Part shown: positions 1 through 64,000 of the stretch, one piece after another | Numbering within the stretch: position 1 is the stretch's first letter | Layout: each line of letters opens with the position of its first letter | Assembly: GCA_021790425.1 (NCBI GenBank) | Contig: JAJYEA010000001.1 | Span: 67,015 to 131,014 of the forward strand | Reading direction: 5' to 3' | DNA from: Thermoplasmata archaeon | Lineage (GTDB): Archaea > Thermoplasmatota > Thermoplasmata > Lutacidiplasmatales > UBA184 | Length of the DNA stretch: 64,000 bases | The notes under the pieces: generated by a model | Seen by the model: the letters and a program-made list of their open reading frames with translations, nothing else | Database searches by the model: none | What the model was told of the DNA's origin: nothing | Program-made: the position numbers and the translations under genes

Positions 1-2985
1 CCGATCGTGAACTCGCTCGCCTCCACTACCAGCATCGACGTGACCGCCAGCGGATACCTGAACGCCAGCTACACGACCGCCCTGGCCTCCTTCACGCTGA
101 CGAACGTCCCCCACGGGACCTGGACCCTCTACACCTACGGTTACTCGAACGGTTCGACTACGTACGACCGGTACAGCTACATCTCGACCAGCCTCACCCC
201 GGACACCAAGTCGGTCTTCTACCAGAACGTGACCCTCTCGGACAACTTCGTCTCGGGCCACTACCTCCCGAACACCCTGACGTTCAACGCCCCGTCCAAC
301 ATCACGATCTGGGACAGCAACACCTCTCAGGCGTACACCACCTACCAACCGGCCTCCGGTTCCACGTTCTTCCAGACCGGGGTCTACCCGGGCCTGTCGA
401 CCCCGACCAACACCACGTTCCTCGTCTTCCTCGCCCCCCAGGGCTACAACAGCACCTGGCACGAGTTCAAGGTGAGCGATGGTTCCGGCAAGTTCGGATC
501 GGTGAACTACCCCAACTTCATGCCGCCCATCCACCAGGAGAACTCGACGTACACCAACACGTCGATCACCCTGGGCCTGACCAACTCCTCCTGGCGCTAC
601 GCGTTCTCCGCCAACGTCTCGAGCCAGGCCTCGTGGACCAATGACGGCACGTTCGCCCAGCTCCCGAACGCGAGCGTAGGGAACCTCTGGGCCCAGTTGG
701 GATTCGACTTCAACGCGGGCCGCCCCAGCGTGAACAGCGCCGCCTTCACGAAGTTCACGCAGTGGCTCTCCGCCACGGGACCCATCTACCCCGTCCAGGC
801 GATGGGCCTCGGGATGAACGGCACCGTCTTCCAGACGGGCACGAACGTCACCCTCGCCCCGGCCTTCCCGGGGATCGAGAACTACTCGAGCGCCCTCGGA
901 CTCCACTACAACAGCTGGAGCAACTACTCGCTGGGCAAGACCCTGCCCGCCAACTCGAGCTCCTACCATCTCTCGGTCGGGTTCAACTACCCGAGCGTTG
1001 GGGAGTACGCGAACTACACCGTCCACCTGCCCACCGGGTTCGTCCTCAAGAACGGGACCGCCGCCCCGGCCGGGACCAGCATCGTGCCTTCCGGACCGGT
1101 CGGGCCCGGCGGACACCTCTGGACCAGCTTCACGATCCTGCCCAGCCCCTATTCCCGGACCAGCGGAGTGGCGAACTTCACCATCTACAAGGTCGGGAAC
1201 GTGTCCGCGATCGTGAACGTGACCTCCAGCAACTTCGCGTTCTCGTCGAAGAACATACTGAACAGCACCCTGGACAACTACACGGTCGAGGTCGGTTCCA
1301 ACACGAACGACAGCTACACTGCCACCCACTCGCTGGTGCCGGCGACGATGAACGTCACGAGCTTTGTCTGGAACTTCACCTCCAGCCCTTCGGCCTCGTG
1401 CGTGAACTCGAATGGGTTCACCAACCTGACGGCGCAGTGCGTCTACTCGAACGTCTCGACGGTGCACCACATCTTCTCCACGGGAGGGGTCTACCACGGA
1501 ACGCTCACGCTCCGCACGAGCGGCGGTGTCTCGAACACCACCCGGTTCACGACCTACGTGGACAACTCCCCGCCCAGCGCCCACATCAGCGTGAACAACA
1601 CCCACGTGACGGCGCTGAACGCGACCCTCGGTTACCTCTACGTCAACTGGAGCACCCTCCTGCACTTCAACGCCACCGGAAGCGTGGATGAGATCGTGGC
1701 AGGCGGAGGCAACGGGACCTCGAACCTCGGCAACATCTCGGTCGCCAACTGGACGATCCAGGCCGGCTCGACCCACCACTGGGTGAACTACACGGTCGGC
1801 GGCGGTGCGAAGGTCTTCAACAACGTCTCCTACCAGTTCCTCGGCGCGGGCACTTACGTGAAGCACAACCTGACGGTGGATGGGACCCAGCTCTCTCTCA
1901 CCGGATGGGAATACTCGGTGACCCTGACGCTGTGGGACGCGGGCGGCAAGCGCGCCAACGCCACGCTCTACCTCTTGGTGAACGACACCGAGAAGCCGGT
2001 CGCGGTGGCCACGGTCCAGAACGCCCAGGGGAAGAACATCACCGGCGGGCTGGTCGAGCAGCAGAACCACACGGCCGAGGTCCAGCTCCTGGACAACTAC
2101 TCCTACGACCCCCACAACGGGAGCCTGGCCCAGTACTCCTGGTCCGTGCAGAACAGCAAGGGGGAGCACATCTCCGCCTGCAACGTGAACAAGACCGGAC
2201 GGTGCTACTGGAACTCCACCTCGAACGGCAAGTGGTTCCTCTGGCTCGCCCCCTCCACGGGCGCGTACAACTTCACGTTGAACGTGACGGATCTCGCCGG
2301 GAACAAGGCGAACACCACCTACCCGGTGACGGTGGCGCAGAACCTCACCTTCCGCCCGATCATCACGGTCTCGAACCTGACCGCGTCCTCGACGACCATG
2401 ACGGACGGCTCGAGCTACACGATCTCCGTGACCGTGAACAACACCGCCTTCGCGAAGGCCACGGCGTACAACGTCACGGCCAACTTCTACGTGTCCGGAG
2501 CGAACGGCAACGGCAACCAGTCGATCGGAAGCTCTCCGGGCCAGGTCAAGTGGTTCGGCTACGTGGGCTCGGTGGTCAACTCCTCGTCCTCGTACACGGG
2601 GATACTCCCCGCGGAGAAGGCCAACCAGACCTGGAAGGCACAGATCACCTACACCCCGCCCAGCGGCTTCACGGGCACGAAGGAGATCTGGGTCAACGTG
2701 ACGGCGTCGAACGAGTTTTCCGGTGAGTACTCGAGCCACGCGAACATCGCCTCGATCTCGGTGACCATCAACCCCAACCCGCTGACGCAGGACCTCGAAT
2801 ACGTCGCGATCGCGGTGGCGGCCGTGGTGATCATCGTCGTGGCCGTGCTCTTCTACCGCCGGCGCATCGCCGGCCCCTCCTCGGGATCCGGCAAGAAGGA
2901 CAAGAAGTCGGAGAAGGGCTCCAAGGACGACAAGTCCAAGGAGAAGGAAGAGAAGCCCGAGGACGACGAGAAGGAAGAGGACTAG
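1..2985 (+). CDS. cell-surface (S-layer-like) glycoprotein, 5'-partial; C-terminal TM anchor plus Lys/Glu-rich tail
   Basis: Reading frame is open to the window edge. ~990 aa, Asn/Ser/Thr-rich, with dozens of N-x-S/T sequons. C-terminal hydrophobic helix YVAIAVAAVVIIVVAVLFY is followed by RRR and a KKDKKSEKGSKDDKSKEKEEKPEDDEKEED tail. Strong GC3 bias. Confidence 0.65.
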   Translation, partial: PIVNSLASTTSIDVTASGYLNASYTTALASFTLTNVPHGTWTLYTYGYSNGSTTYDRYSYISTSLTPDTKSVFYQNVTLSDNFVSGHYLPNTLTFNAPSNITIWDSNTSQAYTTYQPASGSTFFQTGVYPGLSTPTNTTFLVFLAPQGYNSTWHEFKVSDGSGKFGSVNYPNFMPPIHQENSTYTNTSITLGLTNSSWRYAFSANVSSQASWTNDGTFAQLPNASVGNLWAQLGFDFNAGRPSVNSAAFTKFTQWLSATGPIYPVQAMGLGMNGTVFQTGTNVTLAPAFPGIENYSSALGLHYNSWSNYSLGKTLPANSSSYHLSVGFNYPSVGEYANYTVHLPTGFVLKNGTAAPAGTSIVPSGPVGPGGHLWTSFTILPSPYSRTSGVANFTIYKVGNVSAIVNVTSSNFAFSSKNILNSTLDNYTVEVGSNTNDSYTATHSLVPATMNVTSFVWNFTSSPSASCVNSNGFTNLTAQCVYSNVSTVHHIFSTGGVYHGTLTLRTSGGVSNTTRFTTYVDNSPPSAHISVNNTHVTALNATLGYLYVNWSTLLHFNATGSVDEIVAGGGNGTSNLGNISVANWTIQAGSTHHWVNYTVGGGAKVFNNVSYQFLGAGTYVKHNLTVDGTQLSLTGWEYSVTLTLWDAGGKRANATLYLLVNDTEKPVAVATVQNAQGKNITGGLVEQQNHTAEVQLLDNYSYDPHNGSLAQYSWSVQNSKGEHISACNVNKTGRCYWNSTSNGKWFLWLAPSTGAYNFTLNVTDLAGNKANTTYPVTVAQNLTFRPIITVSNLTASSTTMTDGSSYTISVTVNNTAFAKATAYNVTANFYVSGANGNGNQSIGSSPGQVKWFGYVGSVVNSSSSYTGILPAEKANQTWKAQITYTPPSGFTGTKEIWVNVTASNEFSGEYSSHANIASISVTINPNPLTQDLEYVAIAVAAVVIIVVAVLFYRRRIAGPSSGSGKKDKKSEKGSKDDKSKEKEEKPEDDEKEED

Positions 2986-2997
2986 ACCGAACCCTTT

Positions 2998-3015
2998 CCC
3001 CCCCTTCGGGGGGGG
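2998..3015. terminator. C7-TTC-G8 hairpin between convergent stop codons (2985 and 3031)
   Basis: ccccccc ttc gggggggg read directly at 2998-3015, forming a perfect 7-bp GC stem in a 45-bp convergent intergenic gap. Confidence 0.3.
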
Positions 3016-3030
3016 ACGATCCCCAGCCGC

Positions 3031-4080
3031 CTAACGGTGGCTGGTGATCTTCTGCGCGAACTTCTTGTAGATTTCGGAGGCCCGCATCACAGCCTCGATC
3101 TTCACGTACTCGTTGGTCTGGTGGGCGAGCTCCTCGGAGCCGGCCCCCAGGATCACCACGCGGGGATTGACGGGCAGGTAGTGCACGGCCTCGGAGGCAT
3201 GCGCGAGCACGACCTTGGGGCCCGCGGCGACCTCCTCCATGATCCGGACATGCTCGGCGTTGGGGTCCACATGGATCGAGGGCATGCTCAGGATCCTCCG
3301 GATGGAGAACTGCGTCTTGATCCGGCGCAGGTGCTCCTCGATCTCCCGCTGGAGCTCCTCGGGTGTGTACGGCGGTGGGAAACGGACGTCGATGTCGCAG
3401 ACGCACCGGGCCGGGACCACGTTGATCCGGGTCCCCCCATTGACCATCCCGATGTTCATGGTCACCTTGCCCATCTCCGAGTGCTCGATACGCCCCTTGA
3501 ACCCCTCGAGGGCCTTCAGGAGCCGCATCATCTTGACGATCGCGTTCTCGCCGAGCTGGGGCATGGCCCCGTGCGCCGCCTTCCCGCGCGCCTCAAGAGC
3601 AAAATCGAGGACCCCCTTCTCCGCGTAACCGACCCGGAGCGCCGTGGGCTCGCCGACCACGATCGCGCGGGCGCGCCGGATGGCCAGGGTCTTGGCCAGA
3701 CTGGCCGCCCCCTCCATCGTGGTCTCCTCATCGGTCGTGAACGCCAGGGTCACCGGCACCTTCCGTGTCACGAGGTCCTGGGCCGACTGGAGCATGGCCA
3801 CGATGCTGCCCTTCATGTCCGAGGCGCCCCGGCCGTACATGCGGCCCGAGGAGATCTGGCTCTGAGAGAAGTTCCACGAATCCCCGATCGGAGGCGTGTC
3901 CAGATGGCCCGAGAAGACCACCCCCCGCTCTCCGTACTCCGCAAGTACCGCCGGGGCGGAGGCGTTGCCGTGCACCGACACGCGCATCTTCAACTGTTCC
4001 GCGAACGACTGGACGTAGTCTAGGATCTCGCGCTTGTTGGAGGAGACGTCGGAAGGGATCGTGATAAGGTCCGACAGCAT
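3031..4080 (-). CDS. M20-family metallopeptidase/deacylase (ArgE/DapE/LysK-like)
   Basis: C-terminal 349 aa of the 717-aa minus ORF has M20 motifs (HLDTPP, GRGASDMKG, TTDEETT). ATG at 4080 (MLSDLITIPS). An AT-rich box (aactatc) lies ~28 nt upstream. The rest of the long ORF is antisense to the IS. Confidence 0.8.
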   Translation of the reverse strand: MLSDLITIPSDVSSNKREILDYVQSFAEQLKMRVSVHGNASAPAVLAEYGERGVVFSGHLDTPPIGDSWNFSQSQISSGRMYGRGASDMKGSIVAMLQSAQDLVTRKVPVTLAFTTDEETTMEGAASLAKTLAIRRARAIVVGEPTALRVGYAEKGVLDFALEARGKAAHGAMPQLGENAIVKMMRLLKALEGFKGRIEHSEMGKVTMNIGMVNGGTRINVVPARCVCDIDVRFPPPYTPEELQREIEEHLRRIKTQFSIRRILSMPSIHVDPNAEHVRIMEEVAAGPKVVLAHASEAVHYLPVNPRVVILGAGSEELAHQTNEYVKIEAVMRASEIYKKFAQKITSHR

Positions 4081-4243
4081 GTCAACCGTCTGCCGCTTCA
4101 CCGAACTATCGCCCTCCCGGCATGCGTAATGTAACCCGGCTATTATACTCTTCGACAAAAGGTTCCTCATGCCCGAGGGGCTCAGGGGGGCGCGCCGGTT
4201 CACCTGCGGCCCTGCACCCGGTGCGCATCGGCATCCCAGGGGG

Positions 4244-4252
4244 CTCAGGGAA
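4244..4252. repeat. 9-bp target-site duplication CTCAGGGAA (left copy)
   Basis: Identical 9-mer at 5586-5594 immediately outside the inverted-repeat termini. Confidence 0.6.
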
Positions 4253-4253
4253 A

Positions 4254-5585
4254 GTGGTGTGCGAAGAATGGTTGATGGCGAGGGTAACCTCTCCCCTGGT
4301 GGGAACCGGAAAGAACCCAACAGGAGGAGAGGCGAATGGAAGGAGACACACACCCGCATATCGATTTTGGAGGACTGCTGTCGAGCGCCGAACACTGGGG
4401 AATACGGGCGTTGGAGCGCCTCCTGGAGGACACCGAGGAGGTCCTCCTGGGGGAGCTCCACCGGGAGAAGACGGAGTGCGGAAGGCAACGCTACGTTCGT
4501 CATGGACGCCGGCCCCGGAACCTCGTCACCAAGATGGGGAAGGTCACGCCCTGGGTGACCCGAGTCCGTGATCGCCTGACCGGGCGGGTCTTCTCCCCCC
4601 TGGTGGAGGCGTTGGGGCTGGGACGGAAGCGCTACACTCCCGAGCTCCGTCTGGCGGCGGCGGAGCTCGCCACCCGCACCTCCTATGAGGAGGCGTCCCA
4701 AGCCCTCGAACGGACCCTGGGCTTCCGCATCCCCCGCCGCACCATCTGGGACTTCCTCCAGGAGTTGGCGGACACCCTGGAGATCACCCTGAAGGAGACC
4801 GCGCCACCCCCTTCGGAGGTGACCCTGAGGCTCAGCCACTCCGTGGACTCCACCTTCGTGCGAGGGAAACGCGCGCGAGAGCAGCACGAGGTGGAGGTAG
4901 CGATCACGCAAGGACAGGACCACCGGGTGAAGCTGGTCGGGGTCGCCATCGACCGGCGCCCCGGTGTGGCCCTTGGGGATACGGAGGTGCACCACCTCAC
5001 CACGGATGACGCGCCGGGGCTGAGGGCCCTGGACGCGGAGCACCGTCAGCTCTGTCACGTGCACTTCGTGCGGCACCTGGCGGGCCTCTTGGGGGAGGAG
5101 GGGGTGAGCCTTAGGGAGCGGGAAGAGATCCTGAGCCCTCTCCGGGGTCTCCTGGCGCACCTGCGGAACTCCGTGGAAGCGCACCGGTATGACGGGAGCG
5201 TGGGAACGGTGACCGAGCGAGTGCGCGTGACGCTGAGGGAACTAGGGGTCGTGGGACTGCGCCTGGAACGAGCCGGGTGCCCCCAGTCGGCCCGCTTCGT
5301 GCTGAGGGAGATGCGATCCTTGGTGGTGTTCGCGGAGGTGGGGAGGGAGCTGTGGATGCCCGCGACCTCCAATGGAGTGGAGCGCGTGATGGGGATGATC
5401 GCGGACCGGTGCAAGCGGAAGTGGGCGCATTGGAACCGAGGGCTTCACAACATGGTGCTGGCGCTCCTTGCCCGCAAGATCCGCCCTGTGGTCTATGGAG
5501 TGGCGACCCGCAAGTATCTAAAGGCGCGAGGCTATGGGTGAGTGGCTTCCGTTAGGGGCGTCGTCTACCATTATCCACACACCAC
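4254..5585 (+). mobile_element. IS256-family insertion sequence (~1.33 kb), complete
   Basis: Terminal inverted repeats GTGGTGTGCGAAGAATGGTTGA (4254-4275) and its counterpart ending ...CACACACCAC (5564-5585) match 18/22 (20/27). They are flanked by the 9-bp direct repeat CTCAGGGAA. A single transposase ORF fills the element. Confidence 0.7.
4336..5541 (+). CDS. IS256-family (Mutator-like) transposase
   Basis: 401 aa. N-terminal region RYVRHGRRPRNLVTKMGKVTPWVTRVRDRLTGRVFSPLVE...SYEEASQALERTLGFRIPRRTIWDF fits the IS256 transposase consensus (R-Y-RNG-R-R-L-T-G-V-VPR-RD-G-F-P-L ... S-V-LE-L-G-S). The C-terminal motif TSNGVERVMGMIADRCKRK also fits. A GGAGGAGAGG Shine-Dalgarno site lies upstream of the ATG. 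Confidence 0.75.
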   Translation: MEGDTHPHIDFGGLLSSAEHWGIRALERLLEDTEEVLLGELHREKTECGRQRYVRHGRRPRNLVTKMGKVTPWVTRVRDRLTGRVFSPLVEALGLGRKRYTPELRLAAAELATRTSYEEASQALERTLGFRIPRRTIWDFLQELADTLEITLKETAPPPSEVTLRLSHSVDSTFVRGKRAREQHEVEVAITQGQDHRVKLVGVAIDRRPGVALGDTEVHHLTTDDAPGLRALDAEHRQLCHVHFVRHLAGLLGEEGVSLREREEILSPLRGLLAHLRNSVEAHRYDGSVGTVTERVRVTLRELGVVGLRLERAGCPQSARFVLREMRSLVVFAEVGRELWMPATSNGVERVMGMIADRCKRKWAHWNRGLHNMVLALLARKIRPVVYGVATRKYLKARGYG

Positions 5586-5594
5586 CTCAGGGAA
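5586..5594. repeat. 9-bp target-site duplication CTCAGGGAA (right copy)
   Basis: See left copy. Confidence 0.6.
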
Positions 5595-5649
5595 GCCGTC
5601 CGACGGGGAGCGGGGAAAGGTTAATTCGCCGGCACGCTTACGAACGGTG

Positions 5650-6090
5650 ATGGGAGGCTACGCTACGTCGAACACCGTCCGTCGGGCATCGACCTACTCC
5701 TCGGACGACGAACTCCCGGTCGGGGTCGGCATCCTTGCGATCATCATGGGGGTACTGGGATTTCTCGCGATGCTGGCGGGCATCCTGCTCGTGGCGGAGG
5801 CGACGGGCCTCTCCATCGGGGCATTGGGCGCGATCGTCGGGGTCATCAACCAGTATGTGATCACGGTGGGCCAGTTCGGAGGGGTCCTCCTCGTGCTCGG
5901 CGGAGTGGTCACCCTCGCCATCGCGGCGGGTCTCTGGCACCAGGAGAGCTGGGCGCTCTGGACCTGCATCGTCGGGGTCGCCATCGTGGAGGCGATCCTC
6001 TTCTTCCTCCTAGTACCGTTCAGCTACCTCTTCATCGGGTTCTTGGTCCTGTACGTCTACCTGTTGGCCGTCCGGCACCACTTCCGCTGA
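5650..6090 (+). CDS. small integral membrane protein (4 predicted TM helices)
   Basis: ATG at 5650 (MGGYATSN). Hydrophobic helices, high GC3. Stop overlaps the next start (TGATG at 6088-6092). The track's 5' extension to 5542 lies inside the IS. Confidence 0.55.
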   Translation: MGGYATSNTVRRASTYSSDDELPVGVGILAIIMGVLGFLAMLAGILLVAEATGLSIGALGAIVGVINQYVITVGQFGGVLLVLGGVVTLAIAAGLWHQESWALWTCIVGVAIVEAILFFLLVPFSYLFIGFLVLYVYLLAVRHHFR

Positions 6091-6881
6091 TGCGGCTCAC
6101 GCTCGCCGAGGTGCGCCCGCACCGAGGCCGTCGGCCGGAGAATCTCGCGCTGGCCCGCGCGTGTGTCGAGCGGGCCGAAGGTGCGGACCTCGTGGCCTTT
6201 CCGGAGCTCTTCCTCAGCGGATACTCGGTCGGGGACCGCCTGCACCGCCTCGCGATCTCCCTGGAGGACCCGATGGTCCGTGCGCTACAGGAGCTGGCGC
6301 ACGACCGCAAGACGTGGCTCCTGCTGGGGACCCCGTTCACGGACCCCTCGCATGCGGGAGAGGTCCAGAACGTCGCGCTCCTGGTAGGGCCCGAGGGGAG
6401 CACCCATGTGCAGGGGAAGCGCTACCTTCCGACCTTCGGCCCCTTCGAGGAGGGCCGGATCTTCACCCCCGCACCGGACCGTAAGGTCGCCGACACGCCG
6501 CTCGGGAAGATCGGGCTCGAGATCTGCTACGAGGTCTTCTTTCCCGAGGTCTCGCGCGCGCTGGCCCTGGGAGGGGCCGATCTCCTGCTGGCCATCTCGG
6601 CCTCTCCGATCACGTCCCGGAGCCTCTTCGAGAAGCTCCTCCCGGCCCGAGCAATCGAGAACGCGGCCCCGGTCGCGTATGTGAACCGGGTGGGCGTGGA
6701 GGACGCGCTGGTCTTCGGCGGAGGCTCGGGGGCCTGGGACCCCCGCGGCGATCCGCTCGTGCCGCGGGTGACGGACCTCGGCCCCGACGGCCGTCTCCTC
6801 GAGTTCGAGCTTCCCCTGTCGGAGTACCGGCACTATCGGCCGATGCGGCCGGTGCTCCGCGACATCACCGCCCTACCGTGA
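6090..6881 (+). CDS. carbon-nitrogen hydrolase family protein (nitrilase/amidase superfamily)
   Basis: E-K-C triad contexts FPELFLSGY, KRYLP, GLEICYE. 263 aa. Confidence 0.8.
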   Translation: MRLTLAEVRPHRGRRPENLALARACVERAEGADLVAFPELFLSGYSVGDRLHRLAISLEDPMVRALQELAHDRKTWLLLGTPFTDPSHAGEVQNVALLVGPEGSTHVQGKRYLPTFGPFEEGRIFTPAPDRKVADTPLGKIGLEICYEVFFPEVSRALALGGADLLLAISASPITSRSLFEKLLPARAIENAAPVAYVNRVGVEDALVFGGGSGAWDPRGDPLVPRVTDLGPDGRLLEFELPLSEYRHYRPMRPVLRDITALP

Positions 6882-9560
6882 GAAGAGCTTCCCCATCGCG
6901 TAGGGGAGGAGACCGCCGGTCCGATAGTAGTCGACCTCCACCTCCGAGTCGAGGCGCAGGAGGGCTTCGAACGTCACCTCGTGAGGGGTGCCATCGGCCC
7001 CCGGGCCCGAGGCGTGGACGGTGACCTTGGTGTGGGGGGCCATCGGGCCGTTGGCGAGCGAGAGCGAGTAGGTCTCCTTCCCGGTAAGCCCGAGGGACTT
7101 CCAGCTCTCTCCCTTCCGGAACTCCAGCGGGAGGACGCCCATCCCCGCCAGGTTGCTCCGGTGGATCCGCTCGTAGCTCTGGGCGATCACCGCCCGGACC
7201 CCGAGGAGGAGGGGGCCCTTGGCGGCCCAATCCCGGGAGCTCCCCTGGCCGTAGCGCTGCCCGGCGAGGACGATGAGGGGACGGCCCTCCTTCCGATAGA
7301 GCTCGGAGGCGTCGAAGATCGCCATCTCCTGGCCCTCCGGCATCTTCGTGGTGCGGCCACCGCCGCCCTGGGGGGCGAGATAGTTCTTGAGCCGTGTGTT
7401 GGCGAACGTCCCCCGCGCCATCACCTCGTGATTCCCGCGCCGGCTCCCGTAGGTGTTGAAATCCGCCTCCGAGACGCCGTGGGCGATCAGGTACTTCCCC
7501 GCCGGGGTCGTCGGGGGGATCTCGCCCGCGGGGGAGATATGGTCCGTCGAGACGTTGTCGCCCAGCAGGGCCAGCACGCGGGCGTCCTGCAGGAGGGTTC
7601 CTCCCGGTGGGCGCACCGCCCGGTTCTCGAAGTACGGGGCCTCCCGGAGATAGGTCGAGGTGGGCTCCCAGTCGTAGAGCAGGCCCTTGCCGACCCGCAG
7701 GGCGTCCCAGTGGGATCCCCCGTCGAGGATCTTCGAGTAGCTCTGTCGGAAGCCCGCGACGTCCAGGGAGTGTTCCATCGCCGCCCGCACCTCGTCCGAG
7801 GTGGGCCAGATGTCCTTCAGCATCACGGGATGCCCCGAAGGGGTCTTGCCGAGCGGTTCCGTCGCGAGGTCGATGTCGATCCTTCCTGCGAGGGCGCTGG
7901 CCACCACGAGCAGGGGCGAGGCAAGGTAGTTCGCACGCACCTGGTTGTGCACCCGGGCCTCGAAGTTGCGATTCCCGCTGAGCACCGCGACCAGGAAGGT
8001 GTCCGAATCTGCCACGGCCTTCTCGCAGATCGGGTTCAGCGGCCCGCTGTTCCCGATGCAGGTAGTGCACCCGTAGCCCACGATCGCGAACCCGAGCTGC
8101 TCGAGGGGCTTCACGAGCCCGCTCCGCTCGAGGTACGACGCGACCACGCGCGAGCCGGGTGCCAGGGACGTCTTCACGTGGGAAGGGACCCGGAGCCCCT
8201 TCTCTACCGCGTGCTTCGCCAGGAGGCCCGCCCCGATCATCACGGCGGGGTTGGAGGTGTTCGTGCAACTGGTGATCGCGGCGATCGCGATCGACCCATC
8301 CGGCAGAGACGCGGTGCCCGCAGGGGCCGGATGCTCCTTCCGGTACCCGGCCAGCGCCTCCCGGAAGGAGGCCGGGACCTCGGAGAGCGTCCGCGCTTCG
8401 TCGGGGTTCTTGGGTCCGGCCATCGTGGGTACGACGCTCCCGATATCGAACACGAGCTCCAGGGCGACCTCGGGGGAGGGGGACCGCTCGTCCTGCCAGA
8501 GGCCCAGGGCATGGGCGTAGGCCTCGACGAGCTTCACCGTCTCCTCGGGGCGGCCGGAGGCCCGCAGGTAGGACAGGGTCGCGGCGTCGATGGGGAAGAG
8601 GGCGGCCGTCGCCCCGTACTCGGGACACATGTTCGAAAGGGTGGCGCGTTCCTGCACGGACAGGGCCCGAACCCCCGGGCCGTAGAACTCGACGAACTTG
8701 CCGACGACCCCCGTCTTCCGCAGGAGCTGCGTGATCCGGAGCACGACGTCCGTCGCGGTGACGCCCTCGTGAAGCACCCCGTCGAGCCGCACGCCGACCA
8801 CTTCCGGGTAGGGGAGCACGTAGGGCTCTCCGAGCATCACCGCCTCGGCTTCGATCCCGCCGACACCCCAGCCGAGGACCCCGAGACCGTTAATCATCGT
8901 GGTGTGCGAATCCGTCCCGAGGACGGTGTCCGGGAAGGCCTCGTGCGGGACGCTGGTCCCTCCACCCGCGGCCTCCCGGGTCGCCACCACGGAGGCGAGG
9001 TATTCCATGTTCACCTGGTGGCAGATACCGTTCCCCGGCGGCACCACCCGCAACCGGGGGAAGGCGCCCTGAGCCCAGCGGAGGAACGCGTAGCGCTCCC
9101 CGTTCCGCTCGTACTCCTTCTGCAGGTTCGATGCGAGGGACTGGGGGGAACCGTAGCTGTCGACCTGGATCGAATGGTCGATGACCAGGTCGATCGGGAT
9201 CCAGGAATCCACCTTGGTGGGGTCGTTCCCGTCCTTCTTCGCGGCGGCGCGCATGGAGGCCAGGTCCACCACGACGGGGACGCCGGTGAAGTCCTGCAGC
9301 AGGATCCGGGCCGGGTAGAAGGGAAGGTCCGCCCCCTCCTTTCGCGGCTTGCCATTCGCAAGGTCCTGCACGAGGGAGAGGTCGACGTGGCTCCGCGCCG
9401 CGTTCCGGACAAGGTTCTCGAGGAGGATCCGCTCCACCTTCGGACGACGGGACAGCCGGGCAGGGTCCACTCCCTCGATCTTGGAGGGGTTGTGGACGAT
9501 GTACGTGCGGTCCCCGACCGTAAGCGACTCCCTCGATGACGACAACCCGGACGCCTTCAT
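6873..9560 (-). CDS. acnA: aconitate hydratase (aconitase A)
   Basis: 895 aa with full-length aconitase motifs (cluster-ligand Cys contexts CTNTSN, SCTN..., GYGCTTCIGNSG; swivel domain SRRGNHEVMARGTFAN). Confidence 0.9.
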   Translation of the reverse strand: MKASGLSSSRESLTVGDRTYIVHNPSKIEGVDPARLSRRPKVERILLENLVRNAARSHVDLSLVQDLANGKPRKEGADLPFYPARILLQDFTGVPVVVDLASMRAAAKKDGNDPTKVDSWIPIDLVIDHSIQVDSYGSPQSLASNLQKEYERNGERYAFLRWAQGAFPRLRVVPPGNGICHQVNMEYLASVVATREAAGGGTSVPHEAFPDTVLGTDSHTTMINGLGVLGWGVGGIEAEAVMLGEPYVLPYPEVVGVRLDGVLHEGVTATDVVLRITQLLRKTGVVGKFVEFYGPGVRALSVQERATLSNMCPEYGATAALFPIDAATLSYLRASGRPEETVKLVEAYAHALGLWQDERSPSPEVALELVFDIGSVVPTMAGPKNPDEARTLSEVPASFREALAGYRKEHPAPAGTASLPDGSIAIAAITSCTNTSNPAVMIGAGLLAKHAVEKGLRVPSHVKTSLAPGSRVVASYLERSGLVKPLEQLGFAIVGYGCTTCIGNSGPLNPICEKAVADSDTFLVAVLSGNRNFEARVHNQVRANYLASPLLVVASALAGRIDIDLATEPLGKTPSGHPVMLKDIWPTSDEVRAAMEHSLDVAGFRQSYSKILDGGSHWDALRVGKGLLYDWEPTSTYLREAPYFENRAVRPPGGTLLQDARVLALLGDNVSTDHISPAGEIPPTTPAGKYLIAHGVSEADFNTYGSRRGNHEVMARGTFANTRLKNYLAPQGGGGRTTKMPEGQEMAIFDASELYRKEGRPLIVLAGQRYGQGSSRDWAAKGPLLLGVRAVIAQSYERIHRSNLAGMGVLPLEFRKGESWKSLGLTGKETYSLSLANGPMAPHTKVTVHASGPGADGTPHEVTFEALLRLDSEVEVDYYRTGGLLPYAMGKLFSR

Positions 9561-9659
9561 GGGGCGGCCGAGAAGGGAAGAGAATTTAGTGCTGCCGCTC
9601 CGTCCGCCGGCTCGGCCGCGGCGGCCGCTCCCCCCTTCCGGGCGGGTGATCGCGCGAGG

Positions 9660-12600
9660 TTACTGGGTACGTGCTCCGGTCGGCGGGGAGGATGGGGCGT
9701 TGCCCGGGGGGGCCTGCTCGGGTCGCTTCGGCTTCCGCGTGAGGACCACTACCGCCACCACGGTGCCCACGATCACGGCCCCGATCAGCGCCCACCAGAC
9801 CCAGTCCGGCGTTCCGCTCCCGCTCGTCGCACTCCCGCTGGCGGCGACCACCGTCACCACCGTCGTCGTGCTCGCCGAGTGCGAGGCCGTGTCCGTCACC
9901 GTCACCGTTACCGTGTAGTTCCCCGTCTGCGTCGGCGTGCACGTCAGCGCGTCCGTGTCCTGGCTCGCGCATCCCGTCGGGAGCCCCGTGTAGGCATACG
10001 TCAGCGCCCCCGACCCGCCCGACGCCGTCACGTAGAGCGTCGTCTGCGCGTTCACCGTCACCGGGCTCGGGGAGGCGTAGAAGCTCTGGATCGTCGGGCT
10101 CCCGGGCGCCGCCAGGACCGTCAGGATCGCCTGGCCCTGTCCGGAGTACCCGTTCGCGTCCGTCACCGTCACGGTCACCGTGAAGGCGCCCGTCACCGTG
10201 CTCACGCACTTGAGCGAGGCCACGTTCGCCGAGAGGCACCCGCTCGGGAGCTGCGCGTAGGCATACATGTAGGGGGACGTCCCGCTCGAGACCGTCACGT
10301 TGAGGTAGCTCGTCCCTCCCAGCGAGACCGTCGCGGGAGAGGCCGTGAACGAGCTCACCACCGGCACCGTGTAGACCGTGAAGGTGGTCTGCGCCGTGGT
10401 CGAGCGCGGCGTGCTCGCCGAGTCGTGCACCGTCACCGTCACGGAGTAGGTCGTGGTGGTGGTGACCGTGGTGGAGCAGACCAGCTGGGTCGCGTTCACG
10501 CTCGGGCAGGTTCCCGGCTGACCGGTGTAGGCGTAGGTCAGCGGCCCCGCTCCGCCCGACGTTCCCACCGACAGGGTGGTGGTGCCCCCCGAGACGAGCG
10601 TGGCCGGGCTCGCCTGGAAGGAGGTGATGGCGGGGGCCGGCGGCAACCCCGCGACGCTCACCGTGAAGGCGGCCGTCTGGGTGACCGAGTGGGGGGTGGA
10701 GGCGGAGTCCGAGACCGTCACGGTCACGGAGTAGGTCGTGGTGGTGGTGACCGTGGTGGAGCAGACCAGCTGGGTCGCGTTCACGCTCGGGCAGGTTCCC
10801 GGCTGACCGGTGTAGGCGTAGGTCAGAGGTCCGACCCCTCCCGAGGCGGAGACGTTGAGGAAGGTGGTGCCGCCCGAGGGGATGGTGGCCGGCGAGGCCG
10901 TGAAGGCGCTGATCGTCGGTCCCGTTCCCACCGGGGCGTTCACTGTGAAGGTGGTCGTCTTCGTCGCCGTGTGGGGAGTGGACGCGGAGTCCGAGACCGT
11001 CACGGTCACCGTGTAGGTCGTGGTGGAGGTGACCGTGGTGGAGCAGACGAGCTGGGTCGCGTTCACGCTCGGGCAGGTTCCCGGCTGACCGGTGTAGGCG
11101 TAGGTCAGAGGTCCGACCCCTCCCGTGGCGGAGACGTTGAGGTAGGTGGTGCCGCCCGAGGGGATGGTGCCGGGCGAGGCGGTGAACGTCGAGATGACCG
11201 GCCCCGTGCCCGGGACGTTCACGGTGAAGGAGGCCGTCTTCGTGGCCGTGTGGGGCGTGGAGGCCGAGTCCGAGACCGTCACCGTCACGGTGTAGGCCGT
11301 GGTGGCCGTGGCCGTGGTGGAACAGACCAGCTGGGTCGCGTTAGCGCTCGGGCAGGATGCCGGCTGACCGGTGTAGGCGTAGGACAGGGGTCCGACCCCT
11401 CCGGTGGCCGTGACGTTGAGGTAGGTGGTGCCGCCCGAGGGGATGATGACCGGCGAGGCCGTGAAGGCGCTGATCGTCGGTCCCGTTCCCACCGGGGCGT
11501 TCACCGTGAAGGTGGCCGTCTTCGTCGCCGTGTGGGGAGTAGACGCGGAGTCGGAGACCGTCACGGTCACGGTGTAGGTCGTGGTGGAGGTGACCGTGGT
11601 GGAACAGACCAGCTGAGTGGCGTTCACGCTCGGGCAGGTTCCCGGCTGACCGGTGTAGGCGTAGGTCAGAGGTCCGACCCCTCCGGTGGCCGTGACGTTG
11701 AGGTAGGTGGTGCCGCCCGAGGGGATGGTGGCCGGCGAGGCGGTAAAGGCGCTGATCGTCGGGCCGCTCACCGCCGTGCCGGTCACGTGGACGGTCACCG
11801 AGTTGGAGGTGGCGGTTGAGCTGCCTCCGGTGACGGTGACGGTGGCCTGGTAGATGCCCGGCGTGGTGTAGGCGTGGGTGGTGTAGTAGGTGGAGGTGGT
11901 GGCGGTCCCTCCGTCTCCGAAGGTCCACGCGTAGGAATAGCCGGTCAGGGAGGCGGGTCCTCCCGCCACGTCAGCGCTGAAGCCCACTCCGAGGGAGGCG
12001 GGGCCGAAGGTCACGTTCGCGCTGAGGATCGCGGTGAGCGTGGCGGTCGGGCTGGGATTGGCGTTCTGTGCCGCCACGAGCTGGGCAAGCTGAGAGACGT
12101 TGAAGCTCCCCAGTCCCGTGACCGCGTCCCACCCGGGGGTGGTGGTGTAGCCGGAACCCGAGACCTTGTTGTTGCCCACGACGATGTCGTGGAACCCGAT
12201 GTGGTAGTTGGAGGTCTTGGCGATCGCGTAGAGGTCGTAGTCCGCCATCCCGTTGGCCTTGGTCGCGGTGCCGTTGTACTGGTACATGATGTCCAGCATG
12301 GCGGCGGAGGCGGGAGTTGCCAGGGACGTGCCCGCGCTCAGGGAGAACTTCGTGCTGAAGCTGCTGTCGTAGAGGACCACCCAGGTTCCGCCGATCGCGG
12401 CGATGTCGGGGATCCCCCGGTGCGTGTTGCTGAATCCGGTCATCCCGGTCTGGTAGGCCGGCGCGGCGATCGTCTTCGAGTAGCCGCCCCCGGACCCCGC
12501 GTCGTTCGCCCCCGTCGACGTGCAGGTGGGGTCGTTCGTGCCGTTCCAGGCGAACTCCGCACGGAAGCCTCCGCTCGGCAGGGGGTAGACCTGGGTTCCG

Positions 12601-14114
12601 CCCACTCCGACGCCGTAGGGGCTGTCCGCCGGCGGGTCCGAGCCGGTGGAAAGGTCAAGGGAACCGCAGTCGCCGCTCGCCGAGAGGTAGCTCTGGCCCT
12701 GGGCGGCCGCCGTCGTCCAGTAGCTCGTCGTGTACGAGGCACCCCAGCTGTTGGAGGTGATGTACACGCCGTTCGAGAGGGTGTTCCAAGTCCCGTCTCC
12801 CTCGTCGATCGCGCTGTTCGACAGGTCGACCTCGAGGGTGGCGTTGGGAGCCATCGAATGGGCCCACTCGATGTCGAGCATCGTCTCGCCCGCCCATCCC
12901 GACGAGCCGGAAGTGCACTTCGCAGCCGTGTTCCCACTGCCGATCAGCTGGAGGGTGCTGGTAGTGAACTGCGGCAGTCCCATCCAGAGGGAGAAGCGGT
13001 TCGCGTCCGCAAGGTAGCTCGTGTAGCTCGGGTCGCACATCTCGTCGAGGCCGATCTTGGTCCCCGCGCCCGTGTGGCCCATGGCGTAGAGGGGAAGGAT
13101 GTCGTAGAAGGTCTGGAGCGTCCGAGGCGAGATCCCGGGGAAGACCCCGACCGTGTAGGTGACGGAGTTCCCGCCGGAGTCGTTCACGAAGACGGTGATG
13201 TTCCAGCAGGCGGCGCTGTTGCAGTAGTCTGCCTGGGCCGGGTTGTAGTACATGTGGAGGGCCTTCAACTGGGCGGCGCTGGTCGTGAAGTGGTTGATCG
13301 TTCCGTCACCCCAGTGCCAGCTGACGGAGTAGGGGGCGGTCCCGCCCGTGATGTTGAGCTGGTAGGAGCCGTTGTAGTTGGTGGGCGGGTTCACAAAGGT
13401 CCCGGTCCCGGCATAGATGAAGAACGGACCGTTCATGCTCATGTTGAGCGTGATCGTGGCCGCGGGGTTGGCCGCCACGGGGGACCCCGCCAGGGGGCTC
13501 CACTGCAGGAGGTTCTGAGGGACCGGGGGGTTCACGGTCTGGAACCCTCCGTCGATCTTGACGAGGGAGGCGAGCGAACTGGGAAGCTGGAGGGGGGTGG
13601 CGGGGTAGTACCCGACGTGACCCGGCGCGCGGGCGGTCACGTAGGTGGTGCCGAAGGCGGCGTCCATGGCGGACGCGGGCCCTTGCACGTTCCACATGAG
13701 CGGGCCGACCGGGCTGACCTGCACACCCTGGCTGGTCAGGTAGCTCTCTAGGGAGGCCTGGGCCTGGGGAGACGGGCCGAAGAGTTCGTTGAACTGGTTT
13801 CCGGTGAGGAACTGATGATACAGGGGGGAAGACGGATCGTACAGGTCCTGGATGAGTTGGGCTTGTCCCTGGGGGTCATGGGTCTGGAACGTCAGCGACC
13901 CCACGACCATGTGGTCCGGGGCGAGGGGCGATCCGAGTGCGAGGTCCGCCGGCCGCACCATGGGCCCTGCCAACGGGACCAGGCTTCCCACAGACGGCGC
14001 CGGTGCGGATGCGACGGTGGCCCCCGCGGCCACGGCCCCTGGAGAGAAGGCCATGAGCATCGCGATGCCGAAGATCAACACTAGGTTCCACTTCACCATG
14101 CCAGACGCCGACAT
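9660..14114 (-). CDS. membrane-anchored surface protease: signal peptide, pro-kumamolisin-like propeptide, sedolisin (S53) catalytic domain, PKD domain, 7 x ~94-aa two-Cys Ig-like repeats, C-terminal TM
   Basis: S53 motifs GWAGETMLDIEW (Glu/Asp) and SAGTSLATPASAAM (SGTS Ser). PKD signature YAWTFGDGGT...THAY. Repeats of the form GPTISAFTASP..GGTTYLNVTATGGVGPLTYAYTGQPGTCPS..LVCSTT..TVTVTVSDSAS. C-terminal helix LIGAVIVGTVVAVVVL plus RKPKR. ATG at 14114 (MSASGMVKWNLVLIFGIAMLMA signal peptide), with TATA-like ccttaaatcc ~30 nt upstream. The track's start at 14216 is a 5' extension. Confidence 0.8.
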   Translation of the reverse strand: MSASGMVKWNLVLIFGIAMLMAFSPGAVAAGATVASAPAPSVGSLVPLAGPMVRPADLALGSPLAPDHMVVGSLTFQTHDPQGQAQLIQDLYDPSSPLYHQFLTGNQFNELFGPSPQAQASLESYLTSQGVQVSPVGPLMWNVQGPASAMDAAFGTTYVTARAPGHVGYYPATPLQLPSSLASLVKIDGGFQTVNPPVPQNLLQWSPLAGSPVAANPAATITLNMSMNGPFFIYAGTGTFVNPPTNYNGSYQLNITGGTAPYSVSWHWGDGTINHFTTSAAQLKALHMYYNPAQADYCNSAACWNITVFVNDSGGNSVTYTVGVFPGISPRTLQTFYDILPLYAMGHTGAGTKIGLDEMCDPSYTSYLADANRFSLWMGLPQFTTSTLQLIGSGNTAAKCTSGSSGWAGETMLDIEWAHSMAPNATLEVDLSNSAIDEGDGTWNTLSNGVYITSNSWGASYTTSYWTTAAAQGQSYLSASGDCGSLDLSTGSDPPADSPYGVGVGGTQVYPLPSGGFRAEFAWNGTNDPTCTSTGANDAGSGGGYSKTIAAPAYQTGMTGFSNTHRGIPDIAAIGGTWVVLYDSSFSTKFSLSAGTSLATPASAAMLDIMYQYNGTATKANGMADYDLYAIAKTSNYHIGFHDIVVGNNKVSGSGYTTTPGWDAVTGLGSFNVSQLAQLVAAQNANPSPTATLTAILSANVTFGPASLGVGFSADVAGGPASLTGYSYAWTFGDGGTATTSTYYTTHAYTTPGIYQATVTVTGGSSTATSNSVTVHVTGTAVSGPTISAFTASPATIPSGGTTYLNVTATGGVGPLTYAYTGQPGTCPSVNATQLVCSTTVTSTTTYTVTVTVSDSASTPHTATKTATFTVNAPVGTGPTISAFTASPVIIPSGGTTYLNVTATGGVGPLSYAYTGQPASCPSANATQLVCSTTATATTAYTVTVTVSDSASTPHTATKTASFTVNVPGTGPVISTFTASPGTIPSGGTTYLNVSATGGVGPLTYAYTGQPGTCPSVNATQLVCSTTVTSTTTYTVTVTVSDSASTPHTATKTTTFTVNAPVGTGPTISAFTASPATIPSGGTTFLNVSASGGVGPLTYAYTGQPGTCPSVNATQLVCSTTVTTTTTYSVTVTVSDSASTPHSVTQTAAFTVSVAGLPPAPAITSFQASPATLVSGGTTTLSVGTSGGAGPLTYAYTGQPGTCPSVNATQLVCSTTVTTTTTYSVTVTVHDSASTPRSTTAQTTFTVYTVPVVSSFTASPATVSLGGTSYLNVTVSSGTSPYMYAYAQLPSGCLSANVASLKCVSTVTGAFTVTVTVTDANGYSGQGQAILTVLAAPGSPTIQSFYASPSPVTVNAQTTLYVTASGGSGALTYAYTGLPTGCASQDTDALTCTPTQTGNYTVTVTVTDTASHSASTTTVVTVVAASGSATSGSGTPDWVWWALIGAVIVGTVVAVVVLTRKPKRPEQAPPGNAPSSPPTGARTQ
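10300..11800. repeat. tandem ~285-bp near-identical coding repeats (5 copies) inside the protease gene
   Basis: A >100-bp identical stretch (cggagtaggtcgtggtggtggtgaccgtggtggagcagaccagctgggtcgcgttcacgctcgggcaggttcccggctgaccggtgtaggcgtaggtcag) recurs at ~10442, ~10727, ~11010, ~11290 and ~11570. Confidence 0.8.
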
Positions 14115-14386
14115 GCGCTGGGCCAACCTCGCAATGTCCTTAAATCCTTGCATGCCCGGGGGAGCGCCCGGCTCGCCCAGGCGACCTCTGAGAATCGAAG
14201 GCCCCGCCGTGGCCACACGGGATCGGTCGGGGCAGCGTGCGGGAAGGCTCCCTCAAAGAAAGGGACCTTGCTGGAAAAGGAAAAGCGGACACTTGCCGAG
14301 GCCGGAGCCTACGGGTGCCTCTTTCCCGGAGCCTGGCTCCGGACCAAGCGGGCCATGACCTCTTCCCCCGCGCGGCCGGCCCGCAC

Positions 14387-15340
14387 CTAGGGCGCGTGCT
14401 CGAACGAGATGCCGTGGCGCAGGGTCCCGACCGGGTCGACCTCGATCTCCACGACGTCCCCGTCCCGCAGGTAGCGCTCTCCTTGGTGGGCGGCCACCCC
14501 GGAGGGGGTGCCGGTGGTGACCACGTCCCCCGGTCCGAGGGTGTTGACCTCGCTGAGGTAGGAGAGGATCTCCTCGCACGAGAAGATCATGTCGTCCGTC
14601 GAGCCGTCCTGCCGCAGACCGCCGTTCACGCGGGTCCGGATCGTGGCACGAAACTCGGGCAGGAACTCGCGGGGCAGGATCCAGGGGCCGATAGGGAGAG
14701 ACCCGTCGAAGGCCTTGCCCATGACCCAGTTCTTGCCGTAGCGGGGGGACTCCCGGAACTGGTAGTCGCGCAGGCTGAGGTCGTTGGTCACCGTGTAGCC
14801 GAAGATCGCCTCCCCGGCTTCCGCCCGGGACCAGTGCTTCCCGCGCTTCCCGAGCACGATCCCGATCTCGCCCTCATAATCGACCTTCTGGGCCTGCCGG
14901 GGGAGGACCACACGGGTGTCCTGGGGTACCGCGGACGAGGCGAACTTGAGGAAGAAGTAGGGCTCCGAACGCTCCTGCATCCCCGACTCGGCCGAGTGGG
15001 AACGGAAGTTCACCGCGGGGCAGAAGATGCGGCGGACCGGGAGGGGGGTCAGGTAACTGGCGGGCGCGGGCACTTCCTCAAGCTCGACCGTGTCCCGGGC
15101 CTCCCAGAGCAAGGCCATCGTCTCCGGGTCGTCGACGGGAAACGTACCGGCATGCCGGGGGGCGAAGTAGCGCGTCCCGGTGGAGAGGAGCCAGACAGGA
15201 GGGCGGCCGTGCGGCGCGCCGCGGAGGAGATAACGGAGGTCGGCCCGGGGCACGGAGGATGCGCTCACAGGGGCCCCGGACCCGACCCGTCGGCGTCCCT
15301 CTTCGCCCGGAGGAACTGGTGCGCGTCCCGTTCGAACCAC
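14387..15340 (-). CDS. fumarylacetoacetate hydrolase (FAH) family protein (2-keto-4-pentenoate hydratase/HpcE-like)
   Basis: Catalytic-domain motifs PVRRIFCPAVNFRSHSAESG, KFASS, DYEGEIGIVLGKRG, VTNDLSLRD, MIFSCEEILSYLS, GDVVTTGTP. Start is uncertain: GTG at 15340 or 15253, or ATG at ~15117. The N-terminal beta domain RYLLRGAPHGRPPVWLL argues for an upstream start. Confidence 0.75.
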   Translation of the reverse strand: MVRTGRAPVPPGEEGRRRVGSGAPVSASSVPRADLRYLLRGAPHGRPPVWLLSTGTRYFAPRHAGTFPVDDPETMALLWEARDTVELEEVPAPASYLTPLPVRRIFCPAVNFRSHSAESGMQERSEPYFFLKFASSAVPQDTRVVLPRQAQKVDYEGEIGIVLGKRGKHWSRAEAGEAIFGYTVTNDLSLRDYQFRESPRYGKNWVMGKAFDGSLPIGPWILPREFLPEFRATIRTRVNGGLRQDGSTDDMIFSCEEILSYLSEVNTLGPGDVVTTGTPSGVAAHQGERYLRDGDVVEIEVDPVGTLRHGISFEHAP

Positions 15341-15535
15341 GGCAGGGAGTTGGAACCGGAGACCACACCGGTCGTGTCGGTTGCCGCATCAGGGTCGGGC
15401 CCCATCGTAACCGGAGCTCGCGACCGAACTGGCGAACGACTCCCGCCCATCGGCGGGCGCAGGGCCGGAGACTATTTGGGGGAGACGCGAAGGGCGCATG
15501 GGCGCTGCATCCCACCGCACAGGTGCGAGCCCCCG

Positions 15536-15548
15536 CGCTCCTTTAAAT
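15536..15548 (+). promoter_or_regulatory. TATA box (cctttaaatgcgc) for the 15583 gene
   Basis: TTTAAA lies ~40 nt upstream of the ATG, flanked by direct GCGCTC repeats. Confidence 0.35.
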
Positions 15549-15582
15549 GCGCTCACCCTATCAGCGCCTTCGGAACTACGGC

Positions 15583-16888
15583 CATGCAGGGAGCGGGGGG
15601 AACGAGCGGACAAGGAGATCCCGAGCGAGAACTCTACCAACGCGTCCTGCTGTTCACCGGAAAGAACTCCCGGAACGGCCAGAAACCGGTGGGTCGCGAA
15701 GACTACTTGCGGAACATGCGCAAGGTCTTCGGCATCGGCAATTTCCAACGCATCGTGGAAACCCTCGGCGCCCTGGACCGCGATGGGCTCCTCAACCTCG
15801 AGTTCCTGGGACCGGATGACTTCCGGGTCGTCGTCACCCCCACCGGGATCGAGTTGATCCGACGGCTCGACCGCGGCGAACCTGCCACGATCCCGGCCGC
15901 AGGCTCCCCCTTGCCAGTCCCACCCCCGCCCCCCCCAGAGCCTGCCGCCGCCGAGCCCGAGGTCACGGAGCCGGTGGCAGAGGCGGAACCGAGCCCTGAA
16001 GAGACCGTCGAGACCGAGGCGCCCGAGGCGGCGCCGGAAGCCGGGGCCGAGGACACCGAAGAGGAGACGCCCTCAACGGAAGAGGAAGTGGCATCCGGAG
16101 AGGAGCAGCCTGCAGCGGAACCCGAGATAGAGCCGGACGGGGTCGCGGAAGCGGCACCGGAAGAGGCCCCCGAGAACGGGGAAGAGGTCCCGGCCGAAGC
16201 CGAGGGAGAGAACCCGGAACTGGTATCCGAAGAGGAGGTTCCGGAGGCGGCTCCCGAGGACGGAGAGGAGGCACCCTCCGACGAAGGGGAGAGTTCCGCA
16301 GAACCCCCCATCACGGACATGATCACCTCGATGCAGGCCACGATGACCCGCGTTCGCGAGAGCCATGCACCCCTTCCCCCCCAGTCCGCACCCCGTGCCG
16401 ACCGACCGTCGCCCCTGGCCGGGCGGCCGGGGACCGGGATGGCCCCCGAGGAGATCCGGGAGGCACGGGAGAACCTCGACCGACGCGAGAAGGTGCTCCG
16501 CGAACGCTCGCGGGGGCTCGCGCAACGCGAGCTCGAACTCAACCAGCGCGAGGAGTCCTTCGACGAGACACGGAAGCTCCTGGAAACCGAGCTCAACCGC
16601 GCCAAGTCCGAGTACGACCGCGTCCTCGCCGAGACACGCGGGCGGCTCTCCAAGCTCGAGGAGCGGGACCGGCGCATCACCGAGCGCGAGAAGACGCTTA
16701 GCACCCGTCTGGCCTCCCTGGAGCAGCGGGAGACCACGCTGGTCCAGCACGCCCAATCCTTGGTCGAACAGGAAGAGTCCCTCGAGGAACTCGAGTCCCG
16801 CCGGGCCGAGACCCGGGAGAACCTGAAGCAGACGCGGGCCGACCTCGACGCGCACGTCCGCCGTCACCAGACCCCTCCCTCCGCGTAG
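15583..16888 (+). CDS. hypothetical protein: N-terminal ~95-aa globular (possibly winged-helix) domain, ~170-aa Pro/Glu/Ala-rich acidic linker, ~180-aa C-terminal coiled coil
   Basis: ATG at 15583 (MQGAGGTSGQG). The track's longer ORF (from 14237) is antisense to the FAH gene. Coiled-coil heptads run through LDRREKVLRERSRGLAQRELELNQREESFDETRKLLETELNRAKSEYDRVLAETRGRLSKLEERDRRITEREKTLSTRLASLEQRETTLVQ. I recognise no family. Confidence 0.6.
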
Positions 16889-16898
16889 GCGCAGCACC

Positions 16899-17447
16899 AT
16901 GACCACCACCTCCCGCGACGTCTCGGTCACGCTCGAGGGGGAGGTATACGTGGGGGAACAGAGCGCTCCCCTGCGCCTGCGGGTCTCCCAGACCCTGGTC
17001 CCCGAGGAGGGGAAGGCGGTCAGCGACGAGGAGGTGACCCGCGCGGCCGCGGCGCTCAAGCGGACGCTCCTCGTCACGCTCAAGACCCTCGGGTCCGAGG
17101 AGTCCGAGCTGCGTCCATCGGTGACGTACTCGGGACCGACCCGGAGCATCGAGGTCCTCCGCGAGATCTACACGCCCCGTTCCCCCGATCACGTCGATGC
17201 GCTGCTCTGGGAGGGGGAGATCAGCCGGGAGGAGCACGGCCTCCTCCTGGGGACCTTGCGCACGCGGGGCGAGACCGTCGCTCCCGCGCCGGCGCACCTT
17301 CCGCGGCCGGTGCCGGTGCTGATCGAGGAGCTCAAGCTCCAGGACATGCGCGACGTCAACCGGGCCCGCGGGAAGCGGGTGATCAGCTACGACGAGTGGC
17401 TGGCGCTCAAACAGCACTTCGCCCGGGTCGGTGCGCCCTCGGCGTGA
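16899..17447 (+). CDS. hypothetical protein (182 aa), co-operonic with the coiled-coil protein
   Basis: Starts 11 nt after the upstream stop. High GC3. No recognisable domain. Confidence 0.5.
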   Translation: MTTTSRDVSVTLEGEVYVGEQSAPLRLRVSQTLVPEEGKAVSDEEVTRAAAALKRTLLVTLKTLGSEESELRPSVTYSGPTRSIEVLREIYTPRSPDHVDALLWEGEISREEHGLLLGTLRTRGETVAPAPAHLPRPVPVLIEELKLQDMRDVNRARGKRVISYDEWLALKQHFARVGAPSA

Positions 17448-17465
17448 GCCGGGGTCCCGCGGACG

Positions 17466-18266
17466 TCAGAGCACCTTGAGGTTCCGCTTCTGGGCATCGC
17501 TGATGCCCTGCTCGATCCCGTCCACGATGGAGACGATCGCGTCCCCGTGGTACTCCCAGATCCGCCCGCCGTCCGCCAGCTCGGAGAGCTTCGGTTCGAC
17601 GGGGAGACGGCCGAGGAAGGGGATGTTGTGCGCCTTCGTCATCGACTCGGCGTGGCTCTTGCCGTAGGGTTCGAAGGACTCCCCGCAGTGCGGGCACGTG
17701 ACGGTGGCCATGTTCTCGATGAGCCCGGCGAGGGGGACGTGGAGCTCCTCGGCCATGTTGATGGCCTTCTTCACGATCAGGGCGGAGAGCTCCTGGGGGG
17801 TGGAAACGAAGACCATCCCGTCCGTCGGGATCGTCTGGAAGACCGTGAGGGGGACGTCGGAGGTGCCCGGCGGCATGTCGAGGAAAAGGTAGTCCAGCGG
17901 GCCCCAGTTGACCGACCCGAAGAACTGGGTGATGAGGCGGGTCACGAGCGGCCCGCGCCAGATGACCGGCCGGTCCTCGTCCTCCAGCAGGAACTGGCTC
18001 GAGACGACCCGGATCCCTCCCGGCGTGAGCATCGGCTCGATCCCCTCCCCGCGGTCCTTGAGCGGCCCGGAGAGACCGAAGAGCTTGGGGATGGAGGCGC
18101 CGGTGACGTCGGCGTCAAGGATCCCCACGAGCCGCCCCCGACGGGCCATCTCGCTCGCGACGAGGGCCGTGACGGTGGACTTGCCCACGCCCCCCTTGCC
18201 GCTCCCGATGGCGATGATCTGCTTGAGATTCCCTTTGGGTAGTCGCTGAAGAGCTCCTCCTGCCAT
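17466..18266 (-). CDS. mrp: Mrp/NBP35 (ApbC) family iron-sulfur cluster carrier ATPase
   Basis: Walker A IAIGSGKGGVGKST, Mrp signature, C-terminal CPHCGESFEPYG. ATG at 18266 (MAGGALQRL). The track's start at 18440 is an upstream extension. Confidence 0.85.
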   Translation of the reverse strand: MAGGALQRLPKGNLKQIIAIGSGKGGVGKSTVTALVASEMARRGRLVGILDADVTGASIPKLFGLSGPLKDRGEGIEPMLTPGGIRVVSSQFLLEDEDRPVIWRGPLVTRLITQFFGSVNWGPLDYLFLDMPPGTSDVPLTVFQTIPTDGMVFVSTPQELSALIVKKAINMAEELHVPLAGLIENMATVTCPHCGESFEPYGKSHAESMTKAHNIPFLGRLPVEPKLSELADGGRIWEYHGDAIVSIVDGIEQGISDAQKRNLKVL

Positions 18267-18295
18267 GCGCTCGCCTCGGACTTCCCACCAAGCGA

Positions 18296-18306
18296 GCCTA
18301 TTTAAC
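18296..18306. promoter_or_regulatory. shared near-palindromic TATA element (cctatttaacg) between divergent mrp and acs
   Basis: Centred ~35 nt upstream of the minus-strand ATG (18266) and ~27 nt upstream of the plus-strand ATG (18328). Reads tatttaa on the plus strand and gttaaata on the minus strand. Confidence 0.4.
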
Positions 18307-18327
18307 GCGAAGCCGCTCCCGCCGTCC

Positions 18328-20451
18328 ATGCCCGCGCGGGCGGCCGGAACGCTCGACACGCTCTTTGCGCCGACCTCCGTCGCGGTGATCGGGGCCTCCC
18401 GTCGCGAGGGGTCCGTCGGCCACACCCTCTTCCGCAACATCCTTTCGGCCGAGTACTCCGGGGTGGTCTATCCGGTGAACCGCCACTGGGAGAGCGTCGG
18501 CGGAGTGCGCTGCTACCCGTCGGTCGCGGAGCTGCCCCAGCCCCCCGAGCTCGCGGTGGTCATCGTCCCGGCGCCGGATGTGGCGTCGACGCTCCTGCAG
18601 CTCGCCCAGCGCGGGACCCGCAACGCCGTCATCGTCAGCTCCGGGTTCAAGGAGATCGGAGGGGACGGAATCCGGCGGGAGGAGGAGATCGTCCGCATCG
18701 CCACCCGGTACGGGATGCGGCTCGTCGGCCCGAACTGCTTCGGGGTGATCAACACCGCCCCGGGGGTACGGCTGAACGCCACGTTCTCGGACGTCCTCCC
18801 GCCGACGGGCTCGATCGCCTTCATCTCGCAGAGCGGGGCCCTCGGGCACGGCATCCTCCGCCACGCCCACGCCATGGGGATCGGGTTCACCAAGTTCGTC
18901 TCGGTGGGCAACCGTGCCGGGATCGACGAGACCGACCTGCTCCAGACCCTGGGGGAGGACGATTCCACCCGGGTCATCCTCCTCTACCTCGAGTCGCTGG
19001 CCAACGGCCGCCGGTTCCTGGAGGTCGCGCGCGAGGCGACGGCCCGGAAGCCCGTCCTGCTGATCAAGTCCGGGCGCACCGCGCTCGGGGAGCAGGCGGT
19101 GCGGAGCCACACCGGCAACCTCGCGCACGCGCACTCCGACCGGCTCTTCGACGCGGTCTTCGACGAGGCGGGAGTCCTCCGGGCCGGGAGCATCAGCGAG
19201 CTCTTCCAGATGGCGCGCATCTTCTCCGCGTCCCCGCTGCCCCGGGGAGGGCGCCTCGCCATCCTCACGAACTCCGGGGGACCGGGTATCCTGGCGGCCG
19301 ATGCGGCGGCCCGCGCGGCCCTCACGCTGCCGGAGCTCCCCGAGCGCACCCGACGCCGCCTGGCCCCCCAGCTCCCCCCCCATTCCTCGGTGCGGAACCC
19401 TCTCGACATCACGGCCGATGCCAAGTCGGCCTCCTACGCGGCCGCGCTCAAGGGGTTGCTCGGCGAGGACTCGATCGACAGCATCCTCCTGATCGCCACC
19501 CCGACCGGGGAGACCACGGGACGCGCCGTGGCCGAGACCGTCGTGAAGACGGCCGAGCGGCAGACGAAGCCCCTCGTGACCTGCCTCTTCGGGATCGGGG
19601 ACCTTTCCGAGGAGGTCAGCTACCTCGAGGCGCACGGCATCCCGAACTTCACCTTCCCCGAGGAGGCCGCGAGCGCGCTCGCCCACCTCGCCGCGTACGC
19701 CGAGATCCGGGCCCGGACCCCCGAGACTCCCACGCGCTTCCCCGTCCGCCGGTACCGGATCCGGGCCCCCACCGCCCGCGGGGGCCCGGGTGCACGGCCC
19801 GCGATGCCGGATGCGGAGGTCCGCCGACTGCTCGAGTCCTACGGGTTCGCCCTGCCCCCCTCCCGCACGATCCGGACGGAGGCCGAGGCGCTCGAGGCTG
19901 CCCAGGAGATCGGGTACCCCGTGGTCCTCAAGGCGGTCTCCCCGGACATCCTCCACAAGACGGACGTCGGGGCCGTGGCCCTCCACCTCGCGAACTGGAG
20001 CGACCTCGTGACCGCCCTGGGGGCGATGCGCGAACGTCTCCGCCGGGGGGCTCCCCGGGCCCGGATCGAGGGATTCCGGATCGAGAAGGAGATCCGGGGG
20101 GGGACCGAGGTCATCCTCGGGATCAAGCGCGACCCGGACTTCGGCCCGGTGCTCCTCTTCGGCCTCGGGGGGGTCTTCGTCGAAGCCCTCGAGGACGTGA
20201 ACTTCCGCCCTGCCCCCGTGACCCGGGCGTCCGTGAAGCGGCTCCTCGCCTCGGTGCGGGGGACGCGGCTGCTCGAGGGGATGCGCGGGGAGCCGCCCCG
20301 GGACCTCCCGGCCCTCGAGGAGGCGATCGCACGGCTCTCCCAGCTCGCGGTCGAGCAGGAGAGGATCGCGGAACTCGACATCAATCCGCTCCTCGTCCTG
20401 CCACGTGGCCAAGGGGTGTTCGCCGTCGACTGCCGGGTCATCACGACGTAG
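18328..20451 (+). CDS. acd: acetate--CoA ligase (ADP-forming), fused alpha/beta (NDP-forming acyl-CoA synthetase)
   Basis: N-terminal CoA-binding domain (VAVIGASRREGSVGHTLFRN), ligase-CoA domain, C-terminal ATP-grasp (GYPVVLKAVSPDILHKTDVGAV). ATG at 18328 (MPARAAGTLDTLF). Confidence 0.85.
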   Translation: MPARAAGTLDTLFAPTSVAVIGASRREGSVGHTLFRNILSAEYSGVVYPVNRHWESVGGVRCYPSVAELPQPPELAVVIVPAPDVASTLLQLAQRGTRNAVIVSSGFKEIGGDGIRREEEIVRIATRYGMRLVGPNCFGVINTAPGVRLNATFSDVLPPTGSIAFISQSGALGHGILRHAHAMGIGFTKFVSVGNRAGIDETDLLQTLGEDDSTRVILLYLESLANGRRFLEVAREATARKPVLLIKSGRTALGEQAVRSHTGNLAHAHSDRLFDAVFDEAGVLRAGSISELFQMARIFSASPLPRGGRLAILTNSGGPGILAADAAARAALTLPELPERTRRRLAPQLPPHSSVRNPLDITADAKSASYAAALKGLLGEDSIDSILLIATPTGETTGRAVAETVVKTAERQTKPLVTCLFGIGDLSEEVSYLEAHGIPNFTFPEEAASALAHLAAYAEIRARTPETPTRFPVRRYRIRAPTARGGPGARPAMPDAEVRRLLESYGFALPPSRTIRTEAEALEAAQEIGYPVVLKAVSPDILHKTDVGAVALHLANWSDLVTALGAMRERLRRGAPRARIEGFRIEKEIRGGTEVILGIKRDPDFGPVLLFGLGGVFVEALEDVNFRPAPVTRASVKRLLASVRGTRLLEGMRGEPPRDLPALEEAIARLSQLAVEQERIAELDINPLLVLPRGQGVFAVDCRVITT

Positions 20452-20540
20452 AGAGGGGGCGTTCCTCGCCGGAGGGAACCCCGAGGACTACGAATGGCTT
20501 ATACGGACATCCAGTCTGGTTGCGGAGGGTGAGGGGTCGC

Positions 20541-22298
20541 ATGCAAGATTTTTCTATTCGGGTGGGGGGAGCCGCCGGAGAGGGTATTGCCACACTGGGC
20601 GAGGGTTTTTGCCGGCTCTTTACGCGCAACGGCTACCACGCCTACGGTCACACCGCCTACCAGTCCGTCATCCGTGGCGGGCACGTCTGGTTCCACGCCC
20701 GCGGTAGCCCGGACCGGATCTGGTCCCTGGGGGACGGGACGGACGTGCTCTACGCCTTGGACCGCCAGACGGTCGACCTCCATGCCCACTCGCTCCGCGG
20801 AGGAGGCATCGTCATCTTCGACCCCGAGAAGTTCACCTTCCCCCCCGAGACGGTCCCGGCCGGGGCGAAGATCCTGCCGATCCCGACACTCGAGATCGCC
20901 CGGAAGTTCGCGAGCGATCCGATCCTTCAGGGCTCGGTGGGGATGGGGGCCGCGACGTACTTCTCCGGGTTGCCGCTGGAGACGCTGGACGCCATCCTGA
21001 CGGAGAATTTTGAGCGCAAGGGCGCGCAGGTCCTCCAACAGAACCTCCAGGCGGCCCACGCGGGATACGAGTTCGCGAAGGGAAAGTCCACCCCCCATCC
21101 CGCGGCGCTGGCCCCCCACCACGGGGAATCGAAGATGCTCCTCACCGGGAACCAGGCGATCGCGCTCGGGGCGGCCGCCGCCGGGTGCAAGCTGCTCTCG
21201 CAGTACCCCATGACACCGGCGACCTCGATCATGCACTGGATGGCCGACCATTCGGTGTCGCTCGGGATCGTCGTGAAGCAGATGGAGGACGAGCTCGGCG
21301 CGATCAATGCCGCCATCGGCGCCTCCCATGCCGGCGTGCGGTCCATGACGGCGTCGAGCGGCGGTGGGTTCTCCCTCATGGTCGAAGCGCTCGGTATGGC
21401 TGCGATGACCGAGACCCCCTTGGTGGTCGCGATCGCCCAGCGCTCGGGCCCGTCCACCGGCCTTCCCACCAAGACCGAGCAGGGGGACCTCAACCTCATG
21501 CTGGGGGCGGGCCAAGGCGAGTTCCCGCGCATCATCCTGGCCCCGGGCGGCGTCGTGGAGGCATACCGGCAGACCATGGACGCGTTCCGGCTGTCGGAGG
21601 ACTGGCAGGTCCCGGCCCTCGTGGCCTCCGACTTCACCCTCTCGGAGGACTTCCAGTCCGCCGACCGGAGCGACTTCGCGACCGACGTCGAACTCCCGTC
21701 CCTGTTCGCGGTCTCGCCCCCCTCCAACGGAAGCAGCTACAAGCGCTACGCGATCACCCCCACGGGGGTCTCTCCCCGGGCCATCCCCGGACAGAAGGGA
21801 CTGGCCTTCACCGCCGGGAGTGATGAGCACGACGAGGGGGGACGCCTGGTCTCGGACGTCCTCGTCGGCACCCCCGCCGCCATCCAGGTACGCAAGCAGA
21901 TGATGGAGAAGCGGATGCGCAAGCTCCACGGGATCGTGGCCGCCACTCCGCCCCCCCCGCTCGAGGGGTCGGCCCATGCGGACGTGACGATCATCGCCTG
22001 GGGCTCCACCGCCTGCCCTGTCCGGGACGCCCTGGGGCTCCTGGCCTCGGAAGGGATCTCGGCGAACCTTCTCTACGTCGCCCAGCCCTACCCGCTCCAC
22101 GCGAAGGAGGTCGCGAAGACCATCCTCACCGCCCGGCAGGTCCTGCTGGTCGAGGCGAACTACTCCGGGGAGCTCGGCCACCTCATCCGGGCCGAGACCG
22201 GGCTCGACATCCCCCACAAGCTCCTGAAGTACGACGGGGAGCCCTTCACCCCCCACGAGATCGTGGAGAAGGTGAAGGAGATCGCGAGGGTGAGGTGA
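20541..22298 (+). CDS. korA: 2-oxoacid:ferredoxin oxidoreductase alpha subunit (two-subunit OFOR; gamma-alpha fusion)
   Basis: N-terminal gamma-like domain (GGAAGEGIATLGE), then the alpha domain (GNQAIALGAAAAGCKLLSQYPMTPATSI). GGAGGGTGAGGGG Shine-Dalgarno site upstream of ATG 20541. Confidence 0.85.
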   Translation: MQDFSIRVGGAAGEGIATLGEGFCRLFTRNGYHAYGHTAYQSVIRGGHVWFHARGSPDRIWSLGDGTDVLYALDRQTVDLHAHSLRGGGIVIFDPEKFTFPPETVPAGAKILPIPTLEIARKFASDPILQGSVGMGAATYFSGLPLETLDAILTENFERKGAQVLQQNLQAAHAGYEFAKGKSTPHPAALAPHHGESKMLLTGNQAIALGAAAAGCKLLSQYPMTPATSIMHWMADHSVSLGIVVKQMEDELGAINAAIGASHAGVRSMTASSGGGFSLMVEALGMAAMTETPLVVAIAQRSGPSTGLPTKTEQGDLNLMLGAGQGEFPRIILAPGGVVEAYRQTMDAFRLSEDWQVPALVASDFTLSEDFQSADRSDFATDVELPSLFAVSPPSNGSSYKRYAITPTGVSPRAIPGQKGLAFTAGSDEHDEGGRLVSDVLVGTPAAIQVRKQMMEKRMRKLHGIVAATPPPPLEGSAHADVTIIAWGSTACPVRDALGLLASEGISANLLYVAQPYPLHAKEVAKTILTARQVLLVEANYSGELGHLIRAETGLDIPHKLLKYDGEPFTPHEIVEKVKEIARVR

Positions 22299-22302
22299 AA
22301 CC

Positions 22303-23205
22303 ATGTCGATCACGAACGAATCGCAGGTCAAGACGACGGGACAACTGCCGGTGATCACGGTCGGGAAGTCCGGGACGAAGCCGACGTGGTGCCCCGGGTG
22401 CGGGGACTACGGGGTCCTCGCCGGGGTCGAGCGCGCGGTGAAGATGCTCGACCTGCCCCCCCACGAGGTCCTGATCGTGAGCGGCATCGGGTGCTCCTCC
22501 AATCTCCCCCACTTCCTGAACTCCTACGGGTTCCACGCCATCCACGGGCGCGCGGTCGCGGTCGCCGAGGGGGCGAAGCTCGCCAACCATGGCCTCCACG
22601 TGATCGTCACGGGAGGGGACGGGGACGGCTACGGCATCGGGGTGGGGCACCTCATCCATGCCATGCGCCGGAACATCGACCTCACTTACGTGGTGATGAA
22701 CAACGAGATCTACGGGCTCACCACGGGCCAGGCGTCCCCCACGAGCCTGATGGGGGCCAAGACCAAGAGCACCCCCCTCGGGGTCATCGAGCAGCCGATC
22801 AACCCCATCGCGCTCGCCCTCTCCTCAGGCGCGACCTACGTGGCCCGGGCCTTCTCGGGCGACGTGAAGCACATGGGGGACATGATCGCCGGCGGGATCC
22901 GGCACAAGGGGTTCTCGCTGATCGACGTGCTCTCCCCCTGCGTGACCTACAACCACCTCAACTCCTACGACTACTTCCGGCAGCGCGTCTACAAGCTCGA
23001 GAACTCGGGCCACGACCCATCCCAGCTCATGAAGGCCTACGAGAAGTCCTTCGAGTGGGAGCCCCGGGTCCCGACGGGACTCTTCTACCAGGTGTCGAAG
23101 CCGACCTACGAGGACCTAGAGCCGGCGCTCAAGGCGGGGCCGCTGGCCCACCAGCCGGTGACGGGTCTGAAGGGGAAACGCGATCTCCTCGAGGAGTTCG
23201 TCTAG
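22303..23205 (+). CDS. korB: 2-oxoacid:ferredoxin oxidoreductase beta subunit (TPP-binding)
   Basis: CPGCGDYG Fe-S motif and GGDGDGYGIG TPP motif. Start lies 5 nt after the korA stop, with an RBS. Confidence 0.9.
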   Translation: MSITNESQVKTTGQLPVITVGKSGTKPTWCPGCGDYGVLAGVERAVKMLDLPPHEVLIVSGIGCSSNLPHFLNSYGFHAIHGRAVAVAEGAKLANHGLHVIVTGGDGDGYGIGVGHLIHAMRRNIDLTYVVMNNEIYGLTTGQASPTSLMGAKTKSTPLGVIEQPINPIALALSSGATYVARAFSGDVKHMGDMIAGGIRHKGFSLIDVLSPCVTYNHLNSYDYFRQRVYKLENSGHDPSQLMKAYEKSFEWEPRVPTGLFYQVSKPTYEDLEPALKAGPLAHQPVTGLKGKRDLLEEFV

Positions 23206-23439
23206 CCTCGCGCACGTGCTCCACGAGCAGGAGCACCACCCCTCCGGCGAGCAGGAAGAAGACGAAGGTCGCGAGCGTATTCGCCGTGCCGGTGGCCCCG
23301 GCCGCGTCCACGCCGGCGGCGACCACGAGCAGGATGAGGGCGGCCGCCACCAGGTAGCGAGCGTCCAGCTTGGTCCACACCGAGAAGACCATGTAGGCGA
23401 GCAGGAGGACGATGAAGAGGTCGGTAGGATCGATCGCCA
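23129..23439 (-). CDS. small hypothetical membrane protein (2 TM); 3' end antisense-overlaps korB
   Basis: MAIDPTDLFIVLLLAYMVFSVW... has high GC3 across the hydrophobic part. GC3 drops in the last ~25 codons, which overlap the korB 3' end. Confidence 0.35.
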
Positions 23440-23483
23440 TGCGGTGCGATGTCCCCAAATACCCGCCGACTTTAAAGGCGCGC

Positions 23484-23568
23484 GCTGGCGTAGCCAAGTC
23501 TGGTCAACGGCAACGGACTCAAGATCCGTTCTCGCAGGAGTTCCCAGGTTCAAATCCTGGCGCCAGCA
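23484..23568 (+). tRNA. tRNA-Leu (anticodon CAA), class II with long variable arm
   Basis: Hand-folded cloverleaf. Acceptor GCTGGCG/CGCCAGC, U8, A14, G18G19. Anticodon stem ACGGA/TCCGT with loop CTCAAGA (U33, G37). 14-nt variable arm. T arm CCAGG-TTCAAAT-CCTGG. Discriminator A. No encoded CCA. Confidence 0.8.
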
Positions 23569-23683
23569 TATCCGACGAACCCGGGATTTCTCGCGACACG
23601 TTCAACCGTTCTGCGGGAGCCGGTCTCCGCCGGGGCGGGCGCAAATGGGTCCCTGAAGATTGATCGGGCCTTGGCCGATCCCG

Positions 23684-24148
23684 TCAGTGGTGCGGGGTGG
23701 CCCGGTTCGCTCCGTAGAGAACCATGAACAGCCCGAAGAAGAGCCCGGCCAGGTAGTAACTCAGTATCGCTCCCTGATGCCACTGCAAGAGGGTCAGGGT
23801 ACAGGAGCAGGCACCCCCTGGGGCCACGGTGCAGGTGCAGGCGATCGTCTGAAGGTCGCGGCCTAGCAGTGCGAACTCCCCCGACAGGTAGGCCGAAACG
23901 ATCGAGCCCAGGAACAAGGCGGTGTTCGACACCCTTGGCGACGTCGCCCACAGAGGCTCTCGGGACGCTATCGAGATGAGGATGACGAGGCACAGGGCAG
24001 CAAACAGCAGAACGATGAGATACACGGACCCCCCGAGCATCAATCCTGTCAACGAGAGGTAACCCCCACTGAAGAGACCCAAGATTATCAGCAGGACGAG
24101 GGGGACCGACAAGATCCACCCGACGAAAACCCAAGAAAGTAGCTTCAT
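23684..24148 (-). CDS. hypothetical membrane protein with a CxC-x7-CxC motif
   Basis: 154 aa with 4 hydrophobic helices. Extramembrane segment IACTCTVAPGGACSCTLT. ATG at 24148. Confidence 0.5.
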   Translation of the reverse strand: MKLLSWVFVGWILSVPLVLLIILGLFSGGYLSLTGLMLGGSVYLIVLLFAALCLVILISIASREPLWATSPRVSNTALFLGSIVSAYLSGEFALLGRDLQTIACTCTVAPGGACSCTLTLLQWHQGAILSYYLAGLFFGLFMVLYGANRATPHH

Positions 24149-24442
24149 CTCTACCTGCGCGATAAACTAAGGACGGTGCGAAGGTCGCGGCAGCTAATAC
24201 ATCTTGTGGCTTCGCAACTCGAACCGTGGATACAACACCGTTCCTAGAGCGTCTTGTTAGACGCAAGGGAGCGGTCCCTGACCAGAAGGCATGTCTGCGG
24301 CATGGCCGGGGCAGCTAGACCGACAACGACAGAGGGCACCCCCATGAGTCGGACGGAACCGCTCGCGACCGGGTCGAAAGGGCAGTGCCCGGATTCTGCC
24401 GCTCCGGTAGTGAGATTAAGGACACCGGCCTCCGTGCGACCG

Positions 24443-25171
24443 ATGGAAGGATCCTCCCCCCGCATTCGCAGGGACGGCGCCCGGAGGTTCGATGCGGTGC
24501 TCTTCGACCTCTACGGGACGCTGATCTCCTCCGGGGACAAGACGAGGAGGAGGGGCCACTTCCAAGCCATGGCCCGTGAACTCGGCGTGGACCCTGGTGG
24601 TTTCACCGAGGGGTTCTTCGACACCTTCGACCTGAGGGTGAGGGGCCAGCACGGGTCGCTCGAGGATTCGATCCGGAAGGTCGCCAACTCGCTGGGAGGT
24701 TCCCCCACGGAAGCCCAGGTCCTACGGGCCGTGGAGATACGCATGGAGTACTCGGCCCAGCTCATGGGCACATGCACCGCTAGCTTGCCCGCCCTCGACG
24801 CGCTTCGCTCGGCAGGACTGCGCCTCGCCGTGGTCAGCGACTGCTCGGACGAGACGCCCCGTCAGTGGGCAAACTTCCCCTTGGCCACGCGCTTCGAGGC
24901 GGCCATCTTCTCCTGCCGAGTGGGTCTCCGCAAACCGGACCCCCGGATCTACACCCTGGCCCTGGAGGCCCTCGGGCTTCCCGCCTCCCGATGCGCCTTC
25001 GTGGGCGACGGAGGCAGCCATGAGCTTACGGGAGCCCGAGAGGTGGGGCTCGGCGCCTTCCTCTACCGGTTCCCCGAGGATACCGCGGTGGAGGCATTCC
25101 GGGTGGACGGAGACACCCAGTGGTCGGGTTCGCAGCTCACCGACCTGAGCGAACTGCTTTCGTCCGGGTAA
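24443..25171 (+). CDS. HAD-superfamily hydrolase (subfamily IA-like)
   Basis: Motif I FDLYGTL, motif III K in RVGLRKPDP, motif IV FVGDGGSHE. ATG at 24443 with an AT-rich box ~28 nt upstream. The track's start at 24254 is an extension. Confidence 0.75.
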   Translation: MEGSSPRIRRDGARRFDAVLFDLYGTLISSGDKTRRRGHFQAMARELGVDPGGFTEGFFDTFDLRVRGQHGSLEDSIRKVANSLGGSPTEAQVLRAVEIRMEYSAQLMGTCTASLPALDALRSAGLRLAVVSDCSDETPRQWANFPLATRFEAAIFSCRVGLRKPDPRIYTLALEALGLPASRCAFVGDGGSHELTGAREVGLGAFLYRFPEDTAVEAFRVDGDTQWSGSQLTDLSELLSSG

Positions 25172-25291
25172 AGTCGTGCCCTCCCCTCGAGGACTGTGGG
25201 CGATTCGGGGGCGGACCACGCGCGGGGGTAACAGATACGACCCTGACGGTCCAACCTGTTGATTGATAGCTCACGGGTGCTTGTCGGACCA

Positions 25292-26080
25292 ATGCCTCAA
25301 TACCTCTCCCCTGCGTTCGCGCGCAGGCTCCTCAGGGACTGGGAAGCCATCCAGTCGAGACACAGCCAGGACCGCCTGGCCCGAATCGACCTGATGATCG
25401 ATGTCCTCGATGCAACGATGCCAGCCCCTTTCACGGTCCTTGACCTCGGGTCAGGTCCTGGATCCATCACCCGACGGATCTTGGAACGCATTCCACGGGC
25501 ACGGGTCATCGCCGTGGACGTGCATCCTTCCTTTGTTCTCATCGGCGGACGTGCCCTCGAGGACTACCAGGACCGGTGCCGTTGGGTGAGGACGAACTTC
25601 CGCAAGCGGGACTGGGATGGCGACCTTCCGAAGAGAGGAATCGATGGGGTCTTCAGTCACACCGCCCTTCATGGGTTGCGCCCGGACGAACTCGGGCACC
25701 TCTACCAAACCCTTGCGCGCCACCTGCGTCGAGGAGGGGTGTTCCTGAACGGGGATGGCGTTCCCTGGAGCGGTCGACAGAAGCCCCTGAAGGACCTGTC
25801 GGGCGCCGTTCGGGAGATTCGAACGAAACGAGGAGCCCGGGGTAGCCAGCAGGAATTCTCGGAGGGTTTCGCCAAATGGTGGGCTCGCGCGCGCACGGTC
25901 GATGAACTCCGTCGGTCGATCGAACAGTGGGATGCGGAGGCTCGGAAGGAGTACGGCAAACCCGTGCAGGAGAAGGCGGATCTCGAGACCCACCTGAAGT
26001 TGCTTCACCTGGCGGGGTTCCGAGAGGCGACGGTCGTGTGGCAGAACCTCGACGTACGGGTCGTTCTCGCGGTCAAGTAG
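25292..26080 (+). CDS. class I SAM-dependent methyltransferase
   Basis: Motif I VLDLGSGPGSIT, then acidic D in IAVDVH. ATG at 25292 with an AT-rich box ~28 nt upstream. Confidence 0.7.
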   Translation: MPQYLSPAFARRLLRDWEAIQSRHSQDRLARIDLMIDVLDATMPAPFTVLDLGSGPGSITRRILERIPRARVIAVDVHPSFVLIGGRALEDYQDRCRWVRTNFRKRDWDGDLPKRGIDGVFSHTALHGLRPDELGHLYQTLARHLRRGGVFLNGDGVPWSGRQKPLKDLSGAVREIRTKRGARGSQQEFSEGFAKWWARARTVDELRRSIEQWDAEARKEYGKPVQEKADLETHLKLLHLAGFREATVVWQNLDVRVVLAVK

Positions 26081-26206
26081 CGCATTGCTGAATGCTGAGG
26101 GCCCCCTTCGAAAGGAGCGGGAAGGACATGGGTTCCGGTAGCGGACTGGCGCGGCCGGTCGCACTCCGCCAACAAGCCGCTATGGGTATGATGGATGGTG
26201 AGGCGA

Positions 26207-29200
26207 TTATTCGCGCTCCGAGTAGGGTGGGTGCCCTTGGTCGCGTGCGGGTGGGGGAGTGCTCTCAGCCTTCCTCCTTCGCAGAATTCCGGCGGCAACA
26301 GCGACCACTATGAACGCTACAATCGCCCCCAGCAGGACGTAGCCGAGGTATCCCGGTAGTCCCAGAAAAGTAGGGGAGCCGGTGTTGGTCCCCGGGCTGG
26401 GGGAAACCTTCGTGAAACCGATGGATCGGGTAACGTTCGCTCCCTCGACCAAGACAGCCCCCGAGGACGTGCTTGCCGAGTATCCTGGGACGGACCCCAC
26501 GCTAAAGGAATAGCCCGTAGTGTTGTTGAGCAGCTTCCCAAAGGCGATGGTCGGAGTGATCGAAGATCGGTTGGAACCATTGAGGGTCACGGACCAGGAA
26601 GTTCCAGCGAGGAGCCCCGATTCGGTGAAGGTGACAGTAAACGTAGGCGGAGTGGCAGCCGTCTTCGTAAAGGTGATGACTCGGAGCACATTGGCTCCAT
26701 CAACCACCACGGACCCGGAGGGAGGGTTGGCGGAGTAACCGAACACCGCTCCGACCGAGAAGAGGTATCCCGCAGTGTTGTTGGTCATGTTGGGGAATGC
26801 AATGCCCGATTGGACGGTGGAACTGTTCGTGCCGTTGAAAGTCACGGACCAGGGCGTCCCGGATGGCAATCCTGACCCTTGGAAGGTCACCGTATAGCTC
26901 GACGTGGAGGATGTCCTGGTGAAGGAGATGGCTTCTGTCACATTCCCACCGTTTACGGTGATGTTTCCTGACGAGGGAGTGGTGACGAAACTGGCTATGC
27001 CTCCAGCAGTAAACGGGTAGGTTCCGTTCGATTCCGTGAAGGTGATGGTCGAGGTGTTCGAACTCCCCAGACGGCCACTCAGAGTCACGTTCCAATTAGT
27101 ACCCCCTGTAAGACCCGTCTCAGTGAACGTAACACGGTACTTCGGAGCCGGGGCACCTGCCGCCACGATAGAAACCGTTCCCTGTCGCTCATTGCTGACG
27201 TAAACACAGCCGTTTGCGTCATCATATGCCGCCCCGACAGGGCCGGACCCAACGGGAAGCGCCGCTACTACGTGGTTGGTCACGTCCGAGATGACGCTCA
27301 CATTGTTCGAGTCCCAGTTTGTGACAAACATCTCATCGGTGTTGCCACCATAGGCCACCCACTGAGGGTCAGAACCCACGGGGACCGTGGTGACCACCGT
27401 GTCAGTCACGTCCGAGATGACGCTCACGTCGTTCGAGCCAGCGTTCGCGACGAACACCTCGTCTTTCCCGCTGTCGATTGCCAAAGCATCTGGGCTAACA
27501 CCAACGTTGACCCAGCCCACGATGGCGTTGCTGGTATCCGAAATTATGCTCACGTTATCCGAGTAGTAGTTTGCCACAAACACCTCTCCCCGTTGGGCGT
27601 CGTAGGCTACGCTCCAGGCGTCGAACATTCCGCCCGGAGAGATTGTAGCCACCACTTTGTTGCTCGAATCTGACACCACACTCACAAAGTTCTGTCCAGC
27701 GACGAAGATCTCGCCTTTTCCCTGGTCATAGGCCAAGCCGATGGGGTTTCCCACCCCGTGAATTGTGGCGATCACGGTGTTGTTGGTTTCCGAAATCACG
27801 CTAAGGGTCCCCGAAGCGTCGTTGGCGACAAAGACCTCGTGCTTGCCACTGTCGTAGATCAAGCCCCAGGGGTTTGGTTCGACGGGCACGGTGGCGATAG
27901 CGGTGTCGCTCGCGTCCGAGATTACACTGACGTTGTTCGAAACCGACTCCGTGAGAAAGACCTCGCCAATCCCACTGTCGTCATACGCGACCCCGAAGGG
28001 AGATACCCCCACGGTGATGGTGGCCACCACTGCGTTGCTCGCATCCGAGATCACACTTACGTTCTCTGAATTACTCTTCGTGACAAAAAGATCCCCCTTG
28101 GCACTGTCATACGCCACGCCGACGGGACTCATCCCCACGGCAACGTTGGCGACCAAAGTGTCGTTCGCGTCCGAGATCACACTTAGGGTGCCCGAGAGCC
28201 AGTTTGCTACGGCGACCTCACCCGTCCCGTTGTCGTAGGCCACTCCGTCGGGGCTGCTTCCCACGCGGATCGTAGCCACCACCGTATTGTTAGCATCCGA
28301 AATCACATCCGCGTTGGTTGAATACTCGTTTGCGACGAAAACCTCGCCCTTCCCGCCATCGTAGGCCAGACCCGCAGGTCCAGACCCCACGGCGATGGTC
28401 GCCCTCACCGTGTCGTTGTTCGCCGAGATCACACTCACATTGTCCGAGTTCGTGTTCGAAACAAAAACCTCACCCCTGGCGCTGTCATACGCAGCTCCAT
28501 CAGGGTTTGTGCCCACATTGACAGTGGCGACCACCTTGTTGCTGCTGACGGAGATCACGCTCACGTTGTTCGAGTTGTAGTTTGCGACAAAGACCTCACC
28601 CATCGCGGCATCATACGCTAGCGCGAGTGGTCCTGACCCGACGGGGACGGTCGAGACCACGGAGTTGTTCCCATCGGAAACCACGCTCACCGTGTTCGAG
28701 GCTTGGTTTGCAACGAAGATCTCACCCACCCCGCTGTCATACGCCAACGCGTAGGGGTCTGAGCCTACGGTGACATTCGCGACCAACCGGTCGCTCACGT
28801 CTGAAATCACGCCTACGGAGTTCACATTGCCTGCGACAAAGAGTTCCCCCTTCCCGCTGTCATACACTACACCCCCAGGGTCCCAGCCATTTGCAGCGAG
28901 AAAGTTGCCGGGGACCAGTGTGTTGTTGGCGAGGACCAGCGTGTCCTTCACGTACGGAAGTACGGAGGTGTGGTGGGTCGGAGACAGTCGATGTTCTACG
29001 CCTTGCGATGGGGTAGCATCAATGCTTCTCGTGGGAGACATGGCCACGGCATCCCTGACTTGACCCAACGCCGTGAGGTGGGGGGGACGAACCTGGATAG
29101 CTATCGACGGCCCCGGCAGGATTGCCAGAACGACAATCGCCGTCACAATCAACAGATTGAACGGCCTGCGCGGTGACCGTGCCACATGGCAAGGGAACGG

Positions 29201-29320
29201 TGCGTGAGGAAAACCTTGTCGCCCCCCTAACGCGTCCCCTGGTCTCGATAGTATCTGGCACTCTTCTCTGGCGAAAGATTGACCCCGACTGTCGAGAGGG
29301 AAGCCGCGTTCCATGGGCAC
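26207..29320 (-). CDS. cell-surface YVTN/NHL beta-propeller repeat protein with 3 C-terminal thermopsin-like ~100-aa repeats and a C-terminal TM anchor
   Basis: ~13 copies of a ~42-aa repeat (VANxxSNxVSVISDxxNxVVATIxVGxxPxGxAYD). Three repeats of the form YxVTFTESGLxxGTxWSVTLNG. Signal-peptide-like RRPFNLLIVTAIVVLAILPGPSIA. C-terminal helix LGAIVAFIVVAVAAGIL plus RRRK. A likely GTG start near 29184 would trim the N-terminus. Confidence 0.75.
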   Translation of the reverse strand: MPMERGFPLDSRGQSFAREECQILSRPGDALGGRQGFPHAPFPCHVARSPRRPFNLLIVTAIVVLAILPGPSIAIQVRPPHLTALGQVRDAVAMSPTRSIDATPSQGVEHRLSPTHHTSVLPYVKDTLVLANNTLVPGNFLAANGWDPGGVVYDSGKGELFVAGNVNSVGVISDVSDRLVANVTVGSDPYALAYDSGVGEIFVANQASNTVSVVSDGNNSVVSTVPVGSGPLALAYDAAMGEVFVANYNSNNVSVISVSSNKVVATVNVGTNPDGAAYDSARGEVFVSNTNSDNVSVISANNDTVRATIAVGSGPAGLAYDGGKGEVFVANEYSTNADVISDANNTVVATIRVGSSPDGVAYDNGTGEVAVANWLSGTLSVISDANDTLVANVAVGMSPVGVAYDSAKGDLFVTKSNSENVSVISDASNAVVATITVGVSPFGVAYDDSGIGEVFLTESVSNNVSVISDASDTAIATVPVEPNPWGLIYDSGKHEVFVANDASGTLSVISETNNTVIATIHGVGNPIGLAYDQGKGEIFVAGQNFVSVVSDSSNKVVATISPGGMFDAWSVAYDAQRGEVFVANYYSDNVSIISDTSNAIVGWVNVGVSPDALAIDSGKDEVFVANAGSNDVSVISDVTDTVVTTVPVGSDPQWVAYGGNTDEMFVTNWDSNNVSVISDVTNHVVAALPVGSGPVGAAYDDANGCVYVSNERQGTVSIVAAGAPAPKYRVTFTETGLTGGTNWNVTLSGRLGSSNTSTITFTESNGTYPFTAGGIASFVTTPSSGNITVNGGNVTEAISFTRTSSTSSYTVTFQGSGLPSGTPWSVTFNGTNSSTVQSGIAFPNMTNNTAGYLFSVGAVFGYSANPPSGSVVVDGANVLRVITFTKTAATPPTFTVTFTESGLLAGTSWSVTLNGSNRSSITPTIAFGKLLNNTTGYSFSVGSVPGYSASTSSGAVLVEGANVTRSIGFTKVSPSPGTNTGSPTFLGLPGYLGYVLLGAIVAFIVVAVAAGILRRRKAESTPPPARDQGHPPYSERE

Positions 29321-29556
29321 AACCCAGCCCCTGACTATACCGGAGGACAGTAACGTGGGTCCGTATGTTGTCTTGAGCGATGAGGGTTATTGACCAGGGT
29401 GCGTGGCGCCCGCTTCCTTTGGCGACCGCGGGAATCACGAGACTACCGGGTCCGTGCTCTACCCGGAACACTTCCTCCGCTTCTGGATGGCTATTCGGCC
29501 AAATCCGACTCTATCCCTGACGTCACAGTCTGGTCCACGGGTGCTCGCACGAAGTG

Positions 29557-30132
29557 TCAGGCGGCGCGCACGGCAATCCCGATCTCGGCAAAGTGGAAGG
29601 CCCACCGGCGAAAGCCACGGGAGTCATGGTAAGAGAGGGCTAGCCCCGAACGCAGCAGGGCGGAGCGCACCAGGTCCTTGTGGAACGCCTCCACGTAGAG
29701 GAGCCTCCCCCCGGGACGGAGCACCCGGAAGATCTCCCGCATCCCCCGCTCGATGGCCGCCGCATCCCCGAGGTGATGGAGCATCATGTGGGCGACCACG
29801 AGATCGAAGGAGGCGTCCGGATAGGGGAGGCGGGTGGCATCGGCGCGCTCCACCACGAACGCCGACGGGACCTGCGGGTAGGCCCGTGCCAGCGTGGCCC
29901 GGGCGAGCTCTACCTGCGCCGGGTCGTAGTCGGTCACGTGGACCTCCAACGGATGGTACGTTTCGTAGAGGAGCTTCGCGAAGGACCCATTCCCCGCCCC
30001 CAACTCCAGGACCCGGGCGCGCTCGGGCAGCGAGAACCGGACTTCCCCCCGCAACCGGGCGAGGAGCCGTTCGAACGGGCGGACTCCCCGCCGGTTCACG
30101 AACCACTTCTCGAACCGGGACATCTCCGTCAT
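29557..30132 (-). CDS. class I SAM-dependent methyltransferase (Methyltransf_11-like)
   Basis: VLELGAGNGSFAKLL motif I and DLVVAHMMLHHL. ATG at 30132 (MTEMSRFEKW) overlaps the PadR stop (ATGA). Confidence 0.75.
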   Translation of the reverse strand: MTEMSRFEKWFVNRRGVRPFERLLARLRGEVRFSLPERARVLELGAGNGSFAKLLYETYHPLEVHVTDYDPAQVELARATLARAYPQVPSAFVVERADATRLPYPDASFDLVVAHMMLHHLGDAAAIERGMREIFRVLRPGGRLLYVEAFHKDLVRSALLRSGLALSYHDSRGFRRWAFHFAEIGIAVRAA

Positions 30133-30569
30133 GGACCCCCCGGGGACGAGGGTCCTCGTCGCAAGCGCGCCCATCGTTCGACCAGCGCGTCGATCCGGAC
30201 CGGATCGGCCCGATCCCGCACCGGGTCCGCGCGGGCGAGGTCCTCGAGATACTCCGTAAGGCCCTCGATCTCCGTGACCACCTCGGCCGCGGTGCGCGGC
30301 CCGGGGGTCCAGCGGGCCCCAGGAGAGCGGGACGCCCTCGTCGCGAGCTCGTAACGGCCGTCGCCCCGCTTCCGGATGAGCCCTTCGTCCGAGAGCTCCT
30401 TCAGGCGGGGATAGATCGACCCGGGTGACGGGCGCCAATGATGGTGGTGGCTCCGCCGCTCGATTAGGTCCATCAATTCCATCCCGCTCAACGGCCCCGC
30501 TTCCAGAAGACGCAGGATGAGCGGCCGCAGCATCCCCCTCCGCCGATAGAATCCCACCGAGTGCCACAT
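30129..30569 (-). CDS. PadR-family transcriptional regulator
   Basis: PadR wHTH signature LILRLLEAGPLSGMELMDLIERRS...W.PSPGSIYPRLKELSDEGLI. ATG at 30569. Translationally coupled to the downstream methyltransferase. Confidence 0.8.
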   Translation of the reverse strand: MWHSVGFYRRRGMLRPLILRLLEAGPLSGMELMDLIERRSHHHHWRPSPGSIYPRLKELSDEGLIRKRGDGRYELATRASRSPGARWTPGPRTAAEVVTEIEGLTEYLEDLARADPVRDRADPVRIDALVERWARLRRGPSSPGGP

Positions 30570-30570
30570 G

Positions 30571-30602
30571 ATATCGTTTACCCGATATCGGTTAAACGAT
30601 AT
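30571..30602. promoter_or_regulatory. 32-bp near-perfect palindrome ATATCGTTTACCCGATATCGGTTAAACGATAT overlapping the PadR TATA box: candidate autoregulatory operator
   Basis: 30 of 32 positions are self-complementary. The central perfect 10-bp palindrome is CCGATATCGG. The embedded gtttaac sits ~25 nt upstream of the PadR ATG. Confidence 0.5.
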
Positions 30603-30651
30603 CGGGATTTAAGCTCTTCGGACGGGTCTCGTCCGGGTGCAGCCCAGGGAG

Positions 30652-32007
30652 TCAGTGGGGGGGACCGCCCTTCGTCCGGAGGTCGAACGTCCATCCTTCC
30701 GGCTCGGAGCGCTTCCGTTCGGACGCCCGGGGAACGGCGGGTGGCGTCTCGCCCACTTCGATCCGGAAACCGAGCGCCGGGGAGACGAGGGCGGGCCCGG
30801 GTTGCGCGAGCTTCGTGAGCGGTGCGGGCATCGGGAAGGTGACGCGGGTGGCGTCGGAGGAGTATTCCGGCAGGGCCCCCGGGGTCACCGATCTCGCTCC
30901 CAGCCGGTGCTGGCTGAGGAACGGATGGAAACGGAACCCCTCCTTGTCGTCCTCCCAGTCCAGCAGGCGGGCGAAGCAGAGGGGCGCCACGACGGAGTAG
31001 ACCAGCCCTCCGCTCCCGGAGTCGTCACAGAGCTGAGCTACCGTCTGAGGGAGCAGGAGGGAGCCCGAGCGCTTCCGCATCCGGTCGATGACGAGCATCT
31101 GGAGGGGGTCCCACTCGAACGTCTCGAAGATCCGCTGGCCCAGGTCGTTGCCCTGGGTGGCGAGCGTCTCGCCGTACCACCGGCGCACGGGCGCGTCCGC
31201 CCCCTCCCCCACCAGGGAGTAGAGGCGGTTGAGGGCGAGCCCGACCCCGGGCTCGGCAAGACCATCCACCACCCCGGCCGCCGCGGGAAGCCCGAACCGG
31301 GAGGCCTCGAAGAGTCGGGTGAACCCGAGGAACCCCGAGACCCACGAGCCCGTGTCGACCTCACCGTCAGCGTACAGCGAAGGGTAGAGCAGGCCGAGAT
31401 ACGCCCGGGGAACGTGCGCCAGGGAACTCATGAAGAGCGAACGAGGGTTGCGGGTCGGGAGCAGGGTCAGGAGCGAGTTCAGGAAGCGCGTGACGGCGTC
31501 CACTGCGAGCAGTGGGTTCCGTTCGAGGAGTTGCATCGTGTCGCTCGGCGTGCGCGTGTTGCTCGGGGAGGCCGGGCGTATCTCCTTCGGGAGCGACCCG
31601 AGGATCGCGCTCCCCTGTTGGAACGCCCCCTTGGCAATCGTGAGGAGCTGAGGCTCCCTGGAGTCCAGGGCCACGGAGATCCGGTTCAGGCCTGCCTCCC
31701 CCATCGTCTTCGCCGTGGCCAGGTGACGTGCGACCAGGGCGGGGTCGACCCCCACACCGTAGAACGCACGCACGAAGCTCCCGATCGCCTGGGAGTCGAA
31801 CCGCCCGTCGTGGAACCCGCCCAGGAGGAGCCGACGGACGGCAGGGGGCACCTGGCCGAGCTGCCAGCGCGCCCCCTGCCGCAACGCCCCCGCGATGGAG
31901 AGGACGTCCCGGCTCGTCTCGACCAAGGGAGGCAACGTCGATTGGAAGTAGCTCTTCCACTCGGATGCATCGGTAAAACGGAACCCTGGGTTGAATCGGT
32001 CGGGCAC
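30652..32007 (-). CDS. hypothetical protein (451 aa), immediately upstream of PadR on the same strand
   Basis: Protein-like composition, unlike the R/G/E-rich antisense frame. GTG start at 32007 with an AT-rich box ~25 nt upstream. No recognisable domain. Confidence 0.5.
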
Positions 32008-32221
32008 CGTAGAAGAGAACCGCGAGGGTCACTTATCCATTGCGGAGACCCGCGGACGCACCCCGTTCCCGGAACGTACGCGTCTAGGGAACGCCCACCC
32101 GGCGGAGCTGTCGGGGAGCGAGCGTATCGTACCGTGGTCTTGCCCCCGAGGATTCCCCACGGTGCGTCATTCCGCCTCTAGGAACAAGATATATCCCCTG
32201 CCGCCGTTGTACTGTCTTCAG

Positions 32222-32659
32222 ATGATGGGAGAGGGGGAAGGGTTCGATTCCGAGGAGGAGCCGTACCGCGTTCGCAAGTTCTGGCAGGTCCGCGAGGCCG
32301 AGGCCGAATTGCCGTTCGTCAAGCAGGTCATCGAGGAGATCCGCTACCTCATGAAGCAGTCCGTCGAGATGCACGTCCACATCGGTCTCGAGGACAAGAT
32401 CGCCCAGCGGGTCTCCGGGCTCCGCAACCGCGGCATCGAGATCAAGGACCTCTCCGCGGGGCTGGTGGACTTCGTCGCCTTGCGGGACGGGGAGATCGTC
32501 TACCTCTGCTGGCAGGAGGGCGAAGAGAAGATCCAGTGGTGGCATGCCGTCTCGGGTGGCTTCCAGACGCGGCGCCGCCTCACCCAGCGCGAGCGCACGG
32601 GCAAGATAGGGGTCGCCCCCGCCTTCCAGCCCCAACAGCACGTTCCGGGCTACCAGTAG
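32222..32659 (+). CDS. conserved hypothetical protein (DUF2203-like, tentative)
   Basis: ATG-ATG at 32222. TATA aagatatatccc ~30 nt upstream. Motifs [12 protein letters not shown] and KDL..GLVDF.ALRDGE.V.LCW..GE..I..WH resemble a small conserved family, recalled from memory only. Confidence 0.5.
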
Positions 32660-32744
32660 CCCACCGGGCTACCCCTGCCCGGGCGGCGTCGCCCCGGCCC
32701 CGATGCGCGGAGTTTCGAGGGAAGGGTAATATAGAGTCAAATCG

Positions 32745-33605
32745 ATGTCTATACCGATGACCGAGGAACACCGGGCCGAGGCGCTCGTAAGCACCCAGTG
32801 GGTCGAGAACCATCGGAACGAGACCCACCTCCGCCTCGTGGAGGTGGACATGGACCGGGAAGCCTACGACCAAGCCCACCTCGAGGGGGCGGTGGGATGG
32901 AGCTGGCAGACCGACCTCTGCGATCGGATCCGCCGGGACATCATCCCAGAGGAGGCGCTCGATCGGTTGCTCTCGAGGTCGGGGATCACCAACGATACCA
33001 CGATCGTCATCTACGGGGACAACAACAACTGGTTCGCCTGCTGGGCCTACTGGCAGCTCAGCATCTATGGCCACCGTAAGCTTCGCATCATGGACGGGGG
33101 CCGGAAGAAATGGATCGCCGAGGGGCGTCCCCTGACGAAGGAGGTGCCCACCTACCCCGCGGCGCACTACATGACCCGCGGCCCCGACGTCCGCCTCCGG
33201 GCCTTCCTTCCCGATGTCATGCGCCTCATGGCCCAGTCATCGTCCTCCCTCGTGGACGCGCGGACCCTGGACGAATTCACCGGCAGGGTCCTCGCTCCCG
33301 CCGGCGCCCCCGAGACCTGCCAACGGGGCGGGCACATCCCCGGGGCGGTCAGCATCCCGTGGGACCAGAACTGCCGGCAGGACGGGTCGTTCAAGAGCCG
33401 GGAGGAGCTCGCGCGGCTCTACGAGTCCCGGGGAGTCACCCCGGACAAGGACGTGGTGGCCTACTGCCGTATCGGAGAGCGCTCCAGCCTCACCTGGTTC
33501 GTGCTGAAGGAACTGCTGGGCTACGAGAGGGTCCGGAACTACGACGGGTCTTGGACGGAGTGGGGCAACCTCGTGCGCGCGCCGGTCGAGCGGCCCCCCC
33601 GCTGA
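32745..33605 (+). CDS. thiosulfate/3-mercaptopyruvate sulfurtransferase (tandem rhodanese domains)
   Basis: Two rhodanese domains. Active-site Cys in YCRIGERSS. 286 aa. Confidence 0.85.
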   Translation: MSIPMTEEHRAEALVSTQWVENHRNETHLRLVEVDMDREAYDQAHLEGAVGWSWQTDLCDRIRRDIIPEEALDRLLSRSGITNDTTIVIYGDNNNWFACWAYWQLSIYGHRKLRIMDGGRKKWIAEGRPLTKEVPTYPAAHYMTRGPDVRLRAFLPDVMRLMAQSSSSLVDARTLDEFTGRVLAPAGAPETCQRGGHIPGAVSIPWDQNCRQDGSFKSREELARLYESRGVTPDKDVVAYCRIGERSSLTWFVLKELLGYERVRNYDGSWTEWGNLVRAPVERPPR

Positions 33606-33618
33606 GGGAAAGGAAGGA

Positions 33619-33840
33619 ATGCCGGAACGTCCCGAGGACTATCAGGAACGCCAGGTCTCGATTGAGGGACATCCCGCCCGCCTCCGCACTTTCCGCCTCG
33701 GGAGCCTCTTCTACACTTCCGTCGACAATGTCGATCCGGGCGGCGTGCTGGTCCGGGTCGAAGGGAGTACCCGGGAGGAGGCCGAACAGCGGGCCATCCA
33801 GGAGGCGCGCCGGGAATTCCTGGCGTATACCCACCGATGA
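33619..33840 (+). CDS. small hypothetical protein (73 aa)
   Basis: Starts 14 nt after the rhodanese stop, with an aaggaagga RBS-like sequence. Moderate GC3. Confidence 0.35.
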   Translation: MPERPEDYQERQVSIEGHPARLRTFRLGSLFYTSVDNVDPGGVLVRVEGSTREEAEQRAIQEARREFLAYTHR

Positions 33841-33904
33841 AGGACCCCGGGACGCACGCCGGGGAAGGAGCTGGAGGGGCTCCCGGGCGACGTCTCAAGC
33901 GATG

Positions 33905-33950
33905 GGCTTAAATGCGGAACGGAATTCCCCCCTCCCGCTCTAACGGAGGA
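33905..33950 (+). promoter_or_regulatory. TATA (gcttaaatgc) plus GGAGGA Shine-Dalgarno site preceding the TTG start of rps13
   Basis: ttaaat centred ~33910. GGAGGA at 33945-33950 lies 8 nt before TTG 33959. An in-frame TAA at 33941 rules out any upstream ATG. Confidence 0.4.
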
Positions 33951-33958
33951 AAGTAGCG

Positions 33959-34576
33959 TTGCCTGCCAAGAAGGGAGATACTGAGGCTGCCCCCGCCGCG
34001 GCGCCCGCTGCGGAGAAGAAACCCAAGAAGGGCGAGGGGAAGGCCAAGGCACCCCCTTCCGAGAAGAAGGTCGCACCCGTTAGCGACAACCCCAACTTCC
34101 GGCACATCGTCCGCTTCGCGAACACCGACCTGGACGGCAAGCGGACCCTGGTCCTCGCGCTGACCGAGGTGAAGGGTATCGGTCTCCGGATGGCACAGTC
34201 GGTGACCCGCCTCTCCGGGATGAACGCCCGGGGACTGATCGGGGACCTCACGGAGCAGCAGACCGACGAGCTCGAGAAGGTCGTGCTGGCGCTGAACGAG
34301 AAGTTCCCGGTGTGGATGCTCAACCGCCCGATGGATCACATCACAGGAGAGACCCATCACTATGTTTCGTCGGATCTGGATACCGCCATCCGGGACGACA
34401 TCAACCAGATGAAGATGATTCGATGCTACCGCGGCATCCGGCACGAGAAGGGCCAGAAGGTCCGCGGACAGCGCACCCGATCCAACGGCCGCACGGGAAT
34501 GGCGGCCGGTGTCATGAAGAAGAAAGCCCAAGCCGCTGCCGCCGCCGCGAGGGCATCCGGCGGGAAGAAGGAGTAA
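33959..34576 (+). CDS. rps13: 30S ribosomal protein S13 (uS13) with a ~45-aa Lys/Ala/Pro-rich N-terminal extension
   Basis: Conserved core FRHIVRFANTDLDG...GIGLRMA...RGQRTRSNGRTG. TTG start is forced by the upstream in-frame stop. Confidence 0.9.
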   Translation: MPAKKGDTEAAPAAAPAAEKKPKKGEGKAKAPPSEKKVAPVSDNPNFRHIVRFANTDLDGKRTLVLALTEVKGIGLRMAQSVTRLSGMNARGLIGDLTEQQTDELEKVVLALNEKFPVWMLNRPMDHITGETHHYVSSDLDTAIRDDINQMKMIRCYRGIRHEKGQKVRGQRTRSNGRTGMAAGVMKKKAQAAAAAARASGGKKE

Positions 34577-34586
34577 GTAGGCAGCC

Positions 34587-35174
34587 ATGGGTGACCCGAA
34601 GTTTCTGCGCCGGACCTACGATCGCCCCAAGCACCCTTGGGAACAGGCCCGGATCGAGGAAGAGAACAAGATCGTCGTGAAGTTCGGCCTCAAGAACAAG
34701 CGCGAGCTGTGGAAGGCCCAGTCGCGCCTCCGGAACTTCCGCCGCCAGGCCCGAGAGCTCCAGGCACGGCTCCGCGCCAAGGAGCCTCAGGCCGAGAAGG
34801 AGACGAAGTGGCTGCTCGACTCCCTCGTGAGCCTGGGGATGCTCGAGCCCGGGACCGTTACTCTGGACGACGTCCTGGCGCTGACGACCCAGGCGATTCT
34901 CGAGCGCCGCCTCCAGTGGCTCACCTACGTCAAGGGACTGGCGAGCTCCCCGAATGCGGCCCGCCAACTCATCGTCCACGGCCACGTCGCCCTGGGGAGC
35001 CACCGTGTGCGCGCCCCCGGACACCTGGTCCGGAGGGCCGAAGAGAACACGATCTCCTACGACACGTTCAGCCCGCTCGTCACCGAGGACCACCCGCTCC
35101 GGGTGGCCATGAAGGAAAAGATGGAACGCCAGGCCGCGGCTCCCCCGTCGGAGCCTCCGGCGGCGGCCGGCTGA
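34587..35174 (+). CDS. rps4: 30S ribosomal protein S4 (uS4)
   Basis: MGDPKFLRRTYDRPKHPWE..., S4 domain. 195 aa. Confidence 0.9.
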   Translation: MGDPKFLRRTYDRPKHPWEQARIEEENKIVVKFGLKNKRELWKAQSRLRNFRRQARELQARLRAKEPQAEKETKWLLDSLVSLGMLEPGTVTLDDVLALTTQAILERRLQWLTYVKGLASSPNAARQLIVHGHVALGSHRVRAPGHLVRRAEENTISYDTFSPLVTEDHPLRVAMKEKMERQAAAPPSEPPAAAG

Positions 35175-35185
35175 GGTACTAGAAA

Positions 35186-35569
35186 ATGGCACGCGTCGGG
35201 ATAGCCCACATCTACGCATCGTACAACAACATCCACATCACCGTCACCGACCTCACGGGGTCGGAGACGCTCGCGAACGCGACCGGAGGCATGGTCGTGA
35301 AGGCCGCCCGCGATGAGTCGAGCCCCTACGCGGCCATGAAGGCGGCCGACCTGGTGGCGGGCCTCCTCAAGGAGCGGGGCTACGACACCGTTCACGTCAT
35401 GGTCCGAGCCCCCGGGGGCAACCGCTCGCGCTCTCCCGGACCCGGAGCCCAGGCCGCGATCCGTGCCCTCGCCCGGGCCGGCATCAAGATCGGCCGCATC
35501 GAGGACGTCACCCCCATCCCGCACGACGGCACGAAGCCGAAGGGCGGACGCCGCGGTCGCCGGGTGTAG
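35186..35569 (+). CDS. rps11: 30S ribosomal protein S11 (uS11)
   Basis: [26 protein letters not shown]... Confidence 0.9.
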
Positions 35570-35587
35570 CCCGGAGGCGCCCAAATT

Positions 35588-36433
35588 ATGGAGATCGAGG
35601 TCCAAGAGCTTACCCCGACCGAGGCCCGGTTCAAGATCCGCGAGAGCACCCCGAACCAGGTCAACTCGATCCGGCGCGTCCTGCTCTCCGACCTTCCCAA
35701 GATGGCGATCGAGGACGTGGAGTTCCACCTGGGGTCCGTCCACGACGACACCACGGGAAAGGACTACGACCTCTCGACCAGCCTCTTCGATGAGTCGATC
35801 GCCCTCCGGCTCGGTCTCCTCCCCATCCCCACGAACCTCAAGCACTTCCGGTTCAAGGACCGGTGCACGTGCAAGGGCGAGGGGTGCGCCCACTGCCAGA
35901 TCGTCTACACGATCGACAAGAAGGGCCCCGGCACCGTCTACTCCCGGGACCTCGTCCCGCTCGGCGACCCCGAGCTCGCGATCGCCGACCCGAACATCCC
36001 GATCGTCTCGCTGGGGGCGCGGCAAGCGCTCCTCGCCTACGCCACGGCGACCATGGGCACGGCCAAGCAGCACGCGAAGTGGCAGGTGGCCAACGCCGTG
36101 GGTTATACGTTCCAACCTAAGGTCAAGGTCTCCAAGGGCACCGGGTGCTCGGACTCCTGCCTGCGGAAGGTCGACAAGGTCTGCCCGGCCAAGGTGTTCG
36201 CCTTCGCGAAGGGCGACCTGGACGTGGTGGCCGAGGACAAGTGCATCCTCTGCAAGGAGTGCGAGAAGGCCTGCACCCACGGGTCGGTCAAGGTCGAGGC
36301 GGACCCGACCTCCTTCCTCTTCCGGTTCGAGACGGACTCCTCCCTGACCGCCCGCGAGGCGTTCCGGGTGGCCCTCGAGGACCTGAGCAGCCGGTTCGAC
36401 CTGCTCCGGGATGCCGTGACGGCGCTCGGCTGA
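35588..36433 (+). CDS. rpoD: DNA-directed RNA polymerase subunit D (Rpo3) with 4Fe-4S cluster domain
   Basis: Canonical archaeal rps13-rps4-rps11-rpoD order. Cys clusters CTCKGEGCAHCQ and CSDSCLRKVDKVCPAKV / CILCKECEKAC. Confidence 0.9.
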   Translation: MEIEVQELTPTEARFKIRESTPNQVNSIRRVLLSDLPKMAIEDVEFHLGSVHDDTTGKDYDLSTSLFDESIALRLGLLPIPTNLKHFRFKDRCTCKGEGCAHCQIVYTIDKKGPGTVYSRDLVPLGDPELAIADPNIPIVSLGARQALLAYATATMGTAKQHAKWQVANAVGYTFQPKVKVSKGTGCSDSCLRKVDKVCPAKVFAFAKGDLDVVAEDKCILCKECEKACTHGSVKVEADPTSFLFRFETDSSLTAREAFRVALEDLSSRFDLLRDAVTALG

Positions 36434-36442
36434 GCGTCCGTC

Positions 36443-37861
36443 CTACTTCTTCCCCGCGGAAGCCACGACCGGCTTCGTGAGCTTGAGGAGCGCGGTCCGT
36501 CCGAGGAGCTCCTCCGCCTCGGCCTCCGTCAGGAGCTTCTCCCGGACGAGGTAGCTCTTCACGCTCTCCCCCTTGGCCATCGACTTCTTGATCGCCTCGG
36601 CCACCTTGAGGTAGCCGAGCTTCGGCGTCAGGATGGTCGCAAGCGAGGTGGAGGCGAGCAGGTAGGTCTCGCACCGCTCGCGGTTCGCGGTGATCCCGTC
36701 GACCGCCTTCCGGGCAAAGACCGGCAGGAAGTTCACGAGCATGGTGGCCGAGAAGAGGACCTCGAAGGACATCACCGGCATCATGACGTTGATCTCCATC
36801 TGGCCCGCCTCGGCGGCCATCATCGTGGCCGTGTCGGACCCGATGATGTGGTAGCAGATCTGGTTCAGGCACTCCGCCATCGACGGGTTGACCTTGGCGG
36901 GCATGATGGAGGACCCGGCCTGGACCTCGGGGAGGCGGAGCTCGTCAAGACCGCTCCCCGGACCCGAGGAAAGGAGCCGGAGGTCGTTCGAGACGCGCGA
37001 AAGCTCGACGGCCAGGGACCGCAGGAGCGAGGAGGCCGCGAGGGGGGCCCAGCGCGACTGCATGGTCTCGAAGGGGTCCCGCGAGACCGTGACCGCGTGG
37101 CCCGAGACCTTCGCCAGACGCGCGACCGACTTCTCCCGGTATCCGGGGAAGGTGTTGACGCCGGTGCCCACGGCGCTCCCGCCGAGGGCGACCTCCCCCA
37201 GGCCCTTCCGGACCTGCGGCAGGCCCTCCAGCACCCGCTCCAGGGCGCTGGCATACGCGCCGAACTCCTCGCCGAGCGTGACGGGCATGGCATCCTTGAG
37301 ATGGGTGCGGCCCGACTTCGCCACGTCGGCGAACTCGGCCTCCTTCTTCCGCAGGCTGCGGATCAGCACCTGGGTCGACTTCTCCACGTCATCCAGGGCA
37401 AGGAGGATCGAGAGGTTCAGGACCGTCGGGTAAGTGTCGTTCGTGGACTGGCCCCGGTTGACGTGGTCGTTCGGGGAGACGGTCTCGTACTCGCCCTTCT
37501 TATTCCCGAGCATCTCGAGCGCCCGGTTCGCGAGGATCTCGTTGACGTTCATGTTGGTCGACGTGCCCGCGCCGGCCTGGAAGACGTCCACGATCACGTG
37601 CTCGTGGAACTTCCCGTCCACGAGCTCCTGGGCCGCCTTCACGATGGCCGCCCCCTTCGCCTTGTCGAGCACGCCCTCCTCGATGTTCACCTCGGCGCAC
37701 GCGCGCTTGACGAGCCCGTAGGCCCGGATCAGGTAGGGCGAGACCCGCAGGCCGGTCACGGGGAAATTATCCCGGGCCCGCACCGACTGGACTCCGTAGT
37801 AGGCGTCATCCGGCACATCCATCTCCCCGAGCGAGTCCCGCTCCTTCCGCATCGCGGCCAT
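36443..37861 (-). CDS. aspartate ammonia-lyase / class II fumarate hydratase family protein (closer to AspA)
   Basis: GSSIMPAKVNPSMAE signature; QAGAGTSTNMNVNE; KGEYETVSPNDHVNRGQSTNDTYPT. ATG at 37861 or 37852. Confidence 0.85.
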   Translation of the reverse strand: MAAMRKERDSLGEMDVPDDAYYGVQSVRARDNFPVTGLRVSPYLIRAYGLVKRACAEVNIEEGVLDKAKGAAIVKAAQELVDGKFHEHVIVDVFQAGAGTSTNMNVNEILANRALEMLGNKKGEYETVSPNDHVNRGQSTNDTYPTVLNLSILLALDDVEKSTQVLIRSLRKKEAEFADVAKSGRTHLKDAMPVTLGEEFGAYASALERVLEGLPQVRKGLGEVALGGSAVGTGVNTFPGYREKSVARLAKVSGHAVTVSRDPFETMQSRWAPLAASSLLRSLAVELSRVSNDLRLLSSGPGSGLDELRLPEVQAGSSIMPAKVNPSMAECLNQICYHIIGSDTATMMAAEAGQMEINVMMPVMSFEVLFSATMLVNFLPVFARKAVDGITANRERCETYLLASTSLATILTPKLGYLKVAEAIKKSMAKGESVKSYLVREKLLTEAEAEELLGRTALLKLTKPVVASAGKK

Positions 37862-37970
37862 GGTTCCCCAAAGAAGCCCCAATCGCTCAGCTTGAAAGCC
37901 TTTCTCACGCGTGCCCGCCGGGGGGTTCGCCCGCCAGCGTCATACCCCGGGGTGCGCTGAGGGCAGGAGG

Positions 37971-39746
37971 ATGGTGGCCCCCCTCACGCTGCTGTTCGAC
38001 GTCACGGCGACCGTGGGGTACTTCTTGCTCCTCCCCGGGCTCCTCGCGGTGCTCTACCTCGTGGCGTGGAAGGAGATCCGCGGCGGGGAGCGGTTCGGCA
38101 TCTCTCGGGACACGTTCTGGGTCCTCGTCCTGGGAGGCGGGGCGGGCACCCTCGGCAACCTCCCGGTCTTCTACTGGGGGGGCTCCGTGATGGCGGTCAA
38201 CGTCGGCGGCGCGCTCATCCCGGTGGCGCTGAGCCTGATCATCCTGCTCCGGTTCGTACGACCCATCTCCCCGTCCACCATCCTGGGGACGGTCGCCCTC
38301 TGGGCAGGAGCGTCCTTCGTCGCCGTGTTCCTCTTCATCCGTGGGGCACCGTGGTATGCCGGTCTGCTGGTCATCGTCGCGGGGATGGCCTTCGTGCCCC
38401 TCTGGCCCGGCGCCCGGGCATCCCCGCTCTCCGCGCTCCGGCGGGCGATCGACGTGTATGCGATCCTGGCGGCCACCACCATCTCGACCTTCCTGACCAC
38501 CTATGTCGTCCTTTCGGTCGGGATCGTGAGCCCGTTCCCCTTCCTCCTCCTCCCCCCGCTCATCGGTGCCGCGCTCTCGGTCATCGCGCTGCGGGGGGAC
38601 CCCTCGGCCGCCGGGCTCGCCTACGCGACGAGCACGCTCGGTGGGCTCATGGGGGCGGACGTGCTCCACCAGCCCGGGCTCTACGTCCCCTCCGCGGGGG
38701 GCTTTCTCGGGGCGATCGGAGGCGCTGGCCTCGAGGACCTGGTCTACCTCACCGGGTTGCTCTCCTTGTCCATGGCCCTGCTCATCCTCCTCCCGTTCCG
38801 GGGAGCGCGGCCGGAGGTCGCCCCGGAACCGGTGACCCCGACACGCCCGGGGATGAGGGCGGCGCTCACGTTCTACCGCCACCGGCAGTACGACCGGGTC
38901 CCTCCCGCCGTCATGGAAGGGCTCCGGGCCGAGGCGCAGGAAACCCGGAGGGTCCTCGAGTACGGCGACGCGCCGCGCCTTGTGCTGGGCCCGACCACCT
39001 TTGCCGGGTTCCGTTTCAATCCCCTGGTGATGGCCGACGAGGAGAGGCTGGCCTACATGGCGCGACAGGCCACCTCCGACCGGACCACCGCCTGGCGGGC
39101 GCTGGCCACGGGGTACTTCCTCGAGCGGGCCCTGGCCGAGGCGGCACGGTTCCGTCTGGCGGGGCCCATCGAGCGCGGGAGGGCCTTCCTGATCGATGTG
39201 GCCGTGACGTTGGGGCCTGCCGCTCTGTTGCTCCTGGCCCTCTACCACTGGTGGCAGATCCCCGACTGGACGACCGCCCTCTACGCGAGCCCGCCGTACG
39301 AGGCGGCCCTCTTTGGTGCGGCGGGTTACCCCATGCTCTTCTTCGCGATCTCAGAATGGCTCTTCGCCACCACTCCGGGGAAATGGTGGGTCGGGCTCGA
39401 GGTCCGTGGCCGGGGCCTCGAGCGACCCGGACTCTTGGAAGCGCTGGGGCGCAACATACCGAAGCTCCTCCCCACGACCTCGCTCGCCTTCGCGATCGGT
39501 CTCGCCATCCCGCTCGGACTGGCCGGAGGACTGGAGGCATGGTCGCTGGCCATCGCCTTCGTGCTCGGAGGGATCGGGTCCGTGCTCATGCTCGGATGGA
39601 TCGGGGCGATCACGATGACCGCCAACCCCCGTCGCCGACGGCTGGGGGACCTGATGGTCGGTACGCAGGTGCTCCGCGTTACGCCCCGGAGCCCGTGGGC
39701 TGTGCGGGCGGCGCGGAGGGTATCGGCCCCGTCCGCGACAGCGTGA
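37971..39746 (+). CDS. polytopic membrane protein: N-terminal DUF1614-like domain fused to a C-terminal RDD-family domain (tentative)
   Basis: Many TM helices. GGSVMAVNVGGALIP in the N-terminal half. C-terminal ISEWLFATTPGKWWVGLEV...RRRLGDLMVGTQVL is RDD-like. ATG at 37971 preceded by GAGGGCAGGAGG. Confidence 0.6.
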   Translation: MVAPLTLLFDVTATVGYFLLLPGLLAVLYLVAWKEIRGGERFGISRDTFWVLVLGGGAGTLGNLPVFYWGGSVMAVNVGGALIPVALSLIILLRFVRPISPSTILGTVALWAGASFVAVFLFIRGAPWYAGLLVIVAGMAFVPLWPGARASPLSALRRAIDVYAILAATTISTFLTTYVVLSVGIVSPFPFLLLPPLIGAALSVIALRGDPSAAGLAYATSTLGGLMGADVLHQPGLYVPSAGGFLGAIGGAGLEDLVYLTGLLSLSMALLILLPFRGARPEVAPEPVTPTRPGMRAALTFYRHRQYDRVPPAVMEGLRAEAQETRRVLEYGDAPRLVLGPTTFAGFRFNPLVMADEERLAYMARQATSDRTTAWRALATGYFLERALAEAARFRLAGPIERGRAFLIDVAVTLGPAALLLLALYHWWQIPDWTTALYASPPYEAALFGAAGYPMLFFAISEWLFATTPGKWWVGLEVRGRGLERPGLLEALGRNIPKLLPTTSLAFAIGLAIPLGLAGGLEAWSLAIAFVLGGIGSVLMLGWIGAITMTANPRRRRLGDLMVGTQVLRVTPRSPWAVRAARRVSAPSATA

Positions 39747-40038
39747 CCTCGATCGTGGACACGTTGGTCTCGCGTCCGGCCCGGTTGGTCAGACGCTCGG
39801 TCCCGATCGCGACGTGCTTGACCATGACCTTCCCTTCCATCAGCTTGTGGCGCCGGGCGACCTCGGCCACGTCCACGGCATGGGCGATCGCGTTGCCCCG
39901 TGCCTTGATCCGAACGTCGTCCACTCCGCTCGAGAGCTGGCTGATGACCTCGAAGACGTACGTCATCACCGGCTTAGTCCCGATGTAGACGACGGGTTCC
40001 GTCAGCGGCCTCCCAGAAGTAGGGGTGGTAGCGGTCAT
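39679..40038 (-). CDS. albA: DNA/RNA-binding protein Alba, with a short Pro/Ala-rich C-terminal extension
   Basis: YIGTKPVMTYVFEVISQLSSGVDDVRIKARGNAIAHAVDVAEVARR matches the Alba core. AT-rich box (aaattgtaatatg on the minus strand) ~25-35 nt upstream. The 3' end overlaps the convergent membrane-protein gene by ~68 nt. Confidence 0.85.
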   Translation of the reverse strand: MTATTPTSGRPLTEPVVYIGTKPVMTYVFEVISQLSSGVDDVRIKARGNAIAHAVDVAEVARRHKLMEGKVMVKHVAIGTERLTNRAGRETNVSTIEVTLSRTGPIPSAPPAQPTGSGA

Positions 40039-40113
40039 GGAGCGATCGGAGCGAAGGAACCCCGGGGACCATATTACAATTTCCCAATTCAGCCCGGCGG
40101 CTGGGCTGCGCCC

Positions 40114-40659
40114 CTACCGGGTCTCGAGAATACGGTGGGCGGCTTCCCGGAAGGACCCCGCCTGGGCGAAGGCCACATCGTCCACCGCTTCCCCCGGTTC
40201 GAGGTGGAACCCCGGGCTCCGGACGTAGATCCCGCGGACCCCGACCCGGTGTGCGGCTTCCATGTCGGCGCGGCTGTTGCCGATCATGAAGGACCGGCCG
40301 AGATCGAGGGCGTGCTCCTGAGCGGCCCGTGTGAGCAGCTCGGTCCCGGGCTTGCGACAGGCACACCCGTCGGACGGGGCGTGCGGGCAGTAGTAGAACG
40401 CGTCGAGCGTGATGCCCTGGGGAGCGAGCACTCCCCGGAGATGGGCGTGCAGGCGGTCGACGTCCGCCGCGGTGTAGTAGCCGCGGGCCACTCCCGACTG
40501 GTTGGTGACCACGATCAATCGGAATCCGGCCCCCTGGAGCGCGCGGAGCCCCGCGATCACCCCGAGGTAGAGCTCGATGTGGTTCGGATCGGAGATGTAC
40601 TTGAGGTCGACGTTCAGCGTCCCGTCCCGGTCCAGGAAGACCGCACGGGAGCGCTCCAT
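40114..40659 (-). CDS. HAD-IIIA phosphatase (D,D-heptose 1,7-bisphosphate phosphatase GmhB / histidinol-phosphatase-like)
   Basis: FLDRDGTLN motif I, VVTNQSG motif II, CPHAPSDGCACRKP zinc motif, GNSRADMEAA motif IV. ATG at 40659 (MERSRAVF). Confidence 0.75.
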   Translation of the reverse strand: MERSRAVFLDRDGTLNVDLKYISDPNHIELYLGVIAGLRALQGAGFRLIVVTNQSGVARGYYTAADVDRLHAHLRGVLAPQGITLDAFYYCPHAPSDGCACRKPGTELLTRAAQEHALDLGRSFMIGNSRADMEAAHRVGVRGIYVRSPGFHLEPGEAVDDVAFAQAGSFREAAHRILETR

Positions 40660-40685
40660 GCCCTGCGCGACCCCGGGGAAGGGCG

Positions 40686-41016
40686 CTACGCTCCCTTGCC
40701 GCCCGCGGCCGGCGGAGCCAGCGACGCGGACCGCCCGGACCGCTGGAGGGAAAGGCGCCAGTTCACGTCGTGGAGGACCGCGATGGCGATCAGGACGATC
40801 GTGAGCACCATGAGCAGGAGCGCGTCGCCCCCGTAGGCCAGTCCCACGACCTTGATGCCGAAGTAGGCGAGCCCCCCGGCGATGGCGAGGAAGAAGATCC
40901 CCACGAACAGGTTGAGATAGGTCCGGAGCGCGAAGGCCTTGGGGTCGCGTTCGAAACGCTCTTGCAGGGCCGCATCGAGTCGGGGGGTGCGGCTCTTCTT
41001 CACGACGGGTTCGGGC
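40686..41016 (-). CDS. small hypothetical membrane protein (2 TM) upstream of the phosphatase
   Basis: GTG start preceded by GGGAGG. Hydrophobic helices FVGIFFLAIAGGLAYFGI and LLLMVLTIVLIAIAVL. Confidence 0.35.
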
Positions 41017-41154
41017 ACGCCGCCTCCCAAGGCGGTGGGATATTGAACCTTTCCATGCGCCGGGAGCCCGTGGCAAAGCCTAAAGATGCACCGGGGTGAG
41101 TGACCGGTTACGACCATCACGGCGACGGCCCGGGTTCTCAAGAACGAGATCCAT

Positions 41155-41592
41155 GTGGTCCTGGGAAAGACAGAGTGGGTCGCGCGACCTCTCCCCGCCC
41201 TCAAGGGGGGGCTGGCGGGAGCTTTCACGGCGCTCTTCTCGACCCGGTATGCCGTCTACGAGGGGCCCTACCTCGACAAGGACCCGATCTCGCACGTCTC
41301 CTACCACCCGCTCAAGGACGAGATCGTTATCCAGGCGGGGGAGACCAAGTGGAAGACCGAGTCCTCCACCTTCGGGCCCCTCACCTTCCGTTTCGAGGAG
41401 CGCACCTACGAGATCCAAGAGAAGATGACCGGCCGCTTTGCCGTCGCCCGCGACGGCGCCGTGGTGGCGGAGGGCCAGGCGCGCTTCCGCTCCGTCATCG
41501 TCACGACCTATCCGGACGAGATGCAGGGTTTCTTTGGCCAGCTGGCCATCGGGCTCTTGATCCGGACGCTCTTCAGCGAACTCGGGCTCTGA
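41155..41592 (+). CDS. hypothetical protein (145 aa)
   Basis: Strong GC3 bias and balanced composition. The overlapping alternative frame is R/G-rich junk. Confidence 0.5.
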   Translation: MVLGKTEWVARPLPALKGGLAGAFTALFSTRYAVYEGPYLDKDPISHVSYHPLKDEIVIQAGETKWKTESSTFGPLTFRFEERTYEIQEKMTGRFAVARDGAVVAEGQARFRSVIVTTYPDEMQGFFGQLAIGLLIRTLFSELGL

Positions 41593-41601
41593 TCCCCGGC
41601 C

Positions 41602-43053
41602 CTAGGGCTCCCACGGGGGGAGACCGTGGCTGCTGTCGAGCGACGGTCGCCCCCGCGGCTCGAGGGGACGGGAGATCTGGCGGTAGGGGATGAAGTGGTA
41701 GCGGATCGGGACCAGCACGAGGCACCCGGCGAGGACGACCCCGGCCGCGATGAGATAGGCCGTGGTGACCCCCGTCATGAAGTACAGGCCCCCGCCGATC
41801 AGGGTTCCCGCGATCCCCCCGAAACCTGAGAGGGCGTTGTAAAGTCCCAGCGCCTTGCCCCGGTTGGCGTTCCCCGTCAGGAGGCGGAGGAGGAAGATCG
41901 TGCTCCCCGTGCTGGCGAACGCCCACGTCACCCCCATGAACCCGTTCAACAGCACCATCCACACCGTCTCGCCCAGGTGGAGGGGGAACCGCGGAAGGGT
42001 GACGACCAGGAAGAGCGGGATGAGCGCGGCGCGCACGAGCATGCTGCCCACGAAGACCTTCTTGGGGGAGTAGCGCTCGGCCACCTGCCCGCTCGAGTAG
42101 AAGAGGGCCGTGGAAGCGAAGGCGGACGCGAAGAAGACGAGGAAGACGGCCGCCTCGCTCAGGCTGGCGCCGTTCGTCGAGGCCAGGAAGTAGACGAACG
42201 TCCCATAGAACATCTGGGACCCGAAGCTGACGGCGAAGAGGGAACCCAGGAAGACCCACTCCCGGAGGGGAAGCGGGACCGGTTCCCCCTGGGCCATCCG
42301 GATGATGGCGACGATCCGGCGGCGGAACCCGCGCAGTCGCTCCACGACCCCCCGGCCGAGGTGGAGGTGCTCGTCCAGGTCATCGCGGTCCACGTGGGTC
42401 GTCGGCTCGTGGATCGAGACGGCGGCGATCATCGCCGCGATCAGCGCGAGCATCCCCGTCAGGATGAGGAGCGCCTCGAGCGCCGGGGTGCTCCCGAGCG
42501 AGAGGCTTCCGGCGGGAGCGAGGAAGTACATCCATGCCGCGCCGATCCCGAGCCCCGCGGCGGTGCCGATCCCCGAGACCAAGCCGAAGAGACCCACGTC
42601 GCGCGGCCACCACCGCTTCGCCCGCGTCTCGAGGAGGAGGATCGTGCCGATGGGAGCGCTCGCGGCCGAGAATACGCCGCCGATGACGTTGAGGAGGTAG
42701 TAGACCTGGAGCGAGGGGGAAAAGGGCATGGCGATCAACGTCACGCCGGTCAGCGCGAAGGAGAAGACCATGAACCATTTCCGATGGCGCAACGAATCCG
42801 ACAGGTTCCCCCAGACGATGGTCAGGGGGATCTCGGACACATCCGAGGCCGCGACGATGATGGCCACCCCGAGAGGGCCGATCGAGGGGTAGAGCGCCAG
42901 GGCCAGGAGAGGGATGAGCGGGGCCGAGAGCCCTCCCGAGAGTGACCAGGGGAGATAGGAGAAGAACCACATGTCGGAAGCGGAGGGACGGATGGGGGGC
43001 TCCCGAACGTGAAAGTCCACCCCGGCCGACGCGCTTTCCATCGTTGTGCTCAT
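41602..43053 (-). CDS. MFS-family transporter
   Basis: 12 predicted TM helices. MFS motifs (GNLSDSLRHRK loop). Confidence 0.8.
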   Translation of the reverse strand: MSTTMESASAGVDFHVREPPIRPSASDMWFFSYLPWSLSGGLSAPLIPLLALALYPSIGPLGVAIIVAASDVSEIPLTIVWGNLSDSLRHRKWFMVFSFALTGVTLIAMPFSPSLQVYYLLNVIGGVFSAASAPIGTILLLETRAKRWWPRDVGLFGLVSGIGTAAGLGIGAAWMYFLAPAGSLSLGSTPALEALLILTGMLALIAAMIAAVSIHEPTTHVDRDDLDEHLHLGRGVVERLRGFRRRIVAIIRMAQGEPVPLPLREWVFLGSLFAVSFGSQMFYGTFVYFLASTNGASLSEAAVFLVFFASAFASTALFYSSGQVAERYSPKKVFVGSMLVRAALIPLFLVVTLPRFPLHLGETVWMVLLNGFMGVTWAFASTGSTIFLLRLLTGNANRGKALGLYNALSGFGGIAGTLIGGGLYFMTGVTTAYLIAAGVVLAGCLVLVPIRYHFIPYRQISRPLEPRGRPSLDSSHGLPPWEP

Positions 43054-43230
43054 CCCGGCTGGGAAGCTCTATTACTCGGAGACCTTCTTAACACCGTCCC
43101 TCGACTGGAAAGACGGGGTTGACCGTCCGGCCGGTACGGGAGCCCCCGCTCCGGCTCCGAGGGAGAACGAGGGGAGGGTGAACGGGGAAATCCCACGGAA
43201 TCGCGCCGACGAGAGAGGAAAAACCAAGCT

Positions 43231-43240
43231 TTTATAGCTC
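43231..43240 (+). promoter_or_regulatory. TATA box cttttatagc ~28 nt upstream of ATG 43264 (leaderless)
   Basis: TTTTATA read directly. Spacing is classic for archaeal BRE/TATA to a leaderless start. Confidence 0.45.
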
Positions 43241-43263
43241 CCACACTAAACACTAGCCCCTGT

Positions 43264-43482
43264 ATGGCCGGGTTGGGGCGAAGGGCTGAGAAGACAGTCC
43301 ATGTCAAGATTGACCCCAACGACGAGACCATCACGCTTGAGGACGTGCTCAACAAGATCACCGAACTGAGGAAGAAGCATCCGGACCGCGAGATCTTCTT
43401 TGACGGAGACGAATACTCGATCTGCTCGAGACCGAAACATCCCAAGCACGGGTCCCATGGGAGCTCGCACGGAACTGGGTAG
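43264..43482 (+). CDS. small hypothetical protein (72 aa), 3' end overlaps the tpiA start
   Basis: Own TATA promoter. Moderate GC3. Basic His-rich C-terminus. Confidence 0.45.
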   Translation: MAGLGRRAEKTVHVKIDPNDETITLEDVLNKITELRKKHPDREIFFDGDEYSICSRPKHPKHGSHGSSHGTG

Positions 43483-44203
43483 CCCGCTCTTCCTCCTGAA
43501 CCTCAAGGCCTACCCGAGATCGATCGGAACGGGGGCCCGGGAGATGGGACGCACCCTCGCCCAGTTCTCGAAGATGACCGGGGTCTCGGTGGCCATCGCC
43601 CCTACCCCGCCGCTCGTCGGACTGCTCGCGAGCGAGCTCACGATCCCCGTCCTGGCCCAGCACGCCGATCCCTTCGAGGCGGGGGCGCGGACGGGCCACG
43701 TTCCGCCGGCGGCCGTCCGGGCGTCGGGCGCGGTGGGAAGCCTCGTCAACCACTCCGAGCACCGGCTCCCGCGCGACGCCATCGCGGCCGTGGTCCGGCT
43801 CCTCGAGGCCGAGGGGCTCACGGCGGTGGTCTGTGCGGGGGACGTGGCGGAATCCCGGGAGCTTGCCGCCCTCTGCAAACCCCCGTATCTCGCGGTCGAG
43901 CCACCCGAGCTCATCGGGGGGGACGTTTCGGTCTCCCGCGCAAAGCCCGAGGTCATCCGTGCGACCGTGGAGGCCGTTCATCAGGTCTCGCCCGCGACCC
44001 GCGTGCTCTGCGGGGCGGGGATCAAGAACGCCGAGGATGTGCGCCGGTCGCTCGAGCTCGGCGCCGAGGGCGTCCTCGTGGCCAGCGCGGTCGCGAACGC
44101 CAGGGACCCCCCGGCCGCCATCCAGGAACTCCTCGGTGGTTTCCCTTCCGCCCCGGCGCACAGGGCCCCGACGCCCCCAGCGGCCGCCCCCGGCACAGGC
44201 TAA
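43457..44203 (+). CDS. tpiA: triosephosphate isomerase (archaeal type)
   Basis: LLNLKAY N-terminus, NHSEHR catalytic His/Glu region, CAGD, GAGIKN. ATG at 43457. Confidence 0.85.
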   Translation: MGARTELGSPLFLLNLKAYPRSIGTGAREMGRTLAQFSKMTGVSVAIAPTPPLVGLLASELTIPVLAQHADPFEAGARTGHVPPAAVRASGAVGSLVNHSEHRLPRDAIAAVVRLLEAEGLTAVVCAGDVAESRELAALCKPPYLAVEPPELIGGDVSVSRAKPEVIRATVEAVHQVSPATRVLCGAGIKNAEDVRRSLELGAEGVLVASAVANARDPPAAIQELLGGFPSAPAHRAPTPPAAAPGTG

Positions 44204-44246
44204 ATACCGTCCGCCGTATCGCGCTCCGCGCAGCGTGGACAATCGT

Positions 44247-44321
44247 GGGACTGTGGGGTAGCTTGGTCCATCCTATGGCGTTCGGGACGCTGTGACTCCG
44301 GTTCAAATCCGGACAGTCCCA
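44247..44321 (+). tRNA. tRNA-Pro (anticodon CGG)
   Basis: Hand-folded. Acceptor GGGACTG/CAGTCCC, U8, A14, G18G19, A21. Anticodon stem TGGCG/CGCTG (two G-U pairs) with loop TTCGGGA (U33, G37). T arm TCCGG-TTCAAAT-CCGGA. Discriminator A. Confidence 0.7.
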
Positions 44322-44343
44322 CTCCTCAGCCGCGATGGGTTCC

Positions 44344-45906
44344 CTACGCGTTGAGACGTCGGTGGAGCGCGACGTTCGCCGAGTGGAAGCGGAGGAAGCT
44401 CTCATAGAGGCGGTCGTAGACCGCCACGTTAATCCGGTTCGGTGCGAAGCGGGCCTGGACCCGGATGTCCCGCGCGATGCTCTCGGGTGAGCAGAACCGG
44501 CCCCCGATGGCACCGAGCAGGGCGGCCCCCCGGGCGGTGGCGTGGGCCGCGTCCTCCACGGTCTCCACGGTGCGACCGAGCACGTCGGATATGATCTGGG
44601 ACCACAGGGTGGAACTGGCCCCTCCGCCTCCGATGCGCACCGGATCGGCCCGACGTCCGCCGAGCTTCTCCACGGGGTCGAGGATCCACCGGTTGTTGTA
44701 CGCTACCCCTTCCATCACGGCCCGGAGCAGCTGGGGCCGGCCCGAGGCAAGACCCAGGTTGAAGAACGTCGCGCGCAGGTGACGGTCCTCGACGGGGGCG
44801 CGCTCCCCGTAGAGCCAGGGGGTGAAGAGCACGCCCCCCGACCCCGGTTCCGACTGGGCGGCCATCCGGTCGAGCTCCTCGAACGGAGGCGAGGAGGGCC
44901 CCGTCCCGAAGAGGAGATCGCGCACGAACGCGAGGGAGCTCCCGGCCGATTCCTGGGTCGCGATGATGCTGTAGAGCCCCGGGAGCGCGGATGGGAGGGA
45001 CGCGATGTTGTGGAAAATGTCCGTCTTCTTGAACGGCACGTGGGCGGTGAGCCAGGACGAGGTCCCGAGGTAGAGGTGGTGCTGACCCGGGCGGGTGCAG
45101 CCGGCACCGATGAGCGAGGCCTGCATGTCCCCGGCACCCGCCACCACCGGAAGGCCCTCCGGAACCCCTAGCTCCCGGGCGGCCTTTCCCGAGACCGGTC
45201 CCACGACCGCGGTCGCTGCCTTCAGGGGAGGGAACTTGGCGCGGTCCAGGGTCGCGAGGCGGAAGAGGGCTTCGTCGTAAGATACGTGGGAAGCGTCCCG
45301 GTTGTCCGTCACCCAGGTGACCGCCACGTTGTCCCAGGAGGCCGCGATCTCGCCGGTCAACCGGTAGTTGAGATAGTCCTTCGGTTCGAGGAAGAAGGAG
45401 GTGGCGCGGTAGACCTCGGGCTCGCGGTGCTTCAGGTAGAGGATGTGGGCGAGGGAGTCCTTGCCGGAGTGGGCCGGGGCCCCCCCCGTCTTGCGGAGCC
45501 AGCGGGCCAGCTTGTCGATCCGGTAGCCCGAGACCCCCGGGAAACCCGCGGTGAGCGCGCGGATGTACGGTTCGCCGCGGGTGTCCATCCAGATGATCGC
45601 GCGCCGGAGCGGAGCACCGTCCTTGCCCACCGCCACCGTCCCGGACCACTGGCCCGTGCATCCCGCCGTGGCGATACGGGCCGGGTCCGCTCCGCTCGAG
45701 CGGACCGCGCGAGCCGTCGCCGAGACGATGGCGCCCCACCATGCCTCGGGGTCCTGCTCCACGGTCCCTCCGGGACCCACGACCAGCGGGTAGGATGCGG
45801 TCTCCCGGGCCCGCAGGGCCCCGCTGGCCTCGCAGAGGACGACCTTGCACGACGAGGTCCCCAGATCGATGCCCAGGAAGAGCGGAGAGTCCTTCGACGA
45901 CGGCAC
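44344..45906 (-). CDS. FGGY-family carbohydrate kinase (xylulokinase/glycerol-kinase-like)
   Basis: N-terminal LFLGIDLGTSSCKVVL. FGGY N- and C-domains with GGGASS near the C-terminus. GTG start ~45906. The track's fused upstream extension is out of frame with the next gene. Confidence 0.8.
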   Translation of the reverse strand: MPSSKDSPLFLGIDLGTSSCKVVLCEASGALRARETASYPLVVGPGGTVEQDPEAWWGAIVSATARAVRSSGADPARIATAGCTGQWSGTVAVGKDGAPLRRAIIWMDTRGEPYIRALTAGFPGVSGYRIDKLARWLRKTGGAPAHSGKDSLAHILYLKHREPEVYRATSFFLEPKDYLNYRLTGEIAASWDNVAVTWVTDNRDASHVSYDEALFRLATLDRAKFPPLKAATAVVGPVSGKAARELGVPEGLPVVAGAGDMQASLIGAGCTRPGQHHLYLGTSSWLTAHVPFKKTDIFHNIASLPSALPGLYSIIATQESAGSSLAFVRDLLFGTGPSSPPFEELDRMAAQSEPGSGGVLFTPWLYGERAPVEDRHLRATFFNLGLASGRPQLLRAVMEGVAYNNRWILDPVEKLGGRRADPVRIGGGGASSTLWSQIISDVLGRTVETVEDAAHATARGAALLGAIGGRFCSPESIARDIRVQARFAPNRINVAVYDRLYESFLRFHSANVALHRRLNA

Positions 45907-45917
45907 GACCTTGCCTC

Positions 45918-47303
45918 TCAGGAGCCGTGGTACATCCAGTCGATGACCGAGGAAAGGAACTCTTCCACCGCGTCCGCGGGCATCGTCTCTGCCATCCCGT
46001 AGATCGGGGCCAGCCCCGCCGCCGCGGGCGCCCGCTCGGCCATGCGGACGGCCCAGCGGAGGTCCGTCAGGAACCGGGCGGACACCCCGGGGAGCGTGTG
46101 CCGGAGCGTGACGGCCAGATGGACCCCCGGAGGGTTCTGTAGCCCGTTGAGGAACCATCCCCGGCGCGACATCTGCTCCATGACCTGGTAGACGTCCATC
46201 CGCGGGGTCGTGAACGCCGCCACGATGGCGGAGTCCCCCATCAGCTCGACCCCCGGGATCTTCGCCGCCCCGGTGCGGATGCGTCGCGTCGTGGCCAGTA
46301 TCTTGCGGGCGATGGAACGGTAGCCATCGGCGCCGAGGGAAAGCATGGTCGCCCATGCCGCGGCCACGAGCCCGCCGGGGCGGCTCCCCGCGAGGGAGGT
46401 GGAGAAGTAGATGCCGCCGGGCCAACGGTTGGCCACGTAGTACTGCTTCCGGAGAAGGTCGGGATCGGAGTAGAGTATCGTGGAGATCCCCTTGGGCACG
46501 AAGCCGTACTTGTGAGGGTCGACCGAGATGGAGGTCACCCCGGGGAGCCGGAAATCGAAGTCCGGCACCGCGACGCCCAGCTCCCGCGCCCAGGGAAGGA
46601 TGAATCCGCCCAGGCAGGCATCGGTGTGGAACCCCACCCCCTGGTCGTGCGCCACCTCGGACATCGCCCGGATGGGGTCGACCACGCCGTACGGAAAGCA
46701 CGGGGCGGACCCGACGACCGCGACGGTGCGGGGTCCGATGGCCGACTTCACCGACTCCATGTCGGCCGCAAGGTCGGCACCGACGGGCACGGTCTTGGCC
46801 CGGATGCCGAAGTAGTGGCAGGCCTTGTCGAAGGCCACGTGGGCCGTGACCGGGAGCACCACCTCGGGCTCGGTGATCCCACGCTTCTCCCGTCCCCAGT
46901 CCCGGTAGGCCTTCATCGCGAGCAGGATGCTCTCCGTGCCGCCGGAGCTCACCGCGCCGCGGACGGAGTCGCCGCCACCGAGGAGGGCCGAGGTCATCGC
47001 GACGATTTCACCTTCCATCTTCACGAGGCTCGGCCAGACATCGGGATGGAGGGGGTTCGTCTGGGACGCGAGCGCGTAGGCCTGCGTCGCGAACCGCGTG
47101 TGGGCGGGTTCCCCATGATAGACCGCGCCTGACACGTACCCCTTCTTCCACCGCCCCTCCTCTTCGCGGAGGAGCCGGGTGAGGAGCGCGAGCACCTCCC
47201 GCTGGTTCGCACCGCGCGCGGGGAGTTTCCGGATCGGGGGGAATGTCTGGTCGTAGGGGCGGAAACGCTCCTGGACCACCGAGAGAAGTTCCTCCAGATC
47301 CAT
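45918..47303 (-). CDS. PLP-dependent group II decarboxylase-fold enzyme, sphingosine-1-phosphate-lyase-like
   Basis: PLP-Lys motif SISVDPHKYGFVPKGISTILYSD resembles SPL-family SISADTHKYGYAPKG. GYVSGAVYHGE also present. ~460 aa. ATG at 47303 (MDLEELL) or 47327. Confidence 0.75.
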   Translation of the reverse strand: MDLEELLSVVQERFRPYDQTFPPIRKLPARGANQREVLALLTRLLREEEGRWKKGYVSGAVYHGEPAHTRFATQAYALASQTNPLHPDVWPSLVKMEGEIVAMTSALLGGGDSVRGAVSSGGTESILLAMKAYRDWGREKRGITEPEVVLPVTAHVAFDKACHYFGIRAKTVPVGADLAADMESVKSAIGPRTVAVVGSAPCFPYGVVDPIRAMSEVAHDQGVGFHTDACLGGFILPWARELGVAVPDFDFRLPGVTSISVDPHKYGFVPKGISTILYSDPDLLRKQYYVANRWPGGIYFSTSLAGSRPGGLVAAAWATMLSLGADGYRSIARKILATTRRIRTGAAKIPGVELMGDSAIVAAFTTPRMDVYQVMEQMSRRGWFLNGLQNPPGVHLAVTLRHTLPGVSARFLTDLRWAVRMAERAPAAAGLAPIYGMAETMPADAVEEFLSSVIDWMYHGS

Positions 47304-47319
47304 CGCTGCTGGCGAGCCG

Positions 47320-47332
47320 GAATTCATATAGA
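47320..47332. promoter_or_regulatory. shared TATA (ttcatatagaacc) between divergent decarboxylase and MFS genes
   Basis: ~25 nt from ATG 47303 (minus strand) and ~27 nt from GTG 47355 (plus strand). Confidence 0.4.
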
Positions 47333-47354
47333 ACCATTGCGCTCTCGTAGCTTT

Positions 47355-48539
47355 GTGGGGGAGTCCGGACCGAAGGGAAAGCCCGACGCCTACCGGTGGG
47401 TGGTCCTCTCCGCCTTCATGGGCCCGAGCATCGTCGCCCAGATGCTCTGGATCACCTTCGCAGCGCTACCCACCTGCTCCACGGCGGTGCTCTGCCCCAC
47501 CGGAGCCAACGAGACCTGGCTCACCGCGATCTACCCGTTCGTCTTCTTCGTCATCTCGATCCCGGTGGGCTACCTGGTCGACCTCCGGGGCTTCCGGAGC
47601 CCGGTCATCGTGGGAGCGGCGCTCCTCGCCGCCTCCGGGCTCCTGCGCCCCTTCGCTCCCACGTTCCCGCTCCTGCTCGCCGTGCAGGGAGTGGGGGCGG
47701 TCGGTCAGCCCTTCATCCTGAACAGCATCTCCAAGCTCGTCCGGGGGTGGTTCCCGGCGTCCGAGGTCGCCACCGCGACGGGAGTCGGGACCCTTTCCAT
47801 CTTCATCGGGATCGCCCTGGGACTGGGTCTCACCCCCGTGCTCGCCGAGGGGTGGGGCATCCCAGCGATGTTCGAACTGTACGGCGTGATCGCCCTCCTG
47901 GCCTTCCTCCTCTTCGCCGCGGTCGCGCGGGACCCGCCGGGGGCCCGGCCCCGCGAAGCGCCCCCAACGCTGCGCGCGATCGTGGGGATGCTCCGGGTGC
48001 GCAACATCGTCCTGCTCTCGGCCCTCTTCTTCGCGGGGATCGGGATCTTCAACTCGTTCGCCACGTACGTCGAGCCGATGCTGGAGGCGCGGTCGGTGCC
48101 CCTCGACCTCGCCGGGATCCTGGGCGGCGGGATGATCCTGGGAGGGATCGTCGGCGCCGTGGTGCTCAGCGTGGTCTCGGACCGTTACCACACGCTCCGT
48201 ACCCCCCTGCTGGCCGCGCTCGGGGTCTCCGCCATCCTGTGGGCGCTCCTGGGGATCGTGAGCGGGACGGTTCCGGAACTCCTGGTGCTCATCGCGGTAG
48301 GATTCTGCTTCATGGCGACACTCCCGCTCGGGCTCGAGCTCGCGGCCCGGAGCGTGCCCCCCTCCTCCGAGGGGGCCGCGAATGCCCTCGTGTGGGAGTT
48401 CTCCCAGATCGGAGGGACCGTCCTCATCTTCGTCTTTGAAGGGGTCGGCCAGGGGTTCGGCTGGACGCCCACGTTCTTCCTGGCCGCCGTGATGGTGGCG
48501 GTCATGTTGGTGCTCGGGCTCGCGACCGTCGACAAGTAG
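47355..48539 (+). CDS. MFS-family transporter
   Basis: 12 TM helices. Probable leaderless GTG start at 47355; alternative ATG at 47418. Confidence 0.75.
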   Translation: MGESGPKGKPDAYRWVVLSAFMGPSIVAQMLWITFAALPTCSTAVLCPTGANETWLTAIYPFVFFVISIPVGYLVDLRGFRSPVIVGAALLAASGLLRPFAPTFPLLLAVQGVGAVGQPFILNSISKLVRGWFPASEVATATGVGTLSIFIGIALGLGLTPVLAEGWGIPAMFELYGVIALLAFLLFAAVARDPPGARPREAPPTLRAIVGMLRVRNIVLLSALFFAGIGIFNSFATYVEPMLEARSVPLDLAGILGGGMILGGIVGAVVLSVVSDRYHTLRTPLLAALGVSAILWALLGIVSGTVPELLVLIAVGFCFMATLPLGLELAARSVPPSSEGAANALVWEFSQIGGTVLIFVFEGVGQGFGWTPTFFLAAVMVAVMLVLGLATVDK

Positions 48540-48609
48540 AGGCGGCTTTTGCCCGCCCGACCAGCTTCATATGGCTCGTTGGCATGAATAACTATGGAGT
48601 TGGCACGCC

Positions 48610-51558
48610 TTGTCTTGGCATGTACCGCTGCCGCGGGGGAAGAAGACTGAGTCGAACGTGTGGACCATCGGACTGGCCTTGGTGTTGCTCGCCTCACCCA
48701 TGGCCATCCTCGCCCATGCCCAACCTGCCCCGTCCTCCTCTCAGGCAAGAGGGGTGACGGCTGCCGGTTCGGCCGGGCGGGTCTCTGCGGCTCCGAACGG
48801 CGCTTCCCCGCGGGCCCCCGCGGCCACCCTGAGCGGCATCGATGTCTCGGGCTACCAGGGCGCGAGCATCAACTGGGCCTCGGTCAAGTCGGCCGGGAAC
48901 AGCTTCGCCTTCGCCCGCGCGGTCGAGTACTACGGTGTCTCGGACACGGATTTCGCCACGAACATGGCGAACGGCAAGGCGGCCGGAGTCTACATGGGCG
49001 CCTACGACTTCGTCTACCCGTCCAGCGAGTCGTCGACCTCCGACGCCGACTATTTCAACAGCATCATCAAGCCCTATGTCGCGTCGGGATACATGTACCC
49101 CGCGCTCGACCTAGAAAAGGACTGCTCCGCCTCCGGGGGAACGATGAGCGCATCCCAGATCACCACATGGGTGAACGGCTGGGGAACGGAGCTCGAGGCC
49201 GACCTCGCGACGGACGGCTTCCCGGGCGTCCACCCGATCGTCTACATGAACTCGAACTACGCCAACAACTGCATCGTGGCCTCCTCGTGGGGGGGCTGGA
49301 GCCTGTGGATCGCCGAGTACTACAACACGTGCGCCACCTCCCCGGCACCGAACACCGGGGTGTTCAGCACCTACGCTTTCTGGCAATGGTGCAGCACGGG
49401 AAGCTCCGGCGGGATCAGCCCCGTTGACCAGGACGTGTTCAACGGGGGCCTCTCCCAGCTCCAGGGCGGGTATCTCTTCGGCCTCTCCGTCTCCTACGCG
49501 ATGAAGGACCTGACGACCAATACGGTCCTCTACTGCGGTGGGTCTTTCCTGACCGGGGACAATATCCAGTTCACGGGCTCCGCCACCGGAGGGAGCGGCA
49601 CGTACACCTACGCCTGGAAGTTCGGGGACGGGTCGACGGGATCGGGGAACCCCGCCACCCACGTCTATTCGGCCACCGGGACGGTCGACCCCATGCTGAC
49701 CGTGACGGATTCGAACGGTGCGTCGGCGACCACCGGGAGCGGATGTTCGTTCACCGTGAACGCAGGGCTGTCGGTCTCCACCCCGCTTTCTGCCTCGCCG
49801 AACCCCGTCGTGATCTACAACTCCACCACCTTCACGGTCACCGCGTCGGGGGGAACCAGCCCCTATTCGTACTCCTATTCGGGACTCCCGGGTGGGTGCA
49901 TCTCGGGCAGCACCAACAGCCTGGGATGCACCCCTTCGGTCGCGGGCGCCTTTCCCGTGAAAGTCACTGTCACCGACGCCGCCGGACGTACTGCGACCTC
50001 CTCCACCACGCTCACCGTGACCGCGCCCGCACTGGTGGCGGGACCCCTGACGGCCACCCCTGCGACCATCGTGCTCAACGGCACCACGAACCTCTCGATC
50101 ACCGTCTCCGGAGGGGTTCCGCCGTATTCGTATGCCTACTCGGGTCTCCCTTCGGGATGTGCCTCCTCGAACGTCTCGCTCCTGGCGTGCACCCCGACCC
50201 AGACGGGAACGTTCACGGTATCCGTGACGGTGAGCGACCGGGCGGCGCAGACCCAGCAGGCGAACACCACGTTGACCGTGGTGGCCTCCGCGCTCATCGT
50301 TGGACCGCTCGTGGCCAGTCCGCCCACCGTGGCCGCCAACACCACCACGAACTTGTCGGTCCTGGCCTCCGGAGGGGTTCCTCCCTACACGTACGTCTAC
50401 GCCGGCCTGCCCCCCGGGTGCCTCTCGTCCAATGCCTCGTCCGTCCCCTGCCAGCCCACGGTACCCGGCACGTTCAATGTCTCGGTGACCGTGAGCGACC
50501 GGAGCGGGCAGACGCAGACCGCGAACACCACGGTGATCGTCACCCCCGATGCGCTCGCGATCACCTCGTTCGCGGCAACGCCTTCCCGGATCCTCCTCGG
50601 CAACAACACCACCCTCGCGGGCGCTACCTCGGGAGGGATCGGGCCTTACACGTATGTCTACGGAGGGCTCCCGAACGGATGCTCCTCGGTCAACGCGACC
50701 CTTCTGCTCTGCACACCGGTGGCGTTCGGATCGTTCAATGTCACCTGGACGGTGACGGATGGGCAAGGGGCGTCCCAAGAGGCCTGGACGATCCTGACGG
50801 TGACGGAGGGGGTGGTCGTCACGGGATTCAGTATCCAGCCGTCCCCCCTCGCCTATGGGAACGTCACCCAGCTCCGGGTAACGGTCCAGAACGGGACGCC
50901 GCCCTATGCGTACGCCTACAGGGGACTGCCCACCGGATGTACCTCCAAGGACGCCTCCAACTTCAGCTGCACGCCTTTGGAGCTCGGCACCTTCAACGTG
51001 ACCGTCGTGGTCCAGGACGCGAACCATCTCGAGGGGGTGGGCACCGCTCGGCTGGTCGTCGTCGGGGCGCTCGTGCTCACGGGCTTTGTGGCGTCGCCCG
51101 CGGTCGTGACCCTCGGGAACAGCTCCACCCTCACCGTGACGGTCGCGGGAGGGGCTCCGCCGTACTCCTACACCTACTCGGGCCTGCCGGAGGGATGCGC
51201 GACCGAGAGCACCGGCACGCTACCCTGCAAGCCCACGGTCACGGGGAACTTCTCGATCATCGTCTCCGTGGCGGACACCTCGGGATCCGACGCGCACCGT
51301 TCCCTGGTGCTCCAGGTCGTCTCGCCGCCCCCCCCGACCCACACGACCTCCCCTACGAGCGGGCTCCCGGGGGGCCTCCCGATCGCCACCCTTGCCCTCC
51401 TCGGGGTTCTCGTTGCAACGCTCGTGGTGGGAGCGATACTCATCGTGCACCGTCGCCGGAAGAGGTCCGAGGCCCCCCCGCCCGCTTGGACCCCGGCGGA
51501 GGCACCGGCGGGGGTGGAGGGCGCCCCGATGACCGGCAGCGATTTCCCTCCCCCGTAG
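48610..51558 (+). CDS. membrane-anchored surface protein: signal peptide, GH25 muramidase (lysozyme) domain, PKD domain, 6 x ~90-aa two-Cys Ig-like repeats, C-terminal TM
   Basis: GH25 consensus GIDVSGYQGASINWASVKSAGNSFAFARAVEYYGVSDTDFATNMANGKAAGVYMGAYDFVYP. PKD signature YAWKFGDGSTGSG..THVY. Repeats of the form ..SGG.PPYSY.YSGLP.GC.S.N.S...CTP...G.F.V.VTV.D. C-terminal helix LLGVLVATLVVGAILIV plus HRRRKR. TTG start with a signal-peptide-like N-terminus; alternative GTG at 48658. Confidence 0.8.
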   Translation: MSWHVPLPRGKKTESNVWTIGLALVLLASPMAILAHAQPAPSSSQARGVTAAGSAGRVSAAPNGASPRAPAATLSGIDVSGYQGASINWASVKSAGNSFAFARAVEYYGVSDTDFATNMANGKAAGVYMGAYDFVYPSSESSTSDADYFNSIIKPYVASGYMYPALDLEKDCSASGGTMSASQITTWVNGWGTELEADLATDGFPGVHPIVYMNSNYANNCIVASSWGGWSLWIAEYYNTCATSPAPNTGVFSTYAFWQWCSTGSSGGISPVDQDVFNGGLSQLQGGYLFGLSVSYAMKDLTTNTVLYCGGSFLTGDNIQFTGSATGGSGTYTYAWKFGDGSTGSGNPATHVYSATGTVDPMLTVTDSNGASATTGSGCSFTVNAGLSVSTPLSASPNPVVIYNSTTFTVTASGGTSPYSYSYSGLPGGCISGSTNSLGCTPSVAGAFPVKVTVTDAAGRTATSSTTLTVTAPALVAGPLTATPATIVLNGTTNLSITVSGGVPPYSYAYSGLPSGCASSNVSLLACTPTQTGTFTVSVTVSDRAAQTQQANTTLTVVASALIVGPLVASPPTVAANTTTNLSVLASGGVPPYTYVYAGLPPGCLSSNASSVPCQPTVPGTFNVSVTVSDRSGQTQTANTTVIVTPDALAITSFAATPSRILLGNNTTLAGATSGGIGPYTYVYGGLPNGCSSVNATLLLCTPVAFGSFNVTWTVTDGQGASQEAWTILTVTEGVVVTGFSIQPSPLAYGNVTQLRVTVQNGTPPYAYAYRGLPTGCTSKDASNFSCTPLELGTFNVTVVVQDANHLEGVGTARLVVVGALVLTGFVASPAVVTLGNSSTLTVTVAGGAPPYSYTYSGLPEGCATESTGTLPCKPTVTGNFSIIVSVADTSGSDAHRSLVLQVVSPPPPTHTTSPTSGLPGGLPIATLALLGVLVATLVVGAILIVHRRRKRSEAPPPAWTPAEAPAGVEGAPMTGSDFPPP

Positions 51559-51710
51559 CCCCGAGGCGGGAAGGCACAAGGGTCCCCCGGGTCGATTGCG
51601 GTCTCGACCGTCCGTCGAAGGGTCCCCGCGGAGGTAACCCGGAGTGAGCGCTGAGGGGGTGTCCGGTACCCCCTGTTCGCCAAAGGACATCTTCCGATGG
51701 GACGCCCGGC

Positions 51711-54700
51711 GTGTCCGGCGGTGGTTGCCGAGGCATAGCACGGATATCTTCATTACCCCGACGGGCTCTTGCCTCGCTCGTGCGCTGGACCCGACCCACG
51801 CTGGCGTTGGTGCTCACGGCGATCTTGGTGGCAGGGTTCCTGGCCATCCCGGGAGCTCCCGGTGACATGGAGCACGGGGCGGCCCAGCTCTCGGCCGGGC
51901 TCCTTACGATGCTCCCAGCGTTCGAGTCCATCTACCCGGGCGCCCGAGACCTCGGAGCGGTTGCCCCGTCCACCCCGATGACGGTCGGCCTGGCCCTCTC
52001 TCCCAACGACCCCCGCGCGCTCGACGCGTACGTGTATGCCGAGTACACCCCCGGGTCCCCCGCCTACGGTCACGAGCTCAACCCGCAGAAGTTCCAGACG
52101 TACTTCTCCCCCTCCGCAGCGGACTACCGCGCGGTGCAGAGCTACTACGCGGCCTACGGGCTCTCGACGATCACGACCCCCGACCGGCTGATGATCGGCC
52201 TCACCGGGACGGCGGGTCACATTTCGAATGCCTTCCACACGAGCTTCCACCGCTTCCAGTTGACCGACGGGGCCGACGTCTACGGGGCCTCCCAATCGGT
52301 GGTGGTTCCGGCAGGGCTGTCGATCGACGGGGTCACCGGGATGACGAACGCCTGGGGTCCCCGACCGACCGATATCAACCCCGGGCAGGTCGAGGCCGCC
52401 GCGGCGGGCTGGGCCCACAGCGAGAAGACGGCCACGCCGGGAACATGGACATGCACCTCCGGCACGCAAGGGTGTGACGAGCCCGGCTACTACGGCGAGT
52501 ATCCCCTCTTCAACGCAGGGGATACCGGCCAGGGTGTCAACGTGGGGATCGTCGACGCCTACGACAGTGCCGAGACCCAGTCCCAGCTCCTGAGCTCCGA
52601 GCAGAGCTTCGCGAGCGGGGCAGGGCTGCCCGCGCCGCACGAGAACTTCTGGTACCCGATCCCGGGTGCGGGCAACCTGAACACCTCCGCGAGCAGCGGA
52701 TGGGCAGGGGAGACCGACCTCGACCAGCACATGGCCTTCATGGACGCTCCCGGGGCCAACATCGATGTCACGTTCGCTTCCGACAGCTCCTTCGCGGTCT
52801 ACGAGGCCGTGGACTTCCTGGTGGCCCACAACCTGACCCAGACCATCTCGATGTCGTGGGGCGAGTCCGATGTGGGGAACATGCAGGCGCCTCCCCAGGG
52901 TCCGTGCATGCCCTACTACAGCTGCAACGCGTCGTATGACGGCTCCTACGCCTTCCTTCACCCCGTGTTCGCGGAGGCCGTGGCCGAGGGGATCACCCCC
53001 TTCGCGGCCGCCGGGGACTGTGGCGCGGCGGACGGCACTTACACGGTCGCGACGGACTACCCTTCGAGCGACCCCTTCGTGGTGGGCGTGGGAGGCACCC
53101 AGCTGAACGGCAGCGGCTCCACCTATGCGGGGGAGACGGGATGGAGCGGCAACGGCACGGGATGCACCGCGAACACCGGGGGCGGGGGCGGAGGCTACGC
53201 GCCCTGGGCCCAGCCCTGGTGGCAGCACGGCCCGGGCCAGCTCACCCACCACCTCCGGGGAGTACCGGACGTCAGCGCGGACTCGGCGGACGGGACCAGC
53301 CAGGCGTCCCCGATGTGGGCCGGCTGGGTCGCCGTGGCCGACCAGATCCACGGAGGGGGGCTCGGGCTCATCGGCCCCTCGATGTACAACATCCTGAGCA
53401 ACGCCACGGAATACGCGGCCGACTTCCACGACATCAAGACCGGGAACAACGGGTACGCCGCGGGCACCGGTTGGGACCCCATCACGGGGATCGGGACCCC
53501 CGTCACTGGCGCGCTCTTGCCGGCGCTGGGCCGCTACCTGCCGCCCGTCCACGGGTCCTTGAACGTCTCCCTCGCGGCCACGCCGACCTCGGGCTCCGCG
53601 CCCCTGTCCGTCACGTTCACCGCCTCTGCGAGCGGAGGCACCCCTCCCTACTGGTACGACTTCGTGCCCGGGCTGTACCTGGGCCAAGTCTCGAACACCC
53701 CGTCCATCACCTACCCGTACGCCTCGGCCGGACCGTACTACGCGACGGTCGTCGCGTGGGATGCCGCGGGCAACTCCTCCATCTCCAACCCGGTCCTCGT
53801 CCACGTCGGCGACTCCGCGTTGACGGCGACGCTCGCGGCCTCCGCGACCCACGTTCTGGTCGGGCAGACCGTCACCTTCACGGGAGGGGCGAGCGGCGGG
53901 ACGGCACCGTACCAGTTCACGTACTTCTACGGGGACGGCACCTACGGATACAACCGGAGCACGAGCGCGACGCACGCCTACCTCTCTCCGGGCACCTACT
54001 GCGCCTACGCCTTCGTGACGGATGGGGCGGCCACGCAGAACGGCGGTGTCACGAACCCGGTCTGCGTCACGGCGAGCTATTCCTCAGGGTCGGGTCCCAC
54101 GATCTCCTCCTTCACGGCCTCCCCTTCCACCATCACCGTCGGCGGCACGACCTACCTCAACGTCTCCGCCTCCGGCGGGACGGGACCCCTCGCCTACGCC
54201 TACTCCGGCCTTCCCGCCCCCTGCGCGAGCTCCAACTCCAGCGCCATCACGTGCACCCCTTCCGCCGTGGGCGGTCCCTACTCCATCACGGTGACCGTCA
54301 GCGACAGTGCCTCTCCCCGTCACACCACCAGCGCCACGACCTCCTTCACGGTCACCTCGACCGGAGGCACGGGACCGACCATCTCCACCTTCACCGCGAG
54401 CCCCTCCTCCATCCCCGCGGGGGGCACGACCTACCTCAACGTCACCGCCTCGGGAGGCGTCGGCCCGCTGACCTACGCCTACTCCGGCCTTCCCACTCCC
54501 TGCGCGAGCTCCAACTCGAGCTCGATCACCTGCGCCCCCGCTTCCTCGGGAGGGCCGTACACCATCACCGCGACGGTCTCCGACTCGGCCCCGTCTCCCC
54601 ACTCCACCTCTGCCACCACCTCCTTCACCGTCACCCCGAGTGGAGGGACGGGACCGACCATCTCCTCCTTCACCGCGAGCCCGGCCTCTATCCCCGCGGG

Positions 54701-55958
54701 GGGCACCACCTACCTCAACGTCACCGCCTCGGGAGGCGTCGGACCCCTGAGCTACGCTTACTCCGGGCTCCCCGCTCCCTGCGCGAGCTCCAACTCCAGT
54801 TCGATCACCTGCGCCCCCACCTCCTCGGGCGGTCCGTACACCATCACCGTGACGGTCAAGGATTCGGCCTCGACTCCCCGCTCCACCTCTGCCACCACCT
54901 CCTTCACCGTCACCCCGAGCGGAGGGACGGGACCGACCATCTCCTCCTTCACCGCGAGCCCCTCCTCCATCCCCGCGGGAGGGACGACCTACCTCAACGT
55001 CACCGCCTCGGGAGGCGTCGGGCCCCTGAGCTACTCGTACTCCGGACTTCCCGCCCCCTGCACCAGCACCAATGCGAGCAGGATCACGTGCGCCCCCACC
55101 TCCTCGGGCGGTCCGTACACCATCACCGCGACGGTCAAGGATTCGGCGTCCTCGCCCCACACGACCGCCGCCACCGCCACGTTCACGGTCACCCCGGCCC
55201 CGCTCGCGATCAGCAGCCTCACCGCATCCCCCGCATCGATCCCCTCGGGAGGAACCACGTTCCTGAACGTGACCGCCACGGGGGGGTACCCCGCCTACAC
55301 CTACCTGTACAACGGCCTGCCTTCGGACTGCGCTTCCGCGAACGCGTCCACCCTGACGTGCTCCAGCATCCTGGCCGGCACCTATGATGTCACGGTCAAG
55401 GTCACCGACACCGCATCGAACTCGGCGACCCGGTCGGCCCCCTTCACCGTGCAACCGTCGGTGGCGAGCAAGCCGGTCGTGAGCCAGTTCTACGCTTCGC
55501 CCAGCCCGCTTGCCCTCGGAGGACAAACCACCTTCTACGTGTCCGCCACCGGAGGGGCTCCGCCCTACACCTACAGCTATGTGGGACTTCCCACGGGATG
55601 CTCCAGCTCGAACTCGGGATCCCTCTCGTGCACCCCGACCGGCACGGGGACGTTCAACGTCACCGTCACCGTGACGGACACCCGAGGTCAATCGGCCCTG
55701 GCGAACACCTCGGTCGTCGTCACGGCGGCACCGAGCTCGGGACCGGGGTCGACCGGGATCCTGTCGGGTTGGTCGCTCTGGATCCTGCTCGCGGTCGTCG
55801 TGGTCGCGGTGGTCATCGCCGCCGTCCTCGTTTCACGCCGACGCAAGGGACCCGGGAACGCCACCCCTCCCGGGTATCTGCCCCCGGGAGCGACCTCCGC
55901 GAGCCCGCCCTGGCAGGCGCCTCCGGGGGCTCCTCCGCCAGCCCCCTGGCAGGAGTAG
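51711..55958 (+). CDS. membrane-anchored surface protease: pro-kumamolisin-like propeptide, sedolisin (S53) domain, PKD domain, 6 x ~93-aa two-Cys Ig-like repeats, C-terminal TM
   Basis: GWAGETDLDQHMAF and GTSQASPMWAG S53 motifs. PKD signature YFYGDGTYGYN..THAY. Repeats of the form GPTISSFTASP..GGTTYLNVTASGGVGPLSYAYSGLPAPCASSNSS.ITCAP. C-terminal helix LWILLAVVVVAVVIAAVLV plus SRRRK. GTG at 51711; alternative GTG at 51777 (MRWTRPTLALVLTAILVAGFLAI), with an AT-rich box ~30 nt upstream. Confidence 0.8.
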   Translation: MSGGGCRGIARISSLPRRALASLVRWTRPTLALVLTAILVAGFLAIPGAPGDMEHGAAQLSAGLLTMLPAFESIYPGARDLGAVAPSTPMTVGLALSPNDPRALDAYVYAEYTPGSPAYGHELNPQKFQTYFSPSAADYRAVQSYYAAYGLSTITTPDRLMIGLTGTAGHISNAFHTSFHRFQLTDGADVYGASQSVVVPAGLSIDGVTGMTNAWGPRPTDINPGQVEAAAAGWAHSEKTATPGTWTCTSGTQGCDEPGYYGEYPLFNAGDTGQGVNVGIVDAYDSAETQSQLLSSEQSFASGAGLPAPHENFWYPIPGAGNLNTSASSGWAGETDLDQHMAFMDAPGANIDVTFASDSSFAVYEAVDFLVAHNLTQTISMSWGESDVGNMQAPPQGPCMPYYSCNASYDGSYAFLHPVFAEAVAEGITPFAAAGDCGAADGTYTVATDYPSSDPFVVGVGGTQLNGSGSTYAGETGWSGNGTGCTANTGGGGGGYAPWAQPWWQHGPGQLTHHLRGVPDVSADSADGTSQASPMWAGWVAVADQIHGGGLGLIGPSMYNILSNATEYAADFHDIKTGNNGYAAGTGWDPITGIGTPVTGALLPALGRYLPPVHGSLNVSLAATPTSGSAPLSVTFTASASGGTPPYWYDFVPGLYLGQVSNTPSITYPYASAGPYYATVVAWDAAGNSSISNPVLVHVGDSALTATLAASATHVLVGQTVTFTGGASGGTAPYQFTYFYGDGTYGYNRSTSATHAYLSPGTYCAYAFVTDGAATQNGGVTNPVCVTASYSSGSGPTISSFTASPSTITVGGTTYLNVSASGGTGPLAYAYSGLPAPCASSNSSAITCTPSAVGGPYSITVTVSDSASPRHTTSATTSFTVTSTGGTGPTISTFTASPSSIPAGGTTYLNVTASGGVGPLTYAYSGLPTPCASSNSSSITCAPASSGGPYTITATVSDSAPSPHSTSATTSFTVTPSGGTGPTISSFTASPASIPAGGTTYLNVTASGGVGPLSYAYSGLPAPCASSNSSSITCAPTSSGGPYTITVTVKDSASTPRSTSATTSFTVTPSGGTGPTISSFTASPSSIPAGGTTYLNVTASGGVGPLSYSYSGLPAPCTSTNASRITCAPTSSGGPYTITATVKDSASSPHTTAATATFTVTPAPLAISSLTASPASIPSGGTTFLNVTATGGYPAYTYLYNGLPSDCASANASTLTCSSILAGTYDVTVKVTDTASNSATRSAPFTVQPSVASKPVVSQFYASPSPLALGGQTTFYVSATGGAPPYTYSYVGLPTGCSSSNSGSLSCTPTGTGTFNVTVTVTDTRGQSALANTSVVVTAAPSSGPGSTGILSGWSLWILLAVVVVAVVIAAVLVSRRRKGPGNATPPGYLPPGATSASPPWQAPPGAPPPAPWQE
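54080..55200. repeat. tandem 279-bp near-identical coding repeats (4 copies) in the second S53 gene
   Basis: gggacgggaccgaccatctcc(t/a)ccttcaccgcgagccc recurs at ~54377, ~54656 and ~54935. Confidence 0.75.
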
Positions 55959-56030
55959 CCCGCGCATGGGGCACGGCGCTTCGGGGGAGCTCCGGGCGGC
56001 CCGATAACAGCCTTCCGACACTATAAAACA

Positions 56031-56040
56031 ACCAATCTAT
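56031..56040 (+). promoter_or_regulatory. TATA box (ctataaaaca) upstream of the por operon
   Basis: TATAAAA read directly, ~55 nt before ATG 56091. Confidence 0.4.
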
Positions 56041-56090
56041 TTCCGTTCGAGACTAGACTTATGTAGGCTACGCCGTGTCTTTGACCCCGT

Positions 56091-56684
56091 ATGAGCGCCA
56101 GACCGGTAGCCCTACCGGGGGGCCATGGACTCTACGAAGTACGATTCCACGGACGCGGAGGGCAGGGGACGGTCATCGCGTCCACGCTCCTGGCGGAAGC
56201 TGCCTTCCTCGAAGGCCGGGACGTGCAGGCCTTCCCCTTCTTCGGTGTCGAGCGCCGGGGAGCGCCCGTGCTGGCGCACACCCGGATCGGGGAGGGACAG
56301 ATCCGGCTGGCCACCTCGGTCCGCTATCCGGACGCGATCATCGTGATGGACCCCACGCTCGTGCGGCCGGGCAGCCCGATCTTCGCGAGCCTTCGCGCGG
56401 GTGGGGACGTCCTGGTCAACACCGTGCGGCCCCCTCGGGAGCTTCAACTGGCCGTGGACGGCCACCTGGCCTCCGTGGACGCCGTGAGCGTCGCGATCCG
56501 TCACGGGCTGGGGTCGCGGGCGAACCCGATCGTGAACACGGTCATCCTGGGAGCCTTTGCGAAGCTCACCCACGTGGTGGAACTCTCCTCGCTCGAGGAG
56601 GCCATCCGGCAGAAGGTGCCCTCCCACACCGATGCGAACATCGCGGCCGCGCGTGAGGCCTACGGGCTCGTGGAGGCCGCATGA
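56091..56684 (+). CDS. porG: pyruvate/2-ketoisovalerate:ferredoxin oxidoreductase gamma subunit
   Basis: YEVRFHGRGGQGTVIAS...FPFFGVERRGAPV. Confidence 0.9.
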   Translation: MSARPVALPGGHGLYEVRFHGRGGQGTVIASTLLAEAAFLEGRDVQAFPFFGVERRGAPVLAHTRIGEGQIRLATSVRYPDAIIVMDPTLVRPGSPIFASLRAGGDVLVNTVRPPRELQLAVDGHLASVDAVSVAIRHGLGSRANPIVNTVILGAFAKLTHVVELSSLEEAIRQKVPSHTDANIAAAREAYGLVEAA

Positions 56685-56953
56685 CGACCCTCGCCGGGCG
56701 CGATCTCATCGGGCCCATGGCGTGGATGTCCAGCGAGCCGGGTTCCACGGCCGCCTCGTGGCGGACCCAGCGCCCGCAGCTTGACACGGCCAAGTGCACG
56801 GGATGCATGGTCTGCTGGAAGTTCTGCCCGGACACGGCGATCGCCCCGGAAGGGAAGAAGGTCGCGTTCGACTTCAACCTCTGCAAGGGATGCGGCGTCT
56901 GTGCCCAGGTCTGCGCACCGAAGGCCATCGACATGCTCCCGGAGGGCCTCTGA
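56681..56953 (+). CDS. porD: pyruvate:ferredoxin oxidoreductase delta subunit (2 x [4Fe-4S] ferredoxin)
   Basis: CTGCMVCWKFCP and CKGCGVCAQVCAP. Start overlaps the porG stop (ATGA). Confidence 0.9.
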   Translation: MTTLAGRDLIGPMAWMSSEPGSTAASWRTQRPQLDTAKCTGCMVCWKFCPDTAIAPEGKKVAFDFNLCKGCGVCAQVCAPKAIDMLPEGL

Positions 56954-58125
56954 TGACGCGGCATCTCCTGTCGGGGAATCAGGCCGTCGGCGAGGCGGTG
57001 CGCCTGGCACGGGCCCAGGTGGTGGCCGCCTACCCGATCACCCCCCAGACCACGATCGTCGAGCATCTGGCCGAGGCCGTCGGGAAGGGAGACCTCCTGG
57101 CGGACTTCATCACGGTCGAGAGCGAGCACTCGGCGATGGCGGCCTCCGTGGGCGCGTCGATCGCCGGGGCCCGCGCCTTCACCGCCACCTCGAGCCAGGG
57201 TCTCGCGCTCATGCACGAGATGCTCCACTGGGCGTCCGGCCAGCGGACCCCCGTCGTCATGGCGAACGTGAACCGCGCGCTCGCCCCCCCGTGGAACATC
57301 TGGGTGGACCACTCGGACTCGATGGCCCAGCGCGACACCGGCTGGATCCAGGTCTACGCGGAGACGAACCAGGAGGTCCTCGACACGATCCTCCAGGTCT
57401 ACCGGTTGGCCGAGGACAAGCGGGTCATGGTGCCCGCGATGGTCATGCTCGATGCCTTCTCGCTGTCGCACACGTACATGCCGGTCGACGTCCCGGAGTC
57501 GGACGTGATCGACCGCTACCTTCCCCCGTACTCCCCTCCCCAGAAGGTGCTGCCCGAGACCACGCAGCTCTTCGGGTCCTTCTCGCCCCCGGAGCTTTGC
57601 TACATGGAGCTCCGCCACGACCTCGAGGTCGCGATGCACCAGGCCCGGATACTCCTGCCCCAGGTGGAGGAGGAGTACACCCAGCTCACCGGACACCCGT
57701 CCTTCGGCGCCGTGGACGAGTACCGGACCGACGACGCGGAGGTGGTGCTGATGGCCATGGGCTCGCTCGCGGCCACCGCACGCGACGCGGTCGACGCCCT
57801 GCGCCGGGAAGGCAAGAAGGTGGGGCTCGCACGGATGCGGCTCTTCCGGCCCTTCCCCGCGGATGCGGTCCGATCGCTCGGGGAGCGATTCCACCGGATC
57901 GCGGTGCTCGACCGGGCCGTGTCCTACGGGTCCGGAGGACCGCTGGCGGGCGAGGTGCGCGCCGCACTCCTCGGGATCGCCGACCCGCCCGTTCTCGCCG
58001 CCTACATCGCCGGCCTCGGCGGGCGCGAGGTCACCCAGGAGCAGATCCGCTCGATCTTCGAGCGGCTGCTGAGCGGCAACGGTCTCCCCTCGGAAGAGTG
58101 GGTCGGACTGAAGGTGGAGGGGTAA
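56953..58125 (+). CDS. porA: pyruvate:ferredoxin oxidoreductase alpha subunit
   Basis: GNQAVGEAVRLARAQVVAAYPITPQT. TGATG overlap with porD. GGAGGG RBS. Confidence 0.9.
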   Translation: MTRHLLSGNQAVGEAVRLARAQVVAAYPITPQTTIVEHLAEAVGKGDLLADFITVESEHSAMAASVGASIAGARAFTATSSQGLALMHEMLHWASGQRTPVVMANVNRALAPPWNIWVDHSDSMAQRDTGWIQVYAETNQEVLDTILQVYRLAEDKRVMVPAMVMLDAFSLSHTYMPVDVPESDVIDRYLPPYSPPQKVLPETTQLFGSFSPPELCYMELRHDLEVAMHQARILLPQVEEEYTQLTGHPSFGAVDEYRTDDAEVVLMAMGSLAATARDAVDALRREGKKVGLARMRLFRPFPADAVRSLGERFHRIAVLDRAVSYGSGGPLAGEVRAALLGIADPPVLAAYIAGLGGREVTQEQIRSIFERLLSGNGLPSEEWVGLKVEG

Positions 58126-58127
58126 CC

Positions 58128-59009
58128 ATGGTGAAGCTCACCCTGCCCGAGGCCGAGCTCATGGACGGGGGGCACGTCGCCTGCCAAGGGTGCGGAGCGG
58201 CCCTCGCGATGCGCCTCTTCCTGAAGGGCACCGGCCCGGACACCGCGCTCGTCATTCCCGCGTGCTGCTGGGCGGTCATCGCCGGTCCCATGCCGACCAC
58301 CTGCCTCCGGGTGCCCACGGTCTTCTCCGCCTTCGAGGCGACCGCGGCCGTGGCCTCCGGGCTCAAGGCCGGCCTTCGCCGGACGGGCGCCCCGAAGACC
58401 ATCGTCGCGGGCTTCGCGGGCGATGGCGGTACCGCCGACATCGGTATCCAGGCGCTCTCCGGCGCGGCCGAGCGCAACGAGGACATGATCTATGTCTGCT
58501 ACGACAACGAGGCGTACATGAACACGGGCGTCCAGCGCTCGGGGGCGACCCCGCCGGGCACCTGGACGACGACGACCCCGCGCGGCCTCGAGAAGTCCAC
58601 TCCCAAGAAGGACATGCCGGGGATCATGGTGGCGCACAAGGTCCCCTACGTCGCGACCCTGAACCCCTCCTTCCCGGAGGACTTCGTGGCCAAGGTCAAG
58701 AAGGCCGCGTCCCTCCCGGGGCTCCGTTACCTGCACGTGCTCGCCGACTGCCCGACCGGATGGAAGCACGACCCCGCCCTGATGGTCGAGGTGGGCCGCC
58801 TGGCCACCATGAGCCACTTCTTTCCCCTCTACGAGGTGGAGAACGGCCGGTACCGGATGACGTGGGAGCCCGGACAGCCCGCCCCCGTGGCGAAGTACCT
58901 GAAGGGGCAGGGACGCTATTCCCAGCTGACCGACGCCGACATCGTCAAGGTCCAGAGCGATGTCGACGCGCGCTGGGCGGCGCTGAAGAAGCTCACCACC
59001 CCCGCGTAG
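58128..59009 (+). CDS. porB: pyruvate:ferredoxin oxidoreductase beta subunit (TPP-binding)
   Basis: CQGCGAALAMR and GDGGTADIG TPP motifs. GGTGGAGGGG RBS. Confidence 0.9.
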   Translation: MVKLTLPEAELMDGGHVACQGCGAALAMRLFLKGTGPDTALVIPACCWAVIAGPMPTTCLRVPTVFSAFEATAAVASGLKAGLRRTGAPKTIVAGFAGDGGTADIGIQALSGAAERNEDMIYVCYDNEAYMNTGVQRSGATPPGTWTTTTPRGLEKSTPKKDMPGIMVAHKVPYVATLNPSFPEDFVAKVKKAASLPGLRYLHVLADCPTGWKHDPALMVEVGRLATMSHFFPLYEVENGRYRMTWEPGQPAPVAKYLKGQGRYSQLTDADIVKVQSDVDARWAALKKLTTPA

Positions 59010-59144
59010 GTCTGGCGATCGCGGGAGGACCCGAGCCCTGCGGCCCGTGACCGGGGAGCTCCCGCACCTCGGTACGACCTATATTGACCATATCGGTTAG
59101 ACAAAACTGTCATAAAGCCCCCGCGGCTGGGTCGCTCGATCATC

Positions 59145-60188
59145 ATGCCCGAACGGGGGGGACCAACCCAGGAGACGATGCTGCGGGCCCTGAAGCTGAT
59201 GGTGACGGGCCGCGTGGCCGACGAGCGGAGCGTGAACCTGCAGCGCCAGGGACGGATCGGTTTCTATGTCCAGATGGACGGGCAGGAAGCGGCCCAGGTC
59301 GGATGCGGGCTCGCCCTGGAGCCGGAGGACTGGGTGGTCCCGGCCTACCGGGAGCTCGGCGTGGCGCTCGCGCGGGGGGTCCCGCTCCAGACGCTCTTCG
59401 ACCAGTTCTACGCCAACTCCAACGATGAGAACAAGGGACGCCAGATGCCCACCCACTACGGCTACCGGGCGTACCGCTACGTGACCGCCTCGAGCCCGGT
59501 GGGTACCCAGATCATCCACGCGGTGGGCCTCGGCATGGCGGCCCGCTACAAGGGGGAGAAGTCCGTGACGGTCCCCTTCTTCGGGGATGGCGCGACCAGC
59601 TCGAGCGACTTCCACGCGGGGCTCAACTTCGCGGGGGTCTACAACGCCCCGGTCGTCTTCTTCTGCCAGAACAACGGGTGGGCCATCTCGCTCCCGCGGG
59701 AGAAGCAGACCCGGTCGAAGACGCTCGCCGGGAAGGCCGAGGCCTACGGCATCCGCGGCGTCCAGGTCGACGGGAACGACTTCGCCGCCGTCTACCGCGT
59801 GGTGCAGGAGGCGCGGGAACGGGCGGTCTCCGGAGAGGGGCCCACGCTCGTGGAGGCGTTGACCTACCGCATGGGTTCCCACTCCACCTCGGACGATCCC
59901 ACGCGCTATCGTTCTACGGCCGAGGTGGCGTCGTGGAAGCAGAAGGACCCGATCGAGCGGCTCGCGCGCGACCTCATCGCGCGCGGGTGGATCACGGAGG
60001 ACCAGTTCGAGGCCCTTCAGGAGGCCGCCCGGGCCGAGGTCCAGGCCGCCATCCAGACGGCCGAACAGACCCCGCCGACGTCGCCCGACACGCTCTTCAC
60101 CGACGTCTTCAAGAGCAATCCCAGTTACGTCGAGGAGCAGAGGGCCGAGCTGAGCGAACTCGTGCGGGAGGGAGTGGTGAAGCCATGA
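59145..60188 (+). CDS. 2-oxoacid (branched-chain/pyruvate) dehydrogenase E1 component alpha subunit (TPP)
   Basis: GDGATSSSDFHAGLNFAGVYNAPVVFFCQNNGWAIS TPP motif. YRxGxHSTSDDP phosphorylation-loop-like region. AT-rich box (gtcataaagcc) ~28 nt upstream of the ATG. Confidence 0.9.
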   Translation: MPERGGPTQETMLRALKLMVTGRVADERSVNLQRQGRIGFYVQMDGQEAAQVGCGLALEPEDWVVPAYRELGVALARGVPLQTLFDQFYANSNDENKGRQMPTHYGYRAYRYVTASSPVGTQIIHAVGLGMAARYKGEKSVTVPFFGDGATSSSDFHAGLNFAGVYNAPVVFFCQNNGWAISLPREKQTRSKTLAGKAEAYGIRGVQVDGNDFAAVYRVVQEARERAVSGEGPTLVEALTYRMGSHSTSDDPTRYRSTAEVASWKQKDPIERLARDLIARGWITEDQFEALQEAARAEVQAAIQTAEQTPPTSPDTLFTDVFKSNPSYVEEQRAELSELVREGVVKP

Positions 60189-61165
60189 CGCAGGTCACGC
60201 TGATCCAGGCCATCAACCAGGGGCTCCGGCAGGCCATGAAGACCGACCCGGACGTCGTCCTCATGGGCGAGGACATCGGGGTGAACGGTGGTGTCTTCCG
60301 GGCGACCGACGGGCTCTACAAGGAGTTCGGGGAAGCACGGGTCATCGACACCCCCCTGAGCGAGAACGGGATCGTCGGGATGGCGATCGGGATGGCGCTC
60401 TACGGCCTCAAGCCCGTCGCGGAGATCCAGTTCATGGACTTCATCTACCCCGCCTTCGACCAGATCGTCAACGAGGCGGCGAAGTTCCGGTACCGGTCGG
60501 GCGGCCAGTTCCCCTGCCACGTGGTGATCCGTACCCCCTTCGGGGGCGGGATCCGGGGCGGGCTCTACCACTCGCAGAGCACCGAGCAGCTCTTCGCGAG
60601 CACCCCGGGGCTCAAGGTGGTGATCCCCTCCACCCCCGCGGATGCGAAGGGGTTGCTCCTCACCGCCATCCACGACGAGGAGGACCCCGTCATCTTCCTC
60701 GAGCCGAAGAGGATCTACCGCACCGCGACCGGCGAGGTGCCGGAGGGCGACCACCGGATCCCGTTCGGAAAGGCCCGGGTGGTGAAGGAGGGGAGCGACG
60801 TCACGGTCGTCTCCTACGGCGCGATGGTCCCCCAGTCCCTCCAGGCGGTCAACGCGGTGGAGAAGATGGGCGTCCACGCGGAGCTCATCGACCTGCGCAC
60901 CCTCGTCCCCCTCGACTACGAGACCGTCCTCCGGTCGGTCGAGAAGACCGGTCGCGCGGTGATCGTCCACGAGGCGTCCAAGTTCGCCGGGTTCGGCGCG
61001 GAGCTCTCCGCGATCATCTCCGAGCGGGCGCTCTACCACCTCAAGGCCCCCATCCTGCGGATCGCGGGATATGACACTCCGTTCCCCTACGCCCTGGAGA
61101 ACCTCTACCTGCCGAGCGTCGACCGGATTGCGCGAGGGATCGAGCGGACCGCCACCGCGACCTAG
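60185..61165 (+). CDS. 2-oxoacid dehydrogenase E1 component beta subunit
   Basis: Transketolase-like pyrimidine-binding and C-terminal domains. ATGA overlap with E1alpha. Confidence 0.9.
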   Translation: MTQVTLIQAINQGLRQAMKTDPDVVLMGEDIGVNGGVFRATDGLYKEFGEARVIDTPLSENGIVGMAIGMALYGLKPVAEIQFMDFIYPAFDQIVNEAAKFRYRSGGQFPCHVVIRTPFGGGIRGGLYHSQSTEQLFASTPGLKVVIPSTPADAKGLLLTAIHDEEDPVIFLEPKRIYRTATGEVPEGDHRIPFGKARVVKEGSDVTVVSYGAMVPQSLQAVNAVEKMGVHAELIDLRTLVPLDYETVLRSVEKTGRAVIVHEASKFAGFGAELSAIISERALYHLKAPILRIAGYDTPFPYALENLYLPSVDRIARGIERTATAT

Positions 61166-61184
61166 GGTCGCGGGGGCTTGAACC

Positions 61185-62477
61185 ATGTACGAATTCCGGC
61201 TGCCGGACATCGGAGAAGGGGTCGCCCAGGGAGAGGTCGTCAAGTGGCACGTCAAGGTCGGTGACGCGGTCCGCGAGGACCAGCCGCTGCTCAGCGTCCT
61301 GACGGACAAGGCGAACGTGGAGATCCCCTGCCCGGTCCAGGGCAAGGTCACCGCCCTCCACGCCCAGGAGGGCCAGGTGGTCCCGGTCGGCTCCCTGCTC
61401 GTCACCTTCGAGACCGAGGGCAAGGCGCCGCCCCCTGCCGCCCATGGCGTGGCGGCTGCCCCCCCGCCGCCCGCGGCAACCCCAGCTTCCCCACCCCCGG
61501 CTCCCTCGGCCACCGTGGTCACCACCCCGGCCATCCGACGGCGGGCCAACGAGCTCGGGGTGGACCTGCGCCTGGTCCCGGGGACCGGGCCCTCCGGCCG
61601 GATCGTCGACGCGGACCTCGACCGTTTCGTGAAGGGCGGGGGCAAGGCACCGCCCCCTGCCGCCCCGGGTGCACCGCCTGCGCCGCCTGTCCCGGCGTCC
61701 CCTCTCGGGGTCGCCCGTGCCGCCATCCCCTCCCCGCCGCAAGCCCCCTTGGTGACAGGGGAGGGAGCTCCCCTTCAGGAGCGGGTCCCCATCCGTGGAC
61801 TCCGCCGGACCATCGCGGAGCACATGGCGCTCGCGAAGTCGCGCGCGGCCCACTTCACCTACGTGGAGGAGATCGATGTCTCCGAGCTCGTGCGCGTGCG
61901 GGAGCGGGCGAAGAAGCGGATGGAGGAGAAGGGGGTCCCGCTCACCTATCTCCCCTTCATCGTGAAGTCCGTGGTGGAGAGCCTGAAGGACCATCCCACC
62001 CTGAACGCGCTCATGGACGACGAGAAGGGCGAGCTGGTGGTCTGCCACTACTACCACATCGGGGTCGCCACCGCGGCGCCGGACGGACTGATCGTGCCCG
62101 TGGTGAAGAACGCCGACCACAAGTCCATCGCGACGATCGCGAAGGAGATCGAGGACCTCTCCGCGCGGGGCCGGGCGGGGAAGCTGTCCCGGGAGGAGCT
62201 CACCGGCTCCACCTTCACCATCTCGAGCCTCGGCGCCCTGGGCGGTGTCCTCGCCACCCCCATCCTCAACTACCCCGAGGTCGCGATCCTGGGCGTGCAC
62301 AAGATCGAGAAGAAGCCCGTGGTGCTCGCCGACGGGACGATCGGGATCGGTCACCGGATGAACCTCTCCATCAGCCTTGACCACCGGGTGGTCGATGGCT
62401 ACGTCGGCGCCCAGTTCCTCGCGGCGGTCAAGGGGCGGCTCGAAGACCCGCACCAGCTCCTGCTGGAACTGCGATGA
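61185..62477 (+). CDS. 2-oxoacid dehydrogenase E2 component (dihydrolipoamide acyltransferase), single lipoyl domain
   Basis: Lipoyl motif LSVLTDKANVEIP. E3-binding domain TPAIRRRANELGVDL. Catalytic DHRVVDG. Confidence 0.9.
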   Translation: MYEFRLPDIGEGVAQGEVVKWHVKVGDAVREDQPLLSVLTDKANVEIPCPVQGKVTALHAQEGQVVPVGSLLVTFETEGKAPPPAAHGVAAAPPPPAATPASPPPAPSATVVTTPAIRRRANELGVDLRLVPGTGPSGRIVDADLDRFVKGGGKAPPPAAPGAPPAPPVPASPLGVARAAIPSPPQAPLVTGEGAPLQERVPIRGLRRTIAEHMALAKSRAAHFTYVEEIDVSELVRVRERAKKRMEEKGVPLTYLPFIVKSVVESLKDHPTLNALMDDEKGELVVCHYYHIGVATAAPDGLIVPVVKNADHKSIATIAKEIEDLSARGRAGKLSREELTGSTFTISSLGALGGVLATPILNYPEVAILGVHKIEKKPVVLADGTIGIGHRMNLSISLDHRVVDGYVGAQFLAAVKGRLEDPHQLLLELR

Positions 62478-63562
62478 GCGCCGCGGTGGCGGGACTCGTC
62501 CCCCTGCCGTACGGCCGGGAGGACCTCCCCGGGCTCCTCGGGCCGAACTGGGAGGAGTGGCTGAGGACCGCCTACCGCTGGATGCTCCTCGGTCGTGTCC
62601 TCGACACCCGGATGCTCGGGATGCAACGCCAGGGCCGGGTGGGGTTCTACGGTCCCGCCACGGGGCACGAGGCGGCCAATGTCGGCCTGGCGCTGTCGCT
62701 CCGGAAGGAGGACTGGGTCTTTCCCGGTCTCCGGGAACAGCTCGTCGCGCTCGCCCGGGGCCACCCCCTGGGCCAGTACGTGCACCACCTCTTCACGAAC
62801 GGTGTCGACCCCTGCAAGGGACGCCAGATGCCGTGCCACCCCACTGCGCGGGAGGTCCACTACGTCTCCATGTCCAGCACGGTGGGCTCCCAGATCATCC
62901 ATGCCGTCGGATGTGCCTACGCCATGCGGCTCCGGAAGGACCCCGGGGCGGCCGTGGCCTGTTTCGGCGACGGGGCCACGAGCACGAACGAATTCCACGC
63001 CGGGATGAACTTCGCCGGCGTCTACCAGCTGCCGGTGCTCTTCTTCTGCGCGAACAACCAGTGGGCCATTTCCCTGCCGGTGTCGAAGCAGACGAGGGTC
63101 CCGGTGCTGGCCGACAAGGCGGGGGAGTACGGCTTTAACGGGGTACGAATCGACGGGACGGATGTGATTGCCGTGTTCCACACCGTACGGGCCGCGCGGG
63201 AGCGTCTGGCGGAGCAAGGACCCACCCTCGTCGAACCCCTCGTCTACCGGATGACGCCGCACACGTCCTCGGACGACCCCACCCGGTACGTCCCGAAGGG
63301 ATGGATGGAGGAGGCGGCCGCGCACGACCCGCTTACCCGTCTCGAGGAACTGCTGGACCGCACGGGCGTCCTCGCGGTGACGGCCCGGGAGACGCTCCGG
63401 CAGGAGCTCGAGACCGAACTCCGCAAGCTCATCGCCGAGGCCGAGGTCACCCCTCCCCCGGGTCCCGACACGCTCTTTGTGGACACGTTCCGGGACACCT
63501 TCTGGCCGCTGACCGAGGACCGGGATTCCTTCGATCGAGAGCAGGGAGGGCATTTCCCATGA
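62474..63562 (+). CDS. second, divergent E1 alpha paralog (TPP-dependent 2-oxoacid dehydrogenase alpha) between E2 and E3
   Basis: GDGATSTNEFHAGMNFAGVYQLPVLFFCANNQWAIS. Roughly 50-55% identity to the first E1alpha by eye. ATGA overlaps at both ends. Confidence 0.85.
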   Translation: MSAAVAGLVPLPYGREDLPGLLGPNWEEWLRTAYRWMLLGRVLDTRMLGMQRQGRVGFYGPATGHEAANVGLALSLRKEDWVFPGLREQLVALARGHPLGQYVHHLFTNGVDPCKGRQMPCHPTAREVHYVSMSSTVGSQIIHAVGCAYAMRLRKDPGAAVACFGDGATSTNEFHAGMNFAGVYQLPVLFFCANNQWAISLPVSKQTRVPVLADKAGEYGFNGVRIDGTDVIAVFHTVRAARERLAEQGPTLVEPLVYRMTPHTSSDDPTRYVPKGWMEEAAAHDPLTRLEELLDRTGVLAVTARETLRQELETELRKLIAEAEVTPPPGPDTLFVDTFRDTFWPLTEDRDSFDREQGGHFP

Positions 63563-64000
63563 CGCGAACCGTGGACGTCCTGGTCATCGGAGGGGGACCG
63601 GCGGGCTATGTCGCCGCTCTCCGCCTGGGACAGCTGGGGCGCAAGCCCCTCGTCGTGGAACGAGAGTACCTCGGAGGAGAGTGCCTCAACCGCGGGTGCA
63701 TCCCTTCCAAAGCCCTGATCCATGCCTCTCACCTGTACGCTACCCTGCGCCGCCACGGCGCCGAGATGGGCCTTCATGCCGAGGGGACGACGGTGGACAT
63801 CCCGGCCATGCAGGCCTGGAAAGGAGGCGTCGTGGAGAAGGAACGCAAGGGGATCGAGACGTTGTTCCGTTCCGCGGGCGTCGAGTGGGTGAAGGGCACG
63901 GCCCGTCTGACCGGACCCACCACCGCACAGCTTGACGACGGGGAGTCGGTGTCGTTCCAGGCGTGCATCCTGGCCACCGGGGGATACCATGTCGCGCTCC
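63559..64000 (+). CDS. lpdA: dihydrolipoamide dehydrogenase (E3), 3'-partial
   Basis: FAD motif VLVIGGGPAGYVAA and redox disulfide GGECLNRGCIPSK. ORF runs off the window end. Confidence 0.85.
   Translation, partial: MTRTVDVLVIGGGPAGYVAALRLGQLGRKPLVVEREYLGGECLNRGCIPSKALIHASHLYATLRRHGAEMGLHAEGTTVDIPAMQAWKGGVVEKERKGIETLFRSAGVEWVKGTARLTGPTTAQLDDGESVSFQACILATGGYHVAL

Follow-up and report, generated by a model that had tools for sequence, protein, structure and literature searches.

A conserved lyase-kinase gene pair with a linked permease in a Thermoplasmata archaeon: a candidate cassette for amino-diol salvage

Three neighbouring genes in a stretch of 64,000 nucleotides from a Thermoplasmata archaeon, referred to here as the window, code for a PLP-dependent lyase of the sphingosine-1-phosphate (S1P) lyase (SPL) family, an FGGY-family kinase and an MFS transporter (Table 1). 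Likeness in sequence to proteins of solved structure is enough to fix their folds. They are read here, with rather more confidence than doubt, as a single cassette for the catabolism or salvage of a 2-amino-1,3-diol, which would be imported, phosphorylated at C1 and then cleaved; sphingoid-type bases would be the likeliest substrates. Literature searches, in which the coverage of subscription journals was thin, returned neither a paper describing the lyase-kinase linkage nor a bacterial or archaeal sphingoid-base kinase feeding S1P lyases, and we know of no described kinase of this kind that feeds the prokaryotic enzymes. Prokaryotic S1P lyases have been crystallized and used as therapeutic reagents, and the natural role of these enzymes, as well as the natural substrate of StSPL, the S1P lyase of Symbiobacterium thermophilum, has been stated to be unknown (PMC3148216). 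The cassette offers a testable role for them: a dedicated FGGY-family kinase would supply the lyase and, in archaea, Actinomycetota and Clostridiales-type/Firmicutes bacteria, an FLVCR-like permease would precede both steps.

Table 1 Features of the cassette (positions in the window)
Feature	Position	Strand	Basis
FGGY-family kinase, subfamily uncharacterised, 520 aa	44344..45906	-	Pfam FGGY_N + FGGY_C
Spacer between lyase stop and kinase GTG, 11 nt	45907..45917	-	Sequence GAGGCAAGGTC, GAGG Shine-Dalgarno-like element
SPL-family PLP-dependent lyase, 461 aa	45918..47303	-	530 bits to StSPL (3mad); 52.7% identity
Short divergent intergenic region	47304..47354	.	Single AT-rich TATA-like element ATTCATATAGAA
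MFS transporter, FLVCR/SLC49 type, putative amino-alcohol importer	47337..48539	+	MFS_1 131 bits (Pfam)

The lyase and its family

The open reading frame of the lyase spans 45918..47327 on the minus strand, ends with a TGA codon (45920-45918) and codes for 469 residues when counted from its first ATG. Counted from the ATG at 47303 ('MDLEELL'), the protein has a length similar to that of its closest archaeal homologues, most of which contain 458-463 residues. An earlier note on this DNA had taken the PLP enzyme to be SPL-like and not MfnA-like from its PLP-lysine motif SISVDPHKYGFVPKG and a length of about 460 residues. The motif was found, with K265 (461-aa numbering; codon at 46509-46511) as the PLP lysine, and the alignment scores confirmed the assignment. 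The lyase scored 530 bits against StSPL (E 5e-158), 357 bits against the SPLs of both human and B. pseudomallei, 329 bits against yeast Dpl1 and 227 bits against the Legionella enzyme. Scores against other group II decarboxylases were 107 bits for MfnA (104-107 for the solved structures) and 74 bits for GAD, and the separation of SPL from MfnA is, by these scores, far beyond chance. The top curated NCBIfam model for the lyase is that of MfnA (TIGR03812), because the library is without any SPL model; its score of 223.7 bits is below the cut-off of 299.4. MfnA, the archaeal tyrosine/aspartate decarboxylase, shares fold-type I and the group II decarboxylase superfamily with the window lyase but is shorter (about 375-400 aa against 461 aa), and the lyase carries the SPL phosphate-binding residues.

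All 12 catalytic, PLP-binding and phosphate-binding residues of StSPL are identical in the aligned window lyase. The PLP lysine and the PLP-binding residues of StSPL, as listed in PMC10243590, correspond to those of the window lyase as K311=K265, H310=H264, G168=G122, T169=T123, D274=D228, H201=H155 and S353=S307. In the phosphate/head-group site, the pairs are A103=A60, Y105=Y62, N126=N83, H129=H86 and K317=K271. Among 86 clade members, ten of these 12 residues are invariant; A103 is found in 85 and T169 in 84. The four positions that differ between wild-type StSPL and its engineered surrogate 5eud were taken to mark the channel entrance. The window lyase has F, I, F and L there, with F for Y249 and I for L344 of StSPL, and at these four positions the sequences are hydrophobic clade-wide. 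StSPL cleaves S1P in vitro and in blood; among the cassette enzymes, this 53%-identical protein is the only one with demonstrated retro-aldol cleavage of a sphingoid base 1-phosphate, which yields phosphoethanolamine and a fatty aldehyde (PMC3148216).

The window lyase is a member of the SPL subfamily and probably an orthologue of StSPL. Both proteins are without an N-terminal transmembrane helix. Unlike StSPL, the window lyase is archaeal; its N-terminus falls about 40 residues short of that of the StSPL chain as deposited, and the Pro-rich 'Nt-FLEX' segment is absent. The N-terminal extension of the bacterial lyases of about 500 residues was considered as a possible transmembrane helix, and thus as a sign of membrane association; this was rejected, since the segment is amphipathic and basic in appearance and therefore uninformative. 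An archaeal host, also proposed earlier, is borne out by an Alba gene, an S13-S4-S11-RpoD cluster and an archaeal-type TIM gene within the window, and the nearest homologues come from Thermoplasmata MAGs.

The FGGY-family kinase

The kinase gene lies directly downstream of the lyase gene. The earlier description of a co-operonic, GTG-initiated FGGY kinase gene held, as did the close spacing; the gap given then as 12 nt is in fact 11 nt. The length of the predicted protein is also that of a database protein with 97% identity to it. Its FGGY_N (134.2 bits) and FGGY_C (97.7 bits) domains both score above the Pfam cut-offs, and FGGY domains were the only ones that Pfam detected in the window kinase, with no DAGK_cat domain.

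With XylB (PDB 2ITM; TIGR01312), the kinase shares a full-length match to the two-domain FGGY fold, the phosphate-binding motifs and the catalytic Asp: D260 (codon 45127-45129), conserved in at least 95% of the clade, aligns with D233 of XylB. Unlike XylB itself, the protein scores 289.3 bits with model TIGR01312, below the equivalog cut-off of 380.25. At specificity-determining positions 1, 2 and 5, the window kinase has W, S and W where XylB-I has M, H and V; GlpK has R-E at positions 1 and 2. The signature residues W87 and S88 (encoded at 45643-45648) are the counterparts of M77 and H78 of XylB, and in the kinase clade W occupies position 1 in 65 of 72 members and S position 2 in 63 of 72. 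The clade also has a conserved segment of its own, W136...T140-G-G-x-P...G148-K149...H154, and its clade-specific conserved polar residues include H154, H277, H289, Q318, E319, N404 and R390. There is no xylose isomerase gene near the window kinase, the genomic partner of which is the PLP lyase instead. Judged by these features, the window kinase is neither a xylulokinase nor an enzyme of another described specificity. It is a putative amino-diol or sphingoid-base C1 kinase. Whether the FGGY clade is the missing prokaryotic sphingoid-base kinase, or more broadly a 2-amino-1,3-diol kinase, is in our estimate evenly balanced. To our knowledge, no lipid substrate is known for the FGGY family. All nine specificities catalogued in a survey of the family are for water-soluble sugars/polyols (PMC3245297), so that a lipid substrate would be unprecedented.

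Conservation of the cassette and its permease

The cassette is carried by at least 590 species genomes of prokaryotes. An orthologous FGGY kinase gene adjoins that of the lyase in 71 of the 73 species loci that were informative; the linkage extends over more than 10 phyla and occurs in both gene orders, with coding regions that overlap or abut. The pair is found in Thermoplasmata, Thermoprotei, Chloroflexota, Myxococcota, Desulfobacterota, Actinomycetota and others. Most of the lyase-linked kinase orthologues show 41-68% identity, with two divergent cases at 33-36%. The same layout, with the lyase followed by the FGGY kinase, is present in a Symbiobacterium locus encoding a lyase that is 83% identical to StSPL. 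Carriers in culture include Roseiflexus (with a kinase orthologue in Roseiflexus castenholzii), Caldilinea, Symbiobacterium, a Streptosporangiaceae strain and a relative of Myxococcus. When three kinases were chosen without reference to the lyase, each proved to lie in an MFS-lyase-kinase operon, and the pairwise divergences of lyases and kinases correlate (r = 0.73). The pairing of lyase and kinase is not due to chance. The identities of the genes, their conserved active-site residues and their conserved linkage are direct observations. The lyase scored with the SPLs and not with the MfnA/GAD-type enzymes, and the kinase partner was kept; the conservation of the pair supports the kinase-then-lyase logic that the earlier note had proposed.

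Clustering of the ORFs of at least 120 aa from 85 loci revealed as recurrent only the lyase, the kinase, antisense shadow ORFs of both, and the MFS transporter; Spt, ceramide synthase, aldehyde dehydrogenase, phosphatase or a regulator was in no case a recurrent neighbour. Between the window and related Thermoplasmata loci, no synteny was seen past the three cassette genes. Some Thermoplasmata loci also have a HAD phosphatase close by; it was not counted as a member, because its best match is MtnX-like and there is no homologue near the window cassette. Distant SPL-like proteins (loci L110 and L113; 41-43% identical to the L076 lyase) were placed outside the cassette family because they are without a kinase partner. 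In one exceptional locus (L049), the lyase gene is followed by genes of a gamma-glutamyl-amine pathway (a GS-like gene and a C26 hydrolase), a hint of an ethanolamine-type product.

In Marinimicrobia, a gene of the DAGK_cat/YegS_C lipid-kinase family takes the place of the FGGY kinase gene and overlaps the start of the lyase gene. All 13 Marinimicrobia metagenome loci (L092-L107) in which the upstream DNA was long enough to reveal the neighbouring gene showed this swap. It counts as one evolutionary event, confined to a single lineage; as the replacing enzyme is DAGK/YegS-type, a sphingoid-type long-chain base is favoured as the substrate. The cassette appears to have spread horizontally between bacteria and archaea. 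Its bacterial carriers overlap phyla predicted to make sphingolipids, and Spt was found in 0 archaeal MAGs (PMC11334938).

The divergently transcribed, FLVCR-like MFS gene, overlooked in the earlier note, is counted as the third component of the cassette. Orthologous MFS genes adjoin the lyase gene in archaeal loci and in operons of Actinomycetota and Clostridiales. The window ORF opens with a TTG codon at 47337; translation of a leaderless transcript could plausibly begin at the in-frame GTG at 47355. Among proteins of solved structure, the MFS protein comes closest to the SLC49 choline/ethanolamine uniporters FLVCR2 (72.6 bits, E 4.5e-19) and FLVCR1 (56.7 bits), which align over the full length at low identity; function can therefore not be transferred directly. 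The ligand-site residues W102, Q191, F324 and Q447 of FLVCR2 are kept, the Trp being W38 of the window protein (encoded at 47448-47450), and Y325 is replaced by Asn. Among 16 cassette-linked MFS proteins, all of them prokaryotic, the amine-binding Trp and the hydroxyl-binding Gln are invariant, whereas every one has Asn, Asp or Ser in place of the cation-pi Tyr325 of FLVCR2. This replacement suggests a different ligand, e.g., one with an extra hydroxyl or a primary amine.

The TATA-like element between the divergent genes, at about 47322-47333, lies about 25 nt from the ATG of the lyase gene and, on the MFS side, about 27 nt from the GTG at 47355. From this arrangement we infer a shared bidirectional archaeal promoter giving leaderless transcripts. 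A scan with bacterial models for sigma-70 promoters and terminators gave nothing useful, as expected with an archaeal host.

Proposed pathway and alternative readings

In the proposed pathway, the FLVCR-like permease would import an amino alcohol, the C1 hydroxyl of which would be phosphorylated by the FGGY-family kinase at the expense of ATP. The SPL orthologue would then bind the C2 amine as an external aldimine and catalyze retro-aldol cleavage between C2 and C3; the products, phosphoethanolamine and an aldehyde, would enter general metabolism. The likeliest substrates would be sphingoid-type long-chain bases, whether sphinganine, sphingosine or phytosphingosine-like, set free from the biomass of bacteria or eukaryotes; the archaeon would scavenge them, since its own synthesis of such bases is not expected. 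The direction of flux, the phosphorylated position and the chain length of the substrate in this scheme are those that we infer. By analogy, it resembles the eukaryotic route through SphK/Lcb4 and SPL/Dpl1, the lyases of which are homologous to the window lyase, in that C1 phosphorylation would precede PLP-dependent C2-C3 cleavage to the same type of products. Unlike SphK/Lcb4, the window kinase is an FGGY (ASKHA) enzyme and not of the DAGK_cat type, which occurs only in the Marinimicrobia variant. Unlike eukaryotic SPL/Dpl1, the window lyase is soluble, without a transmembrane anchor, and the operon also includes a permease gene. Several points speak against this reading: the substrates catalogued for the FGGY family are all water-soluble, the DAGK-type swap is one event in one lineage, an aldehyde dehydrogenase or other lipid-catabolic gene is not consistently linked, and the tiny amino alcohols carried by FLVCR-type proteins would equally suit a short hydrophilic amino-diol.

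If the proposed pathway is correct, the kinase would be the first FGGY member to act on an amino alcohol or lipid instead of a sugar, and the family would gain a new class of substrates. The cassette would constitute a widespread, undescribed prokaryotic system for sphingolipid degradation and would explain the natural role of StSPL. Thermoplasmata archaea would consume the sphingoid bases of other organisms, a lipid class that archaea are not known to make, and in soils or sediments the cassette would be a marker for the turnover of sphingolipids or amino-diols. A defined physiological context would become available for homologues of the human choline/ethanolamine carriers in prokaryotes. Thousands of 'xylulokinase' and 'glutamate/tyrosine decarboxylase-like' annotations would need correction.

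The same sequence of import, phosphorylation and retro-aldol cleavage could instead serve a small hydrophilic amino-diol or amino-polyol such as serinol, threoninol, 2-amino-butanetriol or a 2-amino-2-deoxy-alditol. We regard this as possible but on balance unlikely. The exclusively soluble substrates of catalogued FGGY enzymes are in keeping with it, as are the clade-specific polar residues of the kinase, the likeness of the linked MFS protein to ethanolamine/choline carriers with the ligand-site Trp and Gln kept, and the lack of any known sphingolipid synthesis in archaea. They are set against the cleavage of long-chain S1P by the orthologous StSPL, the conserved hydrophobic residues at the channel entrance and the use of a lipid-kinase-family enzyme in Marinimicrobia; moreover, cleavage of serinol phosphate would yield formaldehyde. 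We know of no abundant natural hydrophilic 2-amino-1,3-diol that could account for the cassette in so many species genomes. The earlier note had preferred such a substrate, reasoning that sphingolipid synthesis is not known from archaea, which would point to another phosphorylated amino-alcohol or polyol. As stated, that step is unsupported: the presence of the cassette in many bacterial phyla, the StSPL-orthologous lyase and the DAGK/YegS-type swap together give scavenged sphingoid-type bases a likelihood no lower than that of a novel hydrophilic substrate.

It is improbable that lyase and kinase do not catalyze consecutive steps at all, with phosphoethanolamine or the aldehyde being used otherwise and the kinase taking a sugar-like product or some unrelated sugar as its substrate, or with the pair working anabolically to condense phosphoethanolamine with an aldehyde. 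Such a separation would accord with xylulokinases being the nearest characterised relatives of the kinase. It fits poorly with a linkage found in both gene orders and in over 10 phyla, with the overlapping or abutting coding regions and with the co-divergence of the two proteins. The conserved phosphate site of the lyase calls for a phosphorylated substrate, which the kinase is the sole conserved partner able to supply, and an unrelated kinase family is found at the same position in Marinimicrobia.

Finally, a chance association of a xylulokinase with an amino-acid decarboxylase of the MfnA/GAD type (forming, e.g., beta-alanine or tyramine), in line with the public annotations and with the best NCBIfam model of the lyase, is highly improbable and already contradicted by the sub-cut-off scores of both proteins, the far higher score of the lyase with StSPL than with the MfnA structures, the full set of SPL-specific phosphate-site residues, a kinase without the XylB signature or a xylose isomerase gene nearby, and the linkage of the two genes in 71 of 73 loci.

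The lyase and the layout of the cassette

The PLP lyase of the window adds an archaeal member to the sphingosine-1-phosphate lyase (SPL) family. Compared against all solved structures, its top match was the S1P lyase of Symbiobacterium thermophilum (StSPL; 530 bits, E 5e-158); human SPL and B. pseudomallei SPL each scored 357 bits and yeast Dpl1 329 bits, as against 104-107 bits for MfnA and 74 bits or less for glutamate decarboxylases. In NCBIfam, which holds no SPL model, MfnA was the best match, with a score (223.7) below the cut-off of 299.4. Identity amounts to 52.7 % with StSPL and 40.9 % with human SPL. According to a structural review (PMC10243590), StSPL binds PLP through K311, H310, G168, T169, D274, H201 and S353, and the phosphate and head group of its substrate through A103, Y105, N126, H129, K317 and S353; at 12 of 12 positions the window lyase has the identical residue. 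Ten of these residues do not vary among 86 lyase relatives; A103 is conserved in 85 of them and T169 in 84. As far as sequence comparison goes, these scores, site residues and identities settle the choice between SPL and MfnA in favour of SPL, the assignment that the earlier note had proposed. The lyase also carries the motif SISVDPHKYGFVPKG.

Lyase and kinase genes lie in tandem on the minus strand (47327 to 44344). The lyase start was placed at 47303, as before, because nearly all of the closest archaeal homologues are 458-463 aa long (the majority 461) and because a TATA-like element lies upstream of it. Its TGA stop (45920-45918) is followed by an 11-nt spacer, GAGGCAAGGTC, and then by the GTG of the FGGY kinase; the close spacing and the GTG start described earlier thus hold, the gap of 12 nt does not. 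A database protein 97 % identical to the kinase has the same length. The presence of a single TATA-like element near both the lyase ATG and an in-frame GTG of the divergent MFS permease gene suggests one bidirectional promoter and leaderless transcripts.

Features of the cassette and its surroundings (window positions)
Feature	Position	Strand	Remarks
SPL-family PLP lyase	45918..47327	-	469 aa from first ATG; 461 aa from ATG at 47303 ('MDLEELL')
FGGY kinase	44344..45906	-	520 aa; FGGY_N + FGGY_C domains; GTG start
MFS permease	47337..48539	+	divergent from lyase
TATA-like element, AT-rich	about 47322-47333		~25 nt from lyase ATG; ~27 nt from MFS in-frame GTG (47355)
tRNA-Pro(CGG)	44247-44322	+	ARAGORN; 21 nt past kinase stop
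tRNA-Leu	23484-23568		Rfam
GH25 protein	48610-51558	+	982 aa; directly downstream of MFS gene
Sedolisin-type protein	9660-14216	-	1518 aa
Sedolisin-type protein	51711-55958	+	1415 aa
NHL/YNCE beta-propeller ORF	26207-29320	-	1037 aa

Linkage of the three genes across species

MFS, lyase and kinase genes were found together beside all three archaeal lyase homologues inspected (70, 67 and 52 % identity), and the lyase-kinase pair also occurs, in either gene order, in Roseiflexus, a Promineifilum-like contig and a third bacterial contig. In a scan with one genome per species, at least 590 species encode a lyase relative. Among the best 80 loci, tblastn with the window kinase located an orthologue less than 1 kb from the lyase in 71, mostly at 41-68 % identity (33-36 % in L084, L089 and L070, the last being a contig-end fragment). 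Of the nine misses, seven lie on contigs that stop at the expected kinase site, so that the pair suggested by the earlier note is conserved in 71 of 73 informative loci; the two real exceptions are L049 and L076. A reverse test, with kinases taken from a kinase search irrespective of the lyase, placed all three in MFS-lyase-kinase operons whose genes overlap or abut.

The closest relatives of lyase and kinase reside in Thermoplasmata MAGs. Archaeal carriers among the best 80 loci include Thermoplasmata, another Thermoplasmatota lineage and one Thermoprotei MAG; bacterial carriers include Anaerolineae and other Chloroflexota, Myxococcota, Desulfobacterota, Spirochaetota, Actinomycetota, Planctomycetota, Bacteroidota, Clostridiales and Symbiobacterium, where a lyase 83 % identical to StSPL has the kinase immediately downstream. 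The archaeal lyases cluster together in a neighbour-joining tree, and pairwise identities of lyase and kinase are correlated (r = 0.73). The order lyase-then-kinase is common to archaea and the Actinomycetota/Clostridiales/Symbiobacterium group; the kinase comes first in most other bacteria. MFS orthologues adjoin the lyase in every archaeal locus and abut it co-directionally in the Actinomycetota-type and Clostridiales operons. No further consistently linked gene was seen among the lyase loci, and the window shares gene order with related Thermoplasmata only across the three cassette genes; it is therefore the cassette as such that is inherited as a unit.

Partner proteins and the likely substrate

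The kinase represents an undescribed FGGY subfamily. Among solved structures E. coli XylB comes closest, yet with only 153 bits. FGGY specificity is set at five positions (GlpK R83, E84, Y135, D245, F270; Zhang et al., PMC3245297), the first two of which are M-H in XylB-I (PMC3245297). In the window kinase these two are W87 and S88 (W in 65 and S in 63 of 72 clade members); the catalytic Asp (D260) is retained and, by our reading of the GTS motif alignment, a clade-invariant W285 occupies position 5, where XylB has V258. None of the nine catalogued specificities has this signature. Further clade conservation comprises the specific segment W136...T140-G-G-x-P144...G148-K149...H154 and H277, Y279, H289, Y312, Q318, E319, W364 and W407. 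A xylulokinase is ruled out by the W-S signature and by a score of 289.3 on the XylB equivalog model (cut-off 380.25).

Among solved structures the permease is most closely related to human FLVCR2 (72.6 bits, E 4.5e-19) and FLVCR1 (56.7 bits), choline/ethanolamine uniporters in which W102 and Y325 make cation-pi contacts with the ligand amine and Q191 and Q447 bond its hydroxyl (PMC11168923). In 16 cassette-linked MFS proteins, only 27-64 % identical to that of the window, the Trp and the first Gln never vary, F or Y stands at the position of F324 and Q or N at that of Q447; Y325 is replaced by N, D or S in all 16. Judged from these residues, the permease seems adapted to an amino alcohol, which need not be ethanolamine itself.

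To the demonstrated identities of the three genes, their conserved catalytic and ligand residues and their conserved linkage, a putative route can be added. The permease would import an amino alcohol, the kinase would phosphorylate its C1 hydroxyl, and the lyase would form an external aldimine and cleave C2-C3 to phosphoethanolamine and an aldehyde. A long- or medium-chain sphingoid-type base is somewhat favoured as the substrate over a short hydrophilic one. StSPL is able to cleave S1P, both in vitro and in blood; the authors of that study, to whom the natural role of the enzyme was unknown, thought environmental sphingolipid catabolism probable (PMC3148216). Four channel-entrance positions of the lyase, taken from differences between the PDB sequences of wild-type StSPL and its engineered surrogate 5eud, are F, I, F and L and hydrophobic throughout the clade. 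In L076 (Neomarinimicrobiota) a DAGK_cat + YegS_C kinase gene (4940-5872) overlaps the lyase start with its stop; its curated matches are all lipid/diacylglycerol kinases, and sphingosine kinase 1 is among its solved relatives. Of the related metagenome loci (L092-L107), all 13 whose upstream DNA reaches far enough to reveal the adjacent gene have a DAGK-type kinase before the lyase. This FGGY replacement in Marinimicrobia-type loci could be a bacterial sphingoid-base kinase of a eukaryote-like family. Bacterial carriers of the cassette overlap the phyla in which a survey detected Spt-like genes, which also counts for a lipid base; in that survey no archaeal MAG had such a gene (PMC11334938). 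None was seen in the window.

A small hydrophilic amino-diol, close to the non-sphingoid amino-alcohol or polyol of the earlier note, is the less likely alternative. In its favour, all nine catalogued FGGY specificities are for soluble sugars or polyols (PMC3245297) and the characterised permease relatives transport very small amino alcohols; S1P cleavage by StSPL and the DAGK-type replacement speak against it. Directly 3' of the lyase, L049 (bacterial MAG OS_PC, 7407-10840) has genes for an ACT protein, a glutamine-synthetase-like enzyme near gamma-glutamylputrescine synthetase, a C26 gamma-glutamyl hydrolase-like protein and an SDR. The set resembles a Puu-like gamma-glutamyl-amine route; it would fit an ethanolamine-type product and may process it.

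In its logic the cassette parallels the eukaryotic SphK-SPL route, although the two kinases are not homologous. In the searchable papers no description was found of an FGGY kinase paired with an SPL, with or without an FLVCR-like permease; public annotations read 'xylulokinase' and 'decarboxylase-like'. From the cassette, prokaryotic SPLs would gain a physiological setting and a candidate kinase that can be tested directly.

Host and genomic surroundings

The DNA is archaeal, as previously stated: the window contains an Alba gene, an S13-S4-S11-RpoD cluster and an archaeal-type triose-phosphate isomerase (TIM). The tRNA-Pro gene separates the cassette from the convergent TIM gene; in Rfam, at gathering threshold, the tRNA-Leu was the sole tRNA reported. 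The cassette-flanking genes differ in every related Thermoplasmata locus, so that insertion of the cassette next to a tRNA is conceivable.

The secreted-looking 982-aa protein combines an N-terminal GH25 muramidase (lysozyme) domain with PKD-type repeats and a C-terminal hydrophobic anchor; such a cell-wall hydrolase in an archaeon would suit feeding on bacterial biomass. In the two very large proteins a pro-kumamolisin (sedolisin) activation domain precedes many PKD/Ig-like repeats, in which the unit 'GG.PPY.Y.Y.GLP.GC' recurs; both look like extracellular proteases. The beta-propeller ORF fills a region (26000-30000) with a GC content of 0.59-0.61, against about 0.68 elsewhere, which may be foreign DNA. 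ADP-forming acyl-CoA synthetase, two 2-oxoacid:ferredoxin oxidoreductase sets and 2-oxoacid dehydrogenase E1 and E2 (18265-23205, 56091-58125, 59145-63562), together with aconitase (6873-9560) and fumarase (36443-37882), make up the typical set of a Thermoplasmata heterotroph degrading amino acids and organic acids.

Follow-up and report, generated by a model that had tools for sequence, protein, structure and literature searches.

A PKD-derived repeat stalk and membrane anchor predicted to display GH25 and S53 heads on the surface of a soil Thermoplasmata archaeon

Three large genes of the window, as we call the whole 64-kb stretch of DNA analysed here, share one layout, and we consider it likely that they encode type-I membrane-anchored cell-surface exoenzymes carried on stalks and probably N-glycosylated. 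The host would be an uncultured high-GC soil Thermoplasmata archaeon belonging to the Lutacidiplasmatales or near them. In these genes, referred to as A (GH25), B (S53) and C (S53), a signal peptide is followed by a catalytic head, one or more PKD domains, a series of repeats with two cysteines each and a C-terminal transmembrane (TM) helix, after which comes a tail made of RRRK and a proline-rich segment. This common architecture had been proposed in a sequence-only reading of the DNA, and the ORFs, Pfam domains, catalytic residues and 19 repeats were all found. The repeats number six in A, six in B and seven in C, as the 6–7 copies given earlier had indicated, and a joint-profile search detected no others of the two-Cys kind in the 64 kb.

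Gene A (48610..51558, plus strand; ORF, Pfam, three assemblies) encodes 982 aa, in which Pfam recognises Glyco_hydro_25 (6.7e-26) and PKD. A predicted Sec signal peptide occupies aa 1–37 (48610..48720); read by eye, it has a basic n-region (R, KK), a hydrophobic core and an AHA cleavage motif, with cleavage between AILAHA and QP. The catalytic domain (aa 77–268, 48838..49413) scores 92.1 bits with PF01183 against a cut-off of 27, covering profile positions 1–179 of 180, and matches Cellosyl (1jfx) in phmmer at 3.2e-25. The Asp of GIDVS and the DxE of LDLE align with Cellosyl D9 and D98/E100, and both motifs are kept in the orthologue P0128. The head thus belongs to glycoside hydrolase family 25, for which muramidase activity is predicted. 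It is followed by a canonical PKD domain with a WKFGDG motif (49534..49734; Pfam PKD 8.4e-21, alignment), six two-Cys PKD-like stalk repeats of 86–87 aa (49774..51333; joint profile, 95–110 bits each) and, as read from the sequence, a TM helix (aa 925–946) with HRRRKR and a Pro-rich 36-aa cytoplasmic tail (51382..51555). P0128 is a full-length orthologue, 48% identical and colinear; given this colinearity in partly conserved synteny, the GH25-stalk fusion appears to be old and vertically inherited. The closest named relatives of the head are bacterial (Streptomyces, Actinocrinis, Limisphaerales; identity of 42% or less), which is consistent with a bacterial origin.

The heads of B and C, called S53 in the sequence-only reading just as that of A was called GH25, were assigned to the same families by Pfam and catalytic residues. 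Gene B (51711..55958, plus strand; ORF, Pfam) encodes 1415 aa, or 1392 aa from position 51780, the probable GTG start used by gene callers. Gene C (9660..14216, minus strand; ORF, Pfam, motifs) likely starts at the ATG at 14114, where the earlier reading had placed it, giving 1484 aa. Pfam finds a pro-kumamolisin activation domain in both, together with two PKD domains in B and PKD in C. This pro-domain lies at 51939..52349 in B (PF09286, 2.1e-25, 90.1 bits) and at 13557..13928 in C (3.1e-16, 60.4 bits), the cut-off being 23.5 bits. The catalytic domain of B (52512..53528; GETDLD, AAGDCG, DGTSQASP) matches kumamolisin-As in phmmer at 1.8e-22, with its catalytic residues aligned to E78/D82/D164/S278, and that of C (12075..13145; GETMLD, ASGDCG, AGTSLATP) matches sedolisin 6m8w at 4.4e-11. 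The Ser-Glu-Asp triad and the oxyanion Asp are present in both (GExxLD, xxGDxG, GTSxAxP); the two heads are members of peptidase family S53, with activity predicted. An orthologue of C in L007 is 60% identical across the head. It should be noted that a hairpin of ~13 aa directly before the catalytic Ser is deleted in B and kept in C and all B orthologues; because of this loss, B may be inactive or altered in specificity.

Two canonical PKD domains follow the head of B (53565..54044; Pfam, alignment) and one follows that of C (11787..12026; Pfam PKD/PKD_4, ~1e-20). Moreover, C carries an additional PKD-like domain with a WHWGDG motif between pro-domain and catalytic domain (13131..13412; sequence, alignment), where a weak NCBIfam match falls (aa 287–326), so that the single PKD domain per gene described earlier does not hold for either. 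The stalk of B (54099..55742; joint profile) consists of six two-Cys repeats, of which B1–B4 are 72–89% identical; these four seem to have been amplified recently, B5–B6 being older. The seven repeats of C lie at 9828..11756 (joint profile; ~9855–10811 in this assembly only), C1–C5 being 64–96% identical. In B, the TM helix with RRRK and a Pro-rich tail bearing PPGY and PPW motifs was read from the sequence at 55770..55955; in C, the TM helix with RKPKR and a Pro-rich tail (9663..9803) adjoins aconitase on independent contigs.

A and B lie in tandem, and the suggestion that GH25 and S53 form a functional pair was not borne out, since a stalked GH57 comes downstream of the GH25 orthologue in the relative YF1.bin117. 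A conserved GH25-S53 operon was rejected on this exchange of partner and on the gap of 150–220 bp upstream of B, in which a TATA-like element is possible.

The 19 repeats score 93–110 bits each with their own joint profile (E ~1e-30 to 1e-36). Their period, put at ~93 aa by the sequence-only reading, is roughly so in B and C (88–95 aa) and not in A; the extended invariant core it described likewise shrinks to P8, G26, Y32, Y34, P38, C41, C51, V65, D67 and V81. Exactly two Cys were counted in every repeat, as claimed, and the N-glycosylation sequons are real in two recurrent columns, LNVT (10 of 19) and SxNAS between the Cys (13 of 19). The WxFGDG...H.Y signature loop of PKD domains is absent from the repeat, in whose place stands Y.GLP.GC.S.N...L.CTP with the two invariant Cys; these probably form a disulfide closing the GLPxGC...L.CTP loop.

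The repeat had been said to match no recognised domain, a statement contradicted by Pfam, hhalign and fold alike. Among the PKD profiles considered (PF00801/PF18911), matches at E≤1 were obtained for 13 of the 19 repeats (best 5.4e-8), the repeats other than B6 being weaker or without a match; He_PIG (PF05345) matched ten at the same threshold (best 1e-5), borderline and overlapping the PKD match. Repeat B6 lies above both gathering cut-offs, with 26.9 bits for PKD (cut-off 23.5) and 25.4 bits for He_PIG (cut-off 24). NCBIfam gave sub-threshold matches only on these proteins, e.g., tand_rpt_95. An hhalign comparison of the repeat with the canonical PKD domains that accompany it in A, B and C showed a clear relationship (96.7%, E 3.2e-10, 79 columns), and the repeat profile itself gives only 5–9 bits on these adjacent domains. 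The AF2 model of a single repeat (pLDDT 88.7; 89–93 across models) superimposes on the PKD domains of ColH, ColG and polycystin with TM 0.62–0.67 and on 1l0q with TM 0.70; the fold matches also include SraP modules and PKD domains from collagenases and from two Vibrio proteases, PrtV and Epp. A two-repeat model (pLDDT 93, pTM 0.70) fits the SraP CDHL1-2 stem with TM 0.76 (rmsd 2.9 Å, 174 columns, 25% identity). The AlphaFold check proposed earlier thus returned a confident PKD-like Ig fold in single and tandem models. Judged from profiles and models, the repeat is a lineage-specific Ig β-sandwich of the PKD/He_PIG type.

To see how far the family extends, an exhaustive profile search of a representative protein library was carried out with the repeat profile. 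It matched 30,218 proteins at E≤1e-3 and 2,839 at E≤1e-30, the weaker matches including giant PKD/Ig proteins of a generic kind in which the two-Cys motif is missing. Among the best 150 matches, 88 have the two-Cys repeat, and most of these end in a C-terminal TM helix, an RRR/RRK motif and a Pro-rich tail. The heads on two-Cys stalks in these 150 belong to at least 15 unrelated classes. Kelch or YVTN/NHL β-propellers are the commonest and make up the majority, while enzymes (S53, thermopsin, GH25, GH57, phosphoesterase) are a minority of roughly 10–15%; SBP5 also occurs. Among uncultured Thermoplasmata of soil and peat, Lutacidiplasmatales included, repeat and anchor are found widely, and the family is essentially limited to Thermoplasmata MAGs of acid soil and peat, with at least 6–7 loci per genome. 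The related-locus search (four closer repeats) used narrow peptide patterns by which cultured Thermoplasmatales could be missed, and absence from these is therefore not proven.

Looking for the repeat with other catalytic heads in other genomes, as had been suggested, thus brought up thermopsin, GH57 and phosphoesterase. The idea of head swapping survives insofar as one stalk and anchor carries unrelated heads both within this genome and across the lineage; the hydrolases are a minority under dominant propellers, and the notion of a scaffold dedicated to hydrolases falls. For nine head classes left unassigned, scanning Pfam with relaxed thresholds yielded nothing usable. By eye, the head of P0044 looks SLT/GH23-like (AYQES, GILQ, YYN) and that of P0150 resembles a clan GH-A glycosidase (YNEEN, TEFGW).

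The TM helix with RRRK and a Pro-rich tail (23% Pro) recurs throughout the family and again in two more of the window's surface proteins. In all, the window encodes five surface proteins anchored by a C-terminal TM helix; in four of them the helix is followed by RRRK/RKPKR and a Pro-rich tail, and in the fifth (1–2985) by YRRR and a K/E-rich tail. No PGF motif was found at the C-termini, which instead show 25–40-aa Pro-rich tails after the TM helix, and no match to PGF-CTERM was reported by NCBIfam. The three proteins would therefore not belong to the PGF-CTERM/archaeosortase type.

Taken together, we propose that each protein is exported by its Sec signal peptide and tethered by the C-terminal TM helix, with RRRK and the Pro-rich tail on the cytoplasmic side. 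The head would be held ~25–35 nm off the membrane by a rod of 7–8 tandem Ig domains, namely 1–2 canonical PKD domains and 6–7 copies of the lineage-specific derivative, in which the GLPxGC...L.CTP loop, probably disulfide-bonded and carrying an N-glycan sequon, takes the place of WxFGDG. The head of A is predicted to be a Cellosyl-type muramidase that cuts bacterial peptidoglycan, the archaeon itself having none, and those of B and C two acid-active sedolisins with pro-domains. Tethering would retain enzymes and products at the producer's surface, as would suit an archaeon that scavenges bacterial biomass and protein and that possibly also lyses bacteria on contact. The stalk-anchor unit would serve as the general surface-protein chassis of the lineage, mostly bearing β-propellers, to which new heads may be joined by recombination in near-identical repeats.

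A more far-reaching version, which we regard as improbable, is that soil archaea of the Lutacidiplasmatales type possess a functionalised glycocalyx instead of a conventional S-layer. It would consist of dozens of type-I glycoproteins sharing a single PKD-derived stalk stapled by disulfides and a single TM/Pro-rich-tail anchor, whose heads (propellers, proteases, muramidase, amylase, phosphoesterase, solute-binding protein) are shuffled through recombination in near-identical repeats. The tethered GH25, together with the tethered acid proteases, would then form an apparatus that lyses and digests bacteria on contact, so that these archaea would prey on bacteria or mine necromass at their own surface.

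The chassis reading has to be weighed against an assembly artefact, in the form of repeat-driven chimeric contigs or of one locus assembled more than once. Within a gene, repeat DNA is at most 84% identical, and ~68% between B and C, whose proteins share 41% identity in an alignment from the catalytic domain through PKD to the stalk. Divergence of this size excludes duplicates, and three independent assemblies (ENA, NCBI, Logan) give the same A-B tandem. Duplication of one locus, a doubt attached to the sequence-only reading, is ruled out on these grounds, and A, B and C are diverged paralogues. Chimerism deserves attention in C, where ~1 kb of repeats in the stalk interior (~9855–10811) is bridged solely by the window's own assembly, other assemblies being broken there or joined to a different gene. 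In the ENA contig k141_1786148, the C head is continued by the stalk and anchor of P0075 and by the genes downstream of it, P0075 being a stalked phosphoesterase gene of the same MAG whose stalk and anchor (519 aa) are 91.5% identical to one assembly's version of the S53 gene. The exact C protein of the window was not found in public assemblies, whose contigs break or mis-join inside the C repeats. The head-to-anchor linkage of C thus rests on one assembly across this ~1 kb. Against an artefact, independent contigs support both ends of C, covering the head and repeats 1–3 down to position 10812 and the TM helix and tail beside aconitase up to 9854, and orthologues of the same architecture exist in other MAGs. 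That the shared architecture is an artefact is consequently very improbable; near-identical repeats are nonetheless a practical hazard, giving chimeric MAG contigs in exactly such genes.

Three further explanations concern function. The repeats could chiefly be binding or adhesion modules (for polysaccharide, peptidoglycan, cells or each other), making the proteins adhesins whose heads act on bound substrate. The PKD domains of collagenases, PrtV and Epp among the fold matches, the weak sequence relationship to cadherin and He_PIG-type domains and the prevalence of propellers, which are typical interaction domains, speak for this. However, the repeat surface is poorly conserved beyond structural P, G, Y, C, V, D and the sequons, and recently amplified copies are near-identical, as expected of a spacer that sets length. 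The nearest tandem-structure match is the SraP stem, which Yang et al. reportedly described in 2014 as projecting the SraP binding head. We hold a primarily adhesive role to be rather unlikely; since PKD domains of other enzymes bind substrate, the stalk may still be more than a passive spacer. Less probable again is that the proteins are structural envelope parts, forming an S-layer or glycocalyx lattice by stalk-stalk contacts for envelope integrity, with decorative heads. Many paralogues per genome, the five anchored surface proteins of the window and a high sequon density agree with it, as does 1L0Q, described as an archaeal surface-layer protein. YVTN/COG3391 proteins of Thermoplasmatales are annotated as S-layer proteins, yet Cuniculiplasma has such homologues and no S-layer by EM (PMC5155288). 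Intact catalytic sites and the S53 pro-domain argue for working enzymes, and no hint of a lattice-forming domain was found here. It is about as doubtful that the anchor is transient, proteolysis in the Pro/Ser/Thr linker shedding enzymes that then act freely secreted. Short PST-rich linkers do precede the TM helix, and S53 pro-enzymes autoprocess. Earlier genome papers simply list extracellular peptidases (PMC9287336). On the other hand, anchor and conserved Pro-rich cytoplasmic tail are retained across dozens of paralogue classes, and some family members extend into the cytoplasm by 300–600 aa that include zinc ribbons, an addition of no use to a protein that is shed.

The design favoured here, an enzyme on an anchored stalk, is familiar rather than new in kind: a head on tandem PKD domains at an archaeal surface has been known since 1L0Q, and tandem-Ig stems that project a head are known from SraP. 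In the surface-layer protein of Methanosarcina mazei (1L0Q), too, tandem PKD-type Ig domains come after a globular head at the N-terminus, and its YVTN β-propeller is of the YVTN/NHL class that, with Kelch, is one of the two commonest on the present scaffold. It differs in that the present repeats, derived from PKD, have two Cys and lack WxFGDG, anchoring is by a C-terminal TM helix followed by RRRK and a Pro-rich tail, hydrolases occur among the heads, and the lineage is Thermoplasmata. In Staphylococcus aureus SraP (4M00), an L-lectin head stands on two cadherin-like (CDHL) modules, the same logic of a head-projecting stem, but SraP is a serine-rich bacterial adhesin of the LPXTG type whose head is a lectin and not an enzyme; the likeness lies in the fold, with a weak repeat-profile match to SraP fragments (4m03, E 1.8e-05) as sequence support. 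Bacterial cell-envelope proteinases and wall-anchored enzymes such as lactococcal PrtP and streptococcal C5a peptidase (Fn3) hold a hydrolase at the surface by a catalytic head, β-sandwich spacers and a C-terminal cell anchor, as A, B and C would; they differ by sortase/LPXTG wall anchoring, other spacer domains and S8 instead of S53 heads, and we know of no common ancestry with the present scaffold.

Particular to the present case would be a lysozyme on an archaeal surface and one stalk with many heads. The GH25 of Aciduliprofundum boonei (B5ID12; Metcalf et al. 2014) kills bacteria experimentally (PMC4241558), and peptidoglycan hydrolases occur in ~5% of archaeal genomes, prominently in Thermoplasmatota (Strock et al. 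2025, PMC12352652). Like A, the A. boonei enzyme is a lysozyme of a murein-less Thermoplasmatota archaeon, probably acquired from bacteria (PMC4241558, PMC12352652). In contrast, the head of A is Cellosyl/Streptomyces-like, with Actinomycetota and other bacteria as best named relatives, and is fused to a PKD domain, a six-repeat stalk and a TM anchor; text searches of these two papers brought up neither PKD domains nor a membrane tether. Similarly, PMC9287336 and PMC5155288 present extracellular S53 and thermopsin as typical of Lutacidiplasmatales and Cuniculiplasma, with acid-active extracellular proteolysis for peptide scavenging inferred as it is here. These reports list secreted peptidases, whereas those described here are predicted to be stalked and anchored, and text searches of them found no stalk-anchor architecture or shared repeat family described.

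Should the GH25 prove active and tethered to the cell, it would be a membrane-anchored bacteriolytic enzyme in archaea, extending the recent finding of archaeal peptidoglycan hydrolases and pointing to contact-dependent attack or private harvesting of necromass by abundant acid-soil archaea. The chassis also corrects some annotations: GH57 has previously been given a role on storage carbohydrate in this order, whereas the one examined in a related MAG combines a signal peptide with stalk repeats and a TM anchor, and a tether is also probable for the S53 and thermopsin enzymes recorded as secreted. Moreover, the chassis supplies a compact, defined Ig module of ~87 aa with a high-confidence model, which naturally displays many heads.

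Three genes of the window share one architecture, with open reading frames found where the sequence-only reading had placed them: gene A (48610-51558, + strand, 982 aa), gene B (51711-55958, + strand, 1415 aa, or 1392 aa from the GTG start at 51780 given by gene callers) and gene C (9660-14216, − strand, with the ATG at 14114 as the probable start). Pfam scans detected Glyco_hydro_25 (92 bits) and one PKD domain in A, and a pro-kumamolisin activation domain in B and C, together with two PKD domains in B and one in C. The head of A aligned with Cellosyl (1jfx, E 3e-25), with GIDVS providing the N-terminal Asp and LDLE the DxE motif. The head of B aligned with kumamolisin-As (E 2e-22), with E78, D82, D164 and S278 conserved, and that of C with sedolisin (E 4e-11), with the motifs GETMLD, ASGDCG and AGTSLATP present. 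These heads are ordinary GH25 and S53 members. The PKD domain(s) are followed by six copies of a stalk repeat in A, six in B and seven in C. Moreover, the N-termini, as read from the sequence, carry a basic and then a hydrophobic stretch, while the C-termini run from a short Pro/Ser/Thr linker through a 22-residue hydrophobic helix and RRRK/RKPKR to a Pro-rich tail of 25-40 aa. Pfam matches, repeat profile and termini thus confirm the common layout of head, PKD domain, 6-7 repeats, C-terminal transmembrane (TM) helix and basic tail.

Around aa 527-540 of B (window ~53290-53330, + strand), a β-hairpin of ~13 aa directly before the catalytic Ser (VPDVSADSADGTS) is absent. The hairpin is kept in C, in P0080 and in the orthologues at loci L026 and L007, and its deletion was found in all three assemblies; given this deletion, B may be inactive or of altered specificity. 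An extra PKD-like domain with a WHWGDG motif separates the S53 pro-domain from the catalytic domain in C (aa ~269-362, window 13131-13412, − strand), an unusual position; pro-enzyme activation would have to accommodate this insert.

Each of the 19 repeats scored 93-110 bits against their joint profile, and the same search revealed no further copy in the 64-kb window, the rest of which scored at most 10 bits. The period of ~93 aa first proposed lies within the range of B and C (88-95 aa) but does not hold for A (86-87 aa). Positions P8, G26, Y32, Y34, P38, C41, C51, V65, D67 and V81 are invariant. As the reading had it, two Cys are conserved, exactly two per repeat, and N-glycosylation sequons recur, in two alignment columns of which one lies in the stretch flanked by the Cys pair.

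The earlier view that the repeat matches no named domain did not hold. When single repeats were scanned against Pfam, 13 of the 19 matched PKD (best 5e-8) and 10 matched He_PIG, B6 exceeding both gathering cut-offs (26.9 vs 23.5 and 25.4 vs 24, respectively); Big_13, K319L-PKD, SprB and Big_9 matched more weakly. A PDB search with the repeat profile retrieved the PKD domains of KIAA0319L and the Ig domain of the phage T5 decoration protein pb10, and when the repeat was compared, profile against profile, to the canonical PKD domains of A, B and C, the probability was 96.7% (E 3e-10, 79 columns). AlphaFold2, run on the 19-repeat alignment, predicted a β-sandwich of 6-7 strands (pLDDT 88.7), whose closest PDB folds are the ColH/ColG PKD domains, the cadherin-like modules of SraP, polycystin-1 PKD and 1L0Q, the 'tandem YVTN β-propeller and PKD domains from an archaeal surface layer protein'. 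Despite this homology and fold, the PKD signature loop WxFGDG…H.Y is replaced by Y.GLP.GC.S.N…L.CTP with the two invariant Cys, the canonical PKD domains next to the repeats scored just 5-9 bits with the repeat profile, and scans of the genes and single repeats found no Pfam or NCBIfam model specific for the two-Cys repeat. We therefore class the repeat within the PKD superfamily, as a derivative specific to this lineage and not as a canonical PKD domain.

All 174 residues of a model of two consecutive repeats (pLDDT 93.1, pTM 0.70, five models alike) could be superposed on the stem that CDHL1 and CDHL2 form in Staphylococcus aureus SraP (TM 0.76, rmsd 2.9 Å), a stem which Yang et al. reportedly described in 2014 as a fairly rigid rod that projects the lectin head. 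Since an Ig domain is roughly 4 nm long, a stalk of 7-8 domains would measure ~25-35 nm.

To what extent the scaffold is shared was examined by searching the repeat profile against 1.84 billion representative proteins, with 30,218 matches at E<=1e-3 and 2,839 at E<=1e-30. Among the best 150 of the 30,218, 88 carry at least four repeats that contain the P..C(7-11)C motif, with a mean of at least 45 bits per repeat, and most of these 88 have a TM helix at the C-terminus, followed by RRR/RRK and a tail rich in proline; the remainder of the 150 are giant generic PKD/Ig proteins devoid of the Cys pair. With each GTDB species represented by one genome, a scan gave 80 loci, up to 6-7 in a single genome. 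By record title they are mostly from Thermoplasmata/Thermoplasmatota archaeon MAGs, with a few deposited as 'bacterium' or 'Methanobacteriota archaeon', and their source habitats are acid soils, peat and similar (SPRUCE, Microflora Danica). The AcS/SubAcS genomes that define Lutacidiplasmatales are represented, and the GC content of the window (67%) is compatible with the range of this order (66-70%).

Heads of both sets were clustered and scanned with Pfam. Propellers were the most frequent, with YVTN/NHL/YncE heads in 28 of the 88 proteins and at 16 of the 80 loci, and Kelch heads in 11 and at 28, respectively. Thermopsin (A5) heads numbered 3/88 and 4/80, S53 heads 3/88 and 3/80, and GH25 heads 2/88 and 1/80, and one locus of the 80 has a GH57 head. 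The 88 also include as singletons a PF04185 phosphoesterase, a family-5 solute-binding protein, a PQQ propeller and Big_1/CarboxypepD_reg arrays, and several head classes had no Pfam match. The proposal of a display scaffold on which hydrolase heads are swapped is thus borne out insofar as unrelated heads share the scaffold, but it is not dedicated to hydrolases: given that propellers dominate both sets, it is a general surface-protein chassis of the lineage.

The anchor is used independently of the stalk, as indicated by a YncE/NHL β-propeller surface protein (26207-29320, − strand, 1037 aa) with the TM/RRRK/Pro-rich anchor and without the two-Cys repeat. The Pro-rich tails (window 51448-51555, 55836-55955 and 9663-9737, and in the family members P0113, P0043 and P0066) would lie on the cytoplasmic side; they contain ~23% proline, with recurrent PPxW and PPGY-like motifs. 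Some family members have cytoplasmic extensions of 300-600 aa, one with double zinc ribbons, and such extensions and tail motifs suggest that the anchor may have a partner in the cytoplasm or serve in signalling. Another surface protein without the stalk repeat (1-2985, + strand) comprises the C-terminal 994 aa of a 1255-aa protein that is full length at loci L089 and L090. It bears 59 N-x-S/T sequons, closes with a TM helix, YRRR and a tail rich in Lys and Glu, has no Pfam match, and is possibly the major surface glycoprotein of the organism.

The GH25-stalk fusion is old and has been inherited vertically, given that P0128, the orthologue of A in MAG YF1.bin117, is colinear with A repeat by repeat, shares 48% identity over its length and more than that in the head, and is preceded by the same genes for an FGGY kinase, a PLP-dependent decarboxylase and an MFS transporter (window 45918-48539; L084/L085 1-2883). 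An MFS importer beside a surface hydrolase resembles the MFS-thermopsin neighbourhoods reported for Cuniculiplasma. The closest named relatives of the GH25 head are bacterial (Streptomyces, Actinocrinis, Limisphaerales, Chitinophagaceae; at most 42% identity), consistent with its acquisition from bacteria. The tandem of GH25 and S53 genes is not conserved as a functional pair: directly after P0128 stands a 1279-aa GH57 (L085 10751-14590, JAKAOF010000001.1). With its signal peptide, PKD domain, two stalk repeats and TM/RSRSR anchor, this protein would be an extracellular, tethered α-glucan hydrolase; the GH57 of Lutacidiplasmatales had previously been read as acting on storage carbohydrate. Adjacency of stalk genes nevertheless recurs. 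More than one stalk-repeat ORF lies within ±6 kb at 17 of the 80 loci, some being frameshift fragments of one gene, and inspection left about eight seemingly genuine pairs.

The head-proximal repeats of B (B1-4, 72-89% identical) and C (C1-5, 64-96%) arose by recent amplification, and the two membrane-proximal ones are older; the repeats of A are all diverged from one another. P0075, a phosphoesterase-headed stalk protein of the same MAG, has one repeat ~95% identical to C3 (by eye) and shares with the ENA version of C a C-terminal block of 519 aa (91.5% identical). This block reflects either real recombination between paralogous stalks or a substrate for assembly chimeras, and under either reading the repeats can be sites where heads and anchors are re-joined.

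That A, B and C are copies of one locus was ruled out: repeat DNA is at most 84% identical within any one gene and ~68% between B and C, the two S53 proteins share 41% identity in an alignment that covers catalytic domain, PKD and stalk, and the A-B tandem is the same in the ENA MEGAHIT, NCBI MAG (GCA_027340385.1) and Logan contigs. For C the picture is less uniform. At 99.7% identity, ENA contig k141_1786148 tracks the window down from 19114 and leaves it at 10812, within C4, where it passes into the part of P0075 that codes for proximal stalk, TM helix and tail and then into the genes downstream of P0075; it thus couples the C head and repeats 1-3 to the stalk and anchor of a protein that is intact on a separate contig of the NCBI MAG. 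Aconitase-bearing contigs stop at 9854, and the reading frame that runs off their end still codes for the C-terminal 64 aa of C, which comprise TM helix and tail; by offset arithmetic (A at 37071 of 54,960 bp) the NCBI contig with A and B would start inside C1. The public contigs thus include at least one chimera formed at these repeats, with ENA k141_1786148 and NCBI DAHWRD010000079.1 as the candidates. Head-side and aconitase-side contigs support the two ends of C independently, while the ~1 kb of stalk between them (roughly 9855-10811, − strand) is bridged solely in the window's own assembly, the public ones disagreeing (L087, L088, L089, L090), so that the repeat number of C is uncertain. 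On balance, we consider an artefact behind the architecture very improbable.

Overall, we think it probable that A, B and C are tethered surface enzymes on a PKD-type rod. They would be Sec-exported type-I membrane glycoproteins, with the C-terminus fixed inside the cell by the TM helix and RRRK, per the positive-inside rule, and the tandem PKD-type domains would form a glycosylated rod, probably stapled by a disulfide between Cys41 and Cys51, holding the head tens of nanometres out to work on external polymers. The GH25 head would cleave bacterial peptidoglycan, Thermoplasmata themselves having none, and the S53 heads would act as acid-active endo- or tripeptidyl-peptidases that mature through pro-domain removal; the tether would retain enzyme and products at the producer. 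Tethering is compatible with the proposal that Cuniculiplasma and Lutacidiplasmatales live by scavenging peptides (PMC5155288, PMC9287336), and the mechanism with the bactericidal activity demonstrated for the A. boonei GH25 and other archaeal peptidoglycan hydrolases (PMC4241558, PMC12352652). The PKD domains might bind substrate instead of merely spacing the head, and a role of the repeats in adhesion or binding is a minor but real alternative. A structural S-layer or glycocalyx function seems rather unlikely, as does, to a similar degree, the shedding of the enzymes in soluble form.

The design as a whole, in which tandem Ig domains join a head to a cell anchor, is already established in archaeal surface proteins such as 1L0Q, in Gram-positive adhesins such as SraP and in cell-envelope proteinases; the literature likewise reports extracellular S53 and thermopsin enzymes from these archaea and peptidoglycan hydrolases of GH25 type from Thermoplasmatota. 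The stalk is a new sub-family within a very well-known superfamily. In the literature searched on these archaea and their enzymes, we found no description of the two-Cys repeat family, of its shared TM/Pro-rich anchor, or of a stalk tethering a muramidase (or GH57, thermopsin, S53 or phosphoesterase) to an archaeal membrane. What stands out is an archaeal lysozyme on a tether, together with a chassis that is clearly modular.

Two further stalk proteins have heads that matched nothing in Pfam at E<=0.5. By eye, that of P0150 resembles a clan GH-A glycosidase (…YNEEN…TEFGW) and that of P0044 an SLT/GH23-type lytic transglycosylase (…AYQES…GILQ…); the latter, if real, would be a second peptidoglycan-cleaving head on the stalk scaffold.

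Follow-up and report, generated by a model that had tools for sequence, protein, structure and literature searches.

What an archaeon that makes no murein would do with a muramidase is the question raised by one gene in a 64,000-nucleotide stretch of DNA from an uncultured Thermoplasmata archaeon of the wall-less type (GCA_021790425.1 JAJYEA010000001.1:67015-131014; here called the window). A sequence-only reading had placed a GH25 lysozyme domain there, on a surface protein, and had taken it for an antibacterial enzyme acquired from bacteria. The archaeal enzymes shown to attack bacteria are very few, namely the GH25 of Aciduliprofundum boonei and two M23 enzymes of Halogranum, and the sole systematic survey was limited to modular hydrolases of the soluble type in which a wall-binding domain was recognised.

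The gene and its product

The open reading frame is real: its 982-residue product is identical in three independent assemblies (NCBI, ENA and Logan), and its GC3 (0.87) is the same as that of the neighbouring genes. Upstream there is an in-frame TAA at 48589-48591, and the TTG at 48610 is the first start codon 3' of it. The AT-rich patch ATGAATAACTATGG stands out in DNA that is otherwise ~68% GC, and it is possibly a TATA-like promoter element, which would imply a short-leader or leaderless transcript. The features of the locus are collected in Table 1.

Table 1. Features of the GH25 gene, its upstream region and its downstream neighbour (window coordinates)
Feature	Position	Strand	Basis
Stalk-tethered GH25 muramidase (predicted), complete CDS, 982 aa, TTG start	48610..51558	+	ORF listing
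AT-rich patch ATGAATAACTATGG, 13-26 nt 5' of the start codon	48584..48597	+	read from sequence
Sec-type signal peptide, aa 1-37: n-region RGKK, core VWTIGLALVLLASPMAILA, then AHA before QP	48610..48720	+	hydrophobicity
Ser/Ala/Pro-rich linker, aa 38-73	48721..48828	+	sequence
GH25 muramidase catalytic domain, aa 74-285	48829..49464	+	Pfam PF01183, 1JFX match, model
Asp78, equivalent to cellosyl Asp9	48841..48843	+	alignment to 1JFX
Asp167-Leu-Glu169, D-x-E catalytic motif, equivalent to cellosyl Asp98/Glu100	49108..49116	+	alignment to 1JFX
PKD domain, aa 296-385 (Pfam core 309-375)	49495..49764	+	Pfam
Stalk of six tandem 87-aa Ig-like repeats, aa 388-907	49771..51330	+	repeat register, model
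Pro/Thr-rich membrane-proximal linker PPTHTTSPTSGLPGGLP, aa 908-924	51331..51381	+	sequence
Transmembrane anchor helix, aa 925-946	51382..51447	+	hydrophobicity
Cytoplasmic tail HRRRKRS, then Pro-rich ~30 aa, plus stop codon	51448..51558	+	sequence
Pro-kumamolisin/S53 (sedolisin) protease: PKD, six repeats of the same stalk family, TM helix, RRRK tail	51711..55958	+	

The GH25 domain and its active site

The Pfam model Glyco_hydro_25 (PF01183) matches residues 77-268 over profile positions 1-179 of 180 (E=6.7e-26, 92.1 bits against a cut-off of 27), and the closest solved structure by sequence is that of cellosyl (1JFX, E=5e-26). Both parts of the canonical signature on which the domain had originally been recognised are present, GIDVS at residues 76-80 (nt 48835-48849) and GAYDFVYP at residues 130-137 (nt 48997-49020). 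An AlphaFold2 model of the domain (pLDDT 82.8, pTM 0.84) has the (beta/alpha)-barrel fold of GH25: when it was compared with the PDB by Foldseek, the top 18 matches were all GH25 structures, the best being 1jfx (TM 0.75/0.82, rmsd 2.8 A, 32% identity). The domain proper is confined to nt 48829-49464, so that the interval of 48610-49500 originally assigned to it spans the signal peptide and linker as well.

Conservation of the catalytic Asp and Glu residues had been proposed as a check on the assignment. D78, D167 and E169 correspond in the alignment to the catalytic residues of cellosyl and, together with the other residues that define the GH25 active site (Y132, Q259 and D273), are invariant in all 37 family members; Asp78 is also invariant in 49 of 49 other sequences. 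Two cysteines, C172 and C221, are invariant in the archaeal family and rare among bacterial relatives. The alignments and the model thus support a bona fide GH25 domain with intact catalytic residues, and the enzyme would apparently be active as a muramidase.

Export signal, stalk and membrane anchor

Of 20 family members, 17 have a counterpart of the N-terminal hydrophobic segment (residues 15-38, KD 2.16). The signal peptide lacks a twin-arginine motif and would be cleaved between AHA and QP. The linker that follows is weakly conserved (25-47% identity), and the model has a pLDDT of <50 at the N-terminus. The fusion of GH25 to a PKD domain, already noted in the sequence-only reading, is borne out at residues 309-375 by Pfam (PF00801/PF18911), with PKD at 74.2 bits against a cut-off of 23.5 (E=8.4e-21) and PKD_4 at 59.7 bits against 27 (E=3e-16). 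No peptidoglycan-binding module (LysM, SH3, PG_binding, SPOR, choline-binding or similar) was matched in the Pfam search; that PKD might serve as a substrate-binding module is an assumption.

Each repeat of the stalk contains the motif PY[ST]Y.Y.GLP.GC and one pair of cysteines. A repeat is modelled as a seven-strand, Ig-like beta-sandwich (pLDDT 94), for which the best structural matches are the cadherin-like stalk modules of SraP, collagenase PKD domains, Rib and the archaeal S-layer PKD of 1L0Q. All 20 of the N-X-S/T sequons lie within residues 404-880 of the stalk, where 6.0+-2.1 are expected and where none of 2000 shuffles reaches 20; there are none in the GH25 and PKD domains. Of the glycosylated repeat stalk described in the sequence-only reading, the repeats are therefore there to be seen, and the glycosylation is a prediction from sequon enrichment.

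No segment of the protein is more hydrophobic than the transmembrane helix (KD 2.98), which is kept in 19 of 20 family members. It is followed by RRRKR within a tail of 36 residues, so that it does not lie at the extreme C-terminus; positive residues directly behind the helix point to a type I topology. No PGF-CTERM or other C-terminal sorting-signal model scored above its cut-off (LPXTG reached 13.1 against 15.9, and Loki-CTERM 10.5 against 19.9), and anchoring by PGF-CTERM and archaeosortase was rejected for want of a PGF-CTERM match. Judged by its sequence, the anchor is a plain type I anchor. With a signal peptide at one end and a membrane anchor at the other, both kept in the family, the protein is built in a way that would keep the enzyme on the cell surface, as had been suggested.

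A conserved family of stalked GH25 proteins

The gene looked at first sight like an orphan, since a search with the domain only gave matches of <=45% identity over most of the domain; this proved to be an artefact of the word-index candidate step. A full-length query and a GTDB scan recovered the family that had been missed. The former returned ~20 or more clusters; in the latter, every one of the 17 loci at >=40% identity belonged to a Thermoplasmata MAG or to a probable mis-bin, and there were 2-3 copies to a genome. GatDE/L11-Spt5-FtsZ synteny is shared by some of the members, with archaeal flanks. By sequence, the gene is one member of a conserved, multi-copy, lineage-wide Thermoplasmata family with host-like composition, restricted to related MAGs, and this family is absent from existing surveys of archaeal anti-bacterial enzymes.

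Conservation differs along the protein. Identity is 64-79% in GH25 among the nearest members and, across the family, 56-71% in PKD and 23-43% in the stalk. When the gene is compared with that of the sister strain, dN/dS is 0.21 for GH25 and 0.13 for PKD, and overall it is 0.2-0.3. These sequence comparisons identify GH25-PKD as a conserved 'head', on which constraint is concentrated, and the stalk as variable.

Neighbouring genes and the shared stalk

The gene downstream encodes a sedolisin, for which gene callers give a start at ~51780 or 51867. Pfam identifies in it Pro-kuma_activ (E=2e-25) plus PKD, its stalk repeats can be aligned with those of the GH25 protein, and it too has a C-terminal transmembrane helix. 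The order GH25-S53 is kept in the sister strain (L044), and a sedolisin also adjoins a family member in a further locus, L004. Stalk homologues carry thermopsin, sedolisin and phosphoesterase heads. The Lutacidiplasmatales, with ~69% GC and S53/thermopsin exoenzymes (PMC9287336), resemble the window. The GH25 protein is thus like the S53 and thermopsin surface peptidases of uncultured Thermoplasmatota in having the same chassis of stalk plus transmembrane helix, with the difference that theirs carries proteases; neither PMC9287336 nor those of its supplements that were searched mention a muramidase head on it.

The gene order is not that of a conserved operon, an arrangement that was considered and rejected: MFS-GH25-sedolisin is found here, as against GatDE/L11-Spt5 around other members. 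The upstream MFS gene (47337-48539) was likewise tried as an AmpG-like muropeptide permease, and gave generic MFS matches only, far below the cut-offs; its adjacency is kept in the sister strain and not conserved beyond it. Next to the GH25 gene there was no sign of genes for breaking down peptidoglycan sugars.

Origin of the head

The phylogeny of the GH25 domain had been proposed as a further check. Neighbour-joining trees were built with 37 archaeal family sequences, with a bacterial sampling limited by the search tools and with the A. boonei sequence left out. All 37 group together in one clade, divided into paralogue subclades (NJ bootstrap 42-45), whose sisters, at low support, are Bacteroidia and PVC bacteria (Planctomycetota and Verrucomicrobiota). 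Paraclostridium, the sole Firmicutes sequence in the tree, is distant from the archaeal family, again with low support. In an exhaustive profile search the scores grade into other multi-domain GH25 proteins without a sharp gap; three proteins at the top of it (P0287, P0288 and P0290) were rejected as close kin, since their scores come from 2-3 GH25 domains per protein. Horizontal acquisition, as the sequence-only reading had it, is thus in keeping with the bacterial sister groups. A singular or recent event is not, given a family that is lineage-wide, rich in paralogues and host-like in composition. The weakly supported NJ topology suggests that the transfer of the head is old.

Among the bacterial relatives is a Bacteroidia protein (L030:5950-7788, MAG JBKQUY01) with the arrangement GH25+PKD+Por_Secre_tail. 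Like the window protein, it has an N-terminal GH25 directly followed by PKD, and the archaeal head aligns with it in one HSP (34% identity, E=5e-37) that spans GH25, linker and PKD. This collinearity with Bacteroidia T9SS cargo proteins suggests that PKD was probably not added by the archaeon, and that the archaeal novelty is the stalk and the transmembrane anchor. The Bacteroidia proteins are exported and predicted to be surface-associated, their host has murein, and two of them (L030 and L032) end in a Por_Secre_tail/CHU_C sorting domain for type IX secretion, which the Pfam search did not find in the window protein. In the history proposed here, a single ancient transfer would have brought in the GH25-PKD head from a Bacteroidota/PVC-like bacterium, where it is an exported enzyme; the lineage's own stalk and transmembrane anchor would have taken the place of the T9SS CTD, which sorts the bacterial protein, and duplication would then have given each genome its 2-3 paralogues. 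The apparent exchange of a T9SS sorting domain for an archaeal anchor would be an example of an exported enzyme re-plumbed after inter-domain transfer.

Comparison with known enzymes

The antibacterial precedent for archaeal GH25, to which the sequence-only reading appealed, is indeed published (PMC4241558, PMC12352652). The A. boonei enzyme (B5ID12 / WP_008084055.1) is, like the window protein, a GH25 of bacterial origin in a murein-less Thermoplasmatota archaeon; it falls in a Firmicutes-like clade, and its domain has been shown to be bactericidal (Metcalf 2014, PMC4241558). However, it is the product of a single, genus-restricted gene inherited vertically within the genus (PMC4241558), and has ~575 residues arranged as SH3_3+Amidase_6+GH25 (Strock S2, PMC12352652). 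The window protein, in contrast, has 982 residues, an N-terminal GH25, PKD, an Ig-like stalk and a transmembrane helix, with no SH3 or amidase match, and belongs to a family with 2-3 paralogues per genome in many MAGs and its nearest relatives in Bacteroidia/PVC. From these differences in architecture and in phylogenetic neighbours, the latter taken from trees without the A. boonei sequence, we infer an acquisition independent of that in A. boonei; the locus would then be a second GH25 acquisition, apparently independent, in a different Thermoplasmata lineage. New with respect to the known cases is that the gene is fixed, part-syntenic and multiplied in each genome, and that its product is tethered to the membrane on a predicted glycosylated Ig-like stalk common to the cell's proteases. 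Cellosyl (muramidase M1 of Streptomyces coelicolor), whose structure is the reference for GH25, shares the equivalents of Asp9, Asp98 and Glu100, but is a soluble, secreted, single-domain protein of 217 residues, to which the window protein adds PKD, stalk and anchor, and it belongs to another GH25 subclade.

The survey of Strock 2025 (PMC12352652) describes modular archaeal peptidoglycan hydrolases (PGHs) of bacterial ancestry, for example the M23 enzymes of Halogranum, which are predicted to attack bacterial murein and in two cases shown to do so, with Thermoplasmatota as prominent carriers. Its definition needs a Pfam cell-wall-binding domain; in the window protein a catalytic domain was matched and a cell-wall-binding domain was not. 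In the domain list and tables of that survey PKD is never present, and Thermoplasmatota GH25 occurs only in Aciduliprofundales. The enzymes described there are soluble and secreted, patchy in distribution and enriched on plasmids and small contigs, whereas the present family is membrane-anchored, chromosomal and lineage-wide. Screens based on pairs of domains would miss it.

What the enzyme may do

We consider it rather likely that the protein is a type I membrane glycoprotein with an active GH25 muramidase exposed on the cell surface, mainly for extracellular digestion, and that its head was acquired once and is old. After export the signal peptide would be removed, and the C-terminal helix would keep the protein anchored. 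The glycosylated stalk of seven beta-sandwich domains would hold the head ~25-30 nm off the membrane (an estimate from typical Ig/PKD sizes), where it would hydrolyse the MurNAc-beta-1,4-GlcNAc bonds of any bacterial peptidoglycan touching the cell, be it of living neighbours or of wall debris. Because the archaeon makes no murein, it would need no immunity. The enzyme would be part of the surface-tethered hydrolase toolkit of a heterotroph living on peptides and organic matter, with the lysis of neighbouring bacteria as a by-product or second use. It is the presence of the same stalk and anchor on S53 proteases and thermopsins that makes digestion the most likely role; by analogy, such a role fits the shared stalk at least as well as an antibacterial weapon does.

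The weapon that the sequence-only reading had proposed would kill competing bacteria on contact, or else its head would be clipped off by a surface protease (e.g. the neighbouring sedolisin) and diffuse. Shedding of this kind would be possible with a disordered Ser/Ala/Pro linker and a Pro/Thr linker flanking the ectodomain and with a protease gene adjacent, but the anchor retained in 19 of 20 members suggests that tethering has itself been selected. The GH25 domain of A. boonei is lethal to Bacillaceae, and transcript levels go up when the archaeon is grown together with a bacterium (PMC4241558); Halogranum PGHs kill a bacterium too (PMC12352652). Weaponised PGHs are, however, patchy or plasmid-borne (PMC12352652), whereas the present family is chromosomal, partly syntenic and lineage-wide. 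The several paralogues per genome, with heads down to 41% identity, do resemble arms-race diversification; the digestive proteases on the same stalk fit feeding. On this evidence we regard killing as the main function as rather improbable. A tethered enzyme would have to pass the Gram-negative outer membrane, or the S-layer in other cells, before it reached murein, a barrier that would limit killing.

It is more doubtful still that the GH25 fold has been turned to another purpose, either against a non-murein substrate (fungal chitin or chitosan, exopolysaccharide, the cell's own glycans) or as an adhesin or lectin for bacterial walls. Stalked Ig-repeat proteins are typically adhesins, and SraP and Rib are among the best structural matches of the stalk, but active-site residues invariant in 37 of 37 members are not expected of a pure adhesin. 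The lack of murein in archaea, the want of a canonical cell-wall-binding domain and the family-specific C172 and C221 would suit a new substrate; against this, the nearest kin in bacteria are GH25 enzymes exported by hosts that contain murein. To our knowledge, lysozyme is the only activity described for GH25 (CAZy).

A wider idea, speculative and on present evidence unlikely, is that a whole lineage of soil and sediment Thermoplasmata took over a bacterial exo-lysozyme, multiplied it and uses the resulting membrane-tethered, stalked lysozymes for an archaeal bacterivory in which contact lysis is combined with feeding, whether as predation or as the grazing of necromass. If active, the enzyme would offer a cloneable handle on whether uncultured heterotrophic archaea of soil and sediment digest or kill bacteria at their surface, and would add to the estimated frequency of anti-murein enzymes among archaea.

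Authenticity and genomic setting

The archaeal host assumed at the outset stands up to scrutiny. The host contig belongs to the class Thermoplasmata (MAG GCA_027340385.1), and the GH25 gene is thus not contamination. The window contains an archaeal uS13-uS4-uS11-RpoD operon (33959-36433) and an archaeal-type TIM, and the sister strain has the locus too, 97.8% identical in nucleotide sequence. That the gene comes from a bacterial contaminant, or from chimeric assembly or mis-binning, is effectively refuted and merits almost no credence: the source is a metagenome-assembled genome and a 'bacterium' bin (DX1.bin10) also has family members, but the gene lies mid-contig, on a long contig, amid archaeal ribosomal, RNAP and TIM genes, with GC and GC3 like the host, three datasets and the sister strain each yielded this locus in an assembly of their own, the genes flanking family members in other MAGs include GatD/GatE, Spt5, L11, fibrillarin and Pelota, and the DX1.bin10 copies, on contigs of ~3 kb, branch beside those of the Thermoplasmata MAG FK3.bin56, which suggests that the mis-binning probably goes the other way.

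Placement at order level, in Lutacidiplasmatales/TMEG, was considered and set aside: a GC of ~69%, S53/thermopsin and GH15 are suggestive, but the RpoD marker search is informative at class level only. A low-GC stretch at 24-30 kb, beside tRNA-Leu, was rejected as an integrated element, as it has no integrase, and it lies 20 kb from the GH25 gene. It encodes a HAD hydrolase, a methyltransferase and an NHL-propeller surface protein.

The GH25 protein and its catalytic domain

Read from its TTG start, the GH25 protein begins with a classical Sec signal pattern (RGKK, a hydrophobic core and AHA/QP), and an AT-rich patch lies 13–26 nt upstream of that start. GC3 of the gene (0.87, from codon-position GC) is like that of its neighbours, and the identical product is called in three public assemblies. 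The presence of a GH25 lysozyme domain had been read from the signature motifs GIDVS and GAYDFVYP, which lie at aa 76–80 and 130–137, and this is borne out far beyond chance. Pfam Glyco_hydro_25 matches aa 77–268 (E=6.7e-26, 92 bits, for a cut-off of 27 bits); the nearest solved structure is cellosyl, muramidase M1 of Streptomyces coelicolor (PDB 1JFX, E=5e-26); and an AlphaFold2 model made from the family alignment is confident (pLDDT 82.8, pTM 0.84), its top 18 PDB matches all being GH25 enzymes with 1jfx first (TM 0.75/0.82, rmsd 2.8 Å). The identification is confirmed by these three results together. The catalytic Asp and Glu residues are likewise conserved: D78, D167 and E169 align with Asp9, Asp98 and Glu100 of cellosyl in 1JFX and, along with Y132, Q259 and D273, are invariant in 37/37 sequences of the family of GH25-PKD proteins. 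By profile, predicted fold and catalytic residues, the protein belongs fully to GH25. A PKD domain follows at aa 309–375 (Pfam, E=8e-21).

Positions of the features discussed, within the window unless a locus or protein is named
Feature	Position	Strand	Remarks
GH25 protein gene	48610..51558	+	Single long ORF, 982 aa
In-frame TAA stop	48589-48591	+	Ahead of the GH25 gene start
TTG start codon of GH25 gene	48610	+	Earliest start past the in-frame TAA
Stalk of GH25 protein	aa 388-907		Six tandem 87-aa repeats (repeat register), after PKD
C-terminal end of GH25 protein			Pro/Thr linker, TM helix, HRRRKRS, Pro-rich tail of ~30 aa
TM helix of GH25 protein	aa 925-946		22 residues
S53 pro-kumamolisin/sedolisin protease	51711-55958	+	With PKD; directly downstream of GH25 gene
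Second large S53 sedolisin	9660-14216	-	PKD, C-terminal TM and basic tail
NHL-propeller protein	26207-29320		Same anchor type as GH25 protein
Sequon-rich protein	7-2985	+	Same anchor type as GH25 protein
RNA polymerase subunit D	35588-36433	+	
2-Oxoacid (pyruvate-type) dehydrogenase complex set	59145-63562	+	Two E1-alpha-type genes and E2
Pyruvate:ferredoxin oxidoreductase genes	56091-58125		Adjoin the dehydrogenase complex
tRNA-Pro(CGG)	44247-44322	+	ARAGORN
tRNA-Leu(CAA)	23484-23568		
Low-GC stretch (~6 kb)	23484-30000		GC 0.59-0.63
L006 paralogues	4239-6992 and 10001-12760		Divergent; another PKD-repeat protein in between
L008 paralogues	10001-12733 and 13848-16580		Beside GatD-GatE
P0002 of L011	10001-11086		Small GH25

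Stalk, anchor and neighbouring genes

A pair of cysteines and a PY[ST]Y.Y.GLP.GC motif recur in every stalk repeat. The repeat is modelled as a seven-strand beta-sandwich (pLDDT 94), for which the best structural matches are adhesin stalk modules (SraP cadherin-like, Rib) and PKD domains, among them that of an archaeal S-layer protein. The protein has 20 N-X-S/T sequons, every one within aa 404–880 and none in the GH25 and PKD domains; shuffling gives an expectation of 6.0±2.1, and 0/2000 shuffles reached 20. It is this excess, confined to the stalk, that makes glycosylation of the stalk a supported prediction. Archaeosortase-type and other sorting-signal models all scored below threshold, so that the protein is not assigned to PGF-CTERM and a plain type I anchor is indicated. 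Of the architecture described in the sequence-only reading, the PKD domain, repeat stalk and membrane anchor are present by Pfam, repeat and TM analysis; the glycosylation stands as a prediction from the sequons.

The S53 protease directly downstream shares this stalk family, with six repeats, four of them near-identical 93-aa copies, and has the same TM and RRRK tail. Elsewhere, the heads on homologues of the stalk include thermopsin, sedolisin and phosphoesterase. The predicted stalk and anchor are general, and not particular to the GH25 protein. The sequon-rich protein (992 aa) has no Pfam match; with 59 N-X-S/T sequons, a C-terminal TM segment, a Lys/Glu/Asp-rich tail and unusual codon-position GC (GC1 0.46, GC3 0.94), it gives the impression of a surface protein with very heavy glycosylation.

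The host and its family of GH25-PKD proteins

Contamination can be excluded for practical purposes as the source of the gene, as the window holds the archaeal uS13-uS4-uS11-RpoD operon and an archaeal-type TIM, and the relatives of RpoD are all labelled Thermoplasmata, Thermoplasmatota or Euryarchaeota archaeon. GC is 0.66–0.70 surrounding the GH25 gene, and the locus corresponds to contig DAHWRD010000093.1 in MAG GCA_027340385.1, with ERZ27233562, ERZ27233565 and SRR13170410 as source samples. The window also encodes an ADP-forming acyl-CoA ligase, 2-oxoacid:ferredoxin oxidoreductases and a 2-oxoacid dehydrogenase complex; its GC of ~68% and its S53 proteases are in keeping with Lutacidiplasmatales, a possible order for the host, as published (PMC9287336).

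Searched alone, the GH25 domain gave matches no better than 45% identical across most of its length, which was misleading as to isolation. Full-length searching returned ~20 clusters of proteins of 800–1220 aa with GH25 and PKD plus Ig- or FN3-type repeats, and a scan of GTDB (one genome per species) found the family at 17 loci with ≥40% identity; apart from two ~3 kb contigs in a ‘bacterium’ bin, these lie in Thermoplasmata MAGs. The two contigs (DX1.bin10; L015, L027) carry copies that branch beside those of Thermoplasmata MAG FK3.bin56; they are probably mis-binned, or the bin is mislabelled in the public record. Copies number two or three per genome. Genes flanking family members are archaeal (GatD/GatE, Spt5-NGN, L11, FtsZ, TruD, Pelota, fibrillarin), and a GatDE...L11-Spt5 neighbourhood is common to several deep-branching members, sometimes with two adjacent paralogues. 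Paralogue pairs within a few kb beside GatD-GatE occur in other Thermoplasmata MAGs (loci L006 and L008).

Signal-like N-terminal segments were found in 17/20 family members and a C-terminal TM segment in 19/20. Sequence conservation is concentrated on the head: identity to the nearest members is 64–79% for GH25 and 56–71% for PKD, and in the stalk it is 23–43%, or other repeat types are substituted. A sister strain has the same gene order and 97.8% nt identity to the window locus; dN/dS between the two, from few changes (36 synonymous, 28 non-synonymous), is 0.28 overall, 0.21 for GH25 and 0.13 for PKD. Selection, as read from these comparisons, is focused on the head.

Origin of the GH25-PKD head

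In neighbour-joining (NJ) trees the archaeal sequences group in a single clade free of bacterial sequences (20/20, then 37/37). The clade holds at least three paralogue subclades, each with the same MAGs, which argues for old duplications. Its bootstrap is 42–45, bacterial sampling was set by the search tools, and in an exhaustive profile search (31,361 GH25 representatives at E≤1e-3, 1,234 at E≤1e-30) scores run on gradually from those of the archaeal type to those of other multi-domain GH25 proteins, with no clear break; for these reasons the topology is taken as a working hypothesis. In it, Bacteroidia lie closest to the clade, followed by Planctomycetota and Verrucomicrobiota, with cellosyl-type actinobacterial and Firmicutes GH25 more distant. 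The Bacteroidia relatives are GH25+PKD+Por_Secre_tail proteins, that is, type IX secretion (T9SS) cargo, and those of Verrucomicrobia have GH25 at the N-terminus followed by Ig-like arrays; no strong C-terminal TM segment was found in either. A single HSP runs through GH25, linker and PKD between the archaeal head and a Bacteroidia protein (34% identity, E=5e-37).

Most simply, a GH25-PKD head that was already exported would have been taken up from bacteria as one unit, its bacterial sorting domain giving way to the stalk and anchor native to the archaeal lineage. For the horizontal acquisition first proposed, a direction from bacteria to archaea is suggested by the very broad range of GH25 in bacteria and phages, as against a single archaeal lineage here.

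Two observations concern GH25 more widely. Among the closest small relatives is P0002 of L011 (JGI 3300038381; 40% identity), which shares a phage-like block, made up mostly of ORFs lacking annotation, with an M23 peptidase; phage lysins may be part of the wider clade's history. The profile search ranking is headed by multi-GH25 architectures: P0287, P0288 and P0290 carry GH25 domains in tandem, two or three each, to which P0287 adds a PPC pre-peptidase domain.

Comparison with known archaeal murein hydrolases

An archaeal GH25 is not categorically new as a concept. The A. boonei GH25 domain, of Firmicutes affinity, is bactericidal, which provides a published precedent, and in 2014 was the sole case among 323 archaeal genomes (Metcalf et al., PMC4241558). 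Modular PGHs have since been described in ~5% of archaeal genomes, counting only PGHs with a Pfam cell-wall-binding domain; the tables list A. boonei and relatives as SH3_3+Amidase_6+GH25, contain no PKD-containing architectures and place Thermoplasmatota GH25 only in Aciduliprofundales (Strock et al., PMC12352652). The window protein lacks the A. boonei architecture, falls outside the modular definition and, unlike the Bacteroidia GH25-PKD proteins, is not T9SS cargo. It resembles the A. boonei enzyme and the modular PGHs as a predicted murein hydrolase from a murein-less cell, but differs in construction. From its architecture and its phylogenetic neighbours, in trees that did not include the A. 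boonei sequence (WP_008084055.1), the acquisition was apparently a separate one. Full-text literature searches turned up no account of an archaeal GH25 that is anchored in the membrane or linked to PKD. What is new is that Thermoplasmata have a family of stalk-tethered GH25-PKD enzymes, lineage-wide and rich in paralogues, which current catalogues miss, together with a plausible evolutionary account of sorting-module replacement.

Proposed role

The GH25 active site is intact, and export and anchor signals and a sequon-rich Ig-like stalk are present. A stalk of ~25–30 nm (our estimate from seven beta-sandwich domains) would hold the enzyme on the outer side of the membrane, where the predicted muramidase could cleave murein touching the archaeal cell. 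Since the stalk and anchor are common to S53 proteases and other heads, we favour a digestive role at the surface, as part of a toolkit whose muramidase would open bacterial walls, living or dead. No amino-sugar catabolic gene adjoins the GH25 gene. A linked muropeptide importer was considered and ruled out, the upstream MFS being generic. The antibacterial weapon of the sequence-only reading would be a compatible alternative to digestion, with the bactericidal A. boonei domain as its counterpart; that these archaea practise contact-dependent bacteriolysis or bacterivory seems to us rather unlikely.

Other features of the window

An insert in RNA polymerase subunit D is weakly similar to 4Fe-4S ferredoxin-type proteins (ArrB/HydN matches), and Pfam Fer4 is present in many homologues of the subunit, which would be of the Fe-S-cluster type. 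The dehydrogenase complex and pyruvate:ferredoxin oxidoreductase routes lie side by side in this archaeon. The tRNA-Pro was called by ARAGORN, the Rfam gathering-threshold scan giving tRNA-Leu only. Directly past tRNA-Leu, the low-GC stretch, in which no integrase was found, encodes a HAD hydrolase, a methyltransferase and a 1037-aa NHL/YNCE beta-propeller surface protein.
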